Positions 1 to 63,412 of a stretch of DNA of 63,412 bases are shown here, one piece after another. The position numbers and the translations under genes were made by a program. Within the stretch, counting starts at the first letter, position 1. Each line of letters begins with the position of its first letter. Source of the stretch: Paraspadella gotoi (lineage: Eukaryota; Animalia; Chaetognatha); contig CM119268.1 in assembly GCA_051294375.1 (NCBI GenBank), forward strand, positions 19,872,417-19,935,828, read 5' to 3'. The notes under the pieces are model-generated. The model saw only the letters and a list, made by a program, of their open reading frames with translations, did not search any database and had not been told where the DNA came from.

Positions 1-604
1 TGGCTGTGACTTACCGTTTTTTTTTAAATAAAAATTATTATGAATTATGATAAAGTTTTACAAAAGTGTGCGATCATAGTAAGTTAAAAATTTAGATATG
101 GCTTTTCATCTTGAAAATAGCTGTGATATTTTCATATTACATTTGGATTTAAGTATTTTTTGTTTGAATTTCCACTTCATTATGATTTACTGCAATATGC
201 AAATGAGATTAAAGTACTCATTATAATATCCAAATTAGTATATAGAAATGCTTTAATCTAATTTACATATTGCAGTATATAATATTGAAGATGAAATTCA
301 AAATTTTTTTTAAAATTTTTAATAAAAATGGGAACTCAAGGATTTTTTAATGAGAAGCTATATCTTAATTTTAATACAAATAAAAATAAAATCTTTTACA
401 AGCTGTGATTGGAAAAAATTGGAAAAATTTCCAATTGTAAACAATTGTAACATATTTTTGCCTTTCTTTTATTTCTTTAAAAACCTATAAAAGCGTAGTA
501 GTTTTTATATATGAAAACAGCATGACGGACGACGACGACACAAAGAAGCAACCCTAAAACATTATAGAGCCTGACCCGGCTTCGCCGGTCAAGGCTCGAT
601 AAAA
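1..604. repeat. Dispersed hairpin-terminated repeat family (copies at 9222-9415, 30340-30900, 54370-54922, 58540-59096)
   Basis: Shared body and terminal hairpin GAGCCTGA(A/C)CCGGC-TTC-GCCGGT..AGGCTC followed by an A-run. Confidence 0.6.
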
Positions 605-1713
605 AGAGAGAGAGAAAGACAGCCGCTGCAGAGGTTTTTACACGAATAAGAAGCAGCAGCGACGGAGAAAAAGAGAGAGAGAGAGAGAGACATATAATTA
701 AAAGAGAGAGAGAGAAGCTGAACAGCCCCTTTACTCGTCCGGTAGCGCCAAAGGACTCGAGTCCGCGCCCTGCTGATTCACACAAGAAAAGCGAAAAAAA
801 AAGTTGAATAAAAAATTGTTTTTGTTAAAAAAAAAAAAAAAAAAAAAAGAGATGAGAGAGAAGAGAGAGAGAAAGAGAGGGATGAGAAGTATAAGAGAGA
901 GGAGAAGATGAGAGAGAAAGAATTTATGAGATGAGAGAGAGAGAGAGAGAGAGAGTGTTTTCCCGCCAACGGTTATCCGTTGCCTCGTTGTCCATCTGTC
1001 TGTCTGTCTGTCCGTCCGTCCCACCTTATCAAAAAACGCCAATTACTCGTGATTGCATGGATGGATTGGAATTGGAAGTGTCTGATTGAGCTGGATATGA
1101 AGTTTCGATGTAATCGTCCGAGTGGAAATGAGTTTAAATGGAAAAAACAAAAAAATATATTCACTATTTGAACACCAATTACTCATGAGTGGAAGGGGCG
1201 ATTAATCAAGTTTCGATGGAATCGTGGATGGGGCGATTGACATGAAATGTTGTATGTGGGTAGGAAAGTGTGTGATTAAGCTGGAAATCAAGTTTCAAAG
1301 AAATTGTCGGAGTGAAAATGAGTTTTAACAAAAAACCTGTTTTACTAATTGATTATGCTTTTTTTCTTTTTATATTAAATTAATTAATTATTATTAATTA
1401 ATTAATTACCGATAATGATCGTGGGCAGATCCGACATTGTTTGCTCAAACTTGTTTTTTGATTGACCAATCAAAGAGGAGGCTTCCCTCAGAAAACCGAC
1501 GGCAGAGAAACGAGAGAGAGAACTGGATCACTCTTCAACTTACCTTCAAGAAACTAACATTAAACTCCTTATGGACTTTCTGTTATATTGTTTATTGCCT
1601 ACCTTTTCTCTGCATAATCTACATATTTTGTATGTTTATTATCATCATACGTGTTCTTATGTCAATAAAACTCCTATTTCTCCCTTAATAAACCACGCTT
1701 ACTTCCTTTGTTG

Positions 1714-1766
1714 TGGTGGCAGCGGTTAGATTCGAACCCATGCTTCCGAAGAGACTGGTGCATTAA
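1714..1766 (-). pseudogene. 3' half of tRNA-Leu(AAG) with encoded CCA (retro-copied tRNA fragment or extended PBS)
   Basis: Minus strand reads TTAATGCACCAGTCTCTTCGGAAGCATGGGTTCGAATCTAACCGCTGCCA-CCA, resembling the Leu anticodon loop, long variable arm, T-arm and acceptor strand. No 5' half is present. Confidence 0.75.
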
Positions 1767-2158
1767 ATAATTTTATGCTGTTGAAAAAGAATCTTTTTTT
1801 AAAATAATCTTATGCTGTTAAAAAAGAATATTTTTGTTCAATTCTATGGGAGTTATAATATTCATTAAAACTTATTTACCGGCAAAAAAATATATTTGAC
1901 AATGAAATTAAATAACTCTTCCAAACTGCGACAATTTTTTTTCCATCGTTGTAGTTTTCGATTTGAAGCCTAAAGTTGTGAAATTTGATTTAAAGGCATA
2001 TACTATACAAATTTAAAAATAAACAGATTACACAGATCCCAAAACGCTATTTTTTTTTTGTTAAGGATTTAGGCGACTTATTCGCTATTTTTTGCGGTTT
2101 TATACATCATTGTGTACATTATTTGCATTGTACAAATCCGGATTATTTCATCCTCAAG

Positions 2159-5100
2159 GAACCGTGATCTCCCAAGCGAGAAAAGGTTCGACCGTCGCCT
2201 TCAACTTAAAACGTCATCTGTCCAGAAAGCACGCAGCAGAGCTCGAGGGAATCGAGGATGAGCCACACTCTTCCGCATCCACGTCGAGAGCGGTCTTAAC
2301 GACACCAACAACTTCGTCAACGACGCCACGGACTTCCAAGCCTAAGCCGACAAAGAGTTCCATATCGAAGAACCGAAAGTCGTTGGTTGAGACCGACAGT
2401 GAGACCGTTAAACGTGGAATCGTCTCCATGTGTGTGTCGGGCACGCCTCTAACCGTATTCGCTTCACCTGGGTTCGCGTCGGCTACTGGCGGCCTCCCCT
2501 ATGCTCTCGGCGTCGGCTTGGATTCGGCGGCGGTGCGTCGGTACGTCGAGGATTTTGCGAAAAAAACGGAGATGGAATTACGGCGTCGATTGAAGGACAA
2601 GATGGTTTATCTCATGATCGACGGCGCCTCTTCCGGCAGGCGTCTTTTTGTCTCCATCTCTTGCAGGGTTTGTCGCATTGAAAGGAACCATTTGAAAATG
2701 AACCGGAGCTATTTTAAAATGTGGAAAAGACCCAGTTTCTTTAAAAATGATTTTTTTTGTCCTAAATTGTATTATTTATATTTAATTGTATATAAATAAG
2801 AATTTTTTTTAATAATTAAACATTTTTCATAAGGTCGAAATTTGCATCTGCTTCTTGGGGTAATAATCGGAAATAAAAGTATAATTAGGAACAATATTTA
2901 TAGCTTATATGTTTTTTCAAACCTGTGAAGAGACAGTATTGTTATGTATTAGTGACAGAACCGTTCAATATAAGCAGTCCCTGAGCTTCGGATCAGGCTG
3001 TAACACCGAGTTACAGGCGGGTTCAGCGCCCCATCCCTCTTAACTGCCAGGCGACCACCGGGCTAGAACCCCGGACCTTTGGGTTGGGAGGCGAATGACT
3101 TGCCTCTGGCACCAATGGCAGCTGATGAACAGTTGGTGCATTTTAGTCCACCATACATCCCCCCCTCCCGTAGGAAGAAGTCTGTTGCGTCTCTTCAGTG
3201 AATTTTTGTTGGTGGAAAGTTCATTACCAAGTAGAGGCATGTCGCCTGATGTGTTGTGGGCAGAAAGTGTATCGCCAGGTTGAGGCATGTTGCCTGAAAG
3301 TGTTGTTGTTGCTGTTGTGTTTGGAAGTCGGGCTCACCAATGAAGAGACAGTAATTATTGTTATGTGTCAGTGACAGAACCGTTCAATATAAGCAGTCCC
3401 TGAGCTTTGGATCAGGCTGTAACACCGTGTTACAGGCGGGTTAAGCGCCTCGTCCCTCTTAACTGCCAGGCGACCACCGGGCTAGAACCCCGGACCTTTG
3501 GGTTTGGAGGCGAATGACTTGCCTCCGGCACCAACGGCCGCTGAAGAATGGTTGGTGGATTTTAGACAACCATACCTGTAATTGTACTTAACTTACTTTA
3601 ATGTATGAAAAAGGCTCAAAATTCGACACCCCTGTCTCTTGTCAGTTTTTGGAAGACGGCGCCGTGGTGGTAAAGACGCTCGGTGTGTCGTGCGTGTCCG
3701 GAGTGGCGAGTCGGTCCAGAGTTGGAGACGTCGCTGACATGATCCAGAACGCGCTCGTCAAGTTTGACGTGAGAAAAGAAAGAATCGTCGGGATGAGCGT
3801 GGACGATTCCATCGATTTAGGTAAGGTGGATTTGGCATTCACCTCCGCCTTGAATAATTAAGTAATTAAATCGGCTTGATATTTACATTTTGAGAAACCA
3901 CGTTAGGGTCTCATTTCATGAATTCACGATCTGTCGATTTGTTCATTATTTACACCTTTTAAAGAATGAAGTGTCTTGCGATCTCTACAAATGAAAGCCT
4001 TTCCAGTGAAATCTTTTTTAAAAGTTTGACTTTAATAAATTAAAGTGTTAATATAGATATTAATATATGTCGTTTTATTAATAAAAGATTCTGACGATTT
4101 GTTTTTTTCAATTTTGAAACCAACCATAATTTTTTAATTAAAATTGAATTTGATCAAATGGAAAATAGTTGCGTCTTTGGGAAAAGTATGTAATGTTGTC
4201 CTGTTTCAACCCAATAACCTGCCAAGTTTACTTAATTGAATAATTTTAGTCACGCACGGGAATGAAACGGCTTTGGAAATTGAAAGCAATCGTGGGCTGA
4301 GCGAGGATGAAGCGGAACGAATCGCCGTCGTCCACGACTTCGAACTCATTTCACTCGGCGCTCGATCCTTGCGTTTCGCTATAGAGGACGCGCTGAGAAA
4401 ACCAAATTGCTATAACTTGCTGAAAAAGGTGAAAAGTTCGGTTGTGAGGGCGTGGTTAAATCATTAAAAAAAACTTTTTTGATTAGTTATGTTTGTAAAT
4501 AGCTAGTGACAAAACCGTTCAACATAAGCAGTCACTGAGCTTCGAAACAGGCTAGAACGCCGGACATTTCGGTTGGCATTCGAATGACTTGCCTCCTGCA
4601 CCAATTGGCAATGGGCGCTGATGAACGGTTGGTGGATTTTACTCCAAAATAATTTATTTTTCTTTTTTTTTTAAGATTCGCGACTTCATCACAAGGACGC
4701 GTATCGTTCTGACTGTGATGAGAGAGACAAGCATTCACTCTCCTATTCTTGACAATGAGATGAAGTGAGTTTATTTTCGTTCGTGAATCCATTTACTCAA
4801 ATTATTAATTTAAATATTATTATGCCTGGTAGTTAAATAGTTCGCCCCTTTGTCCTCCAGCTGGACCACAACTTTTTCCATGCTGGAGCGACTGCTGGAG
4901 TCCAAACCTTACCTACACAACCTGGCAGAGTTCAACCCAGAACTTTACTTCTCCGCCGCCGATTGGACGAGCGCCGAGCGTCTGCACTCGATCCTCGAGA
5001 CGCCGATGAGCGCGACGGTCAAATTGAGGCGAGAGTCTCCATCTCCCGGCGATTTTTTTCGTCTCTGGAACGACGTCAAAGACTCTATAGCGTCGCTGGT

Positions 5101-7725
5101 CGAGGACGAAGAGGACCGACAATCTTTGGCGGAGGAAATCCTGTCCAGTCTCGAGTGGAGGGAGCGGAGGTGGCTGCTGTGCCCCGCGGTGCTCGGGGGA
5201 ATGCTGGGGGAGGGCAAAATGTTCGAGGATAGCCGACGAGCTGAAGCGAAGGAGGTAAAGAGCGTGTCTTGTTACTTTTAACTTTTCCAATTATTTTACA
5301 TTGATTTGATTTTACCTTAATTTGTACCGACATGCGTTAAGTTTTAAAGTTAAAAAAATACTTAACGCAAGTAAAATTAGAATAAAAATATAATATAATT
5401 AGGAAGCCGTTATAGAAAAAGAAGCCAGTGACTTTTTTCTTATATTTTTATATCGATAGATGTGGAATGACGGGAATATTGTAAATCTCAAGTTTCGCTT
5501 TAATCGGACCTCACATTGTGGAGAAATCTTAGGAAACCAATCAAAATTCCAACCCTTTTTTTCAACATTCTCGCCTTTTAAGATTTTTGCCGATTCTGAC
5601 TTCCTCTTACAAACTTATAATTCCGCTAGTTAATTTTTTTTCTTAAACGAGCGAAGGGAATCCACAACTTTCTGTTATTTTATGATTTCTGGGTAAAAAA
5701 TATAATAAATTATATTAACATTGGGATATTATGAAAGTATAATGTCTTGTGAAGCCTGTGAGAGTTAAATAATTAAAAAATTTGCCTATTTTATTATTGA
5801 AAAATGACAGTAAAGTGAAGAAGTTGAATGTCTTCCGGCTCATTTCAGTAAACATCCCTGTTCTCTAGCATAAAATAATGTTTACTTTTTGCTGGTGGAA
5901 AGAAAGATAAATACTTAGGCTGTGATGGGGTGAATAATATTTTGTAGAATTTTGTAAGCATGCTTGTAAAATCAGACAAGCAAATATTTAAGTGACAAAA
6001 AATTCACATTTTCTTTATCCAAAAAACTTTAAAGTTTTACTAGAGTACAATTTAGCCTTTTTTCTTTAAGAATCATTAAAAAGAATTAAATTTTCATTTA
6101 TTCTTATGGGGTGTCATTAGTTTTAAAATTCATTATAATTTTGACTCAGTTTGACACTCACCCTGTAAGGAGGTTTCAGCATAAGTAATTCTAAAATTGT
6201 ATCTTGTATGTGCCCTATGATTATGGCTTCATTTTGGTACTATTACCATCCCTTTATCTTTATTCCTTCAAAAGATATTAGGAAAATCAGTTTTTTTCTC
6301 AACCTTCCTTTTAATTTCTTTTTAAATAAAAATTTCGCGATTCAAACCGGACTATTTCATTTAAACCTAATCATTTTATGTCAAAATCATTATAAAATGA
6401 AAAAAGAAAAATAGGACAAGCTCTTCAGACACAAAGCTATCAGAATCGCGAAATTCGAAGTCGCTCATGTAACAGGAACATATAGCAATCCCGTTTGCAA
6501 TTTTAAGTTTGTAAACTTTCCCTTTCATTTCTATAGCAAAAATGAGGTTTGAAAATTCTCCGGAGATGAGTAGTGCATTTCCCCTGGCTTGTTTGATATT
6601 AAATCCTTTATCAAATGCCATAAAATGAATAGGACAAGCTCTTCAGATGCAACGCTCTCGGAATCGTGCGTTTTTACAAGTGTTTTTTAACCGAATTTCT
6701 GGCAAACGCGTTTGCAATTTGGGTAGTTAGATTTGAACGGAATTCTCTATTAGAAAAATGTTGAATTTTTTTTTAAGCGAGATTCTCGTCTAATATAATG
6801 CGTAGTCGTAGATATGTTCTTTTTATACGGTTGATCATTCTCGTGATCAATATCACGTTACCCCTGAAAGTGATTGTGATGACAATATCATGAGATATTA
6901 ATAAAATTTTAGCAGCATTTTTCTTGTTGACTTTGTAGTAATCATTGTTTACTTCAGATGCTGCTAGATTTGGCGACGAGGGTAACGAGCCTAAAGGATC
7001 TCGACTCGGAGCGCGAAGAACACCTCTTCAAGGTCGAACCTTTGGAGGATATGCTCTGCGATCAGAAAGCCAATGCAGCTGATGAAGACTCTCTCAAGAA
7101 TCTCGTCAAGAAAGAACCCGACGAAGGAGACTTTATCTTCGCGGCTTCAAACTGTAGGAAGAGGGAAGTTAACATAGTTGAGGTAAAAATTAAGTAGATT
7201 CTTAGTTATGTTGTACATGGCGACATGCATACAATGTATAACATACACATATACAAACAATGTACATGCATCACTAGTTAAATATTAAAATACTTTGATT
7301 TATAATATTTTTTTCTTTATCTTTGAAAAAAGATTTATTTATAATTACTTATAATAACGATTTAACAATTTTGTTTAATTTTGCATAACATGCGTTCCTG
7401 TTACAACCCACAGAACGGGAGAAGCTTGCTGAAGGATTTCGGCAAGGTTTCTTGTCTTCATCAGAAAAGAGTCGAATTGACGTCGTCGATGTCAGTACTA
7501 ATCGACAAATTGACTGAAGGCGTTAGGAACGATTTCGATCCTGAAAAACAATTGCAAGGAAAGACCGTCGTCTCGGAGGCATTGCGAGAGGCAATGAAGA
7601 TCGCCACACTAGTGCCGACCTCTCATGTGTCCGGGAAGAAGCTGTTCCAAGGTCTGGAATATCTGACATTTTCTATGAAGGATGACTTTTTAAATGTTTT
7701 TTTGTTTCTTCGCATGAATGCTTAG
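2159..7725 (+). CDS. Multi-exon BED-finger/hAT-transposase-derived (ZBED-like) gene, probably catalytically dead. Exons 2159-2667, 3646-3820, 4250-4428, 4676-4764, 4861-5254, 6958-7182, 7414-7725; the 5'-most exon was not identified
   Basis: All six introns are GT..AG and phase-compatible (0,1,0,2,0,0), giving one open frame. Motifs: BED second half 'FNLKRHLSRKH'; 'YLMIDGAS' (D1); 'GMSVDD' (D2); 'PILDNEMNWTTTFSMLERLLE' (hAT RW motif); hATC-like C-terminus 'VPTSHVSGKKLFQGL..FLFLRMNA'. AATAAA at 7743. Confidence 0.8.
2974..3047 (-). ncRNA. Putative type-P5 twister ribozyme in the 3' LTR
   Basis: GCAGUU-AA-GAGG-GAUGG-GGCGCU-GAA-CCC-GC-CUGUAAC/GUUACAG-CCUGA-UCCGAAGC-UCAGG-GACUGC. The cleavage-site U is replaced by G and T1 contains a G-U pair. 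Confidence 0.6.
3051..3122 (-). promoter_or_regulatory. tRNA(Gly)-like head of the LTR, putative internal Pol III promoter (also at 3470-3541 and 42197-42268)
   Basis: 72 nt. Acceptor-like GC(G/T)GCCA...TGGTCGC; A-box-like TGGTGCC(A/G)GAGG; TCGCCTCCCA resembling the Gly-CCC anticodon region; T-arm CCGGG-GTTCTAG-CCCGG (B-box-like). Confidence 0.65.
3393..3466 (-). ncRNA. Putative twister ribozyme in the 5' LTR, T1 pseudoknot degenerate
   Basis: Same architecture with an intact UAA site, but L4 is UCCAAAGC and L1 is GACGA, which disrupts T1 pairing. Confidence 0.45.
4486..4651 (-). mobile_element. Degenerate solo LTR of the same TRIM family with most of the twister deleted
   Basis: Shares agtgaca-aaccgttcaa, aagcagtc-ctgagcttcg, ggctagaac, gaatgacttgcctc and ctgatgaacggttggtggatttt. 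The deletion joins at a GGCT microhomology. Confidence 0.7.
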
Positions 7726-8562
7726 TTATTTAACCTGTATTGAATAAAAGTTGTTCTTTCAAAAATGTTGGTTGAAGGACATATTGGCCAACGAAGATAT
7801 CCCTCGGTATATTTTTGAAAAAAGAGTGGAAAACTTTTTAGTAACCAGATTAATCATAAAAGTAAATTGTAACGAACTACAGCGAACATGAATTGTGTTT
7901 TTGTCCACATGTGGCGAACAGTCACTTAAATTATTTGACTCCAAAGTTCAGATGAATAATAAAATATTCTCCAGAACAAAAGTTTTATTTGTTCATTAAT
8001 AAAAACAAACCATAATAAAATAATCAAAGCATATACATATTCTGGCTGATTTTACCGGTAAGCAATCACAATATCTATATTACACAATATTGTAAACAGT
8101 AACATAATACTAACATTAATATAAATAAACATTAGGAATTCAATAAACATCAACAAATAAAGAATTAACAATGAAAATATAGATAACAATAAGTTAAATA
8201 TGTTAGAAGTCTCGAGATCGAATCTCGGCGATGAATCTTTTATTTACATTGATTATTAATTATTTTAAGTTTATAAAAATATTAAATTCTCATAGGAAAA
8301 TGTCGCATTATACGAAACAGCTAATCACCCATGAGTGGATGAAAACCCTACACATAAATGTCGATGCTCAACTGTTTCTTACGTCTTTGCCAGAGCGGCA
8401 TCTATTGAGACATCTAGATATCACAATCATCAACATGCTGTCATTTGTTAAAATTTGGGACAATTATCGCTCGCCTAATTTTAACGGTTGATATAAAAAG
8501 CCAAAACTAATTTTATCAATAATTTTTTTTTCTATTATTTTATCGCAAGCTTTGCTTTTGAA

Positions 8563-8780
8563 ATTGGTACAACCAATATAAAAATTATCCATTCATTTAA
8601 TGAATAAGCTATCTTGCCCCTGACTTTGGACAGGCTTTGGTGGTTTAAGGCCTCCATCACTCTTATAAGATAATGACATAACAGGTCCCTGCAAGGTTTC
8701 AATCAAGACTCTCTCACAGTCTCGTTTATTCACTCCCAGAGTACCTGGCTTCCCTATCAATGAAGTGGTATAATATTTAA
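8563..8780 (-). repeat. Unclassified dispersed repeat (copies at ~39215-39321, 42930-43035, 61612-61810)
   Basis: Shared gtgatggaggccttaaaccacc..aagatagcttatt..ttggttgtaccaatttc. Confidence 0.6.
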
Positions 8781-9185
8781 AGGAATGTTTCAATTGTATG
8801 AAAAGACCACTCCCTTATCCCTCCTCTATTATTTCTTATCTTGTCTTTTTATTCATATATCTATCTTTCCTATTTTTTCCCTCCTCTCTCTGTCTCTTTT
8901 AGTCTTTCGTCATTTCTTCCTTATCTCTTTTCTTTATCATTTCCTCCTTTCCTTTATTTCTGTTTTCATTTAAAAATCATTATCATTCGCCCTCCTTTTC
9001 GATTTCATTTATTTAAAAATATTTTTCCTTTTCTTCTTTTCTACGTCTTCATTTTCTCTGCTCTTTATTCGTATCCAAGGCCTCTCTTTTTCATTCTATT
9101 CATTCCTTTTCTGTTGATGGGATTTGGAGAAGTTCGCGACTCTCTCTTCTTTTTACCTTCTCATTCTTTCTTCTTTCCCTTTTAC

Positions 9186-9523
9186 TAGGACTAAGCTCTG
9201 ACGAAAAAAGCCAGAGGTTTTTATCAAGCCATGACCGGCGAAGCCGGTTCAGGCTTGATATTCATTCTGGTGAGCTTCTTTGTGACGTCGTCGTCGTCGT
9301 CGTCGTCCGTCACGCTGTTTTTCTATATAAAAACTACTACGCTTTTATAGGTTTGGCTGTGACTTACCGTTTTTTTTTAAATAAAAATTATTATGAATTA
9401 TGATAAAGTTTTACATTTTTTTTTTATAGAAAGGAAAAGAGTTCGTCCCTACTCATATTCGTCGGGAAAATGAGTTCAGCTATGCAGGCGGCGGTCCAGC
9501 GGCGGTCCAGCGGCTGTCCAGCT

Positions 9524-9581
<58 letters not shown>

Positions 9582-9696
9582 TTTTTCCTTCTAAAAAACT
9601 TATTATCGCCATTTATTCCGCGCTTTTTTCTCAAAAAAAAAATTTTACCAAAATGGATGAATTCACTTTACCATGATCGTATCATATACATATATA

Positions 9697-9732
<36 letters not shown>

Positions 9733-10165
9733 TATACATATATATATCTCATAAATATAACATATCATATGTCAATAACCAAATAAAATATAAAGAAACA
9801 TTTTGAGAGCCCTTCAGACACTTAGCCAGAGGATTCCTGAATTTGACGTCATTTGTTCAGTCACGTTTATATCGTTTTCAAGGAAAAAAAAATTTATATT
9901 CCTATATAAAATCAGAGAAGGATAATTTTCTGATACCGAAGCAGTCTATTTGTTGGGGCTTGTTTGATATCAAAATGTTGATGATTTGACAAGAGGAAAA
10001 AATACGAGCTCATCAGATGCAACACTGTAGGAATCGAGCGTTTTTACTTCTATGTTTTACCAGAATTTTAAGTTTGGTAGTCAGATAAAGTTTGGTAGTC
10101 AGATTCGAAAGAAAATCTCCGTTGAAAAAATCTTACTTAACTTCTAAGAGCGACGTAGTCTCCTA
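9186..10165 (+). mobile_element. Non-autonomous TIR element (TAGGA...TCCTA) with ~7-bp TSD and nested repeats
   Basis: Homologous to 31812-32496 (inverted). Flanks are cttttac / cttttcc. Confidence 0.6.
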
Positions 10166-10468
10166 CTTTTCCCGCCTCCCACTTTCTATACTTTCTTTTT
10201 TCCTTCTTAATTTTCTCTCTCATTTATTTTCCTCCCTCTCACTCTCAACCTCACTTTTTCTTTCAATATCCATCTCTCTCTCTCTCAACCCGTTTTTTCA
10301 GACTCAAGTCTTTATGTCGACTCAGAGAGATGCTAGATCTCAATATGATTTAGCCGACAGAGCTTACCCAGTCACCATCTCTGTAACAACGTAAGTTAGA
10401 ATCCCGCGTAACGTGCAAAACTCAAGTCGTCCAGTTTGGCATGTGCACCATAGAGAGAGAGAGAGAGA

Positions 10469-10512
<44 letters not shown>

Positions 10513-13071
10513 GACCATGAAACTCGTCGGCAGCAGCAGCGGCAATGACGGCGATGGCTGCATCGGCGTTCGAGGTTTTGTGAGAAGCAGTTCTGAAGGA
10601 AGAGAGGAACTTGTGTGTCGAAGATTTTCGCATCAGAGTGAAGATCGTAAAGTTACTGAACTCACACAGTCTACTGTGAGTTTAGGACTAGAAAGGATCG
10701 AGGGAATGAGAGAGAGAGAGAGTTGTTGTATAGAGAATGAAAAAGAAAGAAATGCAGAGATAGAGAGAAACTCTAATCCCCTTTCTTACTCTCCTTTTTT
10801 TCTCCTACGAGTTTTCCGCATAAATTTAACATCAATCAATGAGCGTGTGAGCGACGCAGTCCCACGAGCATCATGAGCTGCAGCAGCAGTAGCATTGGGC
10901 TGCGGCGGGGATAGCGGAATACATCAACTCCCATAGCCGCGATTCACAAGGACGTGCTGCAACTGAGCGTCGGCGGCGGAGGCGGAGGCGGCGGTGGTGA
11001 TTTTATGGTGCCTGCGAGAAAACGGGGCGAGCAAGAGCGAACCCTGACTTAATGCCGAAAATGTTCACGATTTTCTTTCTCCTGTGTTATTTTCAATCCT
11101 GAGATTTGACTTTCTGAATATCTTTCTTTTGTGATGAAAACAATAACCTCAGGATAAAAAATAAGAATTAATCTCTTGTTCAATTTTTTGTTGCTATAAA
11201 ATATTTTTTTCTTGTAAATAATAGACAATTAGACATGGAGTAAAAAGGACTCTACCCCAGATGAAAAGAGGAGAAAAAAGGGGAAAAAAATCACTATTTT
11301 GTCCCATTTTTGATAGAAAAATGAATAAGAACGAATGAATGAATGAATAAAAACTGAATATGAAAAAAGAAATCGTGAATTTGGTTCATATATTGGTGAG
11401 TTTAAAAATCACGCCTTGGAATGATCACGCAATGTGACTATTGTCAGTCAAAGGTAGAATTCTAAGACAAGTTATTTTATTATTTTTGTCTTCTACCCCG
11501 TGAGCCAAATCGATTGTCACGAAGTAAAAATTAATGATACCTACCAGACATAAAGAAAAATATTTATACCATTTGATAAAAAAATCATTGACGTTTTTTA
11601 AATGCCCAAAATATGGATTAAAATGGGATTGAAAAAATTCGTTTCAAACATGTTAGGAAAAATTATCCCTCATCAAGCAAAATAAGTTATTTAGTCAGAT
11701 CCCGACTCTATAATTGACTTTGTCGGTCCGTCGGTCCGCCCCCTCAATATTGTCGGGCACTAACTTAAGGTCCGGGATCACTCAATTCAAATTATAATTA
11801 GGCTAAAACCGAGTTCGGATTTCGAAAGGAGAGCTCCTGAAGATTCCGAAAATGTATTCACTTTACTATTTTTTCAAAGGCGTTATCGTTTTTTCGATTT
11901 TTTTTTACTATATAAAATAAAAGAAACCTATTTGAAGAGTTGCAGCCCAAACGGTAAGGCGGTTTCTCAAGAAATTTGGCATGGATTACTTTTAGGTGAC
12001 GAACTCCAATTCTATGAAAAGATACTTTCAAAATTTGCCTTCCTTCATAGAAAATTTGATTATTTTAGTCAATTTTTGGGATAAATTCCTTGATATCTTT
12101 GAAACGAAAAACATATTTCCAAAAACGCGCTCATAGAATCTCCCCCACCTTTCCTTTCTTGCCAAAGATATTTTTTTATTCAAGAAGAGTCCTGTGGTAT
12201 GAGCTGCAACTCTTCGTTTTTAACTTCACTTCGTCAAGAAAGTTAAATTCTGTACTCATTACTTTTGCAAGATTCACTACAACATACACAAGCACGGGAT
12301 GTGATGATGGAGTTTGTTCAACGCCGATGTCTTAAAAAAATGGCTTACTGTTTTTATTTTTTTTAAATTCAGATTTGATTTTTTTTTTCAGAGATTCCCT
12401 AGAAAATAGGGCAACTATTTTATGATATAAACGTTTACATAAAGTAAAAAGTCAAATTAAAATAAATTGGATAAGTTTTTTAACTCATAAAACTCATAAA
12501 AGCATAAAAACCCATCTGAAAAATGTGTAGAGTAGTTTGTTTTAGACTTATTAGTGATACAACTGCAAGTATGGATTTGTATAGGGCTGCGCATCGTTCG
12601 AATCGAAGTTCCGATCAAGTGAAAACTGCATAGTCAAACCTTCAATTTTTTTTTTGTTCTAAGACCATCGAAAGAAAACTGTATTTTTTACTATCTGTTT
12701 CAGGTAGAGCGCGGGGTAAATTTAGAGAGTTTATATTAAATTTAGAGCAAATGAAAGGATATCAAGTTTTTGCACGCTAAAAGCTTTTTTAAGCGCGTTC
12801 CGTCTGTATTGAAAATGTTGACGTAGGTTATCCAATGAGACATCAATTAAAAATAAGCATTGATCATGCGCGATCCGGGCCAGATAAATACCATATTCAA
12901 CATGGCTTTACCGTATTTTTACGTTTAGAACGCGGTCTGTATGAAATGTTTTGAATTTCACGCCCGTGATATGGCGTTCTACGGCGTCTTTGTCCCTTGT
13001 TAGTCTCTTTATCTTATCTCTTGAAGAGACATTAATTATTGTTATGTGATAGTGACAAAACCATTCAATAA

Positions 13072-13430
13072 AATCTTAAAAGCAATAGGGATCGAGCCTA
13101 CTTTTGATGATAACCAAATATTGATGCGATGATAACCAAATATTGATGCAGATTTGATAACGAAGGATTGATGCGATGATAACCAAAATGATGGATGCGA
13201 TGATAGCTCCTTCATTGATCGCGATGATAATCATTCATTGATGCGATGATAGTCAATCATTGATGCGATGATATTCATTCATTGATGCGCATGATAGTCA
13301 TTCATTGACATGCTGACGTGACATTGAAAAAAGTATGCATATTTTTAAAAAAAGTATGCATACTTTTTTAAAATATGCATACTTTTTTCAAAGTATGCAT
13401 ACTTTTTCAAAGTATGCATTCTTTGAAAAA
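13072..13430 (+). repeat. Repeat family beginning AAAATCTTAAAAGCAATAGGGATCGAGCCTAC with an internal (ATTGATGCGATGATA..)n minisatellite (copies at 14962, 46755, 50482)
   Basis: Identical head and tandem ~22-bp units in four places. Confidence 0.75.
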
Positions 13431-16187
13431 ATGATTACAGTAAATTAAGATTCTAAAATATTAGGTTGAGTGATCCCTGGCCTTAATATCATGTCAGAAC
13501 ATCGAATTATGATAAATTATGCAAAAAAAATTATGTCCGTCCGTCCATCCGTCCGTCCGTCCGTCCGTCCGTCCGTCCGTCCGTCCGAGTGGAAATGAGT
13601 TTAAATAGAAAAAACAAAAAAAATATATTTTACTATTTGAACACCAATTGCTCATGAGTGGATGGGGCGATTGACCTGGAATTTGTATGTGGGTAGGAAA
13701 GTGGTAATTGAACAGAAAATCAAGTTTCGATTGAATCGTTTGAGTGTAAATGAGTTTAAATGGATAAAAACAAAAAAACTGTTTCACTAATTGATTATGC
13801 TTCTTTTTCTTTTTATAATAAATGTATATGCAGGATGTATTAATAAATCAAATAATTAATTAGTTAATTAATCAATTAGTCAATTAATTAATCAATAATT
13901 AATTAATCACACAATCAATCCGTCCATCCGTCCCACCTTAGCAAAAAAGCTCCAATAACTCGTGATTACCTGGTTGGATTGGAATGAAATTTTGTGTGTG
14001 GGTAGGAAAGTGTGTGATAAAGCTGGATATAAAGTTTCGACGGAATCGTGTGAGTGGAAATGAGTTTAAATGAAAAAAATATAAGTCGCATTTACTAAAA
14101 TCTTTTTACTTATTTAACAATAAATACTNNNNNNNNNNNNNNNNNNNNNNNNNATTCCTTTATATTTCACTTCTATTCAAAACTGCATAGTCAAGGCCCA
14201 TATAAATTATATCAATATGGGTAGATTTCGAAAGCTTGGCGTCTTGGGAAGCCAACGGAGGTAGAGCGCGATCGAAATTCCCATTTTATCATGCCCAAAA
14301 ATGGTATTTAAATGAACTGGTCAGACCGTTTTTTTCCCTTTTCCCAAAAAACCTGCTTGATCTTTTGTAAAATAGAACAAATCATACATATCAGTACGGT
14401 TTCGGATAGCTTATTGTCTTCTCTACTAGATAAAAAAAGAAAAGTTTAAATTCTTGCAATCTTGAATGCTTGATAAAGCAATCAAATGAACTGGTTTTTT
14501 ATGTGAAAACTGCATAGTCAAGCCTTCAATTTTTTTTTTGTTCTAAGACCATCGAAAGAAAACTGTATTGTTTTTACTATCTGTTTCAGGTAGAGCGCGG
14601 GGGTAAATTTAGAGAGTTTATATTAAATTTAGAGCAAATAGAAAGGATATCAAGTTTTTGCACGCTAAAAGCTTTTTTAAGCGCGTTCCGGTCTGTATTG
14701 AAAATGTTGACGTAGGTTATCCAATGAGGACATCAATTAAAAATAAGCATTGATCATGCGCGATCCGGGCCAGATAAATACCATATTTCAACATGGCTTT
14801 ACCGTATTTTTACGTTTTAGAACGCGGTCTGTATGAAATGTTTTGAATTTCACGCCCGTGATATTGGCGTTCTAGGCGTCGTTTGTCCCTGTTAGTCTCT
14901 TTATCTTATCTCTTGAAGAGACATTAATTATTGTTATGTGATAGTGACAAAAACCATTCAATAAAATCTTAAAAGCAATAGGGATCGAGCCTACTTTTGA
15001 TGATAACCAAATATTGATGCGATGATAACCAAATATTGATGCGATGATAACCGAAGGATTGATGCGATGATAACCAAATGATGGATGCGATGATAGTCCT
15101 TCATTGATCGGCATGATAATCATTCATTGATGCGATGATAGTCATTCATTGATGCGATGATATTCATTCATTGATGCGATGATAGTCATTCATTGACGTG
15201 ACGTGACATTGAAAAAAAGTATGCATATTTTAAAAAAAGTATGCATACTTTTTTAAATATGCATACTTTTTTCAAAGTATGCATACTTTTTCAAAGTATG
15301 CATTCTTTGAAAAAATGATACAGTAAATTAAGATTTCTAAAATATTAGGTTGAGTGATCCCTGGCCTTAATATCATGTCAGAACATCGAATTATGATAAA
15401 TTATGCAAAAAAAATTATGTCCGTCCGTCCATCCGTCCGTCCGTCCGTCCGTCCGTCCGTCCGTCCGTCCGTCCGAGTGGAAATGAGTTTAAATAGAAAA
15501 AACAAAAAAAATATATTTTACTATTTGAACACCAATTGCTCATGAGTGGATGGGGCGATTGACCTGGAATTTTGTATGTGGGTAGGAAAGTGTGTAATTG
15601 AACAGAAAATCAAGTTTCGATTGAATCGTTTGAGTGTAAATGAGTTTAAATGGATAAAAACAAAAAAACTGTTTCACTAATTGATTATGCTTCTTTTTCT
15701 TTTATAATAAATGTATATGCAGGATGTATTAATAAATCAAATAATTAATTAGTTAATTAATCAATTAGTCAATTAATTAATCAATAATTAATTAATCACA
15801 CAATCAATCCGTCCATCCGTCCCACCTTAGCAAAAAGCTCCAATAACTCGTGATTACCTGGTTGGATTGGAATGAAATTTTGTGTGTGGGTAGGAAAGTG
15901 TGTGATAAAGCTGGATATAAAGTTTCGACGGAATCGTGTGAGTGGAAATGAGTTTAAATGAAAAAAATATAAGTCGCATTTACTAAAATCTTTTTACTTA
16001 TTTTAACCAATAAATACTCTAATTAATCACAATTGGATGGATAGATTGAGTACAAATTGTGTGTGTGGGTAGGAAAGTGTGCGACGGAGCTTGATATAAA
16101 GTTTCGGTACGAGTGGAAATGAGTTTAAATGAAAAAAATATGAGTCACATTTACTTGAATATTTTTACTTATTTTAACCCCTCTTTT

Positions 16188-16239
<52 letters not shown>

Positions 16240-16276
16240 AACTAATGTTAAAGAGTAAAAATATTGATTGTCATAA

Positions 16277-16314
16277 CTGATGAAGACTCTAAAACTCAAG
16301 AGTCGAAACATGTC
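16277..16314 (+). ncRNA. Minimal PLE-type hammerhead ribozyme (duplicate at 17799-17836)
   Basis: CTGATGAAGACTC-loop-GAGTCGAAACATGTC with palindromic stem III ACATGT. Confidence 0.6.
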
Positions 16315-17258
16315 TTACCAATAATACAATTCGTTGATAAAAACAAATAAATTGTTTTTTCTCCTAAACTTCAAAACGCAACGAAATTGACAGTTTATAC
16401 ACAATTATTTTAACCCATAATAGATAGAGATGAAATTTTGTGAGCGGGTAGGAAAGTGTGTGAAGAAGCTATATATAAAGTTTTGACGGAATTGTGTCAG
16501 TGGAAATGAGTTTAAATGGAAAAAAATATAAGTCACATTTACTTGAATATTTATTATTTATGATTACTAATAATTTTTTTATTAATGAATTAATTAATGT
16601 GAAAAAATGATGCAATTTAAAAAATGATGCAAGTTGGAAAAATGATGCAAGTTGAGAGAGAGAGAGAGAGAGAGAGATAAAAACGCAATAAAAACACGAT
16701 GTTGCGATAGCAAAATGATAACATGCACAAATGCGAGGCCTAATTTTACGAGTTCAATCCTAATTCATTTTTTTTAATAAAAACGCAGAGAGAGAAAGAG
16801 AGAGAGAGAGAGAGAGCGGCAGCAGCAGAGGCAGCCAGAAAAAAATAAAGAAATCAAAAGGCAAGAGCAGAAGCAGAAGGAGAAAAGAGAGAAAAAGAAA
16901 GAGCCAGCTGCAGACTCGTTTTTTTGTTTTGTTTGATGTTGTTAAGCGTAGCTGCTTAAAAGGCCTGATAATTAATCTCGTATAAACCAACTGCCCTTCT
17001 GGACCTTGTAGAGGTCAATAAAGATGAAAATATTTAAACTGTAATCTTGGATATTGAATGAAAAATTTTTCATTGCGCTTGATTATAAAGAGATGCAATG
17101 AGCCATCAATTTGAAGACATATTTGCAAAAAAATTTAATTTCAAGTTGTTAATAAATATCAATTTAAATAAAATTTTAACAGAAAAAACATCAAACATTT
17201 CTCTATCTAATAAAAAAACTGTTTACGTTTATGTCGATGCAGTAAACCATGGCAATGA

Positions 17259-17505
17259 TTTTTAGTCGGATCTGCTTATCAGCAGATCCCGACTCTATAA
17301 CTCACTTTTTCGGTCCGTCGGTCCGCCCCCTCAATATTGTCGGGCACACACTTATATCATGTCAGAACATCGAATTATGATAAATTATGCAAAAAAAAAC
17401 GATGTCCGTCCGTCCGTCTGTCTGTCCGTCCATCCGTCCGTCCGTCCGTCCGTCCGTCCGTCCCACCTTAGCAAAAAACTCCAATTACTCGTGATTGGAT
17501 GGATG
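17259..17505 (+). mobile_element. DINE-1/HINE (Helentron-associated)-like repeat head; related copies at ~11690, 18783 and 62540, body fragments at 990-1360, 13490-14128 and 19000-20390
   Basis: T-run start, hairpin AGTCGGATCTGC-TTATCA-GCAGATCCCGACT, (GTCY)n microsatellite, and tandem ~80-bp subunits (gtgggtaggaaagtgtgtga...gagtggaaatgagtttaaatg). Confidence 0.55.
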
Positions 17506-17681
17506 AAATACTCTAATTAATCACAATTGGATGGATAGATTGAGTACAAATTGTGTGTGTGGGTAGGAAAGTGTGCGACGGAGCTTGATATAAAGTTTCG
17601 GTACGAGTGGAAATGAGTTTAAATGAAAAAAATATGAGTCACATTTACTTGAATATTTTTACTTATTTTAACCCCTCTTTT

Positions 17682-17761
<80 letters not shown>

Positions 17762-19507
17762 AACTAATGTTAAAGAGTAAAAATATTGATTGTCATAACT
17801 GATGAAGACTCTAAAACTCAAGAGTCGAAACATGTCTTACCAATAATACAATTCGTTGATAAAAACAAATAAATTGTTTTTTCTCCTAAACTTCAAAACG
17901 CAACGAAATTGACAGTTTATACACAATTATTTTAACCCATAATAGATAGAGATGAAATTTTGTGAGCGGGTAGGAAAGTGTGTGAAGAAGCTATATATAA
18001 AGTTTTGACGGAATTGTGTCAGTGGAAATGAGTTTAAATGGAAAAAATATAAGTCACATTTACTTGAATATTTATTATTTATGATTACTAATAATTTTTT
18101 TATTAATGAATTAATTAATGTGAAAAAATGATGCAATTTAAAAAATGATGCAAGTTGGAAAAATGATGCAAGTTGAGAGAGAGAGAGAGAGAGAGAGATA
18201 AAAACGCAATAAAAACACGATGTTGCGATAGCAAAATGATAACATGCACAAATGCGAGGCCTAATTTTACGAGTTCAATCCTAATTCATTTTTTTTAATA
18301 AAAACGCAGAGAGAGAAAGAGAGAGAGAGAGAGAGAGCGGCAGCAGCAGAGGCAGCCAGAAAAAAATAAAGAAATCAAAAGGCAAGAGCAGAAGCAGAAG
18401 GAGAAAAGAGAGAAAAAGAAAGAGCCAGCTGCAGACTCGTTTTTTTGTTTTGTTTGATGTTGTTAAGCGTAGCTGCTTAAAAGGCCTGATAATTAATCTC
18501 GTATAAACCAACTGCCCTTCTGGACCTTGTAGAGGTCAATAAAGATGAAAATATTTAAACTGTAATCTTGGATATTGAATGAAAAATTTTTCATTGCGCT
18601 TGATTATAAAGAGATGCAATGAGCCATCAATTTGAAGACATATTTGCAAAAAAATTTAATTTCAAGTTGTTAATAAATATCAATTTAAATAAAATTTTAA
18701 CAGAAAAAACATCAAACATTTCTCTATCTAATAAAAAAACTGTTTACGTTTATGTCGATGCAGTAAACCATGGCAATGATTGTTTAGTCGGATCTGCTTA
18801 TCAGCAGATCCCGACTCTATAACTCACTTTTCGGTCCGTCGGTCGCCCCCTCAATATTGTCGGGCACACACTTATATCATGTCAGAACATCGAATTATGA
18901 TAAATTATGCAAAAAAAAACGATGTCCGTCCGTCCGTCTGTCTGTCCGTCCATCCGTCGTCGTCCGTCCGTCCGTCCCCACCTTAGCAAAAAACTCCAAT
19001 TACTCGTGATTGGATGGATGGATTGTATGAAATTTTGTGTGTGGGTAGGAAACAGTGTGATTGAGATGGATATGAAGTTTTGAGGGAATCGTGCGAGTGG
19101 AAATTGGTTTAAATGGAAAAAACAAAAAATATATTTAACTATTTGAACGCCAATTGCTCATGAGTGGATAGGGCAATTGACTTGAAATTTTGTATGATGG
19201 TAGGGAAGTGTGAGATTGAGCTGGATATAAAGTTTCGATGGAATCGTGCGAGTGGAAATGAGTTAAAATGGAAAAAACAAAAGTCATATTTACTTAAAGT
19301 ATTTTTACTTAAATTTACTCATAATTATTATGTTTATTAAAAATTGGATAGATAAATCGAAATGGAATTTTGTGTGTGTGGGTAGGAAAGTATGTGATAA
19401 AGCTGGATATAAATTTTTTGATGGAATCGTAGGAGTGGAAAAGAGTTCAAATTAGAAAACCAAAAGACACATTTATTTGAATTTTTTAAAGTTTCTCTCT
19501 CTCTCTC

Positions 19508-19544
<37 letters not shown>

Positions 19545-19546
<2 letters not shown>

Positions 19547-19980
19547 CCAAATTATGCAATTGACAAAAATATGCCAGTTGACCAAATTCTTAAAGTTCAC
19601 CAATTATGCCAGTTGACAAATTCTGCAAGTTGATCAAGTTCTGCAAGTTGACCAAATTATGCTGTTGACCAAATTATGCTGTTGACGCAAATCCATGCCA
19701 GTTGCCAAATTATGCCGTTGACCAAATATATGCTAGTTGACCAAATTAGAGCAAGTTGATATAAATTATGCCAGTTGACCAAATTATGCCGTTGACCAAA
19801 TTATTAATTGATCAAATTATGTCAGTTGACCAAATTATGTCAGTTGACCAATTATGTCAGTTGACCAAGATTATGTCAGTTGACCAAATTTGTCAGTGTG
19901 ACCAAATTATGTCAGTTAACCAAATTATGTCAGTTGACCAAATTATGCAAGTTGATTAAATTATGCAAGTTGAACAAGTT
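19545..19980 (+). repeat. ~18-bp minisatellite (GTTGACCAAATTATGYCA)n
   Basis: Visible tandem units. Confidence 0.9.
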
Positions 19981-21467
19981 AGCTTATTACCACTTAATTA
20001 TCGATTGACCTGGAATTTTGTATGTGAGTAGAAAAGTGTGTGATTGAACAGGAAACCAAGTTTCGATGGAATCTTTTGAGTGGAAATGAGTTTAAATATA
20101 AAAACAAAAAACCTGTTTCACTAATTGATTATGATTCTTTTTCCTTTTATATTAAATGTATATGCAGGATGTATTAATAAATCAAATAATTAATCAGTTA
20201 ATTAATCAATAAAATAATTAATTAATCAATAATTAATTAATCAGTCAATCAATCCGTCTATCCGTCCCACCTTAGCAAAAAGCTCCAATAACTCGTGATT
20301 GGCTGGTTGGATTGAAAAGAAATTTTGTGTGTGGGTAGGAAAGTGTGTGATAAAGCTGGATATAAAGTTTCGACGGAATCGTGTGAGTTTAAGAAAAAAG
20401 GTCATTCATTCAACTTCAAAATAGGTGAAATGGAGTACAAATTCAGAAAGCTGAGCTCCTGGCGATTCCGAAAATGTATTCACTTTAAGCATTTGATGCA
20501 TTCTACCCCATTTTATCGGTTTTAATTATAATATAAAATAATAGAAACCTATCTGAAGAGTTGCAGGTCAAACGAAAAGGCCAATCCATTGATATTTTTT
20601 ATGAATTTTTAATTACTGAATTAGAAAAAGTAATAGAGAGACATTTTTAAATTTCAACTTGTATCCTTGCAAATGAAACGTTTTTAAACTTTAACCTGAA
20701 TTCTTTCTAACTGGAACACGTTTATCAAAATGTCTCTCTATTACATTTTTACAAATGTTTTTAAGATTGCTAATCAAATTTTTAATTCAATATTATTGCA
20801 GTCGTTTAGGCTGCAACTCTTCAAATTCAGTGTAGATTCATTGTAGCTTGAATTTCTTTACCATCTATTAACTGAAGATTTTGTTCATGACTGGAAAACC
20901 AACAGAGTAACGAGATTAATTGTTTAATTCTCCCCTTCTAAACTATCCCATACGTGTTTTAACTTCTTACCTAAAACTTTTTACAACCAGATTGAAAAAA
21001 AATCTTTAAAAAATGTGCTTACCCATTTAACTTAACAATTTTGTTATTTACCCATTTAAAAAAAATTATTGAAAACAGAATGTTTACATATAAATAAGAA
21101 CTTATTTCTTTGTGATTACTGATGACTATAATGTTTTTCTCGATATATTAGCTCTAACAAATAAATGATTACGTATTGTTATGCTGAATGACCTTTCCTC
21201 TTAAGAGGAAAAAACATAAGTCGCATTTACTAAAATATTTTTAATTATTTTAACAATAAGTACTCTAATTAATCATAATTGGATGGATAGATTGAGTTCA
21301 AATTTTTTGTGTGGGTAGAAAAATGTGTAACGATGCTTGATATAAAGTTTCGGTGGAAACGTACGAGTGGAAATGAGTTTAAATGAAAAAAATATGAGTC
21401 ACATTTACTTGAATCTTTTTACTTATTTTAACCATAATAGATTGAGATGAAAGAGAAGGAGAGAGAG

Positions 21468-21536
<69 letters not shown>

Positions 21537-21619
21537 CAGAAAAATGAGCATAGGATCGTCGCAATTGCAAAGAGAGAGAGAGAGCAGAAAAATGAGCATA
21601 AGGATCGTTGCAATTGCAA

Positions 21620-21681
<62 letters not shown>

Positions 21682-23227
21682 AAAGAAAGAGAGAGAGTCC
21701 GAAATAATGTCCGAAGTAATTTACATTGTTAATCAACCAAATGTAGAAGCAATTGAGATACAAACGGCATTGAACGGCATTGAAAGGCATTGAACGGCAT
21801 TGAACGACATAGAAACGCATGGAACGGCATTGAACGCTGGACTATAAAAAGATAATATAAACGAATTAATAAAAACCTTAATATAAAATTAAATCAAGTA
21901 AAGAAACATTAAAACAAACCTGCTTCACGCTCGTAAAGCTTGATAACTACTAATATAATTCTTACTTTCTCTCACAAAGGTAAGTTTCTTCACTTAGATA
22001 TATAGTAAACGTTTTAGGCAAAAAGAGCAACGATTTTTGGGAAACTTGAAACACGGAAATATTTAACAGGGTTCTTGTAGAGCTTAAGAAGTTAAATGAA
22101 AGTTAGTACTATAATTTTTTCAATATTGACAATAAATTGGTTAAAAATAGAAAAAACCTTAAAAAATTATCATCATCATCATTATTGCGGAATTTTATTT
22201 TTTTAATTTTTCATAAATAAAACAACAAAAAAAGTTGTATTAATAACCTTTATCTAACTTTTAAAGCTCTATCAGAATCTATAAAAAAAATTGATAAGCA
22301 AAATTTTAAAATTATTTTCATTTTCATATTATTTAATAGTCGCTTAACCATTAACCATTAACCATTTGAGAGAGATTTTCAACCTGTTCCGGCCTAATAT
22401 CTAGTAAGGCGGGCCAAAATTGAACACTTTTTCTAACTCCTAGTTCTCTTTAAAAATTTTTTTTCTTTTACTACTAAATCGATTTTCAATGTAACTTTTT
22501 GATTTAGTTCATTGGGTTGTTGCACTGAAGCTTTTAAATATTTATTAAATATAATATAATTATATAAAGTTTTGACGGAATTGTGCCAGTGGAAATGAGT
22601 TTAGATGGAAAAAACATAAGTCACATATACTTGAATCTTTAATATTAATGATTACTAATAAATGTTTTAATTAATTAGTTAATTAATTAATTAATTAATG
22701 TGAAAAAATGATGCAAGTTAAAAAAATCTTAAAAGCATAAAGATCGTCGCAATTGCATAAAAAGAGAGAGAGAGAGAGAGTGAGAGTGAGAGAGACAAGG
22801 AGACATAAAATAAAATAAAGATATTTGTTTGTTTTGATAAAATGCAAACAAGACATATTTAATAACTGTCCTAACCCAATTTTAGGACATCGATGATGAT
22901 AAGTTGAATATAAATTTAAAATTAATTATTACATAATTTAATTAATTAATTAATCGATTAATTAATTAATTAATTATGCGTAGGCAGATCCGACATTGTT
23001 TGCTCAAACTTGTTTTCGTGTCACTGGATTTGGCTCACCGTCTCCCCCTTGCGGCGTTAAAAACGATGAAAATGTTATATTTCGTAAAAAAAGCATTTTC
23101 GAGAATTGGAGGCAACGAATTTCCAAGAAATGATCGTCGGCGATTATTTTATCTACTTCTATTTCCTTAGCTATCTTCCATTTTCCTCCATTCTTTCTCT
23201 CACTTCGTCCCCTCTCTCTCCAACCCG

Positions 23228-24460
23228 TCTTCTTCTCCATCATCATCGTCATCTTCTCCATCATCGTCGTCTTCTCCATCATCGTCGACTTCTCCATCAT
23301 CATTATCTTCACCATCATCGTCGTCTTCTCCATCATCGTCTTACCCATCATCGTTGCCTTCTCCATCATCATTATCTTCTCCATCATCATCGTCTTCATC
23401 GTTTGTCTTCTCCATCATAATCATCTTACCCATCATCGTCATCTTCTCCATCACCATCATTGTGAAGTATTTTTATGCTTCACGCCCGCAGAGTCGCGTG
23501 TTCGAGACGTCGCTCGTTCCGTGTAATTTGACGAGGGAGCTTTATGGAAAACTCGCTGAATATTCCGCTGATCACGAGGCCAATTATGAAGGAAAAGTCG
23601 TGAATCAAATGCAAAGGCTTTATTTTCAGTAAAATATCCATAATTTGTCCTGTAAAACTGTATTAGGGACGAGTGAACTGTTTCTTGGCTGAATCTAAAT
23701 AAGAACTAAAAAATAGTCTCATATCTCTACCAAATTACGACGGTCAAATAAAATACTGGTAAAATAAAAAAAAAATACTGGTCAAAATCAAATCATGAAG
23801 AATTTTAGGCGAATCTGATTGACCTTAAAATGTTAAAGAGAGACAGAAAAATAACTTAGTGAGGCATAGTATTTCACAATCGTCTTCTCCATCATCGTCG
23901 TCCACTCTATAATCATCATCTTCTCCATCATCATCATCTTCTCCATCATCGTCATCTCAATTATCGTACTCTTTTCCATCATCGTCGTCAACTCCATCAC
24001 CGTTGTCTCCTACATCATTGTCATCTTCTCAATGATCGTCATCTTCTCCATCATCGTCTTCTTCATCATCGTCACCTTACCCATCATCGTCGTCAACCCC
24101 ATCATCGTCATCTTCCCCATCATTGTCGTCTTCTCCATCATCATCTTTCCAATCATTGTCGTCTTCTCCATCATTGTCTGCTTCTCCATCATCGTCATCT
24201 TTTCAATCATCGTCATATTCCCCATCATCGTCATCTTCTCCCTCATTGTCATCTTCTCCATCATCGTCGTCTTCCCCATCATCGTCATCTTCCCCATCAT
24301 TGTCGTCTTCTCCATCATCATCTTTCCAATCATCGTCTTCTTCTCCATCATCGTCAGCTTCTCCATCATCGTCATCATCTCCATCAACGTCGTCTTCCCT
24401 ATCATCGTCATTTTCTCCATCTTCATCTTCCCCATCATCGTCTTCTTTTCCGTCGTCGTC
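23228..24460. repeat. 15/18-bp triplet-periodic minisatellite (TTCTCCATCATCGTCRTC)n in two blocks (23228-23460, 23880-24460)
   Basis: Visible tandem units; low-complexity ORFs in most frames. Confidence 0.85.
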
Positions 24461-24743
24461 AGTAGCGCGCATAATATTCCCATTAGCATGAGGTTTTATG
24501 AATCTTGCGAGACGCTCTCCTCTTCTTTCCTTTCCTCCTTTCCTCCTTTCCATTTCTCTTTTTCTCTTTTCCTCCTTTTTTCATCCCCTCCTCCTCCTCC
24601 TCTTTCCTCTTTTTTTTTTGGTTTATGTACCACGAGTTAAATTTGAGTCGCAAAAACATCGCTTTAGGAACTCTCTCTCTCTCTGTTTCTCTCTTTTTCT
24701 ATCTCTTTCTCTCTTTCTCTCTCTCTCTCCCTTTTTCTCCCTC

Positions 24744-24782
<39 letters not shown>

Positions 24783-25721
24783 CTATCTCTCTCCCTCTTA
24801 ATCTTTTTCTACGCTCTTAAAGTTTTTCCTCGATTTAACTGTACCCTATACCCTATACCATCTTGGAAAATGAATAAGTCGTCAAATTTTAAAGTTAGTT
24901 AATTATATTATATTATTATTAATTGTATATTAAAATTTAAATATAACAGAAAAAATGGGTATCAATTAGAGATGAGCATCGTTCGAATCGAAGCTCCGAT
25001 CAAGATTCCTTTATATTTCACTTTTATTCAAAACTGCATAGTCAAGGCCAAAAAAAATTATGTCAATATGGGCAGATTTCCAAAGCTTGGCGTCTTGGAA
25101 AGCCAATGGAGGTAGAGCGCGATCGAAATTCCTATTTTATCATGCCCAAAAATGGTATTTAAATGGACTGGTCAGGCCATTTTTTCCCTATTCCAAGAAA
25201 ACCTCCTGGCTCTTGAGTAAAAATGACCAAATCATACATATTAGTACAGTTTCCGAAACCTTATTGTCTTCTCTACATGATGAAAAAAAGCAAAGTTAAA
25301 ATTCTTGCAATCTTAATTGCTTGATAAAGCAATCAAATGAACTTGTTTTTTAGGTGAAAACTGTATAGTCAAGCCTTCATTTTTTTCAATTTTGATCACA
25401 ATTGACAGAAACTGTATTGATTTTACTATTCAAATCAGGTAGAGCGCGGGCTTAATTCAAAAGCGTTTTCTCAATATAATGCAAAATTTAAAAAAAGTCC
25501 AATAAAAACTTATTTAAAAAAATCTTAAAAGTATAGTGATCTCGCCAGTTTTTACTATCAAAGAAAATTACTATAATCTAATTTGCATATTGCAGTAAAT
25601 CATAATTAAATGGAAATTCAAACAAAAAATATTTGAATCGATATGAAACAAAGATATGGACACACATTTCAACTTCCTCACTGCCTCACTAATAAAACTC
25701 GATAACTAGATAGTTAAAAGT

Positions 25722-26293
25722 CGAAAAAATGATGCAAGTTAAAAAAATTATGTAAGTTAAAAAAATTATGCAAGTATAAAAAATTATGCAAGTTGAAAAA
25801 ATTATGCAAGTTGAAAAAATTATGCAAGTTGAAAAAATTATGCAAGTTAAAAAAATTATGCAAGTTAAAAAAATTATACAAATTGAAAAAATTATGCTAG
25901 TTGAAAAAATTATGCAAGTTGAAAAAATTATGCAAATTGAAAAAAGTATGCAAGTTGAAAATATTATGCAAGTTGAAAAAATTATGCAAGTTAAAAAAAT
26001 TATACAAGTTGAAAAAATTATGCAAGTTAAAAAATAATGCAAGTTGCAAAAAATTATGCAAATTGAAAAAAATATGCGAGTTTAAAAAATTATGCAAGTT
26101 GAAAATATTATGCAAGTTAAGAAATTATGCAAGTTAAAAAATTATGCAAGTTAAAAAAATTATTGCAAGTTAAAAAATTATGCAAGTTAAAAAATTATGC
26201 AAGTTAAAAAATTATGCAAGTTAAAAAATTATGCAAGTTAAAAAATTATGCAAGTTGAAAAAATTATGCAAGTTGAAAAAAGTATGCAAGTTG
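25722..26293 (+). repeat. 17-18-bp minisatellite (GTTGAAAAAATTATGCAA)n
   Basis: Visible tandem units; source of the spurious MQVEKI ORFs. Confidence 0.9.
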
Positions 26294-26556
26294 GCAAGAT
26301 AAAAAGTGTGATGCCGACGACAACAACGACGACGACGACGTCACAAATCAGAATCAGAAGCAACAGCGACGGAGAAAAAGAGAGAGAGAGAGCAACATAT
26401 AATTTAAAGAAAAAGAGAGAAGCTGAACTCGTCCGGGAGCCTCGAGGTAGCGCGAGCTCCTCCCAATCCAAAGGACTCGGGTTCGCGCCCTGCTGATTAA
26501 AAAAGAAAAGCAAAAAAAACTTAATAAGAATTTTTTTTGTAAAAAAAAAAGGAGAT

Positions 26557-26621
<65 letters not shown>

Positions 26622-29600
26622 TGAGAAAGAGAGAGAGAGAGAGAGAGAGTTTTCCCACCAACGAGACGCATTATTAGGTCACTCTCGTTTATATCGGTTA
26701 TCCGTTGCCTCGCAACGGCGTCGTGAAATTGGGTCATGTTGATTTTTTTTATACACGTAACGCGTTATTAGGTCATGTTCCTCGACATTGTTTACTCGTT
26801 GCCCCGCAACGACCACGAAATCTAGGTCAAGTAATATTGTTATTGGGATTTTGTATTGAGATAAAATAATAAATGCGATAATAAAAGTTTTTAGAAGAAA
26901 AAAAAATAATCAGAATTTTTAAAAAAACGAACGATCACGCAAAGATCATACAGAGAGAGACAGACACACAGAGAGAGACAGAGAGAGACAAAGAGGAGTT
27001 CCTCCATAAATTTTTAAATTTGTCAGAACGTTTTTCTCTTTTTTCCATATTTTTTTGACACGCTAAACGTTTCTCTGATTACACAAAATTTCATGAAAAA
27101 AATAAAAAATTAATAGTACCAATAGTTAGTGTTATGTCTCGAATAGATGGAAAAAAAACCTCGTTTAAAATTCGATCGGGAAGTGGGGTAACTAAGGCTT
27201 ACCAATGGCATCCTCCACGCCAATCATTCTCTCAAATAATTTTTTTTATTTAATACATTTGAAAGGGAAAAAAGAAAATTCAGAATGCAGGTTGCAGAAA
27301 GGGTACAGATAATATGGACATACTGACATGATAATCATGACCTTTTATGTCTTGTGAAAGGGGGCAGTAAAGAAACCTAAAAAATTTGATCATTAAGTCA
27401 GTCAATGAACCCTTTCCAATGGGCTATTCCGCGAAATTTTTTTTCTTAATTTAAACGGTATAAGTAATAGAATTAAATTCCTTGTATAAAGGTTGTTATA
27501 TTTAAAAGAAAATTATCAATACAAATAAACACAATGATGTCTTGCTTTGTCAATATGTCACCAGCTATGTAATTTTTTTAAAATTTTATTATGATAAACA
27601 AGCAGCGTGTCAAGCTTTTTGTTTGCAGTTGAAGATAATGGAAAATGACAATTTTTTTTTCACAGACAAGAAGTAGATATTCCAGACTGTTTATATCAAT
27701 CTGAAAATATTTTTGTATTTATCATTTTTCATATTTAAAAAAACATTTTATTCCAGCTACTTCATAAATTTTTGCTTGTTTTTTACTTTAACTAAAAAAT
27801 ACAAGCAAATTTATAGAGTAGAGCTAATTTAATGGTAATCAAAATGTTAATTTAGTCTTTCCTTTTTCAAATTACAAAAGAAGCAAAAAAAATTTCACAT
27901 GCCTTTCATTGAAATTTTTAATGCCAAAAAACTGTTATACTTTTAACTCCGATTAAATAAAAGCTGTTGTAAAGATTTATGGATAAAAAATTTAATAAAA
28001 CTATTTCAGAGAGGTGTCCCATGATTAGGGCTTTAATTTAATACCTCACCCACTTTCCTACCTCCTTTTCTTCCAAAGTTATTCAAGAAAATAACTTTTT
28101 TTACCGTGGAGAACTAAGGATTTCAACTACGCAGTACAAATCTTTGTAAATAAAAATTTCGGCAAAGCGGGAGTATCTCAATTTATCCTATTGGTACAAT
28201 ACCTAAATTTTAAAATAAAACTTAAAGAAAAAATTTTCGTCCTCGAGAGAGCATATTCACTTTCAGGTTTACCTATCGTCTTACACATTAATGGATTTAT
28301 GCTGGAAGAAATCAGCAAAACGTTTCTCTTTTTTTTTAAATAGTTTGTACTAGTGCGTCAGAAATCTAAGAAGAAACTCGAAAATTTTATTCTGACAAAT
28401 TTTGCCTTTAAAGGCTGACGTTTATGACTATATCTCGGAAACCATTGTAGGAATTTAAAAACGGTGTTTTGCAAGTGAATATTGATATCATCCTCCAGGA
28501 CCGGCATAAAAATATATAAAAAAAATAACTAATATTGGCTCTCGAGTGAGGTATCTACAAAGAGAGAGACACACACAGAGAGACAGAAGAGAGACGGGAG
28601 AGAGAGAGAGACAGAGAGAGACCGCAAACCAATATTTAGAACGAGATAGAAATAAAATTATAATCCCTATTAACAAATATTATAGTTGACAATAACTCAG
28701 TTAACGACTATGATATTTTGATTTCCAAATATTTTTTTTACTTATCAAAAAAAAATTTATTTTCTCATTTTAATAATTTTTAACTTGAATGAAATTTTGA
28801 TGTGTTCTTTTTTAGGAAGAAAACCAGACCGAGAGTCAATTTTATATTTGCATATTTAATTAATTTATAAATAGTTAACAAAACTCAAATAATTATTATT
28901 TTAAAAAAAGATAAAAAGATTTAATATATACACTAAAAATATTTATACATTTAATAATAGTACAAATTATCAGAATAACAAAAAAGTTAATGTTTAATTG
29001 ACTATATCCTCTTTCTCGACTCCTATTTTAGATATAATTTGCTAAAAGTGGGCCGACCGCGTCAAAGTTACAGTAATTAATAAAAACACAAAAAAAATTA
29101 TTTTTTTAGAAAATGATACATACATACATACAGGTATCGCCTAACTGTCACATTAGCTGATGCACATGTGACATTGCATGTCATTTTAAGTTATTTTTTA
29201 CTTTATTTAAAATGTAAAACACGAAAATCTCGGATGTAAATTTGGATTTTGTATTAAAAAAAATGGCGATAATAAGAGTTTTTAAAAAGGAAAAATATAA
29301 TCTGAATTTTCAAAAAACATGAAACGATCACGCAAGAGATCTGACACGAGAGAGAGAGACAAGAAGAGGAGAGAGAGAGAGGAGAGAGAGAGAGAGGAGT
29401 GAGGAGAGAGAAAAGAAGCTGAACTGACCCGCCGCAGTGCCGGAACTCGTTTACTCGTCGCCGAGTGACGGTGGTGAAAAAAAAAGAGACTAAAAAATAA
29501 AAAAAAAAGAGATAGAGAGGAGGGAGGAGAAGAGAGAAAGATAGAGAGAGAAGAGAAGAGAGGAAGGAGAGAGAGAGCCGGAACTCGTTTGATCGTTTTG

Positions 29601-29648
29601 CTCGTCGTGGTGAAAAAAAAGTGACTAAAAAATGTTTTTTTTGTAAAA

Positions 29649-29700
<52 letters not shown>

Positions 29701-29701
29701 T

Positions 29702-29732
<31 letters not shown>

Positions 29733-29736
29733 GAGC

Positions 29737-29772
<36 letters not shown>

Positions 29773-30918
29773 GAGAGTGAGAGAGAGAGACAGAAAGTTT
29801 TCCGCCAACGATACGAAATATTAGGTCACTCTCGTTTATATGGGTTATCCGTTGCCTAGCAACGGCGACGTGATCTCGGTCAAGTTGATTTTTTTTATAC
29901 ACGTAACGTTTCCGTTGCCATCAAAACGCGTTATTAGGTCATGTTCCTCGACATAGTTGGTTGAAATGCAGGTCAAGTAAGATATTCTTAACATTTTCTC
30001 AAAAAAATCCATGAAAATCTCGGATGTAAATTTGGGATTTTGTATTGTGAAAAAAGCGCGGAATAAATTGCAATAATAAAAGTTTTAAGAAGGAAAAAAA
30101 TAATCAGAATTTTTTCAAAAAACGAACGATCAGGCATGAGATCGTACAGAGAGAGAGAGAGAGAAGAGAGACAAATATATATATTGAGGCGACTTACCAC
30201 CGGTCTCTCTCTCTTAACCCTTCCTCCCCTCTTTCTCCGTGCCGGTCTATTCAACACGGTCACTTTGCCCTAGCTTTGGCAATGACCTGAGATTGACCGG
30301 ACACAATAATAGGGCGAGGCCTCAATATATAATTTAAAGAAATAAAAGAAAGGCAAAAATATGTTACAATTGTTTACAATTAGGAATTTTTCAATTTTTT
30401 CCAATCGCAGCTTGTAAAAGATTTTATTTTTATTTGTATTAAAATTAAGATATAGCTTCTCATTAAAAAAATCATTTGAGTTCCCATTTTTATTAGAGAT
30501 TTAAAAAAAAAATTTTGAATTTCATCTTCAATATTATATACTGCAATATGTAAATTAGATTAAAGCATATAATGAGTACTATAATCTCATTTGCATATTG
30601 CAGTAAATCATAATGAAGTGGAAATTCAAACAAAAAATACTTAAATCCAAATGTAATGAGAAAATATCAAAGCTATTTAAAATGAGAAGCCATATCTAAA
30701 TTTTAACTTACTATGATTGCACACTTTTGTAAAACTTTATCATAATTCATAATAATTTTTATTTTAAAAAAAAACGTAAGTCACAGCCAAACCTATAAAA
30801 GCCGTAGTAGTTTTATATTAAAAAAACAGCGTGACGGACGCACGAACACGACGACGACGACTACATCACAAAGAAGCAATCCTAAAACATTATAAAGCCA
30901 GGACAACAAAAATCGTCG

Positions 30919-31554
30919 CACAGTGTTGCTTGTGAGTCCCAAATGCTAGAAAAATAAATTTTTAAATTTTTTATATTATTATATAATATGGTTGTACCAA
31001 TTTCATATAAAAATATTTATATAAATATAATTATAGTGTTAAAAATAATTTTTTTATTCAATCTGAGAAAAATAATACTATATATTAAAAAATATATATA
31101 TATATATAAAAATATATTTTATAATAAAATTAGCTAATTTTTTTAAACTGCAAGTTTTTTATTATGGTATGATTAAAAAATATAAAATTAAAATAAAATT
31201 TTAATTTTAATAAAATATAATAATCATATTAAATATAATAAAATGATAATAATAAATAAAACATAAATATTTTATTTTTTAATTTTATTTTTTTAATTAT
31301 AATTATTATTTTTATTATTATTATTATTATTTTATTATTATTATTATTTTATTATTATTATATAATCTGATAATAATATATATTTTATTATAAAATAATT
31401 TTATTTTATTTATTTAAAATTATAAAAAATATATTTTAATTATTTTAATGTTCAAATAAATTTAAAAAAAAAAATTATAATTAATATATAATAAAAAATT
31501 ATTTTTAACTGAATGGGATTTTTCTGAAAAATTCAGGCCCAGGATCTCACTGTG
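30919..31554. mobile_element. Transib-like MITE with RSS-like termini
   Basis: CACAGTG...CACTGTG termini; at both ends a 22-nt spacer then AGAAAAAT(A/C); flanks CGTCG / CGCCG. Confidence 0.7.
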
Positions 31555-31811
31555 CGCCGGTTCTAAAGCTTAGTACTACGCATAGTACTAATCTTTGTTG
31601 GATCAAAACGAGCTCGATTTTAAAGGAAAGTTGATCGGTTAGAAGAGCGATTTTTGCGATTGCTTTTTGGCGATTACTTTTGAACGGATTGTCGGATTAT
31701 GATGAAATTATGCATGTAGATAATGTTTGCAATTGTCTATCGAACGCTACCAAATTTGATATAAAACAATAAGTTGTTTAGAAACGATGCTCATCCCCAT
31801 ATCAATATGTA

Positions 31812-32496
31812 TAGGAGTCTATGTCGTTCTTCGAGATCGAGGAAGACTTTTTCAATGGAGATTTTCGTTCAAATCTGACTACCAAACAATATAAACGCTC
31901 CTGGTAATAATTCTGGTAAAATATCGATGTAAAAACACTTGATTCCGATCCTGTTGCATCTGAAGGGCTCGCATTTTTCTTTTCTTGTCAAATCATCAAC
32001 ATCTTGATTTCAAACAAACCAGAACAAATCGACTGCTTCTGGACGAAAAAATTTTCTATCTCTGATTTTATAAAGAAATAAAAGGGATTTTTTTCCTTGA
32101 AAACGATATAAACGTGACTGAGGTATGTTCCTGTTCAACAAATGAGGTCCAATTTTGGAATCCTTTGGCAAAGTGTTTGAAGGGCTCTCAAAATTTTTCT
32201 TTACATTTTATTTGGTTATTTTGATATGATACGATCATGGGAAAGTGAATTAGTCCATTTTGGTGAAATTTTTATTTAAAGTAAAAGTAAAAGAAGAGCT
32301 TACGATCGGAATTCTAAGAGTTTTCAACCGGGAATCAGATTCGGAAAAAATCTTCTATGGCGAAAATCTTCCAAAGAAGGGGTGGATTTTCCGAAGATTT
32401 TGGTTAATATTTTTTATATTTATGGTCGGATTTTTTTGGCCGGTATAAGAATATATTAAAAAAACCTCGGGCTTTGTTTGTCAGAGCTTAGTCCTA
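31812..32496 (-). mobile_element. Non-autonomous TIR element of the TAGGA family, inserted at the Tc1 stop codon
   Basis: TAGGA termini; flanks atatgta (31805-31811) / atatgtc (32497-32503); internal homology to 9640-10165. Confidence 0.65.
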
Positions 32497-33504
32497 ATAT
32501 GTCGTGTGACCTCCCTTGCTCTTCACAACTTCATTTATTCTGTTCGGCATTGACTCATAGAGCGACTGCAGGTATTCCAAGGAGAGGTTATCCCAAACTT
32601 TTTTGATAAGTCGTTTCATGGCTTGCAGAGATGTTGGACGTTCGTTTCTCAGTTGATTTTTCATCTCTGACCACACATTTTCGATCGGATTGAGATCCGG
32701 AGAGTTCCCAGGCCAGTCAGGTAGAAGTTTAACCTCATTTCGGCGATGCCACTCTTTTGTCTCCTTGGCTTGATGCAGAGGGGCGTTGTCTTCCATAAAA
32801 ACTCCACCTCGGACAAATTCCTTTATCTTCACTTCCTCCAGAATTTCTCTGTATTTGGCGCCATCAACGTGTCCCGAAATGAAGATTAACTTTGACTTGG
32901 CACGGGAAGAGATTGCACCGAACACCATGACCTTTGGTTGCTGCTTAACCGTCTGCAATATGCAATTAGGATGCAATGCTTCGCTGACGCGACGTCGAAC
33001 GTGTTGAATCCTCCCATTTTCTTTAGGTTGAAACCAGGATTCATTGCTGAACCAAACTCGGGACCAATGAGCAACTGACCAGTCTTGATGACTTTTCGCA
33101 AAAGATAATCTTTTTTGACGCATTGCTGCAGTTTTGAGTGGCTTTCGTCGTGGTTTTCTCTCCCGAATCCCTCGTTTCACCAAACGGTTGTTCACAGTTT
33201 TACGGCAAACCTTTACTCCAGATTTCGTCATCCACTTTTTTCGAAGGCTCACAGTTGAATCGAATCGGTTTTGTAGTGCCAAGTTCTCCAGTTGTCTATC
33301 CTGAGCCTTGGTTGTGGCCCGTCGCTTCCCGGAACCTATCTTTCTTTTAGTGTTGCCACCATCACGGTAAGACTTGACCAGCCGCTGCACACTTCGAAGA
33401 TTCACTCTTAGCTGCTTAGATATGGAAGTATTCTTGATACCCGCTTTGTGCAATTCAATTATAGATGCACGTTGATCACTTGTAAAATGCCAACGTTGAG
33501 TCAT
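32494..33504 (-). CDS. Tc1-like transposase, uninterrupted ORF, D-35-E spacing, first catalytic Asp replaced by Asn
   Basis: N-terminal HTH region; 'VWFSNESWF', 'FMEDNAPLH', 'WPGNSPDLNPIENVW', C-terminal 'SMPNRINEVVKSKGGHTTY'. Likely start is MTQRWHF. TIRs were not found. Confidence 0.9.
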   Translation of the reverse strand: MTQRWHFTSDQRASIIELHKAGIKNTSISKQLRVNLRSVQRLVKSYRDGGNTKRKIGSGKRRATTKAQDRQLENLALQNRFDSTVSLRKKWMTKSGVKVCRKTVNNRLVKRGIRERKPRRKPLKTAAMRQKRLSFAKSHQDWSVAHWSRVWFSNESWFQPKENGRIQHVRRRVSEALHPNCILQTVKQQPKVMVFGAISSRAKSKLIFISGHVDGAKYREILEEVKIKEFVRGGVFMEDNAPLHQAKETKEWHRRNEVKLLPDWPGNSPDLNPIENVWSEMKNQLRNERPTSLQAMKRLIKKVWDNLSLEYLQSLYESMPNRINEVVKSKGGHTTY

Positions 33505-36080
33505 AATAAAAAAATACAGTGTAAAATAAAAAAAATGAAGGAAAAAAATTATTAAAATCTGAAATACGCCAAACGCAAAAAGAAAGCAAATTTTTTTCAA
33601 TCTTCCTCTGCCCTGACGGCAATTTTAATCATAATCTAACATAAACCGGCTCCATTTGATCGAAAATCGCCAAGCTTTCTGGAAATATAATTGTTTTATT
33701 TTGATTATGTTAGGAAGGTGTTTAAAAATGATCGAGAAGTTTGGCGATTTATTCATTTTCCAAGATGGTACAAGTGCTCTTTTTCACCAGCTGTCACCCT
33801 CGAAATCTTTTTTCCTTCACTCTCTCTCCCTCTCTCTCTCTGCCGTTCCCCTTCCCTTTCCCTCTCTCATTTCGTCTCACTCTCCAAAGGATAAAGTTTG
33901 AATTTTCGCTGATTCTGTCTAAAATTGTAGCCGATGTAGAAGACGAAAATAGTAATAATAAAAGTGGGAAGAAGGTGAAGAATTGTGACGATGTAAGAGA
34001 AGTAGAAAAGAAGTGAGTCTAGCTCTCTCCTGATCCACTTTTATCATCGCCCGGACCAACTTGACCTTACGGTCGCCTCGGCCCTATTACTGTGTCCGGT
34101 CAATCTAAGGTCATTGCCAAAGGTAGGGCAAAGTGACCGTGTGGAATAGACCGGCTCGAAGAAAGAGGAGAGAGGAAGGGTTTAGAGAGAGAGACCGGAG
34201 GTAAGTCGCCTCACCGATGATCTTTAGCTCCTCGACGCTTACAAATATTTTGGTCATTTAAAAAAAAATGTTTTATTGTAAATCACCCCTGAAATTGTAC
34301 AATTTTTTTTCTTTTTTTTTTTTTCAATTTTATTTTGCGTCTATAGACGTTATATAGATATAACTTTTCCTTTCTACTAGGAGGATTTGTCTCTTACTTT
34401 CTCTACTATTAGCATTTTCCCTTCACTTTCTATGGAAATTTCCTCTTCTGTCTGCACCCACTAGATCTTCAATTGCATTGCTTTATGCAAAATAGCAAAT
34501 TTTTGCCTGTTTTAGTCTTAATAAATTAGATGGCTTCACAAATAAAAGAGCATTTTAAAATAAAAAATAAAAATCAATTTTAGTTTAAGTACATCGACCC
34601 GAGGTTCTAAACTTTTTTTCTGAAATAAAAGAACAGTCCCATTAAATTTTCTTTGTGTTTTCACCCTTTTCTACAAGAAAGCTTTTTGCAAGCCAAAAGA
34701 ACATTCAAAATAAATTTTATCTGCACCTGCTCTTTAACAAAGTAGCAATTGTTTTTTAAAATTTTTATTATCTTAAAACTTTTTTTGATATTTTTTAATA
34801 AATAATTTTTTTTTATTCAATTTTATTTTATTATATTTCTTATTCTATGTCTTGATCAAATAATTTTATTCATATATCATATATCAAAACTAAAATAATA
34901 TTGTTTAGATTTATAAATATTTTTGCAAGTACTAAAATGTTATTAGTGCCGCAGTAACAGTTCACTTTAAGCCCTTGAAAGTGATTTACATGTATTTACA
35001 TGTATTTACATGTATTTACATGTACTCATGCGTGAATCGCCGGCTACATCGCTATTTGAAGCAACTACAACTTAGGTTTTTTTTTTTTATTTTAGTTTTT
35101 CTTTAGTCAGCTTTAAAGGTGGCAGCAATTCTTAAACGGAGACTATTTCACGAATTCAAACCATCTATATTTACTTTTATTTGATTTACTTAGTATAGCT
35201 ACAACTAAGAAATAAACTAGAAGATGCACTTTGCTCGTCGTCGTTTTAAAAAGAAGCAGAAGAGAATAAATTTTAATCCATCTCTCTCTCTCCCTCTCTC
35301 TCTATCTCTCTCTCTCTCTCTCTCTAACGTCGTTGTTGACCGCGAATGCAACTCACGATTTTAATGCGTTTGTATCGATCTATATCTCTGTCTACGTCTA
35401 CGATCCATTCCTTTTATTATCTCGCCAGATTTTGCTACATTTTGTTTCGGGTCAGCTTCTTTGTCTCATCAATTCATGACACATCGCGTCTCTCTCTCTC
35501 TCTTTCTCTCTCTCTCTCACTCATACCCAGATTTTTTCATTAATTTTCTGGCGAGATCACTATACTTTTAAGATTTTTTTTCTCCATTTTTATTCTGATT
35601 TCTTTTTTTAACTTTTTCTTTCCTTCTTATTTTGTAATTTTTCATTATTGTAATTTTTCGTCTTCTTCAGCACTTACATTTTTGCTTTGATTCTTAGTTA
35701 CCAAGATAAAGTTTTTGAATTTTGCATTAAAAAAACGCATTCCTCAATATGCTTAGCCTTAATTCCCATCTATGACTTTACTTTTTTTAGGATACGTACA
35801 ACATTAGCAACGACTAGAAATAACTTGGAGTTTAGAGTTACAAGTTATTACATTTGAGGGATTGTTGGTATAAGGAGAAATATTTTTTAAACAAACCCTT
35901 TTTGGTCTTATTTTCCAAAAGTGACCCGTTTCAGCTTAAATGCAGAATTAAGAAAAAAATTTAAGTTTATTTAAATTTAGTTTGGGGATAAAGGTTATGT
36001 TAAAGATGAGAGTTACAGGTCAAGTTAGGCATTTGGTTAAATAGAGCAAATGATTAGCTTTACCACACAATTATACAGTA

Positions 36081-36769
36081 TACACTGCACAACTATTAAG
36101 TATTAGTGTTGGGGTTAGGTTAAGAATTAGGAATAAAGAATTAGGTTTAAGGTTAGGAGATAAAGTTTTGGATTTGTTTTACAGATTAGGGTTAAGGATT
36201 CGCTTATTTATTAAAATATTAGGAACAGAAACGAGGTGCTTTCGGAAAACAGTGCTACGTTTTTAACCCACAACTTCCCGTATCACTTCCTTTTTTCCTA
36301 ACTCCGTTCTAAACCAACCCATCTATTTTTTTATATCACCTCGTATAAATTATTAATCAAAATAAATAATTAAACGACAACGAAGTCACAGCCGCGCCCG
36401 AGTTGATTCCTGATTAATTTCCGTCCGCGATGTCGACTCGCGTGATTCATCGCCCGTCCATTATCCCCTCCCCCTACCTCCTCTTCCTCCTCTCCTCAGC
36501 CTCCACTTCCTTTTCCTCTTCACCTTCTACCCCTCTTCTTCCTCTCCTCCGCCTCCACCTCCTCTTCCTCTTCAACTCGTACCCATCTGTTTCCCCCTCT
36601 TCCTCATCGTCTTCACCAAATCAAGGCCAAGAGTCATTTTCTTAGTCACACGCCTCCTTTGGGTCTCCCCCCCTCACCCCCAACCCTACCCCCCTACCTC
36701 ACTCGACTCGACACCAAAGAAGAGAATTTAAGTTCCTTGAATAAGAATCGCGTGGCTCCACGCGTGTTA

Positions 36770-36834
<65 letters not shown>

Positions 36835-37438
36835 GTTCCTCCCCTATATCTCGGGGGGCGGCGTCTTGGTGGAACGCGCGCTTTCGGTCCACGCCACCAT
36901 CTGCCGCTGAATTTCATCTCCCCCCCGTGTTGTTAGGGAATCTGCAGTCATGCCAGAGTCGTTGATGACGAGAGGCGACGACGACGACGACGATAAATGC
37001 AATCGTGGGCCAGATGTCGAAAAGAGGAGAGACGAGGGGGAGAGAGAATGAAAAGCCGATCTCACTCTACGTATAACATGTTGGTGGCATGAGTGATGAA
37101 GACAGACGGATTATTGTTGCGGGAAGCAATGGGGATTGGGGACTGGCGGGCCACAATCTATTGAAATGTAAAATAGAGAGTTGTGTAAAATATATTTCGT
37201 TTGTCCGATGGTTACTTTATTCATTTATAAAAAAAAAAATCAAGTGTGACATTGCTCGATAAAACAATTAAGTCGTTTAAATATGACATATCCTAATCAT
37301 CGAAAATTCAGATTTTCCGGCTTTCTGATTGGCGGAGAATGGTCATGTGACCAAGTGTCAGTCTTTCCTTACTAAACAATTAAAGAAATTAAAAGCAAAA
37401 CAATATTTTTTTAAAGTTTTTTTTAAATGTGCAGTGTA
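36081..37438. mobile_element. Putative non-autonomous TIR element with 11-bp TIR and 7-bp TSD
   Basis: TACACTGCACA ... TGTGCAGTGTA, flanked by TACAGTA at 36074-36080 and 37439-37445. Confidence 0.55.
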
Positions 37439-37524
37439 TACAGTATTGAAGAGAAAAAAAGAATCAAAATCATTGCATGTACAAGTACATGAAAATAAGT
37501 ACAATTGATAAAGTATTTATACGC

Positions 37525-39048
37525 TTATGAAACTAACTGAATAAAATCTTTTTTTGTTTCGGCATTCGGAAAAACCTCTCTCGATTCCATCCCTGCGCGT
37601 AAATAGTGACCGGCTATTTTGCCACAAACATCAGTTAAGTCTCCAATGATTCGCTCCACTGACTTATTGTGATTTGGAAACAATGGAGGTTCAAATTTTT
37701 TCATGATCAAATTTTTCAATTAGACTATTTTGAGATCGCACGTTAGAACTGATTCATAAACAGTTTTCTTCCAATCAATTAACTCGGCAATATTTTTTGC
37801 GTTGAGGTTTAAAGTGGGAGGGAGGAATTTCCGTACAGATTTGTCACCAACGTCAGTACCTTTTCGAAGTTCCAGAATTTTAGAGACAGCAAAAGTGCGG
37901 AGCTTTGAATCTTCGTCACACAACAGACTGGCAAGTAGATTCTCTGGATGCGCATTCCAAGACTTGATGGAGGGAGCAACAATGCTTTTCGTATCATGAG
38001 GGAGAAGTTGGAGACGCTGTATTTGAAAAAGCGTATGATTGGCTGCATCCGCGATGAATGGTCGATATTTTATCATAAACCAGGACGGAACATAATGAGC
38101 GACTACATAAAATACAAGTTTGTATAGATTGGCTTTTATTTTCCCTCGGAACGAATGTTTAGTAAGGTAAAGTCTCCCCAAGTGAGCCAACGTGAGTGCG
38201 AAATTGGACCAGGCTTAAGTGTTTTTGATTGAAGCTTAATTTCTCCGCATTGAATAGATTCAGCGATTAAGAAGATATATTTCTGGTCGGACGATAGATC
38301 TGACAGAATGTTATCTTCTAATTGAGAAAGGCGAGGAACGTCAGCAATAGGAAAGAAATTTTCGTCCCAGTCCAGACTTTCTACTTTTGGCAGCGATTTT
38401 CCGATGGGACCCTTGAAGGAGTTATTTCCAGTGGTCGGTCCATCAACAGATTGAAAGAGATGACGGAGCCCTAACTTATTTGTATGAAGAGCGCAGATGG
38501 ACCAATGCACTTTCTCGCCTCGTCTTTCCTCAATTTTTGTAATTATTCAGCCCTTCGCGCCAGTATTCAGCGGCGTAGAGTCAGCTCCAATTACTTTTAA
38601 ATCGTCAGTCAAATAGTTTTTTTTCTAAATATTCCATGATGCCATCCGTATTTGGTCCCGCAGCTTTACCCGTAGGCGTTACGTGGGAAAGAAATTTTCC
38701 ATCTGGCTGAGAAACTAAAACAATATGTTCCTTTTTCTCTTTTTTTGTCGACAAACGCCATTTTCTTTCGTAACTTCCAAAGTTTCGATTTCCTTTCCAT
38801 CGAAGAAAATCGCTTCGATCACATCCTCTCTTATTCGCTGCGCCTCCTTCTCTCCTTATTCTTTCCGGATTTTTTTTTCTCATGGCGGATGCGTTGGCGA
38901 TCGATAATGCAGGAGAGGTCATCAGAAGTCACGATGCCAAAGTCGATGAGGACAGCAGTGGCGATCGCGACGGTCAAACGATCTGACGCACCACTCCGCA
39001 TCGCCTCGCGCGCAGTCGTTGGAAGAGGAGGGATTCCGTATGAGTCTC
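37525..39048 (-). pseudogene. Fragmented DDE transposase of the hATm-like (divergent hAT-related) type
   Basis: Across frames: 'GASDRLTVAIATAVLIDFG', 'IFFDGK', 'KEHIVLVSQP', 'IGADSTPLNTG', 'WSICALHTN.LGLRHL', 'DLSSDQKY', 'PGPISHSRWL', 'AHPENLL', 'FPNHNKSVER'. Several frameshifts and stops; putative acceptor (ttttag) at ~39049. Confidence 0.75.
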
Positions 39049-39331
39049 CTAAAATGAGTTATTATAACAAAATTTAAATTTAATTTCATTTAACTTTTTA
39101 ATTTATCTCTACTTTTTGTTTGCAGATTAGTTATGCACTACTTTTAGTTTTAAGTCTATAAAAACTACTTTCTTATTTACATTCATAATACTATGTACCT
39201 ACTTTGTATAAGAAAACTCTTCATTGAAAGCTTGCAGGGACCTGCAAGAGTGATGGAGGCCTTAAACCACCTAAGCCTATCCAAAATCAGTGGCAAGATA
39301 GCTTATTTTATTGGTTGTACCATAGTTGTAC

Positions 39332-39487
39332 CCAGGGATGTGAAGTCGGAGCCGGAGGCGGAGCTGGAGCCGCCGGAGCTGAGCTTTTTTTGCCGGAGCC
39401 GGAGCTGGAGCCGGAGCCAGATTTTTTATCTGGCCGGAGCCGGAGCTGGAGCCGGAGACGAAATAAAAATGCCCGGCTCCAGCTCCA
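39332..39487 (+). repeat. MITE end with (GGAGCC/GGAGCT)n subterminal repeats
   Basis: CAGGGATGTGAAGTCGGAGCCGG... hAT-like terminus; the partner end was not found. Confidence 0.45.
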
Positions 39488-39759
39488 TAAAAATAAAATA
39501 AGATTATAATTATTAAATTTAAAAAAATATTTAAAAAAATATAATACTGATTTTTGAATTTATATAATATCATATATTTATTATACATAAGATTAAGTAA
39601 ATAATAATAATATTTTTTTATTTTTAATCTATTAATTTTTTTATAAATACTTTCAATTTTTTATGAAGTAAAATTTATCCCCGAATATGCTTTGGCTTAC
39701 TTAATACAGCAACCATTTGCAGACTGATTAAAGGCAAAGCTTTTCAATAATATATTTTA

Positions 39760-39823
<64 letters not shown>

Positions 39824-39939
39824 TTATTTTGCTTACTAATTTTTTTTCTATTATATGCTTGTAATTTTTGTTACATATGGTTGAAACATATATCATTTAA
39901 AAGATAAAAAACTAAATTACTTTTTATTTAGGAATTGTT

Positions 39940-40193
39940 TATTGTTTGCCAATACAACGATTTTTATTGTCATAGTACATGTTTCGACTCCTGTTGATTC
40001 GAGTCTTCATCAGCTTTGAAAAAACATTATCAAAAATGCTCTAACATTAAGTTAGAGAGAGAGAGAGAGAGAGAGTGAGAGAGATTGAGGGAGAGTTTCC
40101 AACAAAGGGCTGAGTAAAGGACAGTGGCCAGATAGAGGACAGGTGAAGGTAAGAAAGAGAAGAAGATAATTTTGAAAATGGTGAAAAGTGAAA

Positions 40194-40249
<56 letters not shown>

Positions 40250-40842
40250 ATTACATTTGACAATGTACAACAAAGATAAATTTAGAAAAACTTAGAAATA
40301 AGCTGAGATTTTGAATTAACAAAAGTTAAATAAGTAATAATGATGAAATTGAAATGGAGGAATAGGTGGTGAGGGATAGATAAGTTAATAGTTAAGTGAA
40401 TATATAAGAGAAGAAAGAGCTCAAAATGAGCTGCCCCCCCCGGGTGGACAAAGGTGGGACGTCTGACGATATGATCGGGTCATTGGCTTGTCATAGACTG
40501 AGATGATATTCTTGTAGAGTGGGATATCATGGGTCAGGTAAAGACCCGGCTGGGAAAATACCAAGTGCCACTCTAATATCTCTTTGGCCTGATAAGCCTG
40601 CCGAAGGCCCTCCTCTCACCTGACGGTGAGGTGGGCGGTTGGCCTGTTCTTGCCTGTTTTACTCAGCCCTTTGTTGGAAACTCTCCCTAAAATCTCTCTC
40701 ACTCTCTCTTTCTCCTCTAACTTAATGTGTAGAGCATTTTTGATAATGTTTTTTCAAAGCTGATGAAGACTGCCAATCAACAGAGTCGAAACATGTACTA
40801 TGACAATAAAATCGTTGTATTGGCAAACAAACAATTCCTAAT
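39940..40842 (-). mobile_element. Non-coding Penelope-like 3' fragment with inverted pLTR; hammerheads at 39976-40013 (-) and 40760-40797 (+)
   Basis: 40410-40660 is similar to the PLE 3' end at 51720-51970. 39940-40115 is inverted against 40660-40842. CTGATGA..GAAACATGT cores. Confidence 0.7.
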
Positions 40843-41882
40843 ATTCCTTAGCAACGAAAAGAGAGAAAATAATACAATTTGTACTTTTTATTTATAACTT
40901 TTTAATTAATGAATCCAAAATTATACTATAAAAGTTATCATATTAGTTTACTTCTTTCATAGTATTCTGTCAATCTTTTTATATTAAGGTCGGACTAAGT
41001 GATAGACAAAAAGCATAGGCCAAGTTCAGGGTTTGAAAAGCGACTGGCCAGGAATAATGGGGATATAATAAGCATTCCCATTCACCCTGAATAAACCCCA
41101 ATAAAAACCCTAATCCTAATTAATTTATCTTATTTACGATCTTACATCATTTACAGCAGGCCATTTTTTTAGCCCTAACCCTAACCTTTTTAACCCTACA
41201 AGGTGACACACAACAGCCCGCCGCTAAAAAAAAATTGTCATTTTCAAATTTGTAAACAATTTTTTAATCTTAAAACTTTTTTTCTGTAATAAAAAGCTAA
41301 ATCATTTATATATCCAAATTTTATATTGATTGGTTTTGATTTGACTTGGCACTGAGCGGAGAATAGTTGCCTTCAAAATGATGTTTCATTTTAAAACTTT
41401 TTTTCTTCAATCTGTTTGTCTAACTTTTTAACTATTTTTTTACAAAACTTTATATAAAAAGGTATTAATATTAATATCTTCTGAAAGCTCTTGAAAAGAT
41501 TGGCATAATTAAAAATACTGTAATATTAAAATTAGCCTATCTAGCTTTAAGATAATTATTAAATAAAAAATTCTTAAAGAGCAGTTTTTTTAATAATTAT
41601 TAAATTATTGTTAGCTATTTTAATTTAGTTTTTCTTAAGCTTTTTTATGATACCTATATAAACAATAATTGGTAAGATCATTATAGTAAAAATAGGTCAG
41701 ATATTTAAAAAAAATATATTTTAGTATTTTATTATTTTAATTTGGATTATCTTGATTAAACTAAAGATGGTTAAGCTTATTTTCATGTTACAATATTCTT
41801 AAATATACCATTTTCTTCAAATTTTCAAGAGCTTTCAGAAGATTTTAATATTGATACCTTTTTATATAAAAGTTCTTATTTG

Positions 41883-42119
41883 GAGAGAAAACAAAAATTT
41901 GTTATCTGATAACAATGATTTTGTTTTTATTTAAATCAGACATGTTTCGACTCTAGGAGTCTTCATCAGCATTTAAATTCACAAACGTTTCATTTTTTTA
42001 ATATTGAGTTTGCCAATTTAAATTCTGATGAAGACTCAAAAGTTATTGAGTCGAAACATGTCCGATTTAAATAAAAACAAAATTATTGTTGTCAAATAAT
42101 GAATTTTCGTTTTCTCTCT
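41883..42119. mobile_element. Mini fold-back unit made of two inverted minimal hammerhead ribozymes (41939-41969 -, 42025-42062 +)
   Basis: Both arms read tttaaat-CTGATGAAGACTC..GAGTCGAAACATGTC-(c/t)gatttaaataaaaacaaaat. Confidence 0.7.
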
Positions 42120-42163
42120 AAATAATTTAAAAAAAAAAAAGCAATAAAAGAAAGGATTAATAC

Positions 42164-42640
42164 TATGGCGGACTAAAACCCACCAACCGTTCATCAGCGG
42201 CCATTGGTGCCGGAGGCAAGTCATTCGCCTCCCAACCCAAAGGTCCGGGGTTCTAGCCCGGTGGTCGTCTGGCAGTTAAGAGGGACGGGGCGCTTAACCC
42301 GCCTGTAACATGGTGTTACAGCCTGATCCGAAGCTCAGGGACTGCTTATATTGAACGGTTCTATCACTAACTCATAATAATAATTACTGTCTCATCATTC
42401 CGAACACAACAGCAACACTTTCAGGCGACATGCCTCAACCTGGCGATGCACTTTCCACCCACAACACAACAGGCGACATGCTTCGTCAGTAACCACGGCA
42501 AAAGCAATGACGACGATGAGAATAATGATTGACTTGATTGATTGACTATTTGATTAATTAACAGCCTGATCCGAAGCTCAGGGACTGCTTATATTAAACG
42601 GTTCTGTCTCTAACTCAAAACAATAATTACTGTCTCTTCA
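42164..42640 (+). mobile_element. Second locus of the TRIM family: LTR 42164-42397, partial internal region with PBS deleted, partial 3' LTR 42561-42640
   Basis: Reverse-complement match to 2926-3574, including the internal motif aggcgacatgcctcaacctggcga. Further LTR-end fragments occur at ~13022-13070 and ~14913-14963. Confidence 0.8.
42272..42345 (+). ncRNA. Best-preserved putative type-P5 twister ribozyme; predicted cleavage between U42295 and A42296
   Basis: P5 GCAGU/ACUGC; L1 GA-CGG; U-A-A; T2 GC; P3 CUGUAAC/GUUACAG; P4 CCUGA/UCAGG; 8-nt L4 U-CCG-AA-GC, with CCG complementary to CGG (T1). Confidence 0.7.
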
Positions 42641-44460
42641 CATTATCAATTAGTGAAACAGGTTTTTTGTTTTTTTCCATTTAAACTCATTTCCACTCGA
42701 ACTATTCCATCGAAACTTGATTTCCTGTTCAATCACACACTTTCCTACCCACATAAAAAATTTCAGGTCAATCGCCCCATCCACTCATAAGCACAAGAAT
42801 TCATGATTGCTTTTGTGATTCACTCCGTCTTTGTCATAGTTATTATCTTTGTTTGTTTGTCTTAAAAAAGACAACAAAGTTGAAACAAGTTTAAGCAAAC
42901 CATGTCGGATCTGTCTGCGAAAATTAAATAAGTGTGATGGAGGCCTTAAACCACCAAAGCCTGTCCAAAGTCAGGGACAAGATAGCTTATTTATTAAATG
43001 AATGGATAATTTTTATATTGGTTGTACCAATTTCATAATTAATTAATAGATTAATTAATTAATTAATTTTAATATTTAATAATTAATTATAAATTTATAT
43101 ACAGCTTATCATCATCGATGTCCTTAAAATTGGGTCAGGACAGTTATTAAATATGTTTTGTTTACATTTTATCAAAACAAACAAATATCCTCTATTTTAT
43201 GTCTCCTTTTCTTTCTCTCTCTCTCTCTCTTTTTATGCAATTGCGACGATCTTTATGCTTTTAAGATTTTTTTAACTTGCATCATTTTTTCAACTTGCAT
43301 AATTTTTTTTAAATTGCATCATTTTTTCATATTAAGTCGCAGAGACAGATCACGCTTAATTTCATGTGCACGAAAAAAAAATATCGGTCATTGAATTTAC
43401 TTTGTCTGACCATTTGTACTAACAAGCCATCCCTTCCCTACAGTTATGCTGGACAAATACATGCAAAATATGATTTTTTTTTTATTTTTTTCAAAAGTAA
43501 AAATTAATTTATTAAAATTCAACAAAAACAAAAGACACTACCGTTTAAAATGGACTCATGAATAAAATATTATGAACTAATTCATATGAAACTATAAAAT
43601 ACAACGTTCAAGAACGTTCAAAATTCAAATTTATATATTTTTTCATAAGAAACTATAAAAAATAACATTCAAGAACGTTCAAAGAGCTAATGTAAAAATC
43701 ATAAAACCGTAAAAAGTAAAAAACGTAAAATGTCAAATATCAGAGAAGCAATAGTTTTTATTTTAAATTTATAATTATAATGTGTTAAAATATATTTTTT
43801 TAAGAAACGTTTAAAAAACGTTAACGAGATAAAGTGTCTAGATTTTGAAATGATAAAAATCTTTAAAAACATTAAAAACAAAAACATTATATAAAAAGGT
43901 AAAGAAAACAAAACATTAGAAAAACGTTAAAATTGTAAAACAAAACGTTTTAAAACATTATAAGTGTATAATGCACATAAAGTGTAAAATATATGCCCAA
44001 AAATAATGTATAATGTATAATTGTAATAATAAAATAATGTATGAGTATAATTTGTTAGAGTAAAGGGCAGAGGGGACCACGTCTCTAATAATTAATAATA
44101 GAAATAAAAAACTACCGTCACAAATCAAACACATATTCAAAAGGATGCAAATAAAACAAAAGGAGACGCTAATAAAAACAAAGATGCTAATGAAAACAAA
44201 AAGAAACGCTAAAACAAAATTAAGACACTAATAATAAACAAAAAACTACTTCACGAAAATGCAAGAGCAAGAATAATCCCTACATCAACATCAAATAGAA
44301 ATACTATATCATGTTATAAACCGATAACAGACACTACTACATAAAATTATTTACATGTGGTCCCTTAATACCCAATACCAGATACCCTCATTGATTAAAC
44401 AAGTTCCAATAACCAATTCTAACTTGTTTAATTAAGTTTCCCCACTCCATAGTCCCATCT

Positions 44461-44895
44461 TCATTTAATACACACCCATACATTACCAATAAAATTCGTT
44501 TTTTGAAACTTTCCCAATCTGCCACTTAATTTGGCAACCCAATAGTCTGTTCTATATCTTTTCTCAAATGAACAACAAATATTTTTCCAAAGTCTTTCAA
44601 CGCCCATCTCAACATGCCTAATCCTCTCTGCTCTCATCTTGAATATAACAGATCTTAGAGTAAAACCTAATTTATTTCTTAACCTTACCTTAAGCCTTGT
44701 TAAACCTAAACTCATTTCTCGGTTATCAACTCTCTTATCATCAAATTTTAAAAGTGTCATACTCAACTTCTCCCAGAGTCTTACAACCACTTCGCACTGA
44801 GTCAAAATATGCCATCGCTCACGTGCTACAACACCACAAAGCTCACAAATACCATCACTCTTTCCTACATATGCGTAATCCTATATGCTGTCCAA
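44461..44895 (-). mobile_element. 5'-truncated L1/Tx1-like LINE, ORF2 C-terminus
   Basis: In-frame 'GICELCGVVARERWHILTQCEVVVRLW' (CX2CX8HX4C knuckle) followed by ~110 open codons. Confidence 0.6.
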
Positions 44896-47064
44896 AAATT
44901 TAAACTTACCTGTCGCCATATAGAAGACCTGACATAGTAAAGAGGTATCAGAGTACATAATTGCACCCCCAGATGGCCCTCCTCATTAATTAAACTAATT
45001 CCAAGTACTCTTTCCCATTTATCTTCATAATGTCTTCATAATGATTTGGCTAGAATGATACAGTAAAAATACAGTGTAAAAGTTTAAATTTGGACTAGAT
45101 ACTTTGTTTCTCTGAATTCTTAAACCATAAGCCATAAACGAGTTAGACGATGGGTTCAACTGAAAGTGATATGTCTCTAAATGATAAAAAAATTTTCTTT
45201 AGTTTTTATTTTGAAATTTAGGTATTATAAAATAGGATAAATTGAGATACTCCCGCTTTGCCGAATTTTTATTTAACAAAGATTTGTACTGCGTAGTTCA
45301 AATCTTTAGTCCTCCGATGTAAAAAAAGTTATTTTTTTGCAATACTTTTGAAAGAAATGAGATAGGATGGTGGGCGAGGTATCAAATTAAAGGCCTAATC
45401 ATGGGGCATCTTTCTGAACTAGTTTCTATAAATTTTATCGAAAAATGTTAAGACAGAATTTGTTTAAAACCTAGTTAAAAGTATAAACAGTTTTCGGAGT
45501 TATAAAATTTTAATGAAGGAAATTAATTTTTTTTAATATTCTTTTGCATTTGTAAAAAGGAAAGACTGAATTACATTTTGATTACAATAAAGCTCATTTA
45601 CTCCATAAATTTGCATGTATTTTTGGTTAAAGTAAAAAACAAGCAAAAATACATATAGTAGCATGATAAAATATTATTTTAATATGTAAATTATAAATTA
45701 AAAGTTATTTTCAGTTTAATATAAACAGTTTGGTTGTCTACCTTTTTGTCTGTGAAAAAAAATAATCATTTTTCATTATTTTTTAACTGGAAACAAAAAG
45801 CTTGACCCACTGCTTGTTTATCATATTACAATTTTAAATAGATACAAATACAACATGTATTTTTTAAATTGTATTTATTTTAAGCTTTTATAATTTCTTT
45901 TTATATAAAACATCTAATATTCTCAATTTGAGCAAAGCTTTACTTCTTTAAAGATTTGGAAAAAATATTAGACTTGAACCAATGGTCATTCAGATTTTAG
46001 TTTTGCATAAAAAATCAAGATATCAAAACAAAAAAAATCAGATTGTTCTAAAATCGAATGCCTTGAATCTGATTTTTTTCAAAATGCAAAATTTTGGTTC
46101 ATCATCTAGATCTAAAATTCTGAACACAAAATGTTTTTTTCGAAAATTGAATTATTCTATCCTCTTCAATAATTAAAAATTAATTAAGCATATTATTCTT
46201 GCAAATTAAGCAGCCAAATTTATCATGCATATTGGCAAAAGATTGCCCTTTTGAAAAATCTATTTGAAAATCTTTGCTGTTGATGATGATGGTCTATTAC
46301 AATGAACAAGTTCAAATATAGATAAAAAGAAAAAAATTATTTTGTAATTCTAGTATCATAATTCATTTGCATATTTTGTACTATTACCAGAATAAAAAAT
46401 TATTTACTAATGGGTCTGAAATATTGCTCTTTTTCTGTAGATAATAATATCTATTGTTAAAGCTCATTATGTATATTCGTAAGGCAACCAAGGCTCTTAA
46501 CATAACGCTACTTACAATTCTTTAAGCATTTTTTGGACTTTTTGTCAGATTTCTTCTTTTCCTGACCCTATTGCCCTTCTTGTGGGCGGTTGACACTCAT
46601 GGAGACAGTACCTTAGGTCTCCGAGTACCAAACAACAACTATGGCTAAAAGATTATGAATCAAATATGGCGACGAGGGAAATAAAAAGGATCATAAGTAG
46701 GGTGGGAAGCAAATTAAGCGTGATCTGTCTTTGCGTCTTAATTAATTTAGGAGAAAAAAAATCTAAAAAGCAATAGGGATCGAGCCTACTTTTGATGATA
46801 ATCAAATATTGATGCGATAACCAAATTTGATGCGATTAAACCGAAGGATTGAATGCGATGATAACCAAATGATGGATGCGATGATAACCAAATGATGGAT
46901 GCGATGATAATCATTCATTATGGATGATAATCATTCATTGATGCGATGATAATCATTCATTGATGCGATGATATCTTCATTGATTCGATTGATTGTCTAA
47001 TGATCGATGATATCATACATATCATTGATGCGAAGATAGTCATTCATTGACGTGATGAGTTAAT

Positions 47065-47099
<35 letters not shown>

Positions 47100-47539
47100 A
47101 GAGAGAATAATAAATTAATAAATAAAGTTTTCAGAAGGAAAAAATAAAAATCCACGAATCTTAGAAATAAATTTGTGATTTTGTATTAAGAAAAAGTTGC
47201 GTGATAAAAATAAAATTGTTTATTAGAGTGTGTGATTAAGCATCAATTAACTTTCTATTTTTTTTTCAATTGAAATAAGATTGAAGTCTTTTGTTCATCT
47301 AGTTCAAAAATGAGGTTGAAAACCTTATTTTTTGCATATTATTGAAAAATGAATGAGATTGATATTGATTGTATGAAATGAAAACTCGTCGCTATGAAGC
47401 TAAACAATTTTCAATAATAACGGTCAAAAAATTATAATCTCTATTAACAAAATATATAGTTGACAATAATCAGTTAACGACTATGATATTTTTGACTTCC
47501 ATATATTTTTTTTACTTATTCAATTAGGAAAAACAGTTT

Positions 47540-47779
47540 TAATGTGGCAACGAATTTTATTGACAAGTAAGTCGGACATGTTCCGACTCTTATAGAGTTA
47601 GAGTCTTCATCAGCAAGTGATTTTTCACAACAATTGTCTCTGTGAAAGTTGAGTTTGGTGAGAGAGAGAGAGACAGAGAGAGAGGGAGATTCCAACAAAG
47701 AATTGAGTGAGAAAGTGGTCAGATGTGAGGACAGTTCAAGGTAAGGACAGGGGAAGTAGAAAGTAAGATTGTGAAAATG

Positions 47780-47814
<35 letters not shown>

Positions 47815-48493
47815 ACAATTGAAATTAATACATTTAGTAATGTACAACAGAGAAAATAAGAATAAAATAAGTAAACTTAAAGATTAACTAAGTAAACTAC
47901 TATTAACAACAATGAAAATAAATTGTAAAATGAAGTGAAATTGAAATGGAAGAATAAGTGGTTAGGATAGGTAAGTAAAGAGTTAGTGAAAGTAAGTAAA
48001 AGAAAGAGCTCAAAAATGAGCTGGCCCCCCCCGGCCGGGCAAATGGAGGACGTTGACGATAAGATCGGGTCATTGGCCTGTCATAGGTTGAGAGGATATA
48101 TTTGTAGAGCGTGACATTCTGGGTCTGGTAAGGTTCCACTGGGAAAAATGCCAAGTGCCACTCGTATATCTTCTTTGGCCTGATAAGCCTGCCGACGGCC
48201 CTCCTCTCACCTGACGGTGAGGCAGGTTGCCTGTTCTTGCTGTTTGGGCGACGCTCGGTGCGAGGAGAGTCGTACCGAGTTGCTACAGGCTCGAGAGAGG
48301 TATCGGACATCCATTGCCTGCTGAGAGGCCTCCGCCTGGCCCGTTGAGTAGGGACAGGGGAATCATTGTGCGGTTGGGGTGGCTCTGGGCGTCCACCACC
48401 ATTTTGATAAGCGAATCATAGCTTGGAGGGAGTTCGAATCGTCCTCCATCACGGTTCAGAGAGGGCTCGAGGGCCTTTGACTGTCAAAATTGC
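47540..48493 (-). mobile_element. Duplicate of the PLE 3' part, ending at a gap
   Basis: Near-identical to 51260-52215; hammerhead-like motif at 47575-47613. Confidence 0.8.
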
Positions 48494-50796
48494 NNNNNNN
48501 NNNNNNNNNNNNNNNNNNCGTAATCCATATATGCTGTCCAAAAATTTAAACTTACCTGTCGCCATATAGAAGACCTGACATAGTAAGAGGTATCAGAGTA
48601 CATAATTGCACCCCAGATGGCCCTCCACTCATTAATTAAACTAATTCCAAGTACTCTTTCCCATTTATCTTCATAATGTCTTCATAATGATTTGGCTAGA
48701 ATGATACAGTAAAATACAGTGTAAAAGTTTAAATTTGGACTAGATACTTTGTTTCTCTGAATTCTTAAACCATAAGCCATAAACGAGTTAGACGATGGGT
48801 TCAACTGAAAGTGATATGTCTCTAAATGATAAAAAAATTTTCTTTAGTTTTTATTTTGAAATTTAGGTATTATACAAATAGGATAAATTGAGATACTCCC
48901 GCTTTGCCGAAATTTTTATTTAACAAAGATTTGTACTGCGTAGTTCAAATCTTTAGTCCTCCGATGATAAAAAAAGTTATTTTTTTGCATAACTTTTGAA
49001 AGAAATGAGATAGGATGGTGGGCGAGGTATCAAATTAAAGGCCTAATCATGGGGCATCTTTCTGAACTAGTTTCTATAAATTTTATCGAAAAATGTTAAG
49101 ACAGAATTTGTTTAAAACCTAGTTAAAAGTATAACAGTTTTCGGAGTTAAAAATTTTAATGAAGGAAATTAATTTTTTTAATATTCTTTTGCATTTGTAA
49201 AAAGGAAAGACTGAATTACATTTTGATTACCANNNNNNNNNNNNNNNNNNNNNNNNNNNNNNNNNNNNNNNNNNNNNNNNNNNNNNNNNNNNNNNNNNNN
49301 NNNNNNNNNNNNNNNNNNNNNNNNNNNNNNNNNNNNNNNNNNNNNNNNNNNNNNNNNNNNNNNNNNNNNNNNNNNNNNNNNNNNNNNNNNNNNNNNNNNN
49401 NNNNNNNNNNNNNNNNNNNNNNNNNNNNNNNNNNNNNNNNNNNNNNNNNNNNNNNNNNNNNNNNNNNNNNNNNNNNNNNNNNNNNNNNNNNNNNNNNNNN
49501 NNNNNNNNNNNNNNNNNNNNNNNNNNNNNNNNNNNNNNNNTTATCATATTACAATTTTAAATAGATACAAATACAAACATGTATTTTTTAAATTGTATTT
49601 TATTTTAAGCTTTTATAATTTCTTTTTATATAAAACATCTAATATTCTCAATTTGAGCAAAGCTTTACTTCTTAAAGTTGCGAAAAAAATATTAAGAGAC
49701 TTGACCAATGGTCATTCAGAATTTTTTAGTTTGCATAAAAATCAAGAATCAAAAAACAAAAAAAATCAGATTGTTCTAAAATCGAATGCCTTGAATCTGA
49801 TTTTTTTCAAAATGCAAAATTTTGGTTCATCATCTAGATCTAAAATTCTGAACACAAAATGTTTTTTTCGAAAATTGAATTATTCTATCCTCTTCAATAA
49901 TTAAAAATTAATTAAGCATATTATTCTTGCAAATTAAGCAGCCAAATTTATCATGCATATTGGCAAAAGATTGCCCTTTTGAAAAATCTATTTGAAAATC
50001 TTTGCTGTTGATGATGATGGTCTATTACAATGAACAAGTTCAAATATAGATAAAAAGAAAAAATTATTTTGTAATTCTAGTATCATAATTCATTTGCATA
50101 TTTTGTACTATTACCAGATAAAAAATTATTTACTAATGGGTCTGAAATATTGCTCTTTTTCTGTAGATAATGAATATCTATTGTTAAAGCTCATTATGTA
50201 TATTCGTAAGGCAACCAAGGCTCTTAACATAACGCTACTACAATTCTTTAAGCATTTTTCTGGACTTTTTGTCAGATTTCTTCTTTTCCTGACCCTATTG
50301 CCCTTCTTGTGGGCGGTTGACACTCATGGAGACAGTACCTTAGGTCTCCGAGTACCAAACAACAACTATGGCTAAAAGATTATGAATCAAATATGGCGAC
50401 GAGGGAAATAAAAAGGATCATAAGTAGGGTGGGAAGCAAATTAAGCGTGATCTGTCTTTGCGTCTTAATTAATTTAGGAGAAAAAAAATCTTAAAAGCAA
50501 TAGGGATCGAGCCTACTTTTGATGATAATCAAATATTGATGCGATAACCAAATATTGATGCGATTATAACCGAAGGATTGATGCGATGATAACCAAATGA
50601 TGGATGCGATGATAACCAAATGATGGATGCGATGATAATCATTCATTGATGCGATGATAATCATTCATTGATGCGATGATAATCATTCATTGATGCGATG
50701 ATAGTCCTTCATTGATCGGATGATAATCATTCATTGATGCGATGATATTCATTCATTGATGCGAAGATAGTCATTCATTGACGTGATGAGTTAATT

Positions 50797-50828
<32 letters not shown>

Positions 50829-51259
50829 AGAGAGAATAATAAATTAATAATAAAAGTTTTCAGAAGGAAAAAAATAAAAATCCACGAAAATCTTAGAAAT
50901 AAATTTGTGATTTTGTATTAAGAAAAAAGTGGCGTGATAAAAATAAAATTGTTTATTAGAGTGTGTGATTAAGCATCAATTAACTTTCTATTTTTTTTTC
51001 AATTGAAATAAGATTGAAGTCTTTTGTTCATCTAGTTCAAAATGAGGTTGAAAACCTTATTTTTTTGCATATTATTGAAAATGAATGAGATTGATATTGA
51101 TTGTATGAAATGAAAACTCGTCGCTATGAAGCTAAACAATTTTCAATAATAACGGTCAAAAAATTATAATCTCTATTAACAAAATATATAGTTGACAATA
51201 ATCAGTTAACGACTATGATATTTTTGACTTCCATATATTTTTTTTACTTATTCAATTAG

Positions 51260-53890
51260 GAAAAACAGTTTTAATGTGGCAACGAATTTTATTGACAATA
51301 AGTCGACATGTTTGACTCTTAATAGAGTTAGAGTCTCATCAGCAAGTGATTTTTCACAACAATTGTCTCTGTGAATTTGAGTTTGGTGAGAGAGAGAGAG
51401 ACAGAGAGAGAGGGAGATTCCAACAAAGAATTGAGGAGAAAGTGGTCAGATGTGAGGACAGTTCAGGTAAGGACAGGGGAAGTAGAAGTAAGATTTGTGA
51501 AAATGAAAAGAGAGAGAGAGAGAGAGAAGAGAGAGAGAGACACAAATTGAAATTAATACATTTAGTAATGTACAACAGAGAAAATAAGAATAAATAATAA
51601 ACTTAAAGATTAACTAGTAATACTACTATTAACAACAATGAAAATAATTAGTAAAATGAAGTGAAATTGAAATGGAAGAATAAGTGGTTAGGGATAGGTA
51701 AGTAAAGAGTTAGTGAAAGTAAGTAAAAGAAAGAGCTCAAAATGAGCTGGCCCCCCCCGCCGGGCAAATGGAGGACGTTGACCGATAAGATCGGGTCATT
51801 GGCCTGTCATAGGTTGAGAGGATATATTTGTAGAGCGTGACATTCTGGGGTCTGGTAAGGTTCCACTGGGAAAAATGCCAAGTGCCACTCGTTATATCTC
51901 TTTGGCCTGATAAGCCTGCCGACGGCCCTCCTCTCACCTGACGGTGAGGCAGGTTGCTGTTCTTGCCTGTTTTGGGCGACGCTCGTGCGAGGAGTCGTAC
52001 CGAGTTGCTACAGGCTCGAGAGAGGTATCGGACAATCCTTGCTGCTTGAGAGGCCTCCGCCTGGCCGTTGAGTAGGGACAGGGAGATTCATTGTGCGTTT
52101 GGGTGCTCGGGCGTTCCAGCCACCAATTTTGATAGCGAATCATAGCTTGGAGGGAGTTCGAATCGTTCCTCCATCACGGTTCAGAGAGGGCTCGAGGGCT
52201 TTGATGTAAATTGCCTCTCTAATACCTCTTGAAAACCAGTTTTGGTCATGGACAGCACGAGACAGTCAGTCTCTCTCTAAACAGATGGCCTGATGATGCC
52301 GTGTGCTCGGGCAATAGCCGATAGAAAGCTGACCACGTGAGTCACGATAAAGCTTTGTGTGCTGCTTAAAACCGTCTGCTAGAGATTTGCCTGTCTCGCC
52401 CACGTATGCTGCTGTGCAGGGTTGGTGCCCGCGCCGGCGCACAGGCCGCCCAGTAACGGCTCTGATGTTTTGTTATTCTGCGGGGAATTTTGGTCTTTCG
52501 GTTTCACCAAATGCTCACGTGGAGAGAGCCGCGGGTCGTCACTGAGCTGGAGATCCCCTGCTTTGCTAGCACCGCACCAGAGCTTCAGTGATCCCCTGGT
52601 GGTAGGGCAGGGAGAACAGACCACGACTCTTGAGGCGCTTCTGCTTATCTCCCTTGCGCTGTGGTGGGCGCGGTCGTCCTTCAGCAGCAAGGCCTCGTTC
52701 GTCCTCTCGTGGGGGCGGAGGTTGAACCTGCGTTAGCGGCTACTTACGGTTGAGGCAGCCCTTGGTGGCCACTGCCCTCAGCGAGGTTCAGCCGGAACTT
52801 GCCTCTCGACATGCCCACAGAGGGTAACCATCGAGCGCCAGGGCTCTTTTGACATGCTCAAGCTCTCGGCGGCCTGGAGCTCGGGGGTCGACGGAATCAG
52901 AATAGCTCTTCTGGTAAGGGATCTGACCGTGGCGAGCTTGTTGCGACAAGGGAGCATGCGAATCGAAAGGAATGTATTGATCAGTGTGCGTTGGTTTGCG
53001 ATAGACAGAAAATTCAAATGAGCCGCCCTCTCTGCGTTTTTACAAGCACATCGAGCCATTGGAATTTCGCCATTCACTCTCCTTTTCGCATGTCCACTTG
53101 ATGCTCGCTTCAATGCTGTTCAGGTGGACAATAGGGTATCAACGAGATCCTTCTCACGGCCAGAATAGTATCATCGCGCTCTCCGATACCAGAAGAGAAC
53201 TGAATCTGCCCCATGCAGAGATTGAAAAAGAAGCCAAGGTTCACCTCATAGTCCTCCATATAAAAATCTGCCAGAGGACTTGAGGTTGATTTTGCCCATC
53301 CCTAAGCCACCAGGCTGGGCATAGTACGGTCCATCGAACCTGAAGTACGCCAGTTCCAGGTCGAGCTAACGAGCTCATTTTTGAGCTCTTTCTTTTACTT
53401 TACTTTCACTAACTCTTTACTTTACCTATCCCTAACCACTTATTCTTCCATTTCACATTTCACTATTTCTTCATTTTACTAATTTATTTTCATTGTTGTT
53501 GTAATATAGTATAGTTATCTTATAATCTTAGTTAATTTTAAGTTTACTTATTTATTCTTATTTTCTTCTTGTTGTACATTACTAAAGGTATTAATTTTCA
53601 ATTTGTGTCTCTCTCTCTCTCTCTCTCTCTCTTTCATTTTCACAATCTTACTTCTACTTCCCCTGTCCTTACCTTGAACTGTCCTCACATCTGACCCTTT
53701 CCTCACCAAATTCTTTGTTGGAATCTCCCTCTTCTCTCTTGTCTCTTCTCTCTCACCAAACTCAACTTTCACAGAGACAATTGTTGTGAAAAATCACTTG
53801 CTGATGAAGACTCTAACCTCTATAAGAGTCGAAACATGTCCGACTTACTTGTCAATAAAATTCGTTGCCACATTAAAAACTGTTTTTCCT
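51260..53890 (-). mobile_element. Penelope-like retroelement, 5'-truncated within RT, with GIY-YIG endonuclease and inverted pLTR; frameshifted
   Basis: This copy and its duplicate together give 'IKWTCEKE.NGEIP.LDV', 'SVYRKPTHTDQYI', 'LATVRSLTRRA', 'GAVYW..C..C.AAYVGETGKSLADRF..H' and 'WFSRGIREAIYI...PSLNRDGG'. 51260-51750 is inverted against 53370-53890; hammerhead at 53801-53840. Confidence 0.9.
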
Positions 53891-56580
53891 AAATGCTAAA
53901 AAACAACGAATTCGAAAGTCTATACATAATGTCTACTTATTCAAATATAATTTTTATTTTTTTCCTCATCTTAAAAAATTTTAATCTTGAATGAAATTTA
54001 AGATTGTTATATTTTTTATATTATTTATATTAATCTGCGCAATTGCCGGATATATAGCAGGTATCGCCTACCTGTCACACAAGTTGATGTACATGTGACA
54101 TTGCCTGCATTATAAGTTATTCTTCCCTTTTATTAAAATGAATTCACGAAAATCTCGGATGTAAATTTGGGATTTTGTATTGAGAAAAAAATAAATGGCG
54201 ATATTAAAAGTTTTTAGAAGGAAAGAAATATTAAGAATTTTTCCAAAAACGAACGATCGTACAGAGAGAGAGAGACAAAGACAGAGAGAGAGAAAGAAGC
54301 TGAACAGACGCTGCAGAGCCGGAACTCGTTTACTCGTCACCTAGTGACAGTGAAGAAAAAATTGATTAAAAAAATTTTTACATTTTTACAATCATAGGTT
54401 GTTAACGATTTTATTTTTATTTGTATTAAAATTAAGATATAGCTTCTGTTTAAAAAGTTCCTTTGAGTTCCCATTTTTATTATAGATTTAAAAAACATTT
54501 TTTTGAATTTCATCTTCAATATTATATACTGCAATATGTAAATTAGATTAAAGCATTTCTATATACTAATTTGGATACTAAAATGAGTACTATAATCTCA
54601 TTTGCATATTGCAGTAAATCATAATGAAGTGGAAATTCAAACAAAAAATACTTAAATCCAAATGTAATAAGAAAATATCAGAGCTATTTCAAGATGAGAA
54701 GCCATATCTAAATTTTTAACTTACTATGATCGCACACTTTTATAAAACTTCATCGTAATTCATAATAATTTTTATTTTAACAAAAACGGTAAGTCCAGCC
54801 AAAACTATAAAACCATAGTAGTTTTTATACAAAAAAGCGTGACGCCGACGATGACGTCACAAAGAAGCTGACCTGAATCAATATAGAGCCTGAACCGGCT
54901 TCGCCGGTAGGCTCGATAAAAACAATTTATTTGTTTTTATCAACGAATTGTATAATTGTTAAGACATGTTTTAGAGTCTTCACGTACGATCGAACTCTTT
55001 TAGACAATGATTTCTGAACTTAAATAATTACCAACTCTTTTGATCTCAGTGATTACTATGATGTGTTCTATGTTTAAAAAAAGGTTTGCTATGGTTATCT
55101 CATTCCTATTACATAGTATTGTTCAGTTGATTTTCTACGATTTAAAAATACGGTAAGACATTATTTCTTCAGTGATTATCAATTAACTCATTAACTACCG
55201 AATTTCAGATGAAATATGAATGAAATTTTTATGGTACGAAACAACTTTTAAAGATCAAATTCCTCCTTTGAACTTTTTCGGCTTTAAATTACTCAAAACT
55301 TCTCAGGCAAGACGCCACTTATCTGATACAATTTTTTCCCTTCATTCCTTTTCCCTGATTCTTTCTCTTCACCTCTGTTCTTCTCTGTGTTTCTAATTTT
55401 CCTTCCTCTTTCCTCCCCTACTTTTCACGCCGTCACTTACCTTTTTTCCGACCTAACCTTTCTCTGCAACTATTTTACTTTCCTATCCTTTTTTTCTCTC
55501 CTTCCCTATCTTTTACCCTATTTTCCCCTCTTTTTCTTTCCATATTTCCCCTCTTTTTTCCCGATTTTCCTTTATATCCCTATTTTTTTCCCTTTTCCTT
55601 CTTATTTTGCATTTCCCCCTTCTTTCTCATTCTCTCCCCTTCTCCTTTCTTGTTCTCTCTTTTCACCCCTCCCACTAATTTCTGCCTTTACATTGAACCA
55701 AATCAAAGAAATTCTTTAATATGCATTATAAGAAAAGAAATTTACGGTATCACATCATTTTATTTCAATTTTGGTTGCCTGGCAGATTTAGTAAATCGAC
55801 AGATTTGGCGGAAAATTTTCCGCAAAATCTGTCGATTCTAAAGAAAAAAACAAGTCCTGACGATTTCCATTGGGTTAAAATGATGCGGTTTTTTTTTTTT
55901 TGTTTTATTAACGTCAGTATTTACCTCATCTGTTAAAACTATAAAATGAATTTAAAATCTTATCTTATAAAAAATAAAAGCAAGTCACAAAAAGTCAACA
56001 AATTAATTGTCGTCTTTAAAAATTATTTATGGCTAAACGAAAAAAAGTTTTTTTTACAATTTTGTAGGTATTAAAAGCTCATTCAATAAGCTATATTTTA
56101 CAAATTATGATAAAAAATTGAAAATGAAACTTTTTGACTTGTCAACTTTAAAATTAATTCATAGACAAACTACAAATGATTTACCAAATAAATTTACCCA
56201 TAGGTGAAGAAGATAAGGAAGAACGGATTTATAAAGAAAAAAAATTTTCTTTACTTTCCTTGCATTAAATCAGACGACGAAAGTGAAAATGGACAAAAAT
56301 GGACATGATTTTTTTTCTTAAATGTTGCGAAAAATGGTACTTTTTTATCATTAGAAATTGGTCGAGATTATTTTAACCAATCTCTAGTTCGGCCCAATTT
56401 GTATTATGGTACAAATTAAATTAATCTTGTAAGTAATAACTGAACAATACTGGAAAAAGTAGTTTTTTTTTGTGAATGCGAGGATTGTAAGTAGAGGCTC
56501 AAACAAAACCAGTTTTAATTATTAAAGCATTTTCTATTAAATGGTGATTTTTTAATAATCGATGTTTTGAGAGAAGATGA

Positions 56581-58070
56581 ATAAAGCTTTGTGTGCCGCT
56601 TAAACCGATCTGCTAGAGATTTGCCTGTCTCGCCCACGTATGCTGCTGTGCAGGGTTGGTTGCCCGCGCCGGCACAGGCCGCCCAGTAGACGGCTCCTGA
56701 TGTTTTCGGTCTGGGGATTTTGTCTTTCGGTTTCACCAAATGCCACGGAGAGAGCCGCGGGTCGTCACTGAGCTGGAGATCCCTGCTTTGCTAGCACCGC
56801 ACCAGAGCTTCAGTGATCCCCTGGTGGTAGGGCAGGGAGACATGACCCACGTTCTTGAGGCGCTTCTGCTTATCTCCCACTTGCGCTGTGGTGGGCGCGG
56901 TCGTCCTTCAGCAGCAAGGCCTCGTTCGTCCCCCTGGGGGGCGGAGGTTGAACCTGCGTTAGCGGCTACTTGGGCAGCCCCTTGGTGGCCACTGCCCTCA
57001 GCGAGGTTCAGCCGGAACCTTGCCTTCTCGAATGCCCACAGAGGGTAACCATTGAGCGCCAGGGCTCTTTGACATGCTCAAGCTCGGCGGCCTGGAGCTC
57101 GGGGGTCGACGGAATCAGAATAGCTCTTCTGGTAAGGGATCTGACCGTGGCGAGCTTGTGCGACAAGGGAGCATGCGAATCGAAGGAATGTATTGATCAG
57201 TGTGCGTTGGTTTGCGATAGACAGAAAATTCAAATGAGCCGCCCTCTCTGCGTTTTACAAGCACATCGAGCATTGGAATTTCGCCATTCACCTCCTTTTC
57301 GCATGTCCACTTGATGCTCGCTTTCAATGCTGTTCAGGTGGACAATAGGGTATCAACGAGATCCCTTCTCACGGCCAGAATAGTATCATCCGCCTCCGAT
57401 ACCAGAAGAGAACTGAATCTGCCCCATGCAGAGATTGAAAAGAAGCCAAGGCTTCCACCTCATAGTCCTCCATATAAAAATCTGCCAGAGGACTTGAGGT
57501 TGATTTGCCCATCCCTAAGCCACCAGGCTGGGCATAGTACGTCCATCGAACCTGAAGTACGCCAGTTCCAGGTCAGCTAACGAGCTCATTTTGAGCTCTT
57601 TCTTTTACTTACTTTCACTAACTCTTTACTTCCTATCCCTAACCACTTATTCTTCCATTTCAATTTCACTTCATTTTACTAATTTATTTTCATTGTTGTT
57701 AATAGTAGTATATTAGTTAATCTTTAAGTTTACTTATTTATTCTTATTTTCTCTGTTTACATTACTAAATGTATTAATTTCAATTTGTGTCTCTCTCTCT
57801 CTCTCTCTCTCTCTTTCATTTTCACAATCTTACTTCTACTTCCCCTGTCCTTACTTGAACTGTCCTCACATCTGACCACTTTCTCACTCAATTCTTTGTT
57901 GGAATCTCCCTCTCTCTCTGTCTCTCTCCTCTCACCAAACTCAACTTTCACAGAGACAATTGTTGTGAAAAATCACTTGCTGATGAAGACTCTAACTCTA
58001 TAAGAGTCGAAACATGTCCGACTTACTTGTCAATAAAATTCGTTGCCACATTAAAACTGTTTTTCCTAAA
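56581..58070 (-). mobile_element. Duplicate of the PLE RT/EN part plus inverted pLTR
   Basis: Near-identical to 52345-53890; hammerhead at 57980-58018. Confidence 0.8.
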
Positions 58071-61000
58071 ATGCTAAAAAACAACGAAATCGAAAGTCTA
58101 TACATAATGTCTACTTATTCAAATAAATTTATTTCCTCATCTTAAAAAATTTTAATCTTGAATGAAATTTAAGATTGTTATATTTTTTATATTATTTATA
58201 TTAATCTGCGCAATTGCCGGATATATAGCAGGTATCGCGCCTACCTGTCACACAAGTTGATTGACATGTGACATTGCCTGCCATTATAAGTTATTTTCCC
58301 TTTTATTAAAATGAATTCACGAAAATCTCGGATGTAAATTTGGGATTTTGTATTGAGAAAAAAATAAATGGCGATATTAAAAGTTTTTAGAAGGAAAGAA
58401 ATATTAAGAATTTTTCCAAAAACGAACGATCGTACAGAGAGAGAGAGACAAAGACAGAGAGAGAGAAAGAAGCTGAACAGACGCTGCAGAGCCGGAACTC
58501 GTTTACTCGTCACCTAGTGACAGTGAAGAAAAAAATTGATTAAAAAAATTTTTACATTTTACAATCATAGGTTGTTAACGATTTTATTTTTATTTGTATT
58601 AAAATTAAGATATAGCTTCTGTTTAAAAAGTTCCTTTGAGTTCCCATTTTTATTATAGATTTAAAAAAACATTTTTTTGAATTTCATCTTCAATATTATA
58701 TACTGCAATATGTAAATTAGATTAAAGCATTTCTATATACTAATTTGGATACTAAAATGAGTACTATAATCTCATTTGCATATTGCAGTAAATCATAATG
58801 AAGTGGAAATTCAAACAAAAAATACTTAAATCCAAATGTAATAAGAAAATATCAGAGCTATTTCAAGATGAGAAGCCATATCTAAATTTTTAACTTACTA
58901 TGATCGCACACTTTTATAAAACTTCATCGTAATTCATAATAATTTTTATTTTAACAAAAACGGTAAGTTCCAGCCAAAACTATAAACCATAGTAGTTTTT
59001 ATAACAAAAAGCGTGACGCCGACGATGACGTCACAAAGAAGCTGACCTGAATCAATATAGAGCCTGAACCGGCTTCGCCGGTAGGCTCGATAAAAACAAT
59101 TTATTTGTTTTTATCAACGAATTGTATAATTGTTAAGACATGTTTTAGAGTCTTCACGTACGATCGAACTCTTTTAGACAATGATTTCTGAACTTAATAA
59201 TTACCAACTCTTTTGATCTCAGTGATTACTATGATGTGTTCTATGTTTAAAAAAAGGTTTGCTATGGTTATCTCATTCCTATTACATAGTATTGTTCAGT
59301 TGATTTTCTACGATTTAAAAATACGGTAAGACATTATTTCTTCAGTGATTATCAATCTAATCTCATTAACTACCGAATTTCAGATGAAATATGAATGAAT
59401 TTTTATGGTACGAACAACTTTTAAAGATCAAATTCCTCCTTTGAACTTTTTCGGTCTTAAATTACTCAAAACTTCTCAGGCAAGACGCCACATTATCTGA
59501 TACAATTTTTTCCCTTCATTCCTTTTCCCTGATTCTTTCTCTTCACCTCTGTTCTTCTCTGTGTTTCTAATTTTCCTTTCCTCTTTCCTCCCCTACTTTT
59601 CACGCCGTCACTTACCTTTTTCCGACCTAACCTTTCTCTGCAACTATTTTACTTTCCTTATCCTTTTTTCTCTCCTTCCCTATCTTTTACCCTATTTTCC
59701 CCTCTTTTTCTTTCCATATTTCCCCTCTTTTTCCCGATTTTCCTTTATATCCCTATTTTTTTTCCCTTTTCCTTCTTATTTTGCATTTCCCCCTTCTTTC
59801 TCATTCTCTCCCCTTCTCCTTTTCTTGTTCTCTCTTTTCACCCCTCCCACTAATTTCTGCCTTTACATTGAACCAAATCAAAGAAATTCTTTAATATGCA
59901 TTATAAGAAAAGAAATTTACGGTATCACATCATTTTATTTCAATTTTGGTTGCCTGGCAGATTTAGTAAATCGACAGATTTGGCGGAAAATTTTCCGCAA
60001 AATCTGTCGATTCTAAGAAAAAACAAGTCCTGACGATTTCCATTGGGTTAAAATGATGCGGTTTTTTTTTTTTGTTTTATTAACGTCAGTATTTACCTCA
60101 TCTGTTAAAACTATAAAATGAATTTAAAAATCTTATCTTTATAAAAAATAAAAGCAAGTCACAAAAAGTCACAAATTAATTGTCGTCTTTAAAAATTATT
60201 TATGGCTAAACGAAAAAAAGTTTTTTTTACAATTTTGTAGGTATTAAAAGCTCATTCAATAAGCTATATTTTACAAATTATGATAAAAATTGAAAATGAA
60301 ACTTTTTGACTTGTCAACTTTAAAATTAATTCATAGACAAACTACAAATGATTTAACCAAATAAATTTACCCATAGGTGAAGAAGATAAGGAAGAACGGA
60401 TTTATAAAGAAAAAAATTTTCTTTACTTTCCTTGGCATTAAAATCAGACGACGAAAGTGAAAATGGACAAAAATGGACATGATTTTTTTCTTAAATGTTG
60501 CGAAAAATGGTACTTTTTTATCATTAGAAATTGGTCGAGATTATTTTAACCAATCTCTAGTTCGGCCCAATTTGTATTATGGTACAAATTAAATTAATCT
60601 TGTAAGTAATAACTGAACAATACTGGAAAAAGTAGTTTTTTTTTGTGAATGCGAGGATTGTAAGTAGAGGCTCAAACAAAACCAGTTTTAATTATTAAAG
60701 CATTTTCTATTAAATGGTGATTTTTTAATAATCGATGTTTTGTATTTTTCCATNNNNNNNNNNNNNNNNNNNNNNNNNCAAAAAATTTTATAAAAGGGTT
60801 ATTTTTTAATATTTCTTAGAAAGATTACTTTATAAATTTAGGTAACTCTTTATAAACAGATTATGTAAGGGTTACACCGTCCTACGTAAATGCGCAGTTT
60901 TCAAATCTATATTTAACTTCGAAATTTATTTGCCATTTACTTTTTTATGAATTTAATAATTTAAGCATTAAGTATTACTTTAAAGATCTTGAGAATCTTG

Positions 61001-61989
61001 AGAATCCGATCAACCCCGATCTTCGTTTTAAGATCACCTCTATTTGGATCTCCTTGGTCAGCTCGGGTCTGGCCCAAAAAACCAACATTTTTATTGCTCC
61101 TGTTTTTGCCTCTTTAAATTCCGTTACCGGACATACCGTCTCCTTTTATCAAATAAGGAAGTTGAAGTTTGGGGTTTACAGATTATGTATTTGCAATACT
61201 GAGTATGGATAGAGAGAGAGAGAGAGAGCTTTGGGTGGCAAAACTAAATGGAAGGTTACGAAGTTCTGATAAAAAGGTTTTTTGTTGGAAAATCCTATGG
61301 TATGGATGAGTTAGGTAATTTGAAGTGGGGAAAGTTAAATATAAATGTAAAATTAGGATATTTGTATCTTTTCTAATGTGATTGTGTTTTTAATGGCCTT
61401 TTGGGCCTTTTTTGACTAATTAGTGGGTGGAATAGATCATCATCATTATTATTGTTTTCATATTTTTTACATCTAGTTAACTTAAGTACTCTTTTTTAAA
61501 TGTCTGTTTGATTTTTGATGTCGTATTTATTAAAATTTATTTTTAAAAAATTGATAAAAAAATTTAACAAATTGAAACAGTTAAAAAAATATTTAATTAT
61601 ACATCCTTTCCCTGATAGGGATACCAAATACTCTGGGAGTTAATAAACTAGATTGTGAAAGATTCTTGATTAAAAGCTTGCAGGGTCTCGCTATGTTATT
61701 TTCTTTTAAGAGGGATTAAGGCCTTAAAGGATTTAAGCCTTCAACCCACCAGATGAAAGATAGCTTATTTAATAAATAAATTGATAATTTTTATATCGGT
61801 TTTACAAATTTACTATTAATACTTCTTAGCTAATACCTAAAAGTGAAAAGACGAGAACAACAACCAACTCTAGATTTCTCACGTGTTTATTGTTTAAAAC
61901 TCGATTCTCGGGACAGCAAAAGTTTCGAACACGTTTCTGAATAAACCTTCGCTCCTGTATGTATCGTGCTAAGCTAGCGGGTTAAGGAC

Positions 61990-62047
<58 letters not shown>

Positions 62048-62989
62048 TTTTCGTGTCTCAAACCCAAATAAAAAGATCGACCGCTGTTACTAAATTCTCG
62101 AATGTATCGATACAAGAACGGTAAGAAAAACACGTCAAGACAATGTCGCCTTTCTTTGACATTCTCGCGCTAAACTGGTCTAAGGCTCCTGGACAATTCC
62201 AAATTTGAACAAGAGAAAAGAGTCAAATTTTATACGATGACTCCACTGGAAAATTTGGGCGTTTTCAAAACCGAACAGCAAAGAAACAACAAGAAAAACA
62301 TTGAAAAAAAGATTTTTAAACATTTTCTCACTTTGGCTGTGATTTTTTGTCCTTCTCTCCTGCTCATCGTCATAGTCTCATCTCAGAGGTGAGCGAAAAT
62401 ATTTTTTTTTCCGAATCTGAATGATCAACTACAAATGAGAACTCCTCTTATTAAGTAAAATTTATTCACTCCGAATTTATTATCTTGGCTAGATAATGCA
62501 AAGGGGACGCTTCTTTGTGACGTCGTGGTCGTCACGCTGTTTTTAGTCGGATCTGCTTATCAGCAGATCCCGACTCTATAACTCACTTTGTCGGTCCGCC
62601 CCTTCAATATTGTCGGGCACACACTTATATCATGTCAGAACATCGAATTATGATAAATTATGCAAAAAAAAACGATGTCCGTCCGTCTGTCCGTCCGTCC
62701 GTCCGTCCCACCTTTGTGTGTGGGTAGGAAACTGTGTGATTGAGATGGATATGAAGTTTCGAGGGAATCGTGCGAGTGGAAATTGGTTTAAATGGAAAAA
62801 ACAAAAAAATATATTTCACTATTTGAACGCCAATTGCTTATGAGTGGATAGGGCAATTGACTTGAAATTTTGTATGATGGTAGGGAAGTGTGTGATTGAG
62901 CGGTATATAAAGTTTTGATGGATTCGTGCGAGTGGAAATNNNNNNNNNNCACCAAGGCTTCAACCGGATGGGGAGAAGGCTTGAAAGAG

Positions 62990-63412
62990 TCATTGGATAA
63001 CTACGTCGTTGTCTTCTTCATCTTCCGGCGGCTGAAGCATCGTCGGAAGAATATTCAAAAGACCGGGAATTGAAACGGATTGACGTCGAGTAACGTACGG
63101 CATCATGGAAGACGCGAGTGGCGCCGGCTCCATTTCTGGAGGCGGGGGCGAGGGCGGAGGAGCTGAAGCACGACGAGGACGACCGCGTGGGCGCGCCAGA
63201 GGTGGATCCGGAGGCGCGAGCTCGTCAGTGATGGCCGGCTTTAATCGATCGACGGAAATTATTTCGATGCCGCGGCCCGGAATTTCAATTTTAAAAGTTT
63301 TTGGGCCGCGTTCACGGACATCGTAAGGGCCGTCGTAGGGCGGTTGGAGCGGCGTAGAATGGCCGTCGCGTCTGACATAGACGCGGTCGGCGTCAGCGAG
63401 CGTTTCTGGGAT
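62990..63412 (-). CDS. Ty3/Gypsy pol C-terminus (integrase GPY/F module), partial and running out of the window
   Basis: Open frame IPETLADADRVYVRRDGHSTPLQPPYDGPYDVRERGPKTFKIEIPGRGIEIISVDRLKPA...RPRGRPRR...VVIQ*. It is absent from the ORF track because its start lies outside the window. Confidence 0.85.
   Translation of the reverse strand: MPETLADADRVYVRRDGHSTPLQPPYDGPYDVRERGPKTFKIEIPGRGIEIISVDRLKPAITDELAPPDPPLARPRGRPRRASAPPPSPPPPEMEPAPLASSMMPYVTRRQSVSIPGLLNILPTMLQPPEDEEDNDVVIQ

Follow-up and report, generated by a model that had tools for sequence, protein, structure and literature searches.

The window, by which we mean the whole stretch of 63,412 nucleotides analysed, carries at 42164–42397 (plus strand) a 234-bp repeat with TA...CA ends, LTR copy A, which contains a twister-like core. 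Its ends are sharp in contigs of public runs: 87 contigs of run X4 had loose ends at 42164 and 109 at 42397, with 24 and 29, respectively, in run X9, and these loose ends were diverse and A/T-rich on both sides of the repeat. Copy A is followed by a damaged internal region (42398–42484, +), from which the primer site is deleted, and then, within a different repeat, by the 3' piece of another LTR copy comprising P4/L4 and the tail (42561–42640, +). The repeat is very abundant, occurring in 13,599 contigs of run X4 (a run that may represent the source sample), where the summed depth, which is not a copy number, was 1–3 million over most of the unit compared to about 2,000 in the left flank. The LTR family is high-copy.

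Two further full copies, 91% identical to each other, were found on the minus strand: copy B (3341–3574, 234 bp) and copy C (2926–3155, 230 bp). They flank an interior that runs from a primer-binding site to a polypurine tract, with a CAGG duplication outside, and are the 5' and 3' LTR, respectively, of a single element of 649 bp (2926–3574, −), each LTR of which contains the ribozyme motif. The internal region is non-coding and spans 185 bp (3156–3340, −). Its primer-binding site (3327–3340, −) agrees at 13 of 14 positions with the tRNA-Trp site of Helenus-2_SyJa and Gypsy-32_NVi, an assignment made by comparison with these known sites, and its 12-nt polypurine tract (3158–3169, −) lies 2 nt before the 3' LTR. 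The 4-bp CAGG copies (left 3575–3578, right 2922–2925, both −) flank the one complete element present in the window (1/1). Two LTRs, primer-binding site, polypurine tract, tRNA-like segment and 4-bp duplication together identify the element as a Helenus-type TRIM; a tRNA-derived SINE reading was dropped on finding the primer site, polypurine tract and target duplication. No hammerhead core was found in the element, and a hammerhead candidate in the internal region was rejected. A decayed copy D (4504–4646, −) has a 65-bp deletion that includes the cleavage strand. Among several further pieces, LTR tail fragments lie at 13022–13073 and 14914–14966 (−) within a 1.9-kb local duplication. The ends at 42164 and 3574 start with TA although TG-TA follows the purine tract; judging from the LTR junctions, trimming seems to remove two bases irrespective of the usual CA end. 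Frame pieces flanking the full element (2065–2799 and 4841–5281, +) resemble, on visual inspection, a DNA-transposon gene in decay and gave no Pfam match.

Upstream of the twister lies a tRNA-like segment (42197–42268, +) whose acceptor-like stem has 7 bp; it contains a degenerate box A (42205–42216) and, at tRNA spacing, a clear box B (42249–42259). ARAGORN found no tRNA here; we infer a Pol III promoter from the sequence of the segment. At 42265 and 42268, common variants convert G-U to G-C pairs and so preserve the acceptor-like stem. An outer helix (42185–42360, +; arms 42185–42193 and 42352–42360) encloses both the tRNA-like part and the twister. The element's sense strand contains no TTTT run, which is weak evidence, as such a run is also absent in 18% of shuffles. 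Another tRNA-like repeat head, at 26459–26490 (+) with pieces near 700–770, has only the tRNA part in common with the twister LTR.

Other repeats surround these copies. Hammerhead-like cores (CUGAUGA, stem II, GAAA) constitute a second family, at 41945–41969 (−), 42025–42056 (+), 39982–40013 (−) and 40760–40791 (+), and on the plus strand at 16277, 17799, 53801 and 57980; two pairs of them form inverted arms, as in Penelope pseudo-LTR insertions. The Rfam search did not report these cores, and its miRNA matches at 41900–42100 were discarded as due to the inverted repeat. A transposase reading frame of the Tc1/mariner kind, open and including both HTH and DDE domains, occupies 32494–33624 (−), its closest proteins being 51% identical. 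The segments 45818–52214 and 52347–60742 are near-identical tandem duplications (96%) that adjoin assembly gaps and may be uncollapsed haplotypes.

Anatomy and homology of the twister-like core

The core (42272–42345, +), delineated by direct reading, folding, a descriptor and a half-model, follows the type-P5 strand order. It opens with one strand of P5 (42272–42276, paired with 42341–42345), a UAA linker and the 3' strand of P2, GAGG (42280–42283), after which come the conserved G42284 and A42285, the CGG 3' strand of T1 (42286–42288) and a 6-nt self-complementary linker, the P1 remnant (42289–42294), in place of the P1 hairpin. The cleavage strand, U42295^A42296-A42297, has its predicted cut between U42295 and A42296 and leads into the 5' strand of P2, CCC (42298–42300), a GC (42301–42302) that pairs with GC 42333–42334 as T2, the C-G-closed hairpin P3 (42303–42321) and P4 (42322–42326 with 42335–42339), whose 8-nt loop L4 reads U-CCG-AA-GC (42327–42334). 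These positions presumably map onto the numbering of the rice Osa-1-4 twister. In a comparison based on the Rfam consensus lines and on Table 1 of PMC8501958, all nucleotides conserved in the Rfam twister lines (U^AA, G-A and U-NNN-AA-GC) were present.

A preliminary description of the locus had placed an intact type-P5 core with a compensatory T1 pseudoknot here, and every element it named was recovered in place. Intactness holds for copy A alone; copy B has T1 mismatched at two pairs, and copy C has one G-U in T1 and a G at −1. The atypical features it pointed out, a P2 strand of 3 nt and a P4 of 5 bp in place of the canonical 4 bp in each helix, are identical in all three full copies. The twister homology it proposed is well supported, while the LTR context escaped it, as did the absence of the P1 hairpin, which cannot form in 6 nt. 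Compensation in T1 stood in part: CCG:CGG differs on both sides from the CCC:GGG of other twisters, but no covariation was seen inside the family. The one common T1 variant, at 42330, breaks T1 (11% of depth in X4, 4% in X9) and was not matched by a change at 42286 exceeding the 3% threshold, and no compensatory change anywhere in the family was seen at 3% or more. In phage twisters the CCG:CGG combination is natural, occurring in 38 distinct matches (58 loci), of which 24 (40 loci) have well-formed P2 and P4.

Using a loose twister descriptor, composed after the motif was seen and permitting a 3-nt P2, we obtained two matches in the window, one in copy A and one in copy C. Shuffling the whole window 200 times gave seven matches and shuffling the 234-bp repeat 50,000 times gave none, so the fit of 42272–42345 exceeds chance. 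The Rfam search of the window found no ribozyme; the 95 bases around the core gave no match even at E ≤ 10, and the core did not reach at least 37.6 bits for Twister-P5 (RF02684). As controls, we collected twister loci from phage contigs. Only 1 of 20 type-P1 loci chosen by pattern reached the Rfam gathering score. At E-value thresholds Rfam found 8/8 phage controls, five of them as Twister-P5 (42.7–55.5 bits), and thereby recovered every phage P5 control (5/5). Since Rfam is silent on the motif but finds such controls, the motif lies outside its models. We then scored the window with a half-model built from 29 phage twisters, which extends from the cleavage strand to P4 and does not cover T1' and G-A. 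Its top three hits in 63 kb were exactly the three LTR copies, although their scores were weak (9.7–11.5 bits, E 0.2–0.6) compared to those of 10 control loci (24–49 bits). T1' and G-A, which the half-model ignores, are also present in the motif.

Several dimensions of the core are unusual. The linker in the place of P1 measures 6 nt, against 20–26 nt in 12 phage P5 cores, and the spacing from P3 to L4 is 5 nt, against 4 nt in 59 of 61 phage P1 controls. A 3-nt P2 is rare in the phage contigs, with one well-formed locus against about 180 with 4 nt; two of three 3-nt matches were discarded as mis-registered 4-nt twisters. The remaining one, L209:97–149 (−), is a twister of type P1 in which P2 is a clean 3-bp helix and both P1 and P4 are full; it scores 33.5 bits in Rfam and offers a natural test case for P2 length. 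Our first phage P5 pattern gave no matches, and a looser one yielded 12 distinct cores in 119 loci. In metagenome scans the family motif had no match; a relaxed core had 92, none of which resembles the element by BLAST, and the five with at least three P4 pairs were not convincing. Published assays on 1,948 scored natural twisters, all of type P1, found that imperfections in P1, P2 and P4 are tolerated, and that pseudoknot mismatches and catalytic changes are not (PMC11662667); P1 is dispensable and can be deleted (PMC5408937). The short P2, 5-bp P4 and missing P1 may therefore be less damaging than they look.

The motif might instead be a chance three-hairpin fold in a SINE or a Penelope pseudo-LTR derivative, a reading that we consider highly improbable. 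It would fit the silence of Rfam, the half-model E-values and the late composition of the descriptor; non-autonomous Penelope derivatives have been mistaken for LTR elements (PMC8557442), and the target duplication is documented by a single element. It is opposed by the absence of matches in 50,000 repeat shuffles, the low yield of the Rfam gathering score among pattern-selected phage twisters, and the co-occurrence of two sharp ends with a primer site for tRNA-Trp, a polypurine tract and a duplication of 4 bp. We conclude that 42272–42345 is very probably homologous to twister ribozymes and, judged by its sequence, is a real but atypical type-P5 variant; activity in some form we rate as somewhat more likely than not.

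Predicted folding and the palindromic linker

In predicted folds, P3, P4 and P5 formed with pairing probabilities mostly above 0.97. Pairing is possible for both pseudoknots, T1 being perfect in copy A. With pseudoknots unscored, a competing hairpin between T1' and the P2 strand reached an ensemble probability of 0.99 and was predicted to be 7.7 kcal/mol more stable than the twister-compatible fold. This gap was independent of context, at 7.7 kcal/mol in seven of seven folding windows. Control twisters had a median gap of 3.1 kcal/mol; at least 7 kcal/mol was reached by 4 of 81 P1 controls (maximum 8.8) and by none of 12 P5 controls, so that the motif tops all of the latter and ranks among the highest of the former.

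The P1 remnant (42289–42294) is unchanged in copies A, B and C. A 6-mer is self-complementary by chance with a frequency of about 0.06, and the self-duplex of this one is predicted at −8.3 kcal/mol. Because the remnant is palindromic, the two LTR ribozymes might act as a dimer, and modelling suggests that two copies might form a shared 6-bp P1. With P1 shared, each ribozyme would pay a folding penalty of about 3.7 instead of 7.7 kcal/mol, close to the median of the controls. The strand-swapped dimer, at −47.5 kcal/mol for its nested pairs, is nevertheless less favourable than two competing monomers (−54.8 kcal/mol). Some animal hammerheads function as dimers (PMC7229834), and the dimer proposed here would be the twister counterpart of the double hammerhead. 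In the literature searched, which omits most subscription papers, we found no natural dimeric twister; if true, such a dimer would add to the natural forms known for this ribozyme.

The dominance of the competing hairpin is also what would be expected if the ribozyme were a passenger, that is, if the LTR had captured, from an RTE- or Penelope/Naiad-derived repeat, a twister that is now weak or dead, while the element moves as an ordinary TRIM driven by Pol III, its R region being long. We rate this as possible but on the unlikely side. It would accommodate the short P2 and missing P1 hairpin, the common T1-breaking variant and the broken copies B and D. The letters of P3 and the linker resemble, by eye, those of Schistosoma mansoni RTE twisters (PMC8501958), which fits capture, and Helenus needs no ribozyme, known families having spread without a reported one in the text accessible to us (PMC10886601). 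On the other hand, both catalytic residues, L4, T2 and all helices are free of variants reaching 3% across the 13,599 contigs, although the family may simply be young. The twisters at S. mansoni RTE 5' ends are moreover of type P1 and not P5-permuted (PMC8501958).

A possible retrozyme cycle

Our preferred reading, held tentatively and with slightly less than even confidence, is of a high-copy Helenus-type TRIM whose LTR carries a variant of the type-P5 twister, this motif serving to process the RNA of an LTR retrozyme. The motif likely cuts the element's RNA, and the element may be copied through a circle. RtcB circularises animal retrozyme RNA (PMC7229834), and plant LTR retrozymes are circularised and then reverse-transcribed across the junction (PMC4918200, PMC7761336). 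In the proposed cycle, transcription by Pol III would begin near 42197 in the 5' LTR and continue across the element, in which there is no four-T run. Cleavage by the ribozyme at U^A in each of the two LTRs would free a unit of 419 nt without terminal repeat (R), with termini that are a 5'-OH and a 2',3'-cyclic phosphate. The two monomer ends could re-pair via P5 because the fold is P5-permuted, a permutation that suits circularisation, as pairing persists on either side of the cut. Closure of the circle would fall to a host RtcB-type ligase. With tRNA-Trp as primer, a Gypsy reverse transcriptase would then copy across the junction and thereby rebuild both LTRs, promoter included.

More speculatively, the two LTR ribozymes may share one P1 helix through the palindromic remnant, which would favour the cutting of two-LTR transcripts, whereas a circle with one ribozyme would stay closed in the competing hairpin. 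The full proposal, a Pol III-driven animal mini LTR element whose P5-permuted twister makes circular RNA and whose LTR ribozymes cut as a strand-swapped dimer via a palindromic P1, is in our judgement fairly unlikely.

Folding of the predicted cut monomer of the B–C element gave mixed results. The outer helix formed across its ends with a probability of about 0.84 and so links both ends of the monomer, in favour of a retrozyme. P5 was not predicted across these ends in the B–C copy. The predicted circle was 54% paired (z −0.7), and 15 of 60 shuffles were as stable; retrozyme circles are described as more than 70% paired (PMC4918200). This unremarkable pairing, seen in one aged copy, speaks against a retrozyme, as do the dominance of the competing hairpin and the uncompensated 11% T1 variant. 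Variable sites numbered 3 of 74 in the twister and 9 of 74 in the tRNA part, so that the lower variation in the twister is not significant (p 0.13).

An unremarkable circle would also be in keeping with an active ribozyme that forms 3' ends: it would replace the Pol III terminator, cut mainly the 3' LTR, make no circle and leave an R of about 99 nt (42197–42295) for normal strand transfer. The missing TTTT run supports this alternative, and in most of the wasp Helenus LTRs examined by eye a T run stands behind box B. The leader that forms the outer helix would be transcribed only in the 3' LTR, and in copy A with its damaged internal region P5 was predicted at 0.81 with this leader and at 0.29 without. 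Yet both LTRs carry the same motif, so that co-transcriptional cutting would hit the 5' copy first, and the gap between twister and hairpin is the same in all seven folding windows. We regard 3'-end formation without a circle as unlikely.

Relation to known elements

Among described ribozymes, the core is closest in plan to Twister-P5 (RF02684, clan CL00120), with which it shares strand order, U^AA, G-A-NNN, T1, T2, P4 and the 8-nt L4. It differs from Twister-P5 in lacking the P1 hairpin, in its 3-nt P2 strand and 5 nt from P3 to L4, and in having no Rfam score. P5 is here a closed helix, and the location is a eukaryotic LTR. Settings of twisters in the literature searched are RTE 5' ends and viroid-like circles. 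In the RTE element Perere-3 of S. mansoni, a twister likewise sits in a retroelement, but that element is non-LTR and its type-P1 twister marks the 5' end of the insertion, whereas the predicted cut here falls in the middle of an LTR (PMC8501958). The tRNA/hammerhead Sm-alpha repeats of S. mansoni also combine a Pol III promoter with a ribozyme, again in a non-LTR setting (PMC6765202).

The element itself resembles Helenus (TRIMp3; Kojima, 2024), TRIMs with tRNA-derived LTRs that, in animals, show 4-bp duplications and Gypsy dependence (PMC10886601). Like these, it is non-coding and below 1 kb, with a tRNA-derived LTR segment, a tRNA primer site, a polypurine tract, a 4-bp duplication and an apparent excess of LTRs, and wasp Helenus families also have TA...CA ends. 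Unlike Helenus, it has a twister following its tRNA segment, and its box A is degenerate and departs from the usual Helenus motif. The accessible text of the Helenus paper makes no mention of a twister, and loop-motif searches of its supplement, which covered few variants, placed none in an LTR among the matches listed (PMC10886601).

With the plant LTR retrozymes (Cervera et al, 2016; PMC4918200), the element has in common a ribozyme in each LTR, a primer-binding site, a polypurine tract and a 4-bp duplication; Gypsy dependence and the loss of R after cleavage, described for the plant elements, are proposed for it as well. It differs from them in having a twister instead of a type III hammerhead, a tRNA-type promoter, a Trp rather than a Met primer and a smaller predicted unit (419 nt), and its circles are a proposal. 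Its host is probably an animal, judging by genome make-up and the 4-bp duplication. The retrozymes described from animals, as far as the accessible sources go, are only of the non-LTR hammerhead kind (PMC7229834), and a preprint of July 2026 keeps the split between hammerhead LTR retrozymes in plants and non-LTR ones in animals (10.64898/2026.07.22.740005). In the literature searched (including PMC10085705, PMC5680766 and 10.1101/2022.07.19.500677), mostly papers outside subscription and exclusive of the original twister paper, we found no twister in an LTR element. On these sources, a ribozyme in an LTR appears to be known so far only from plants, with a different ribozyme; the parts assembled here are each of a known kind, and it is the combination of a twister with a Helenus-type TRIM that we did not find in print.

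Twisters are widespread and few have a known role, and the setting described here predicts a defined RNA product of 419 nt with fixed ends. If the retrozyme reading is true, very abundant twister variants escape Rfam, LTR retrozymes come to include a further class of ribozyme and probably animal hosts as well, and the Helenus TRIMs join the LTR retrozymes of plants, from which they have so far been described separately.
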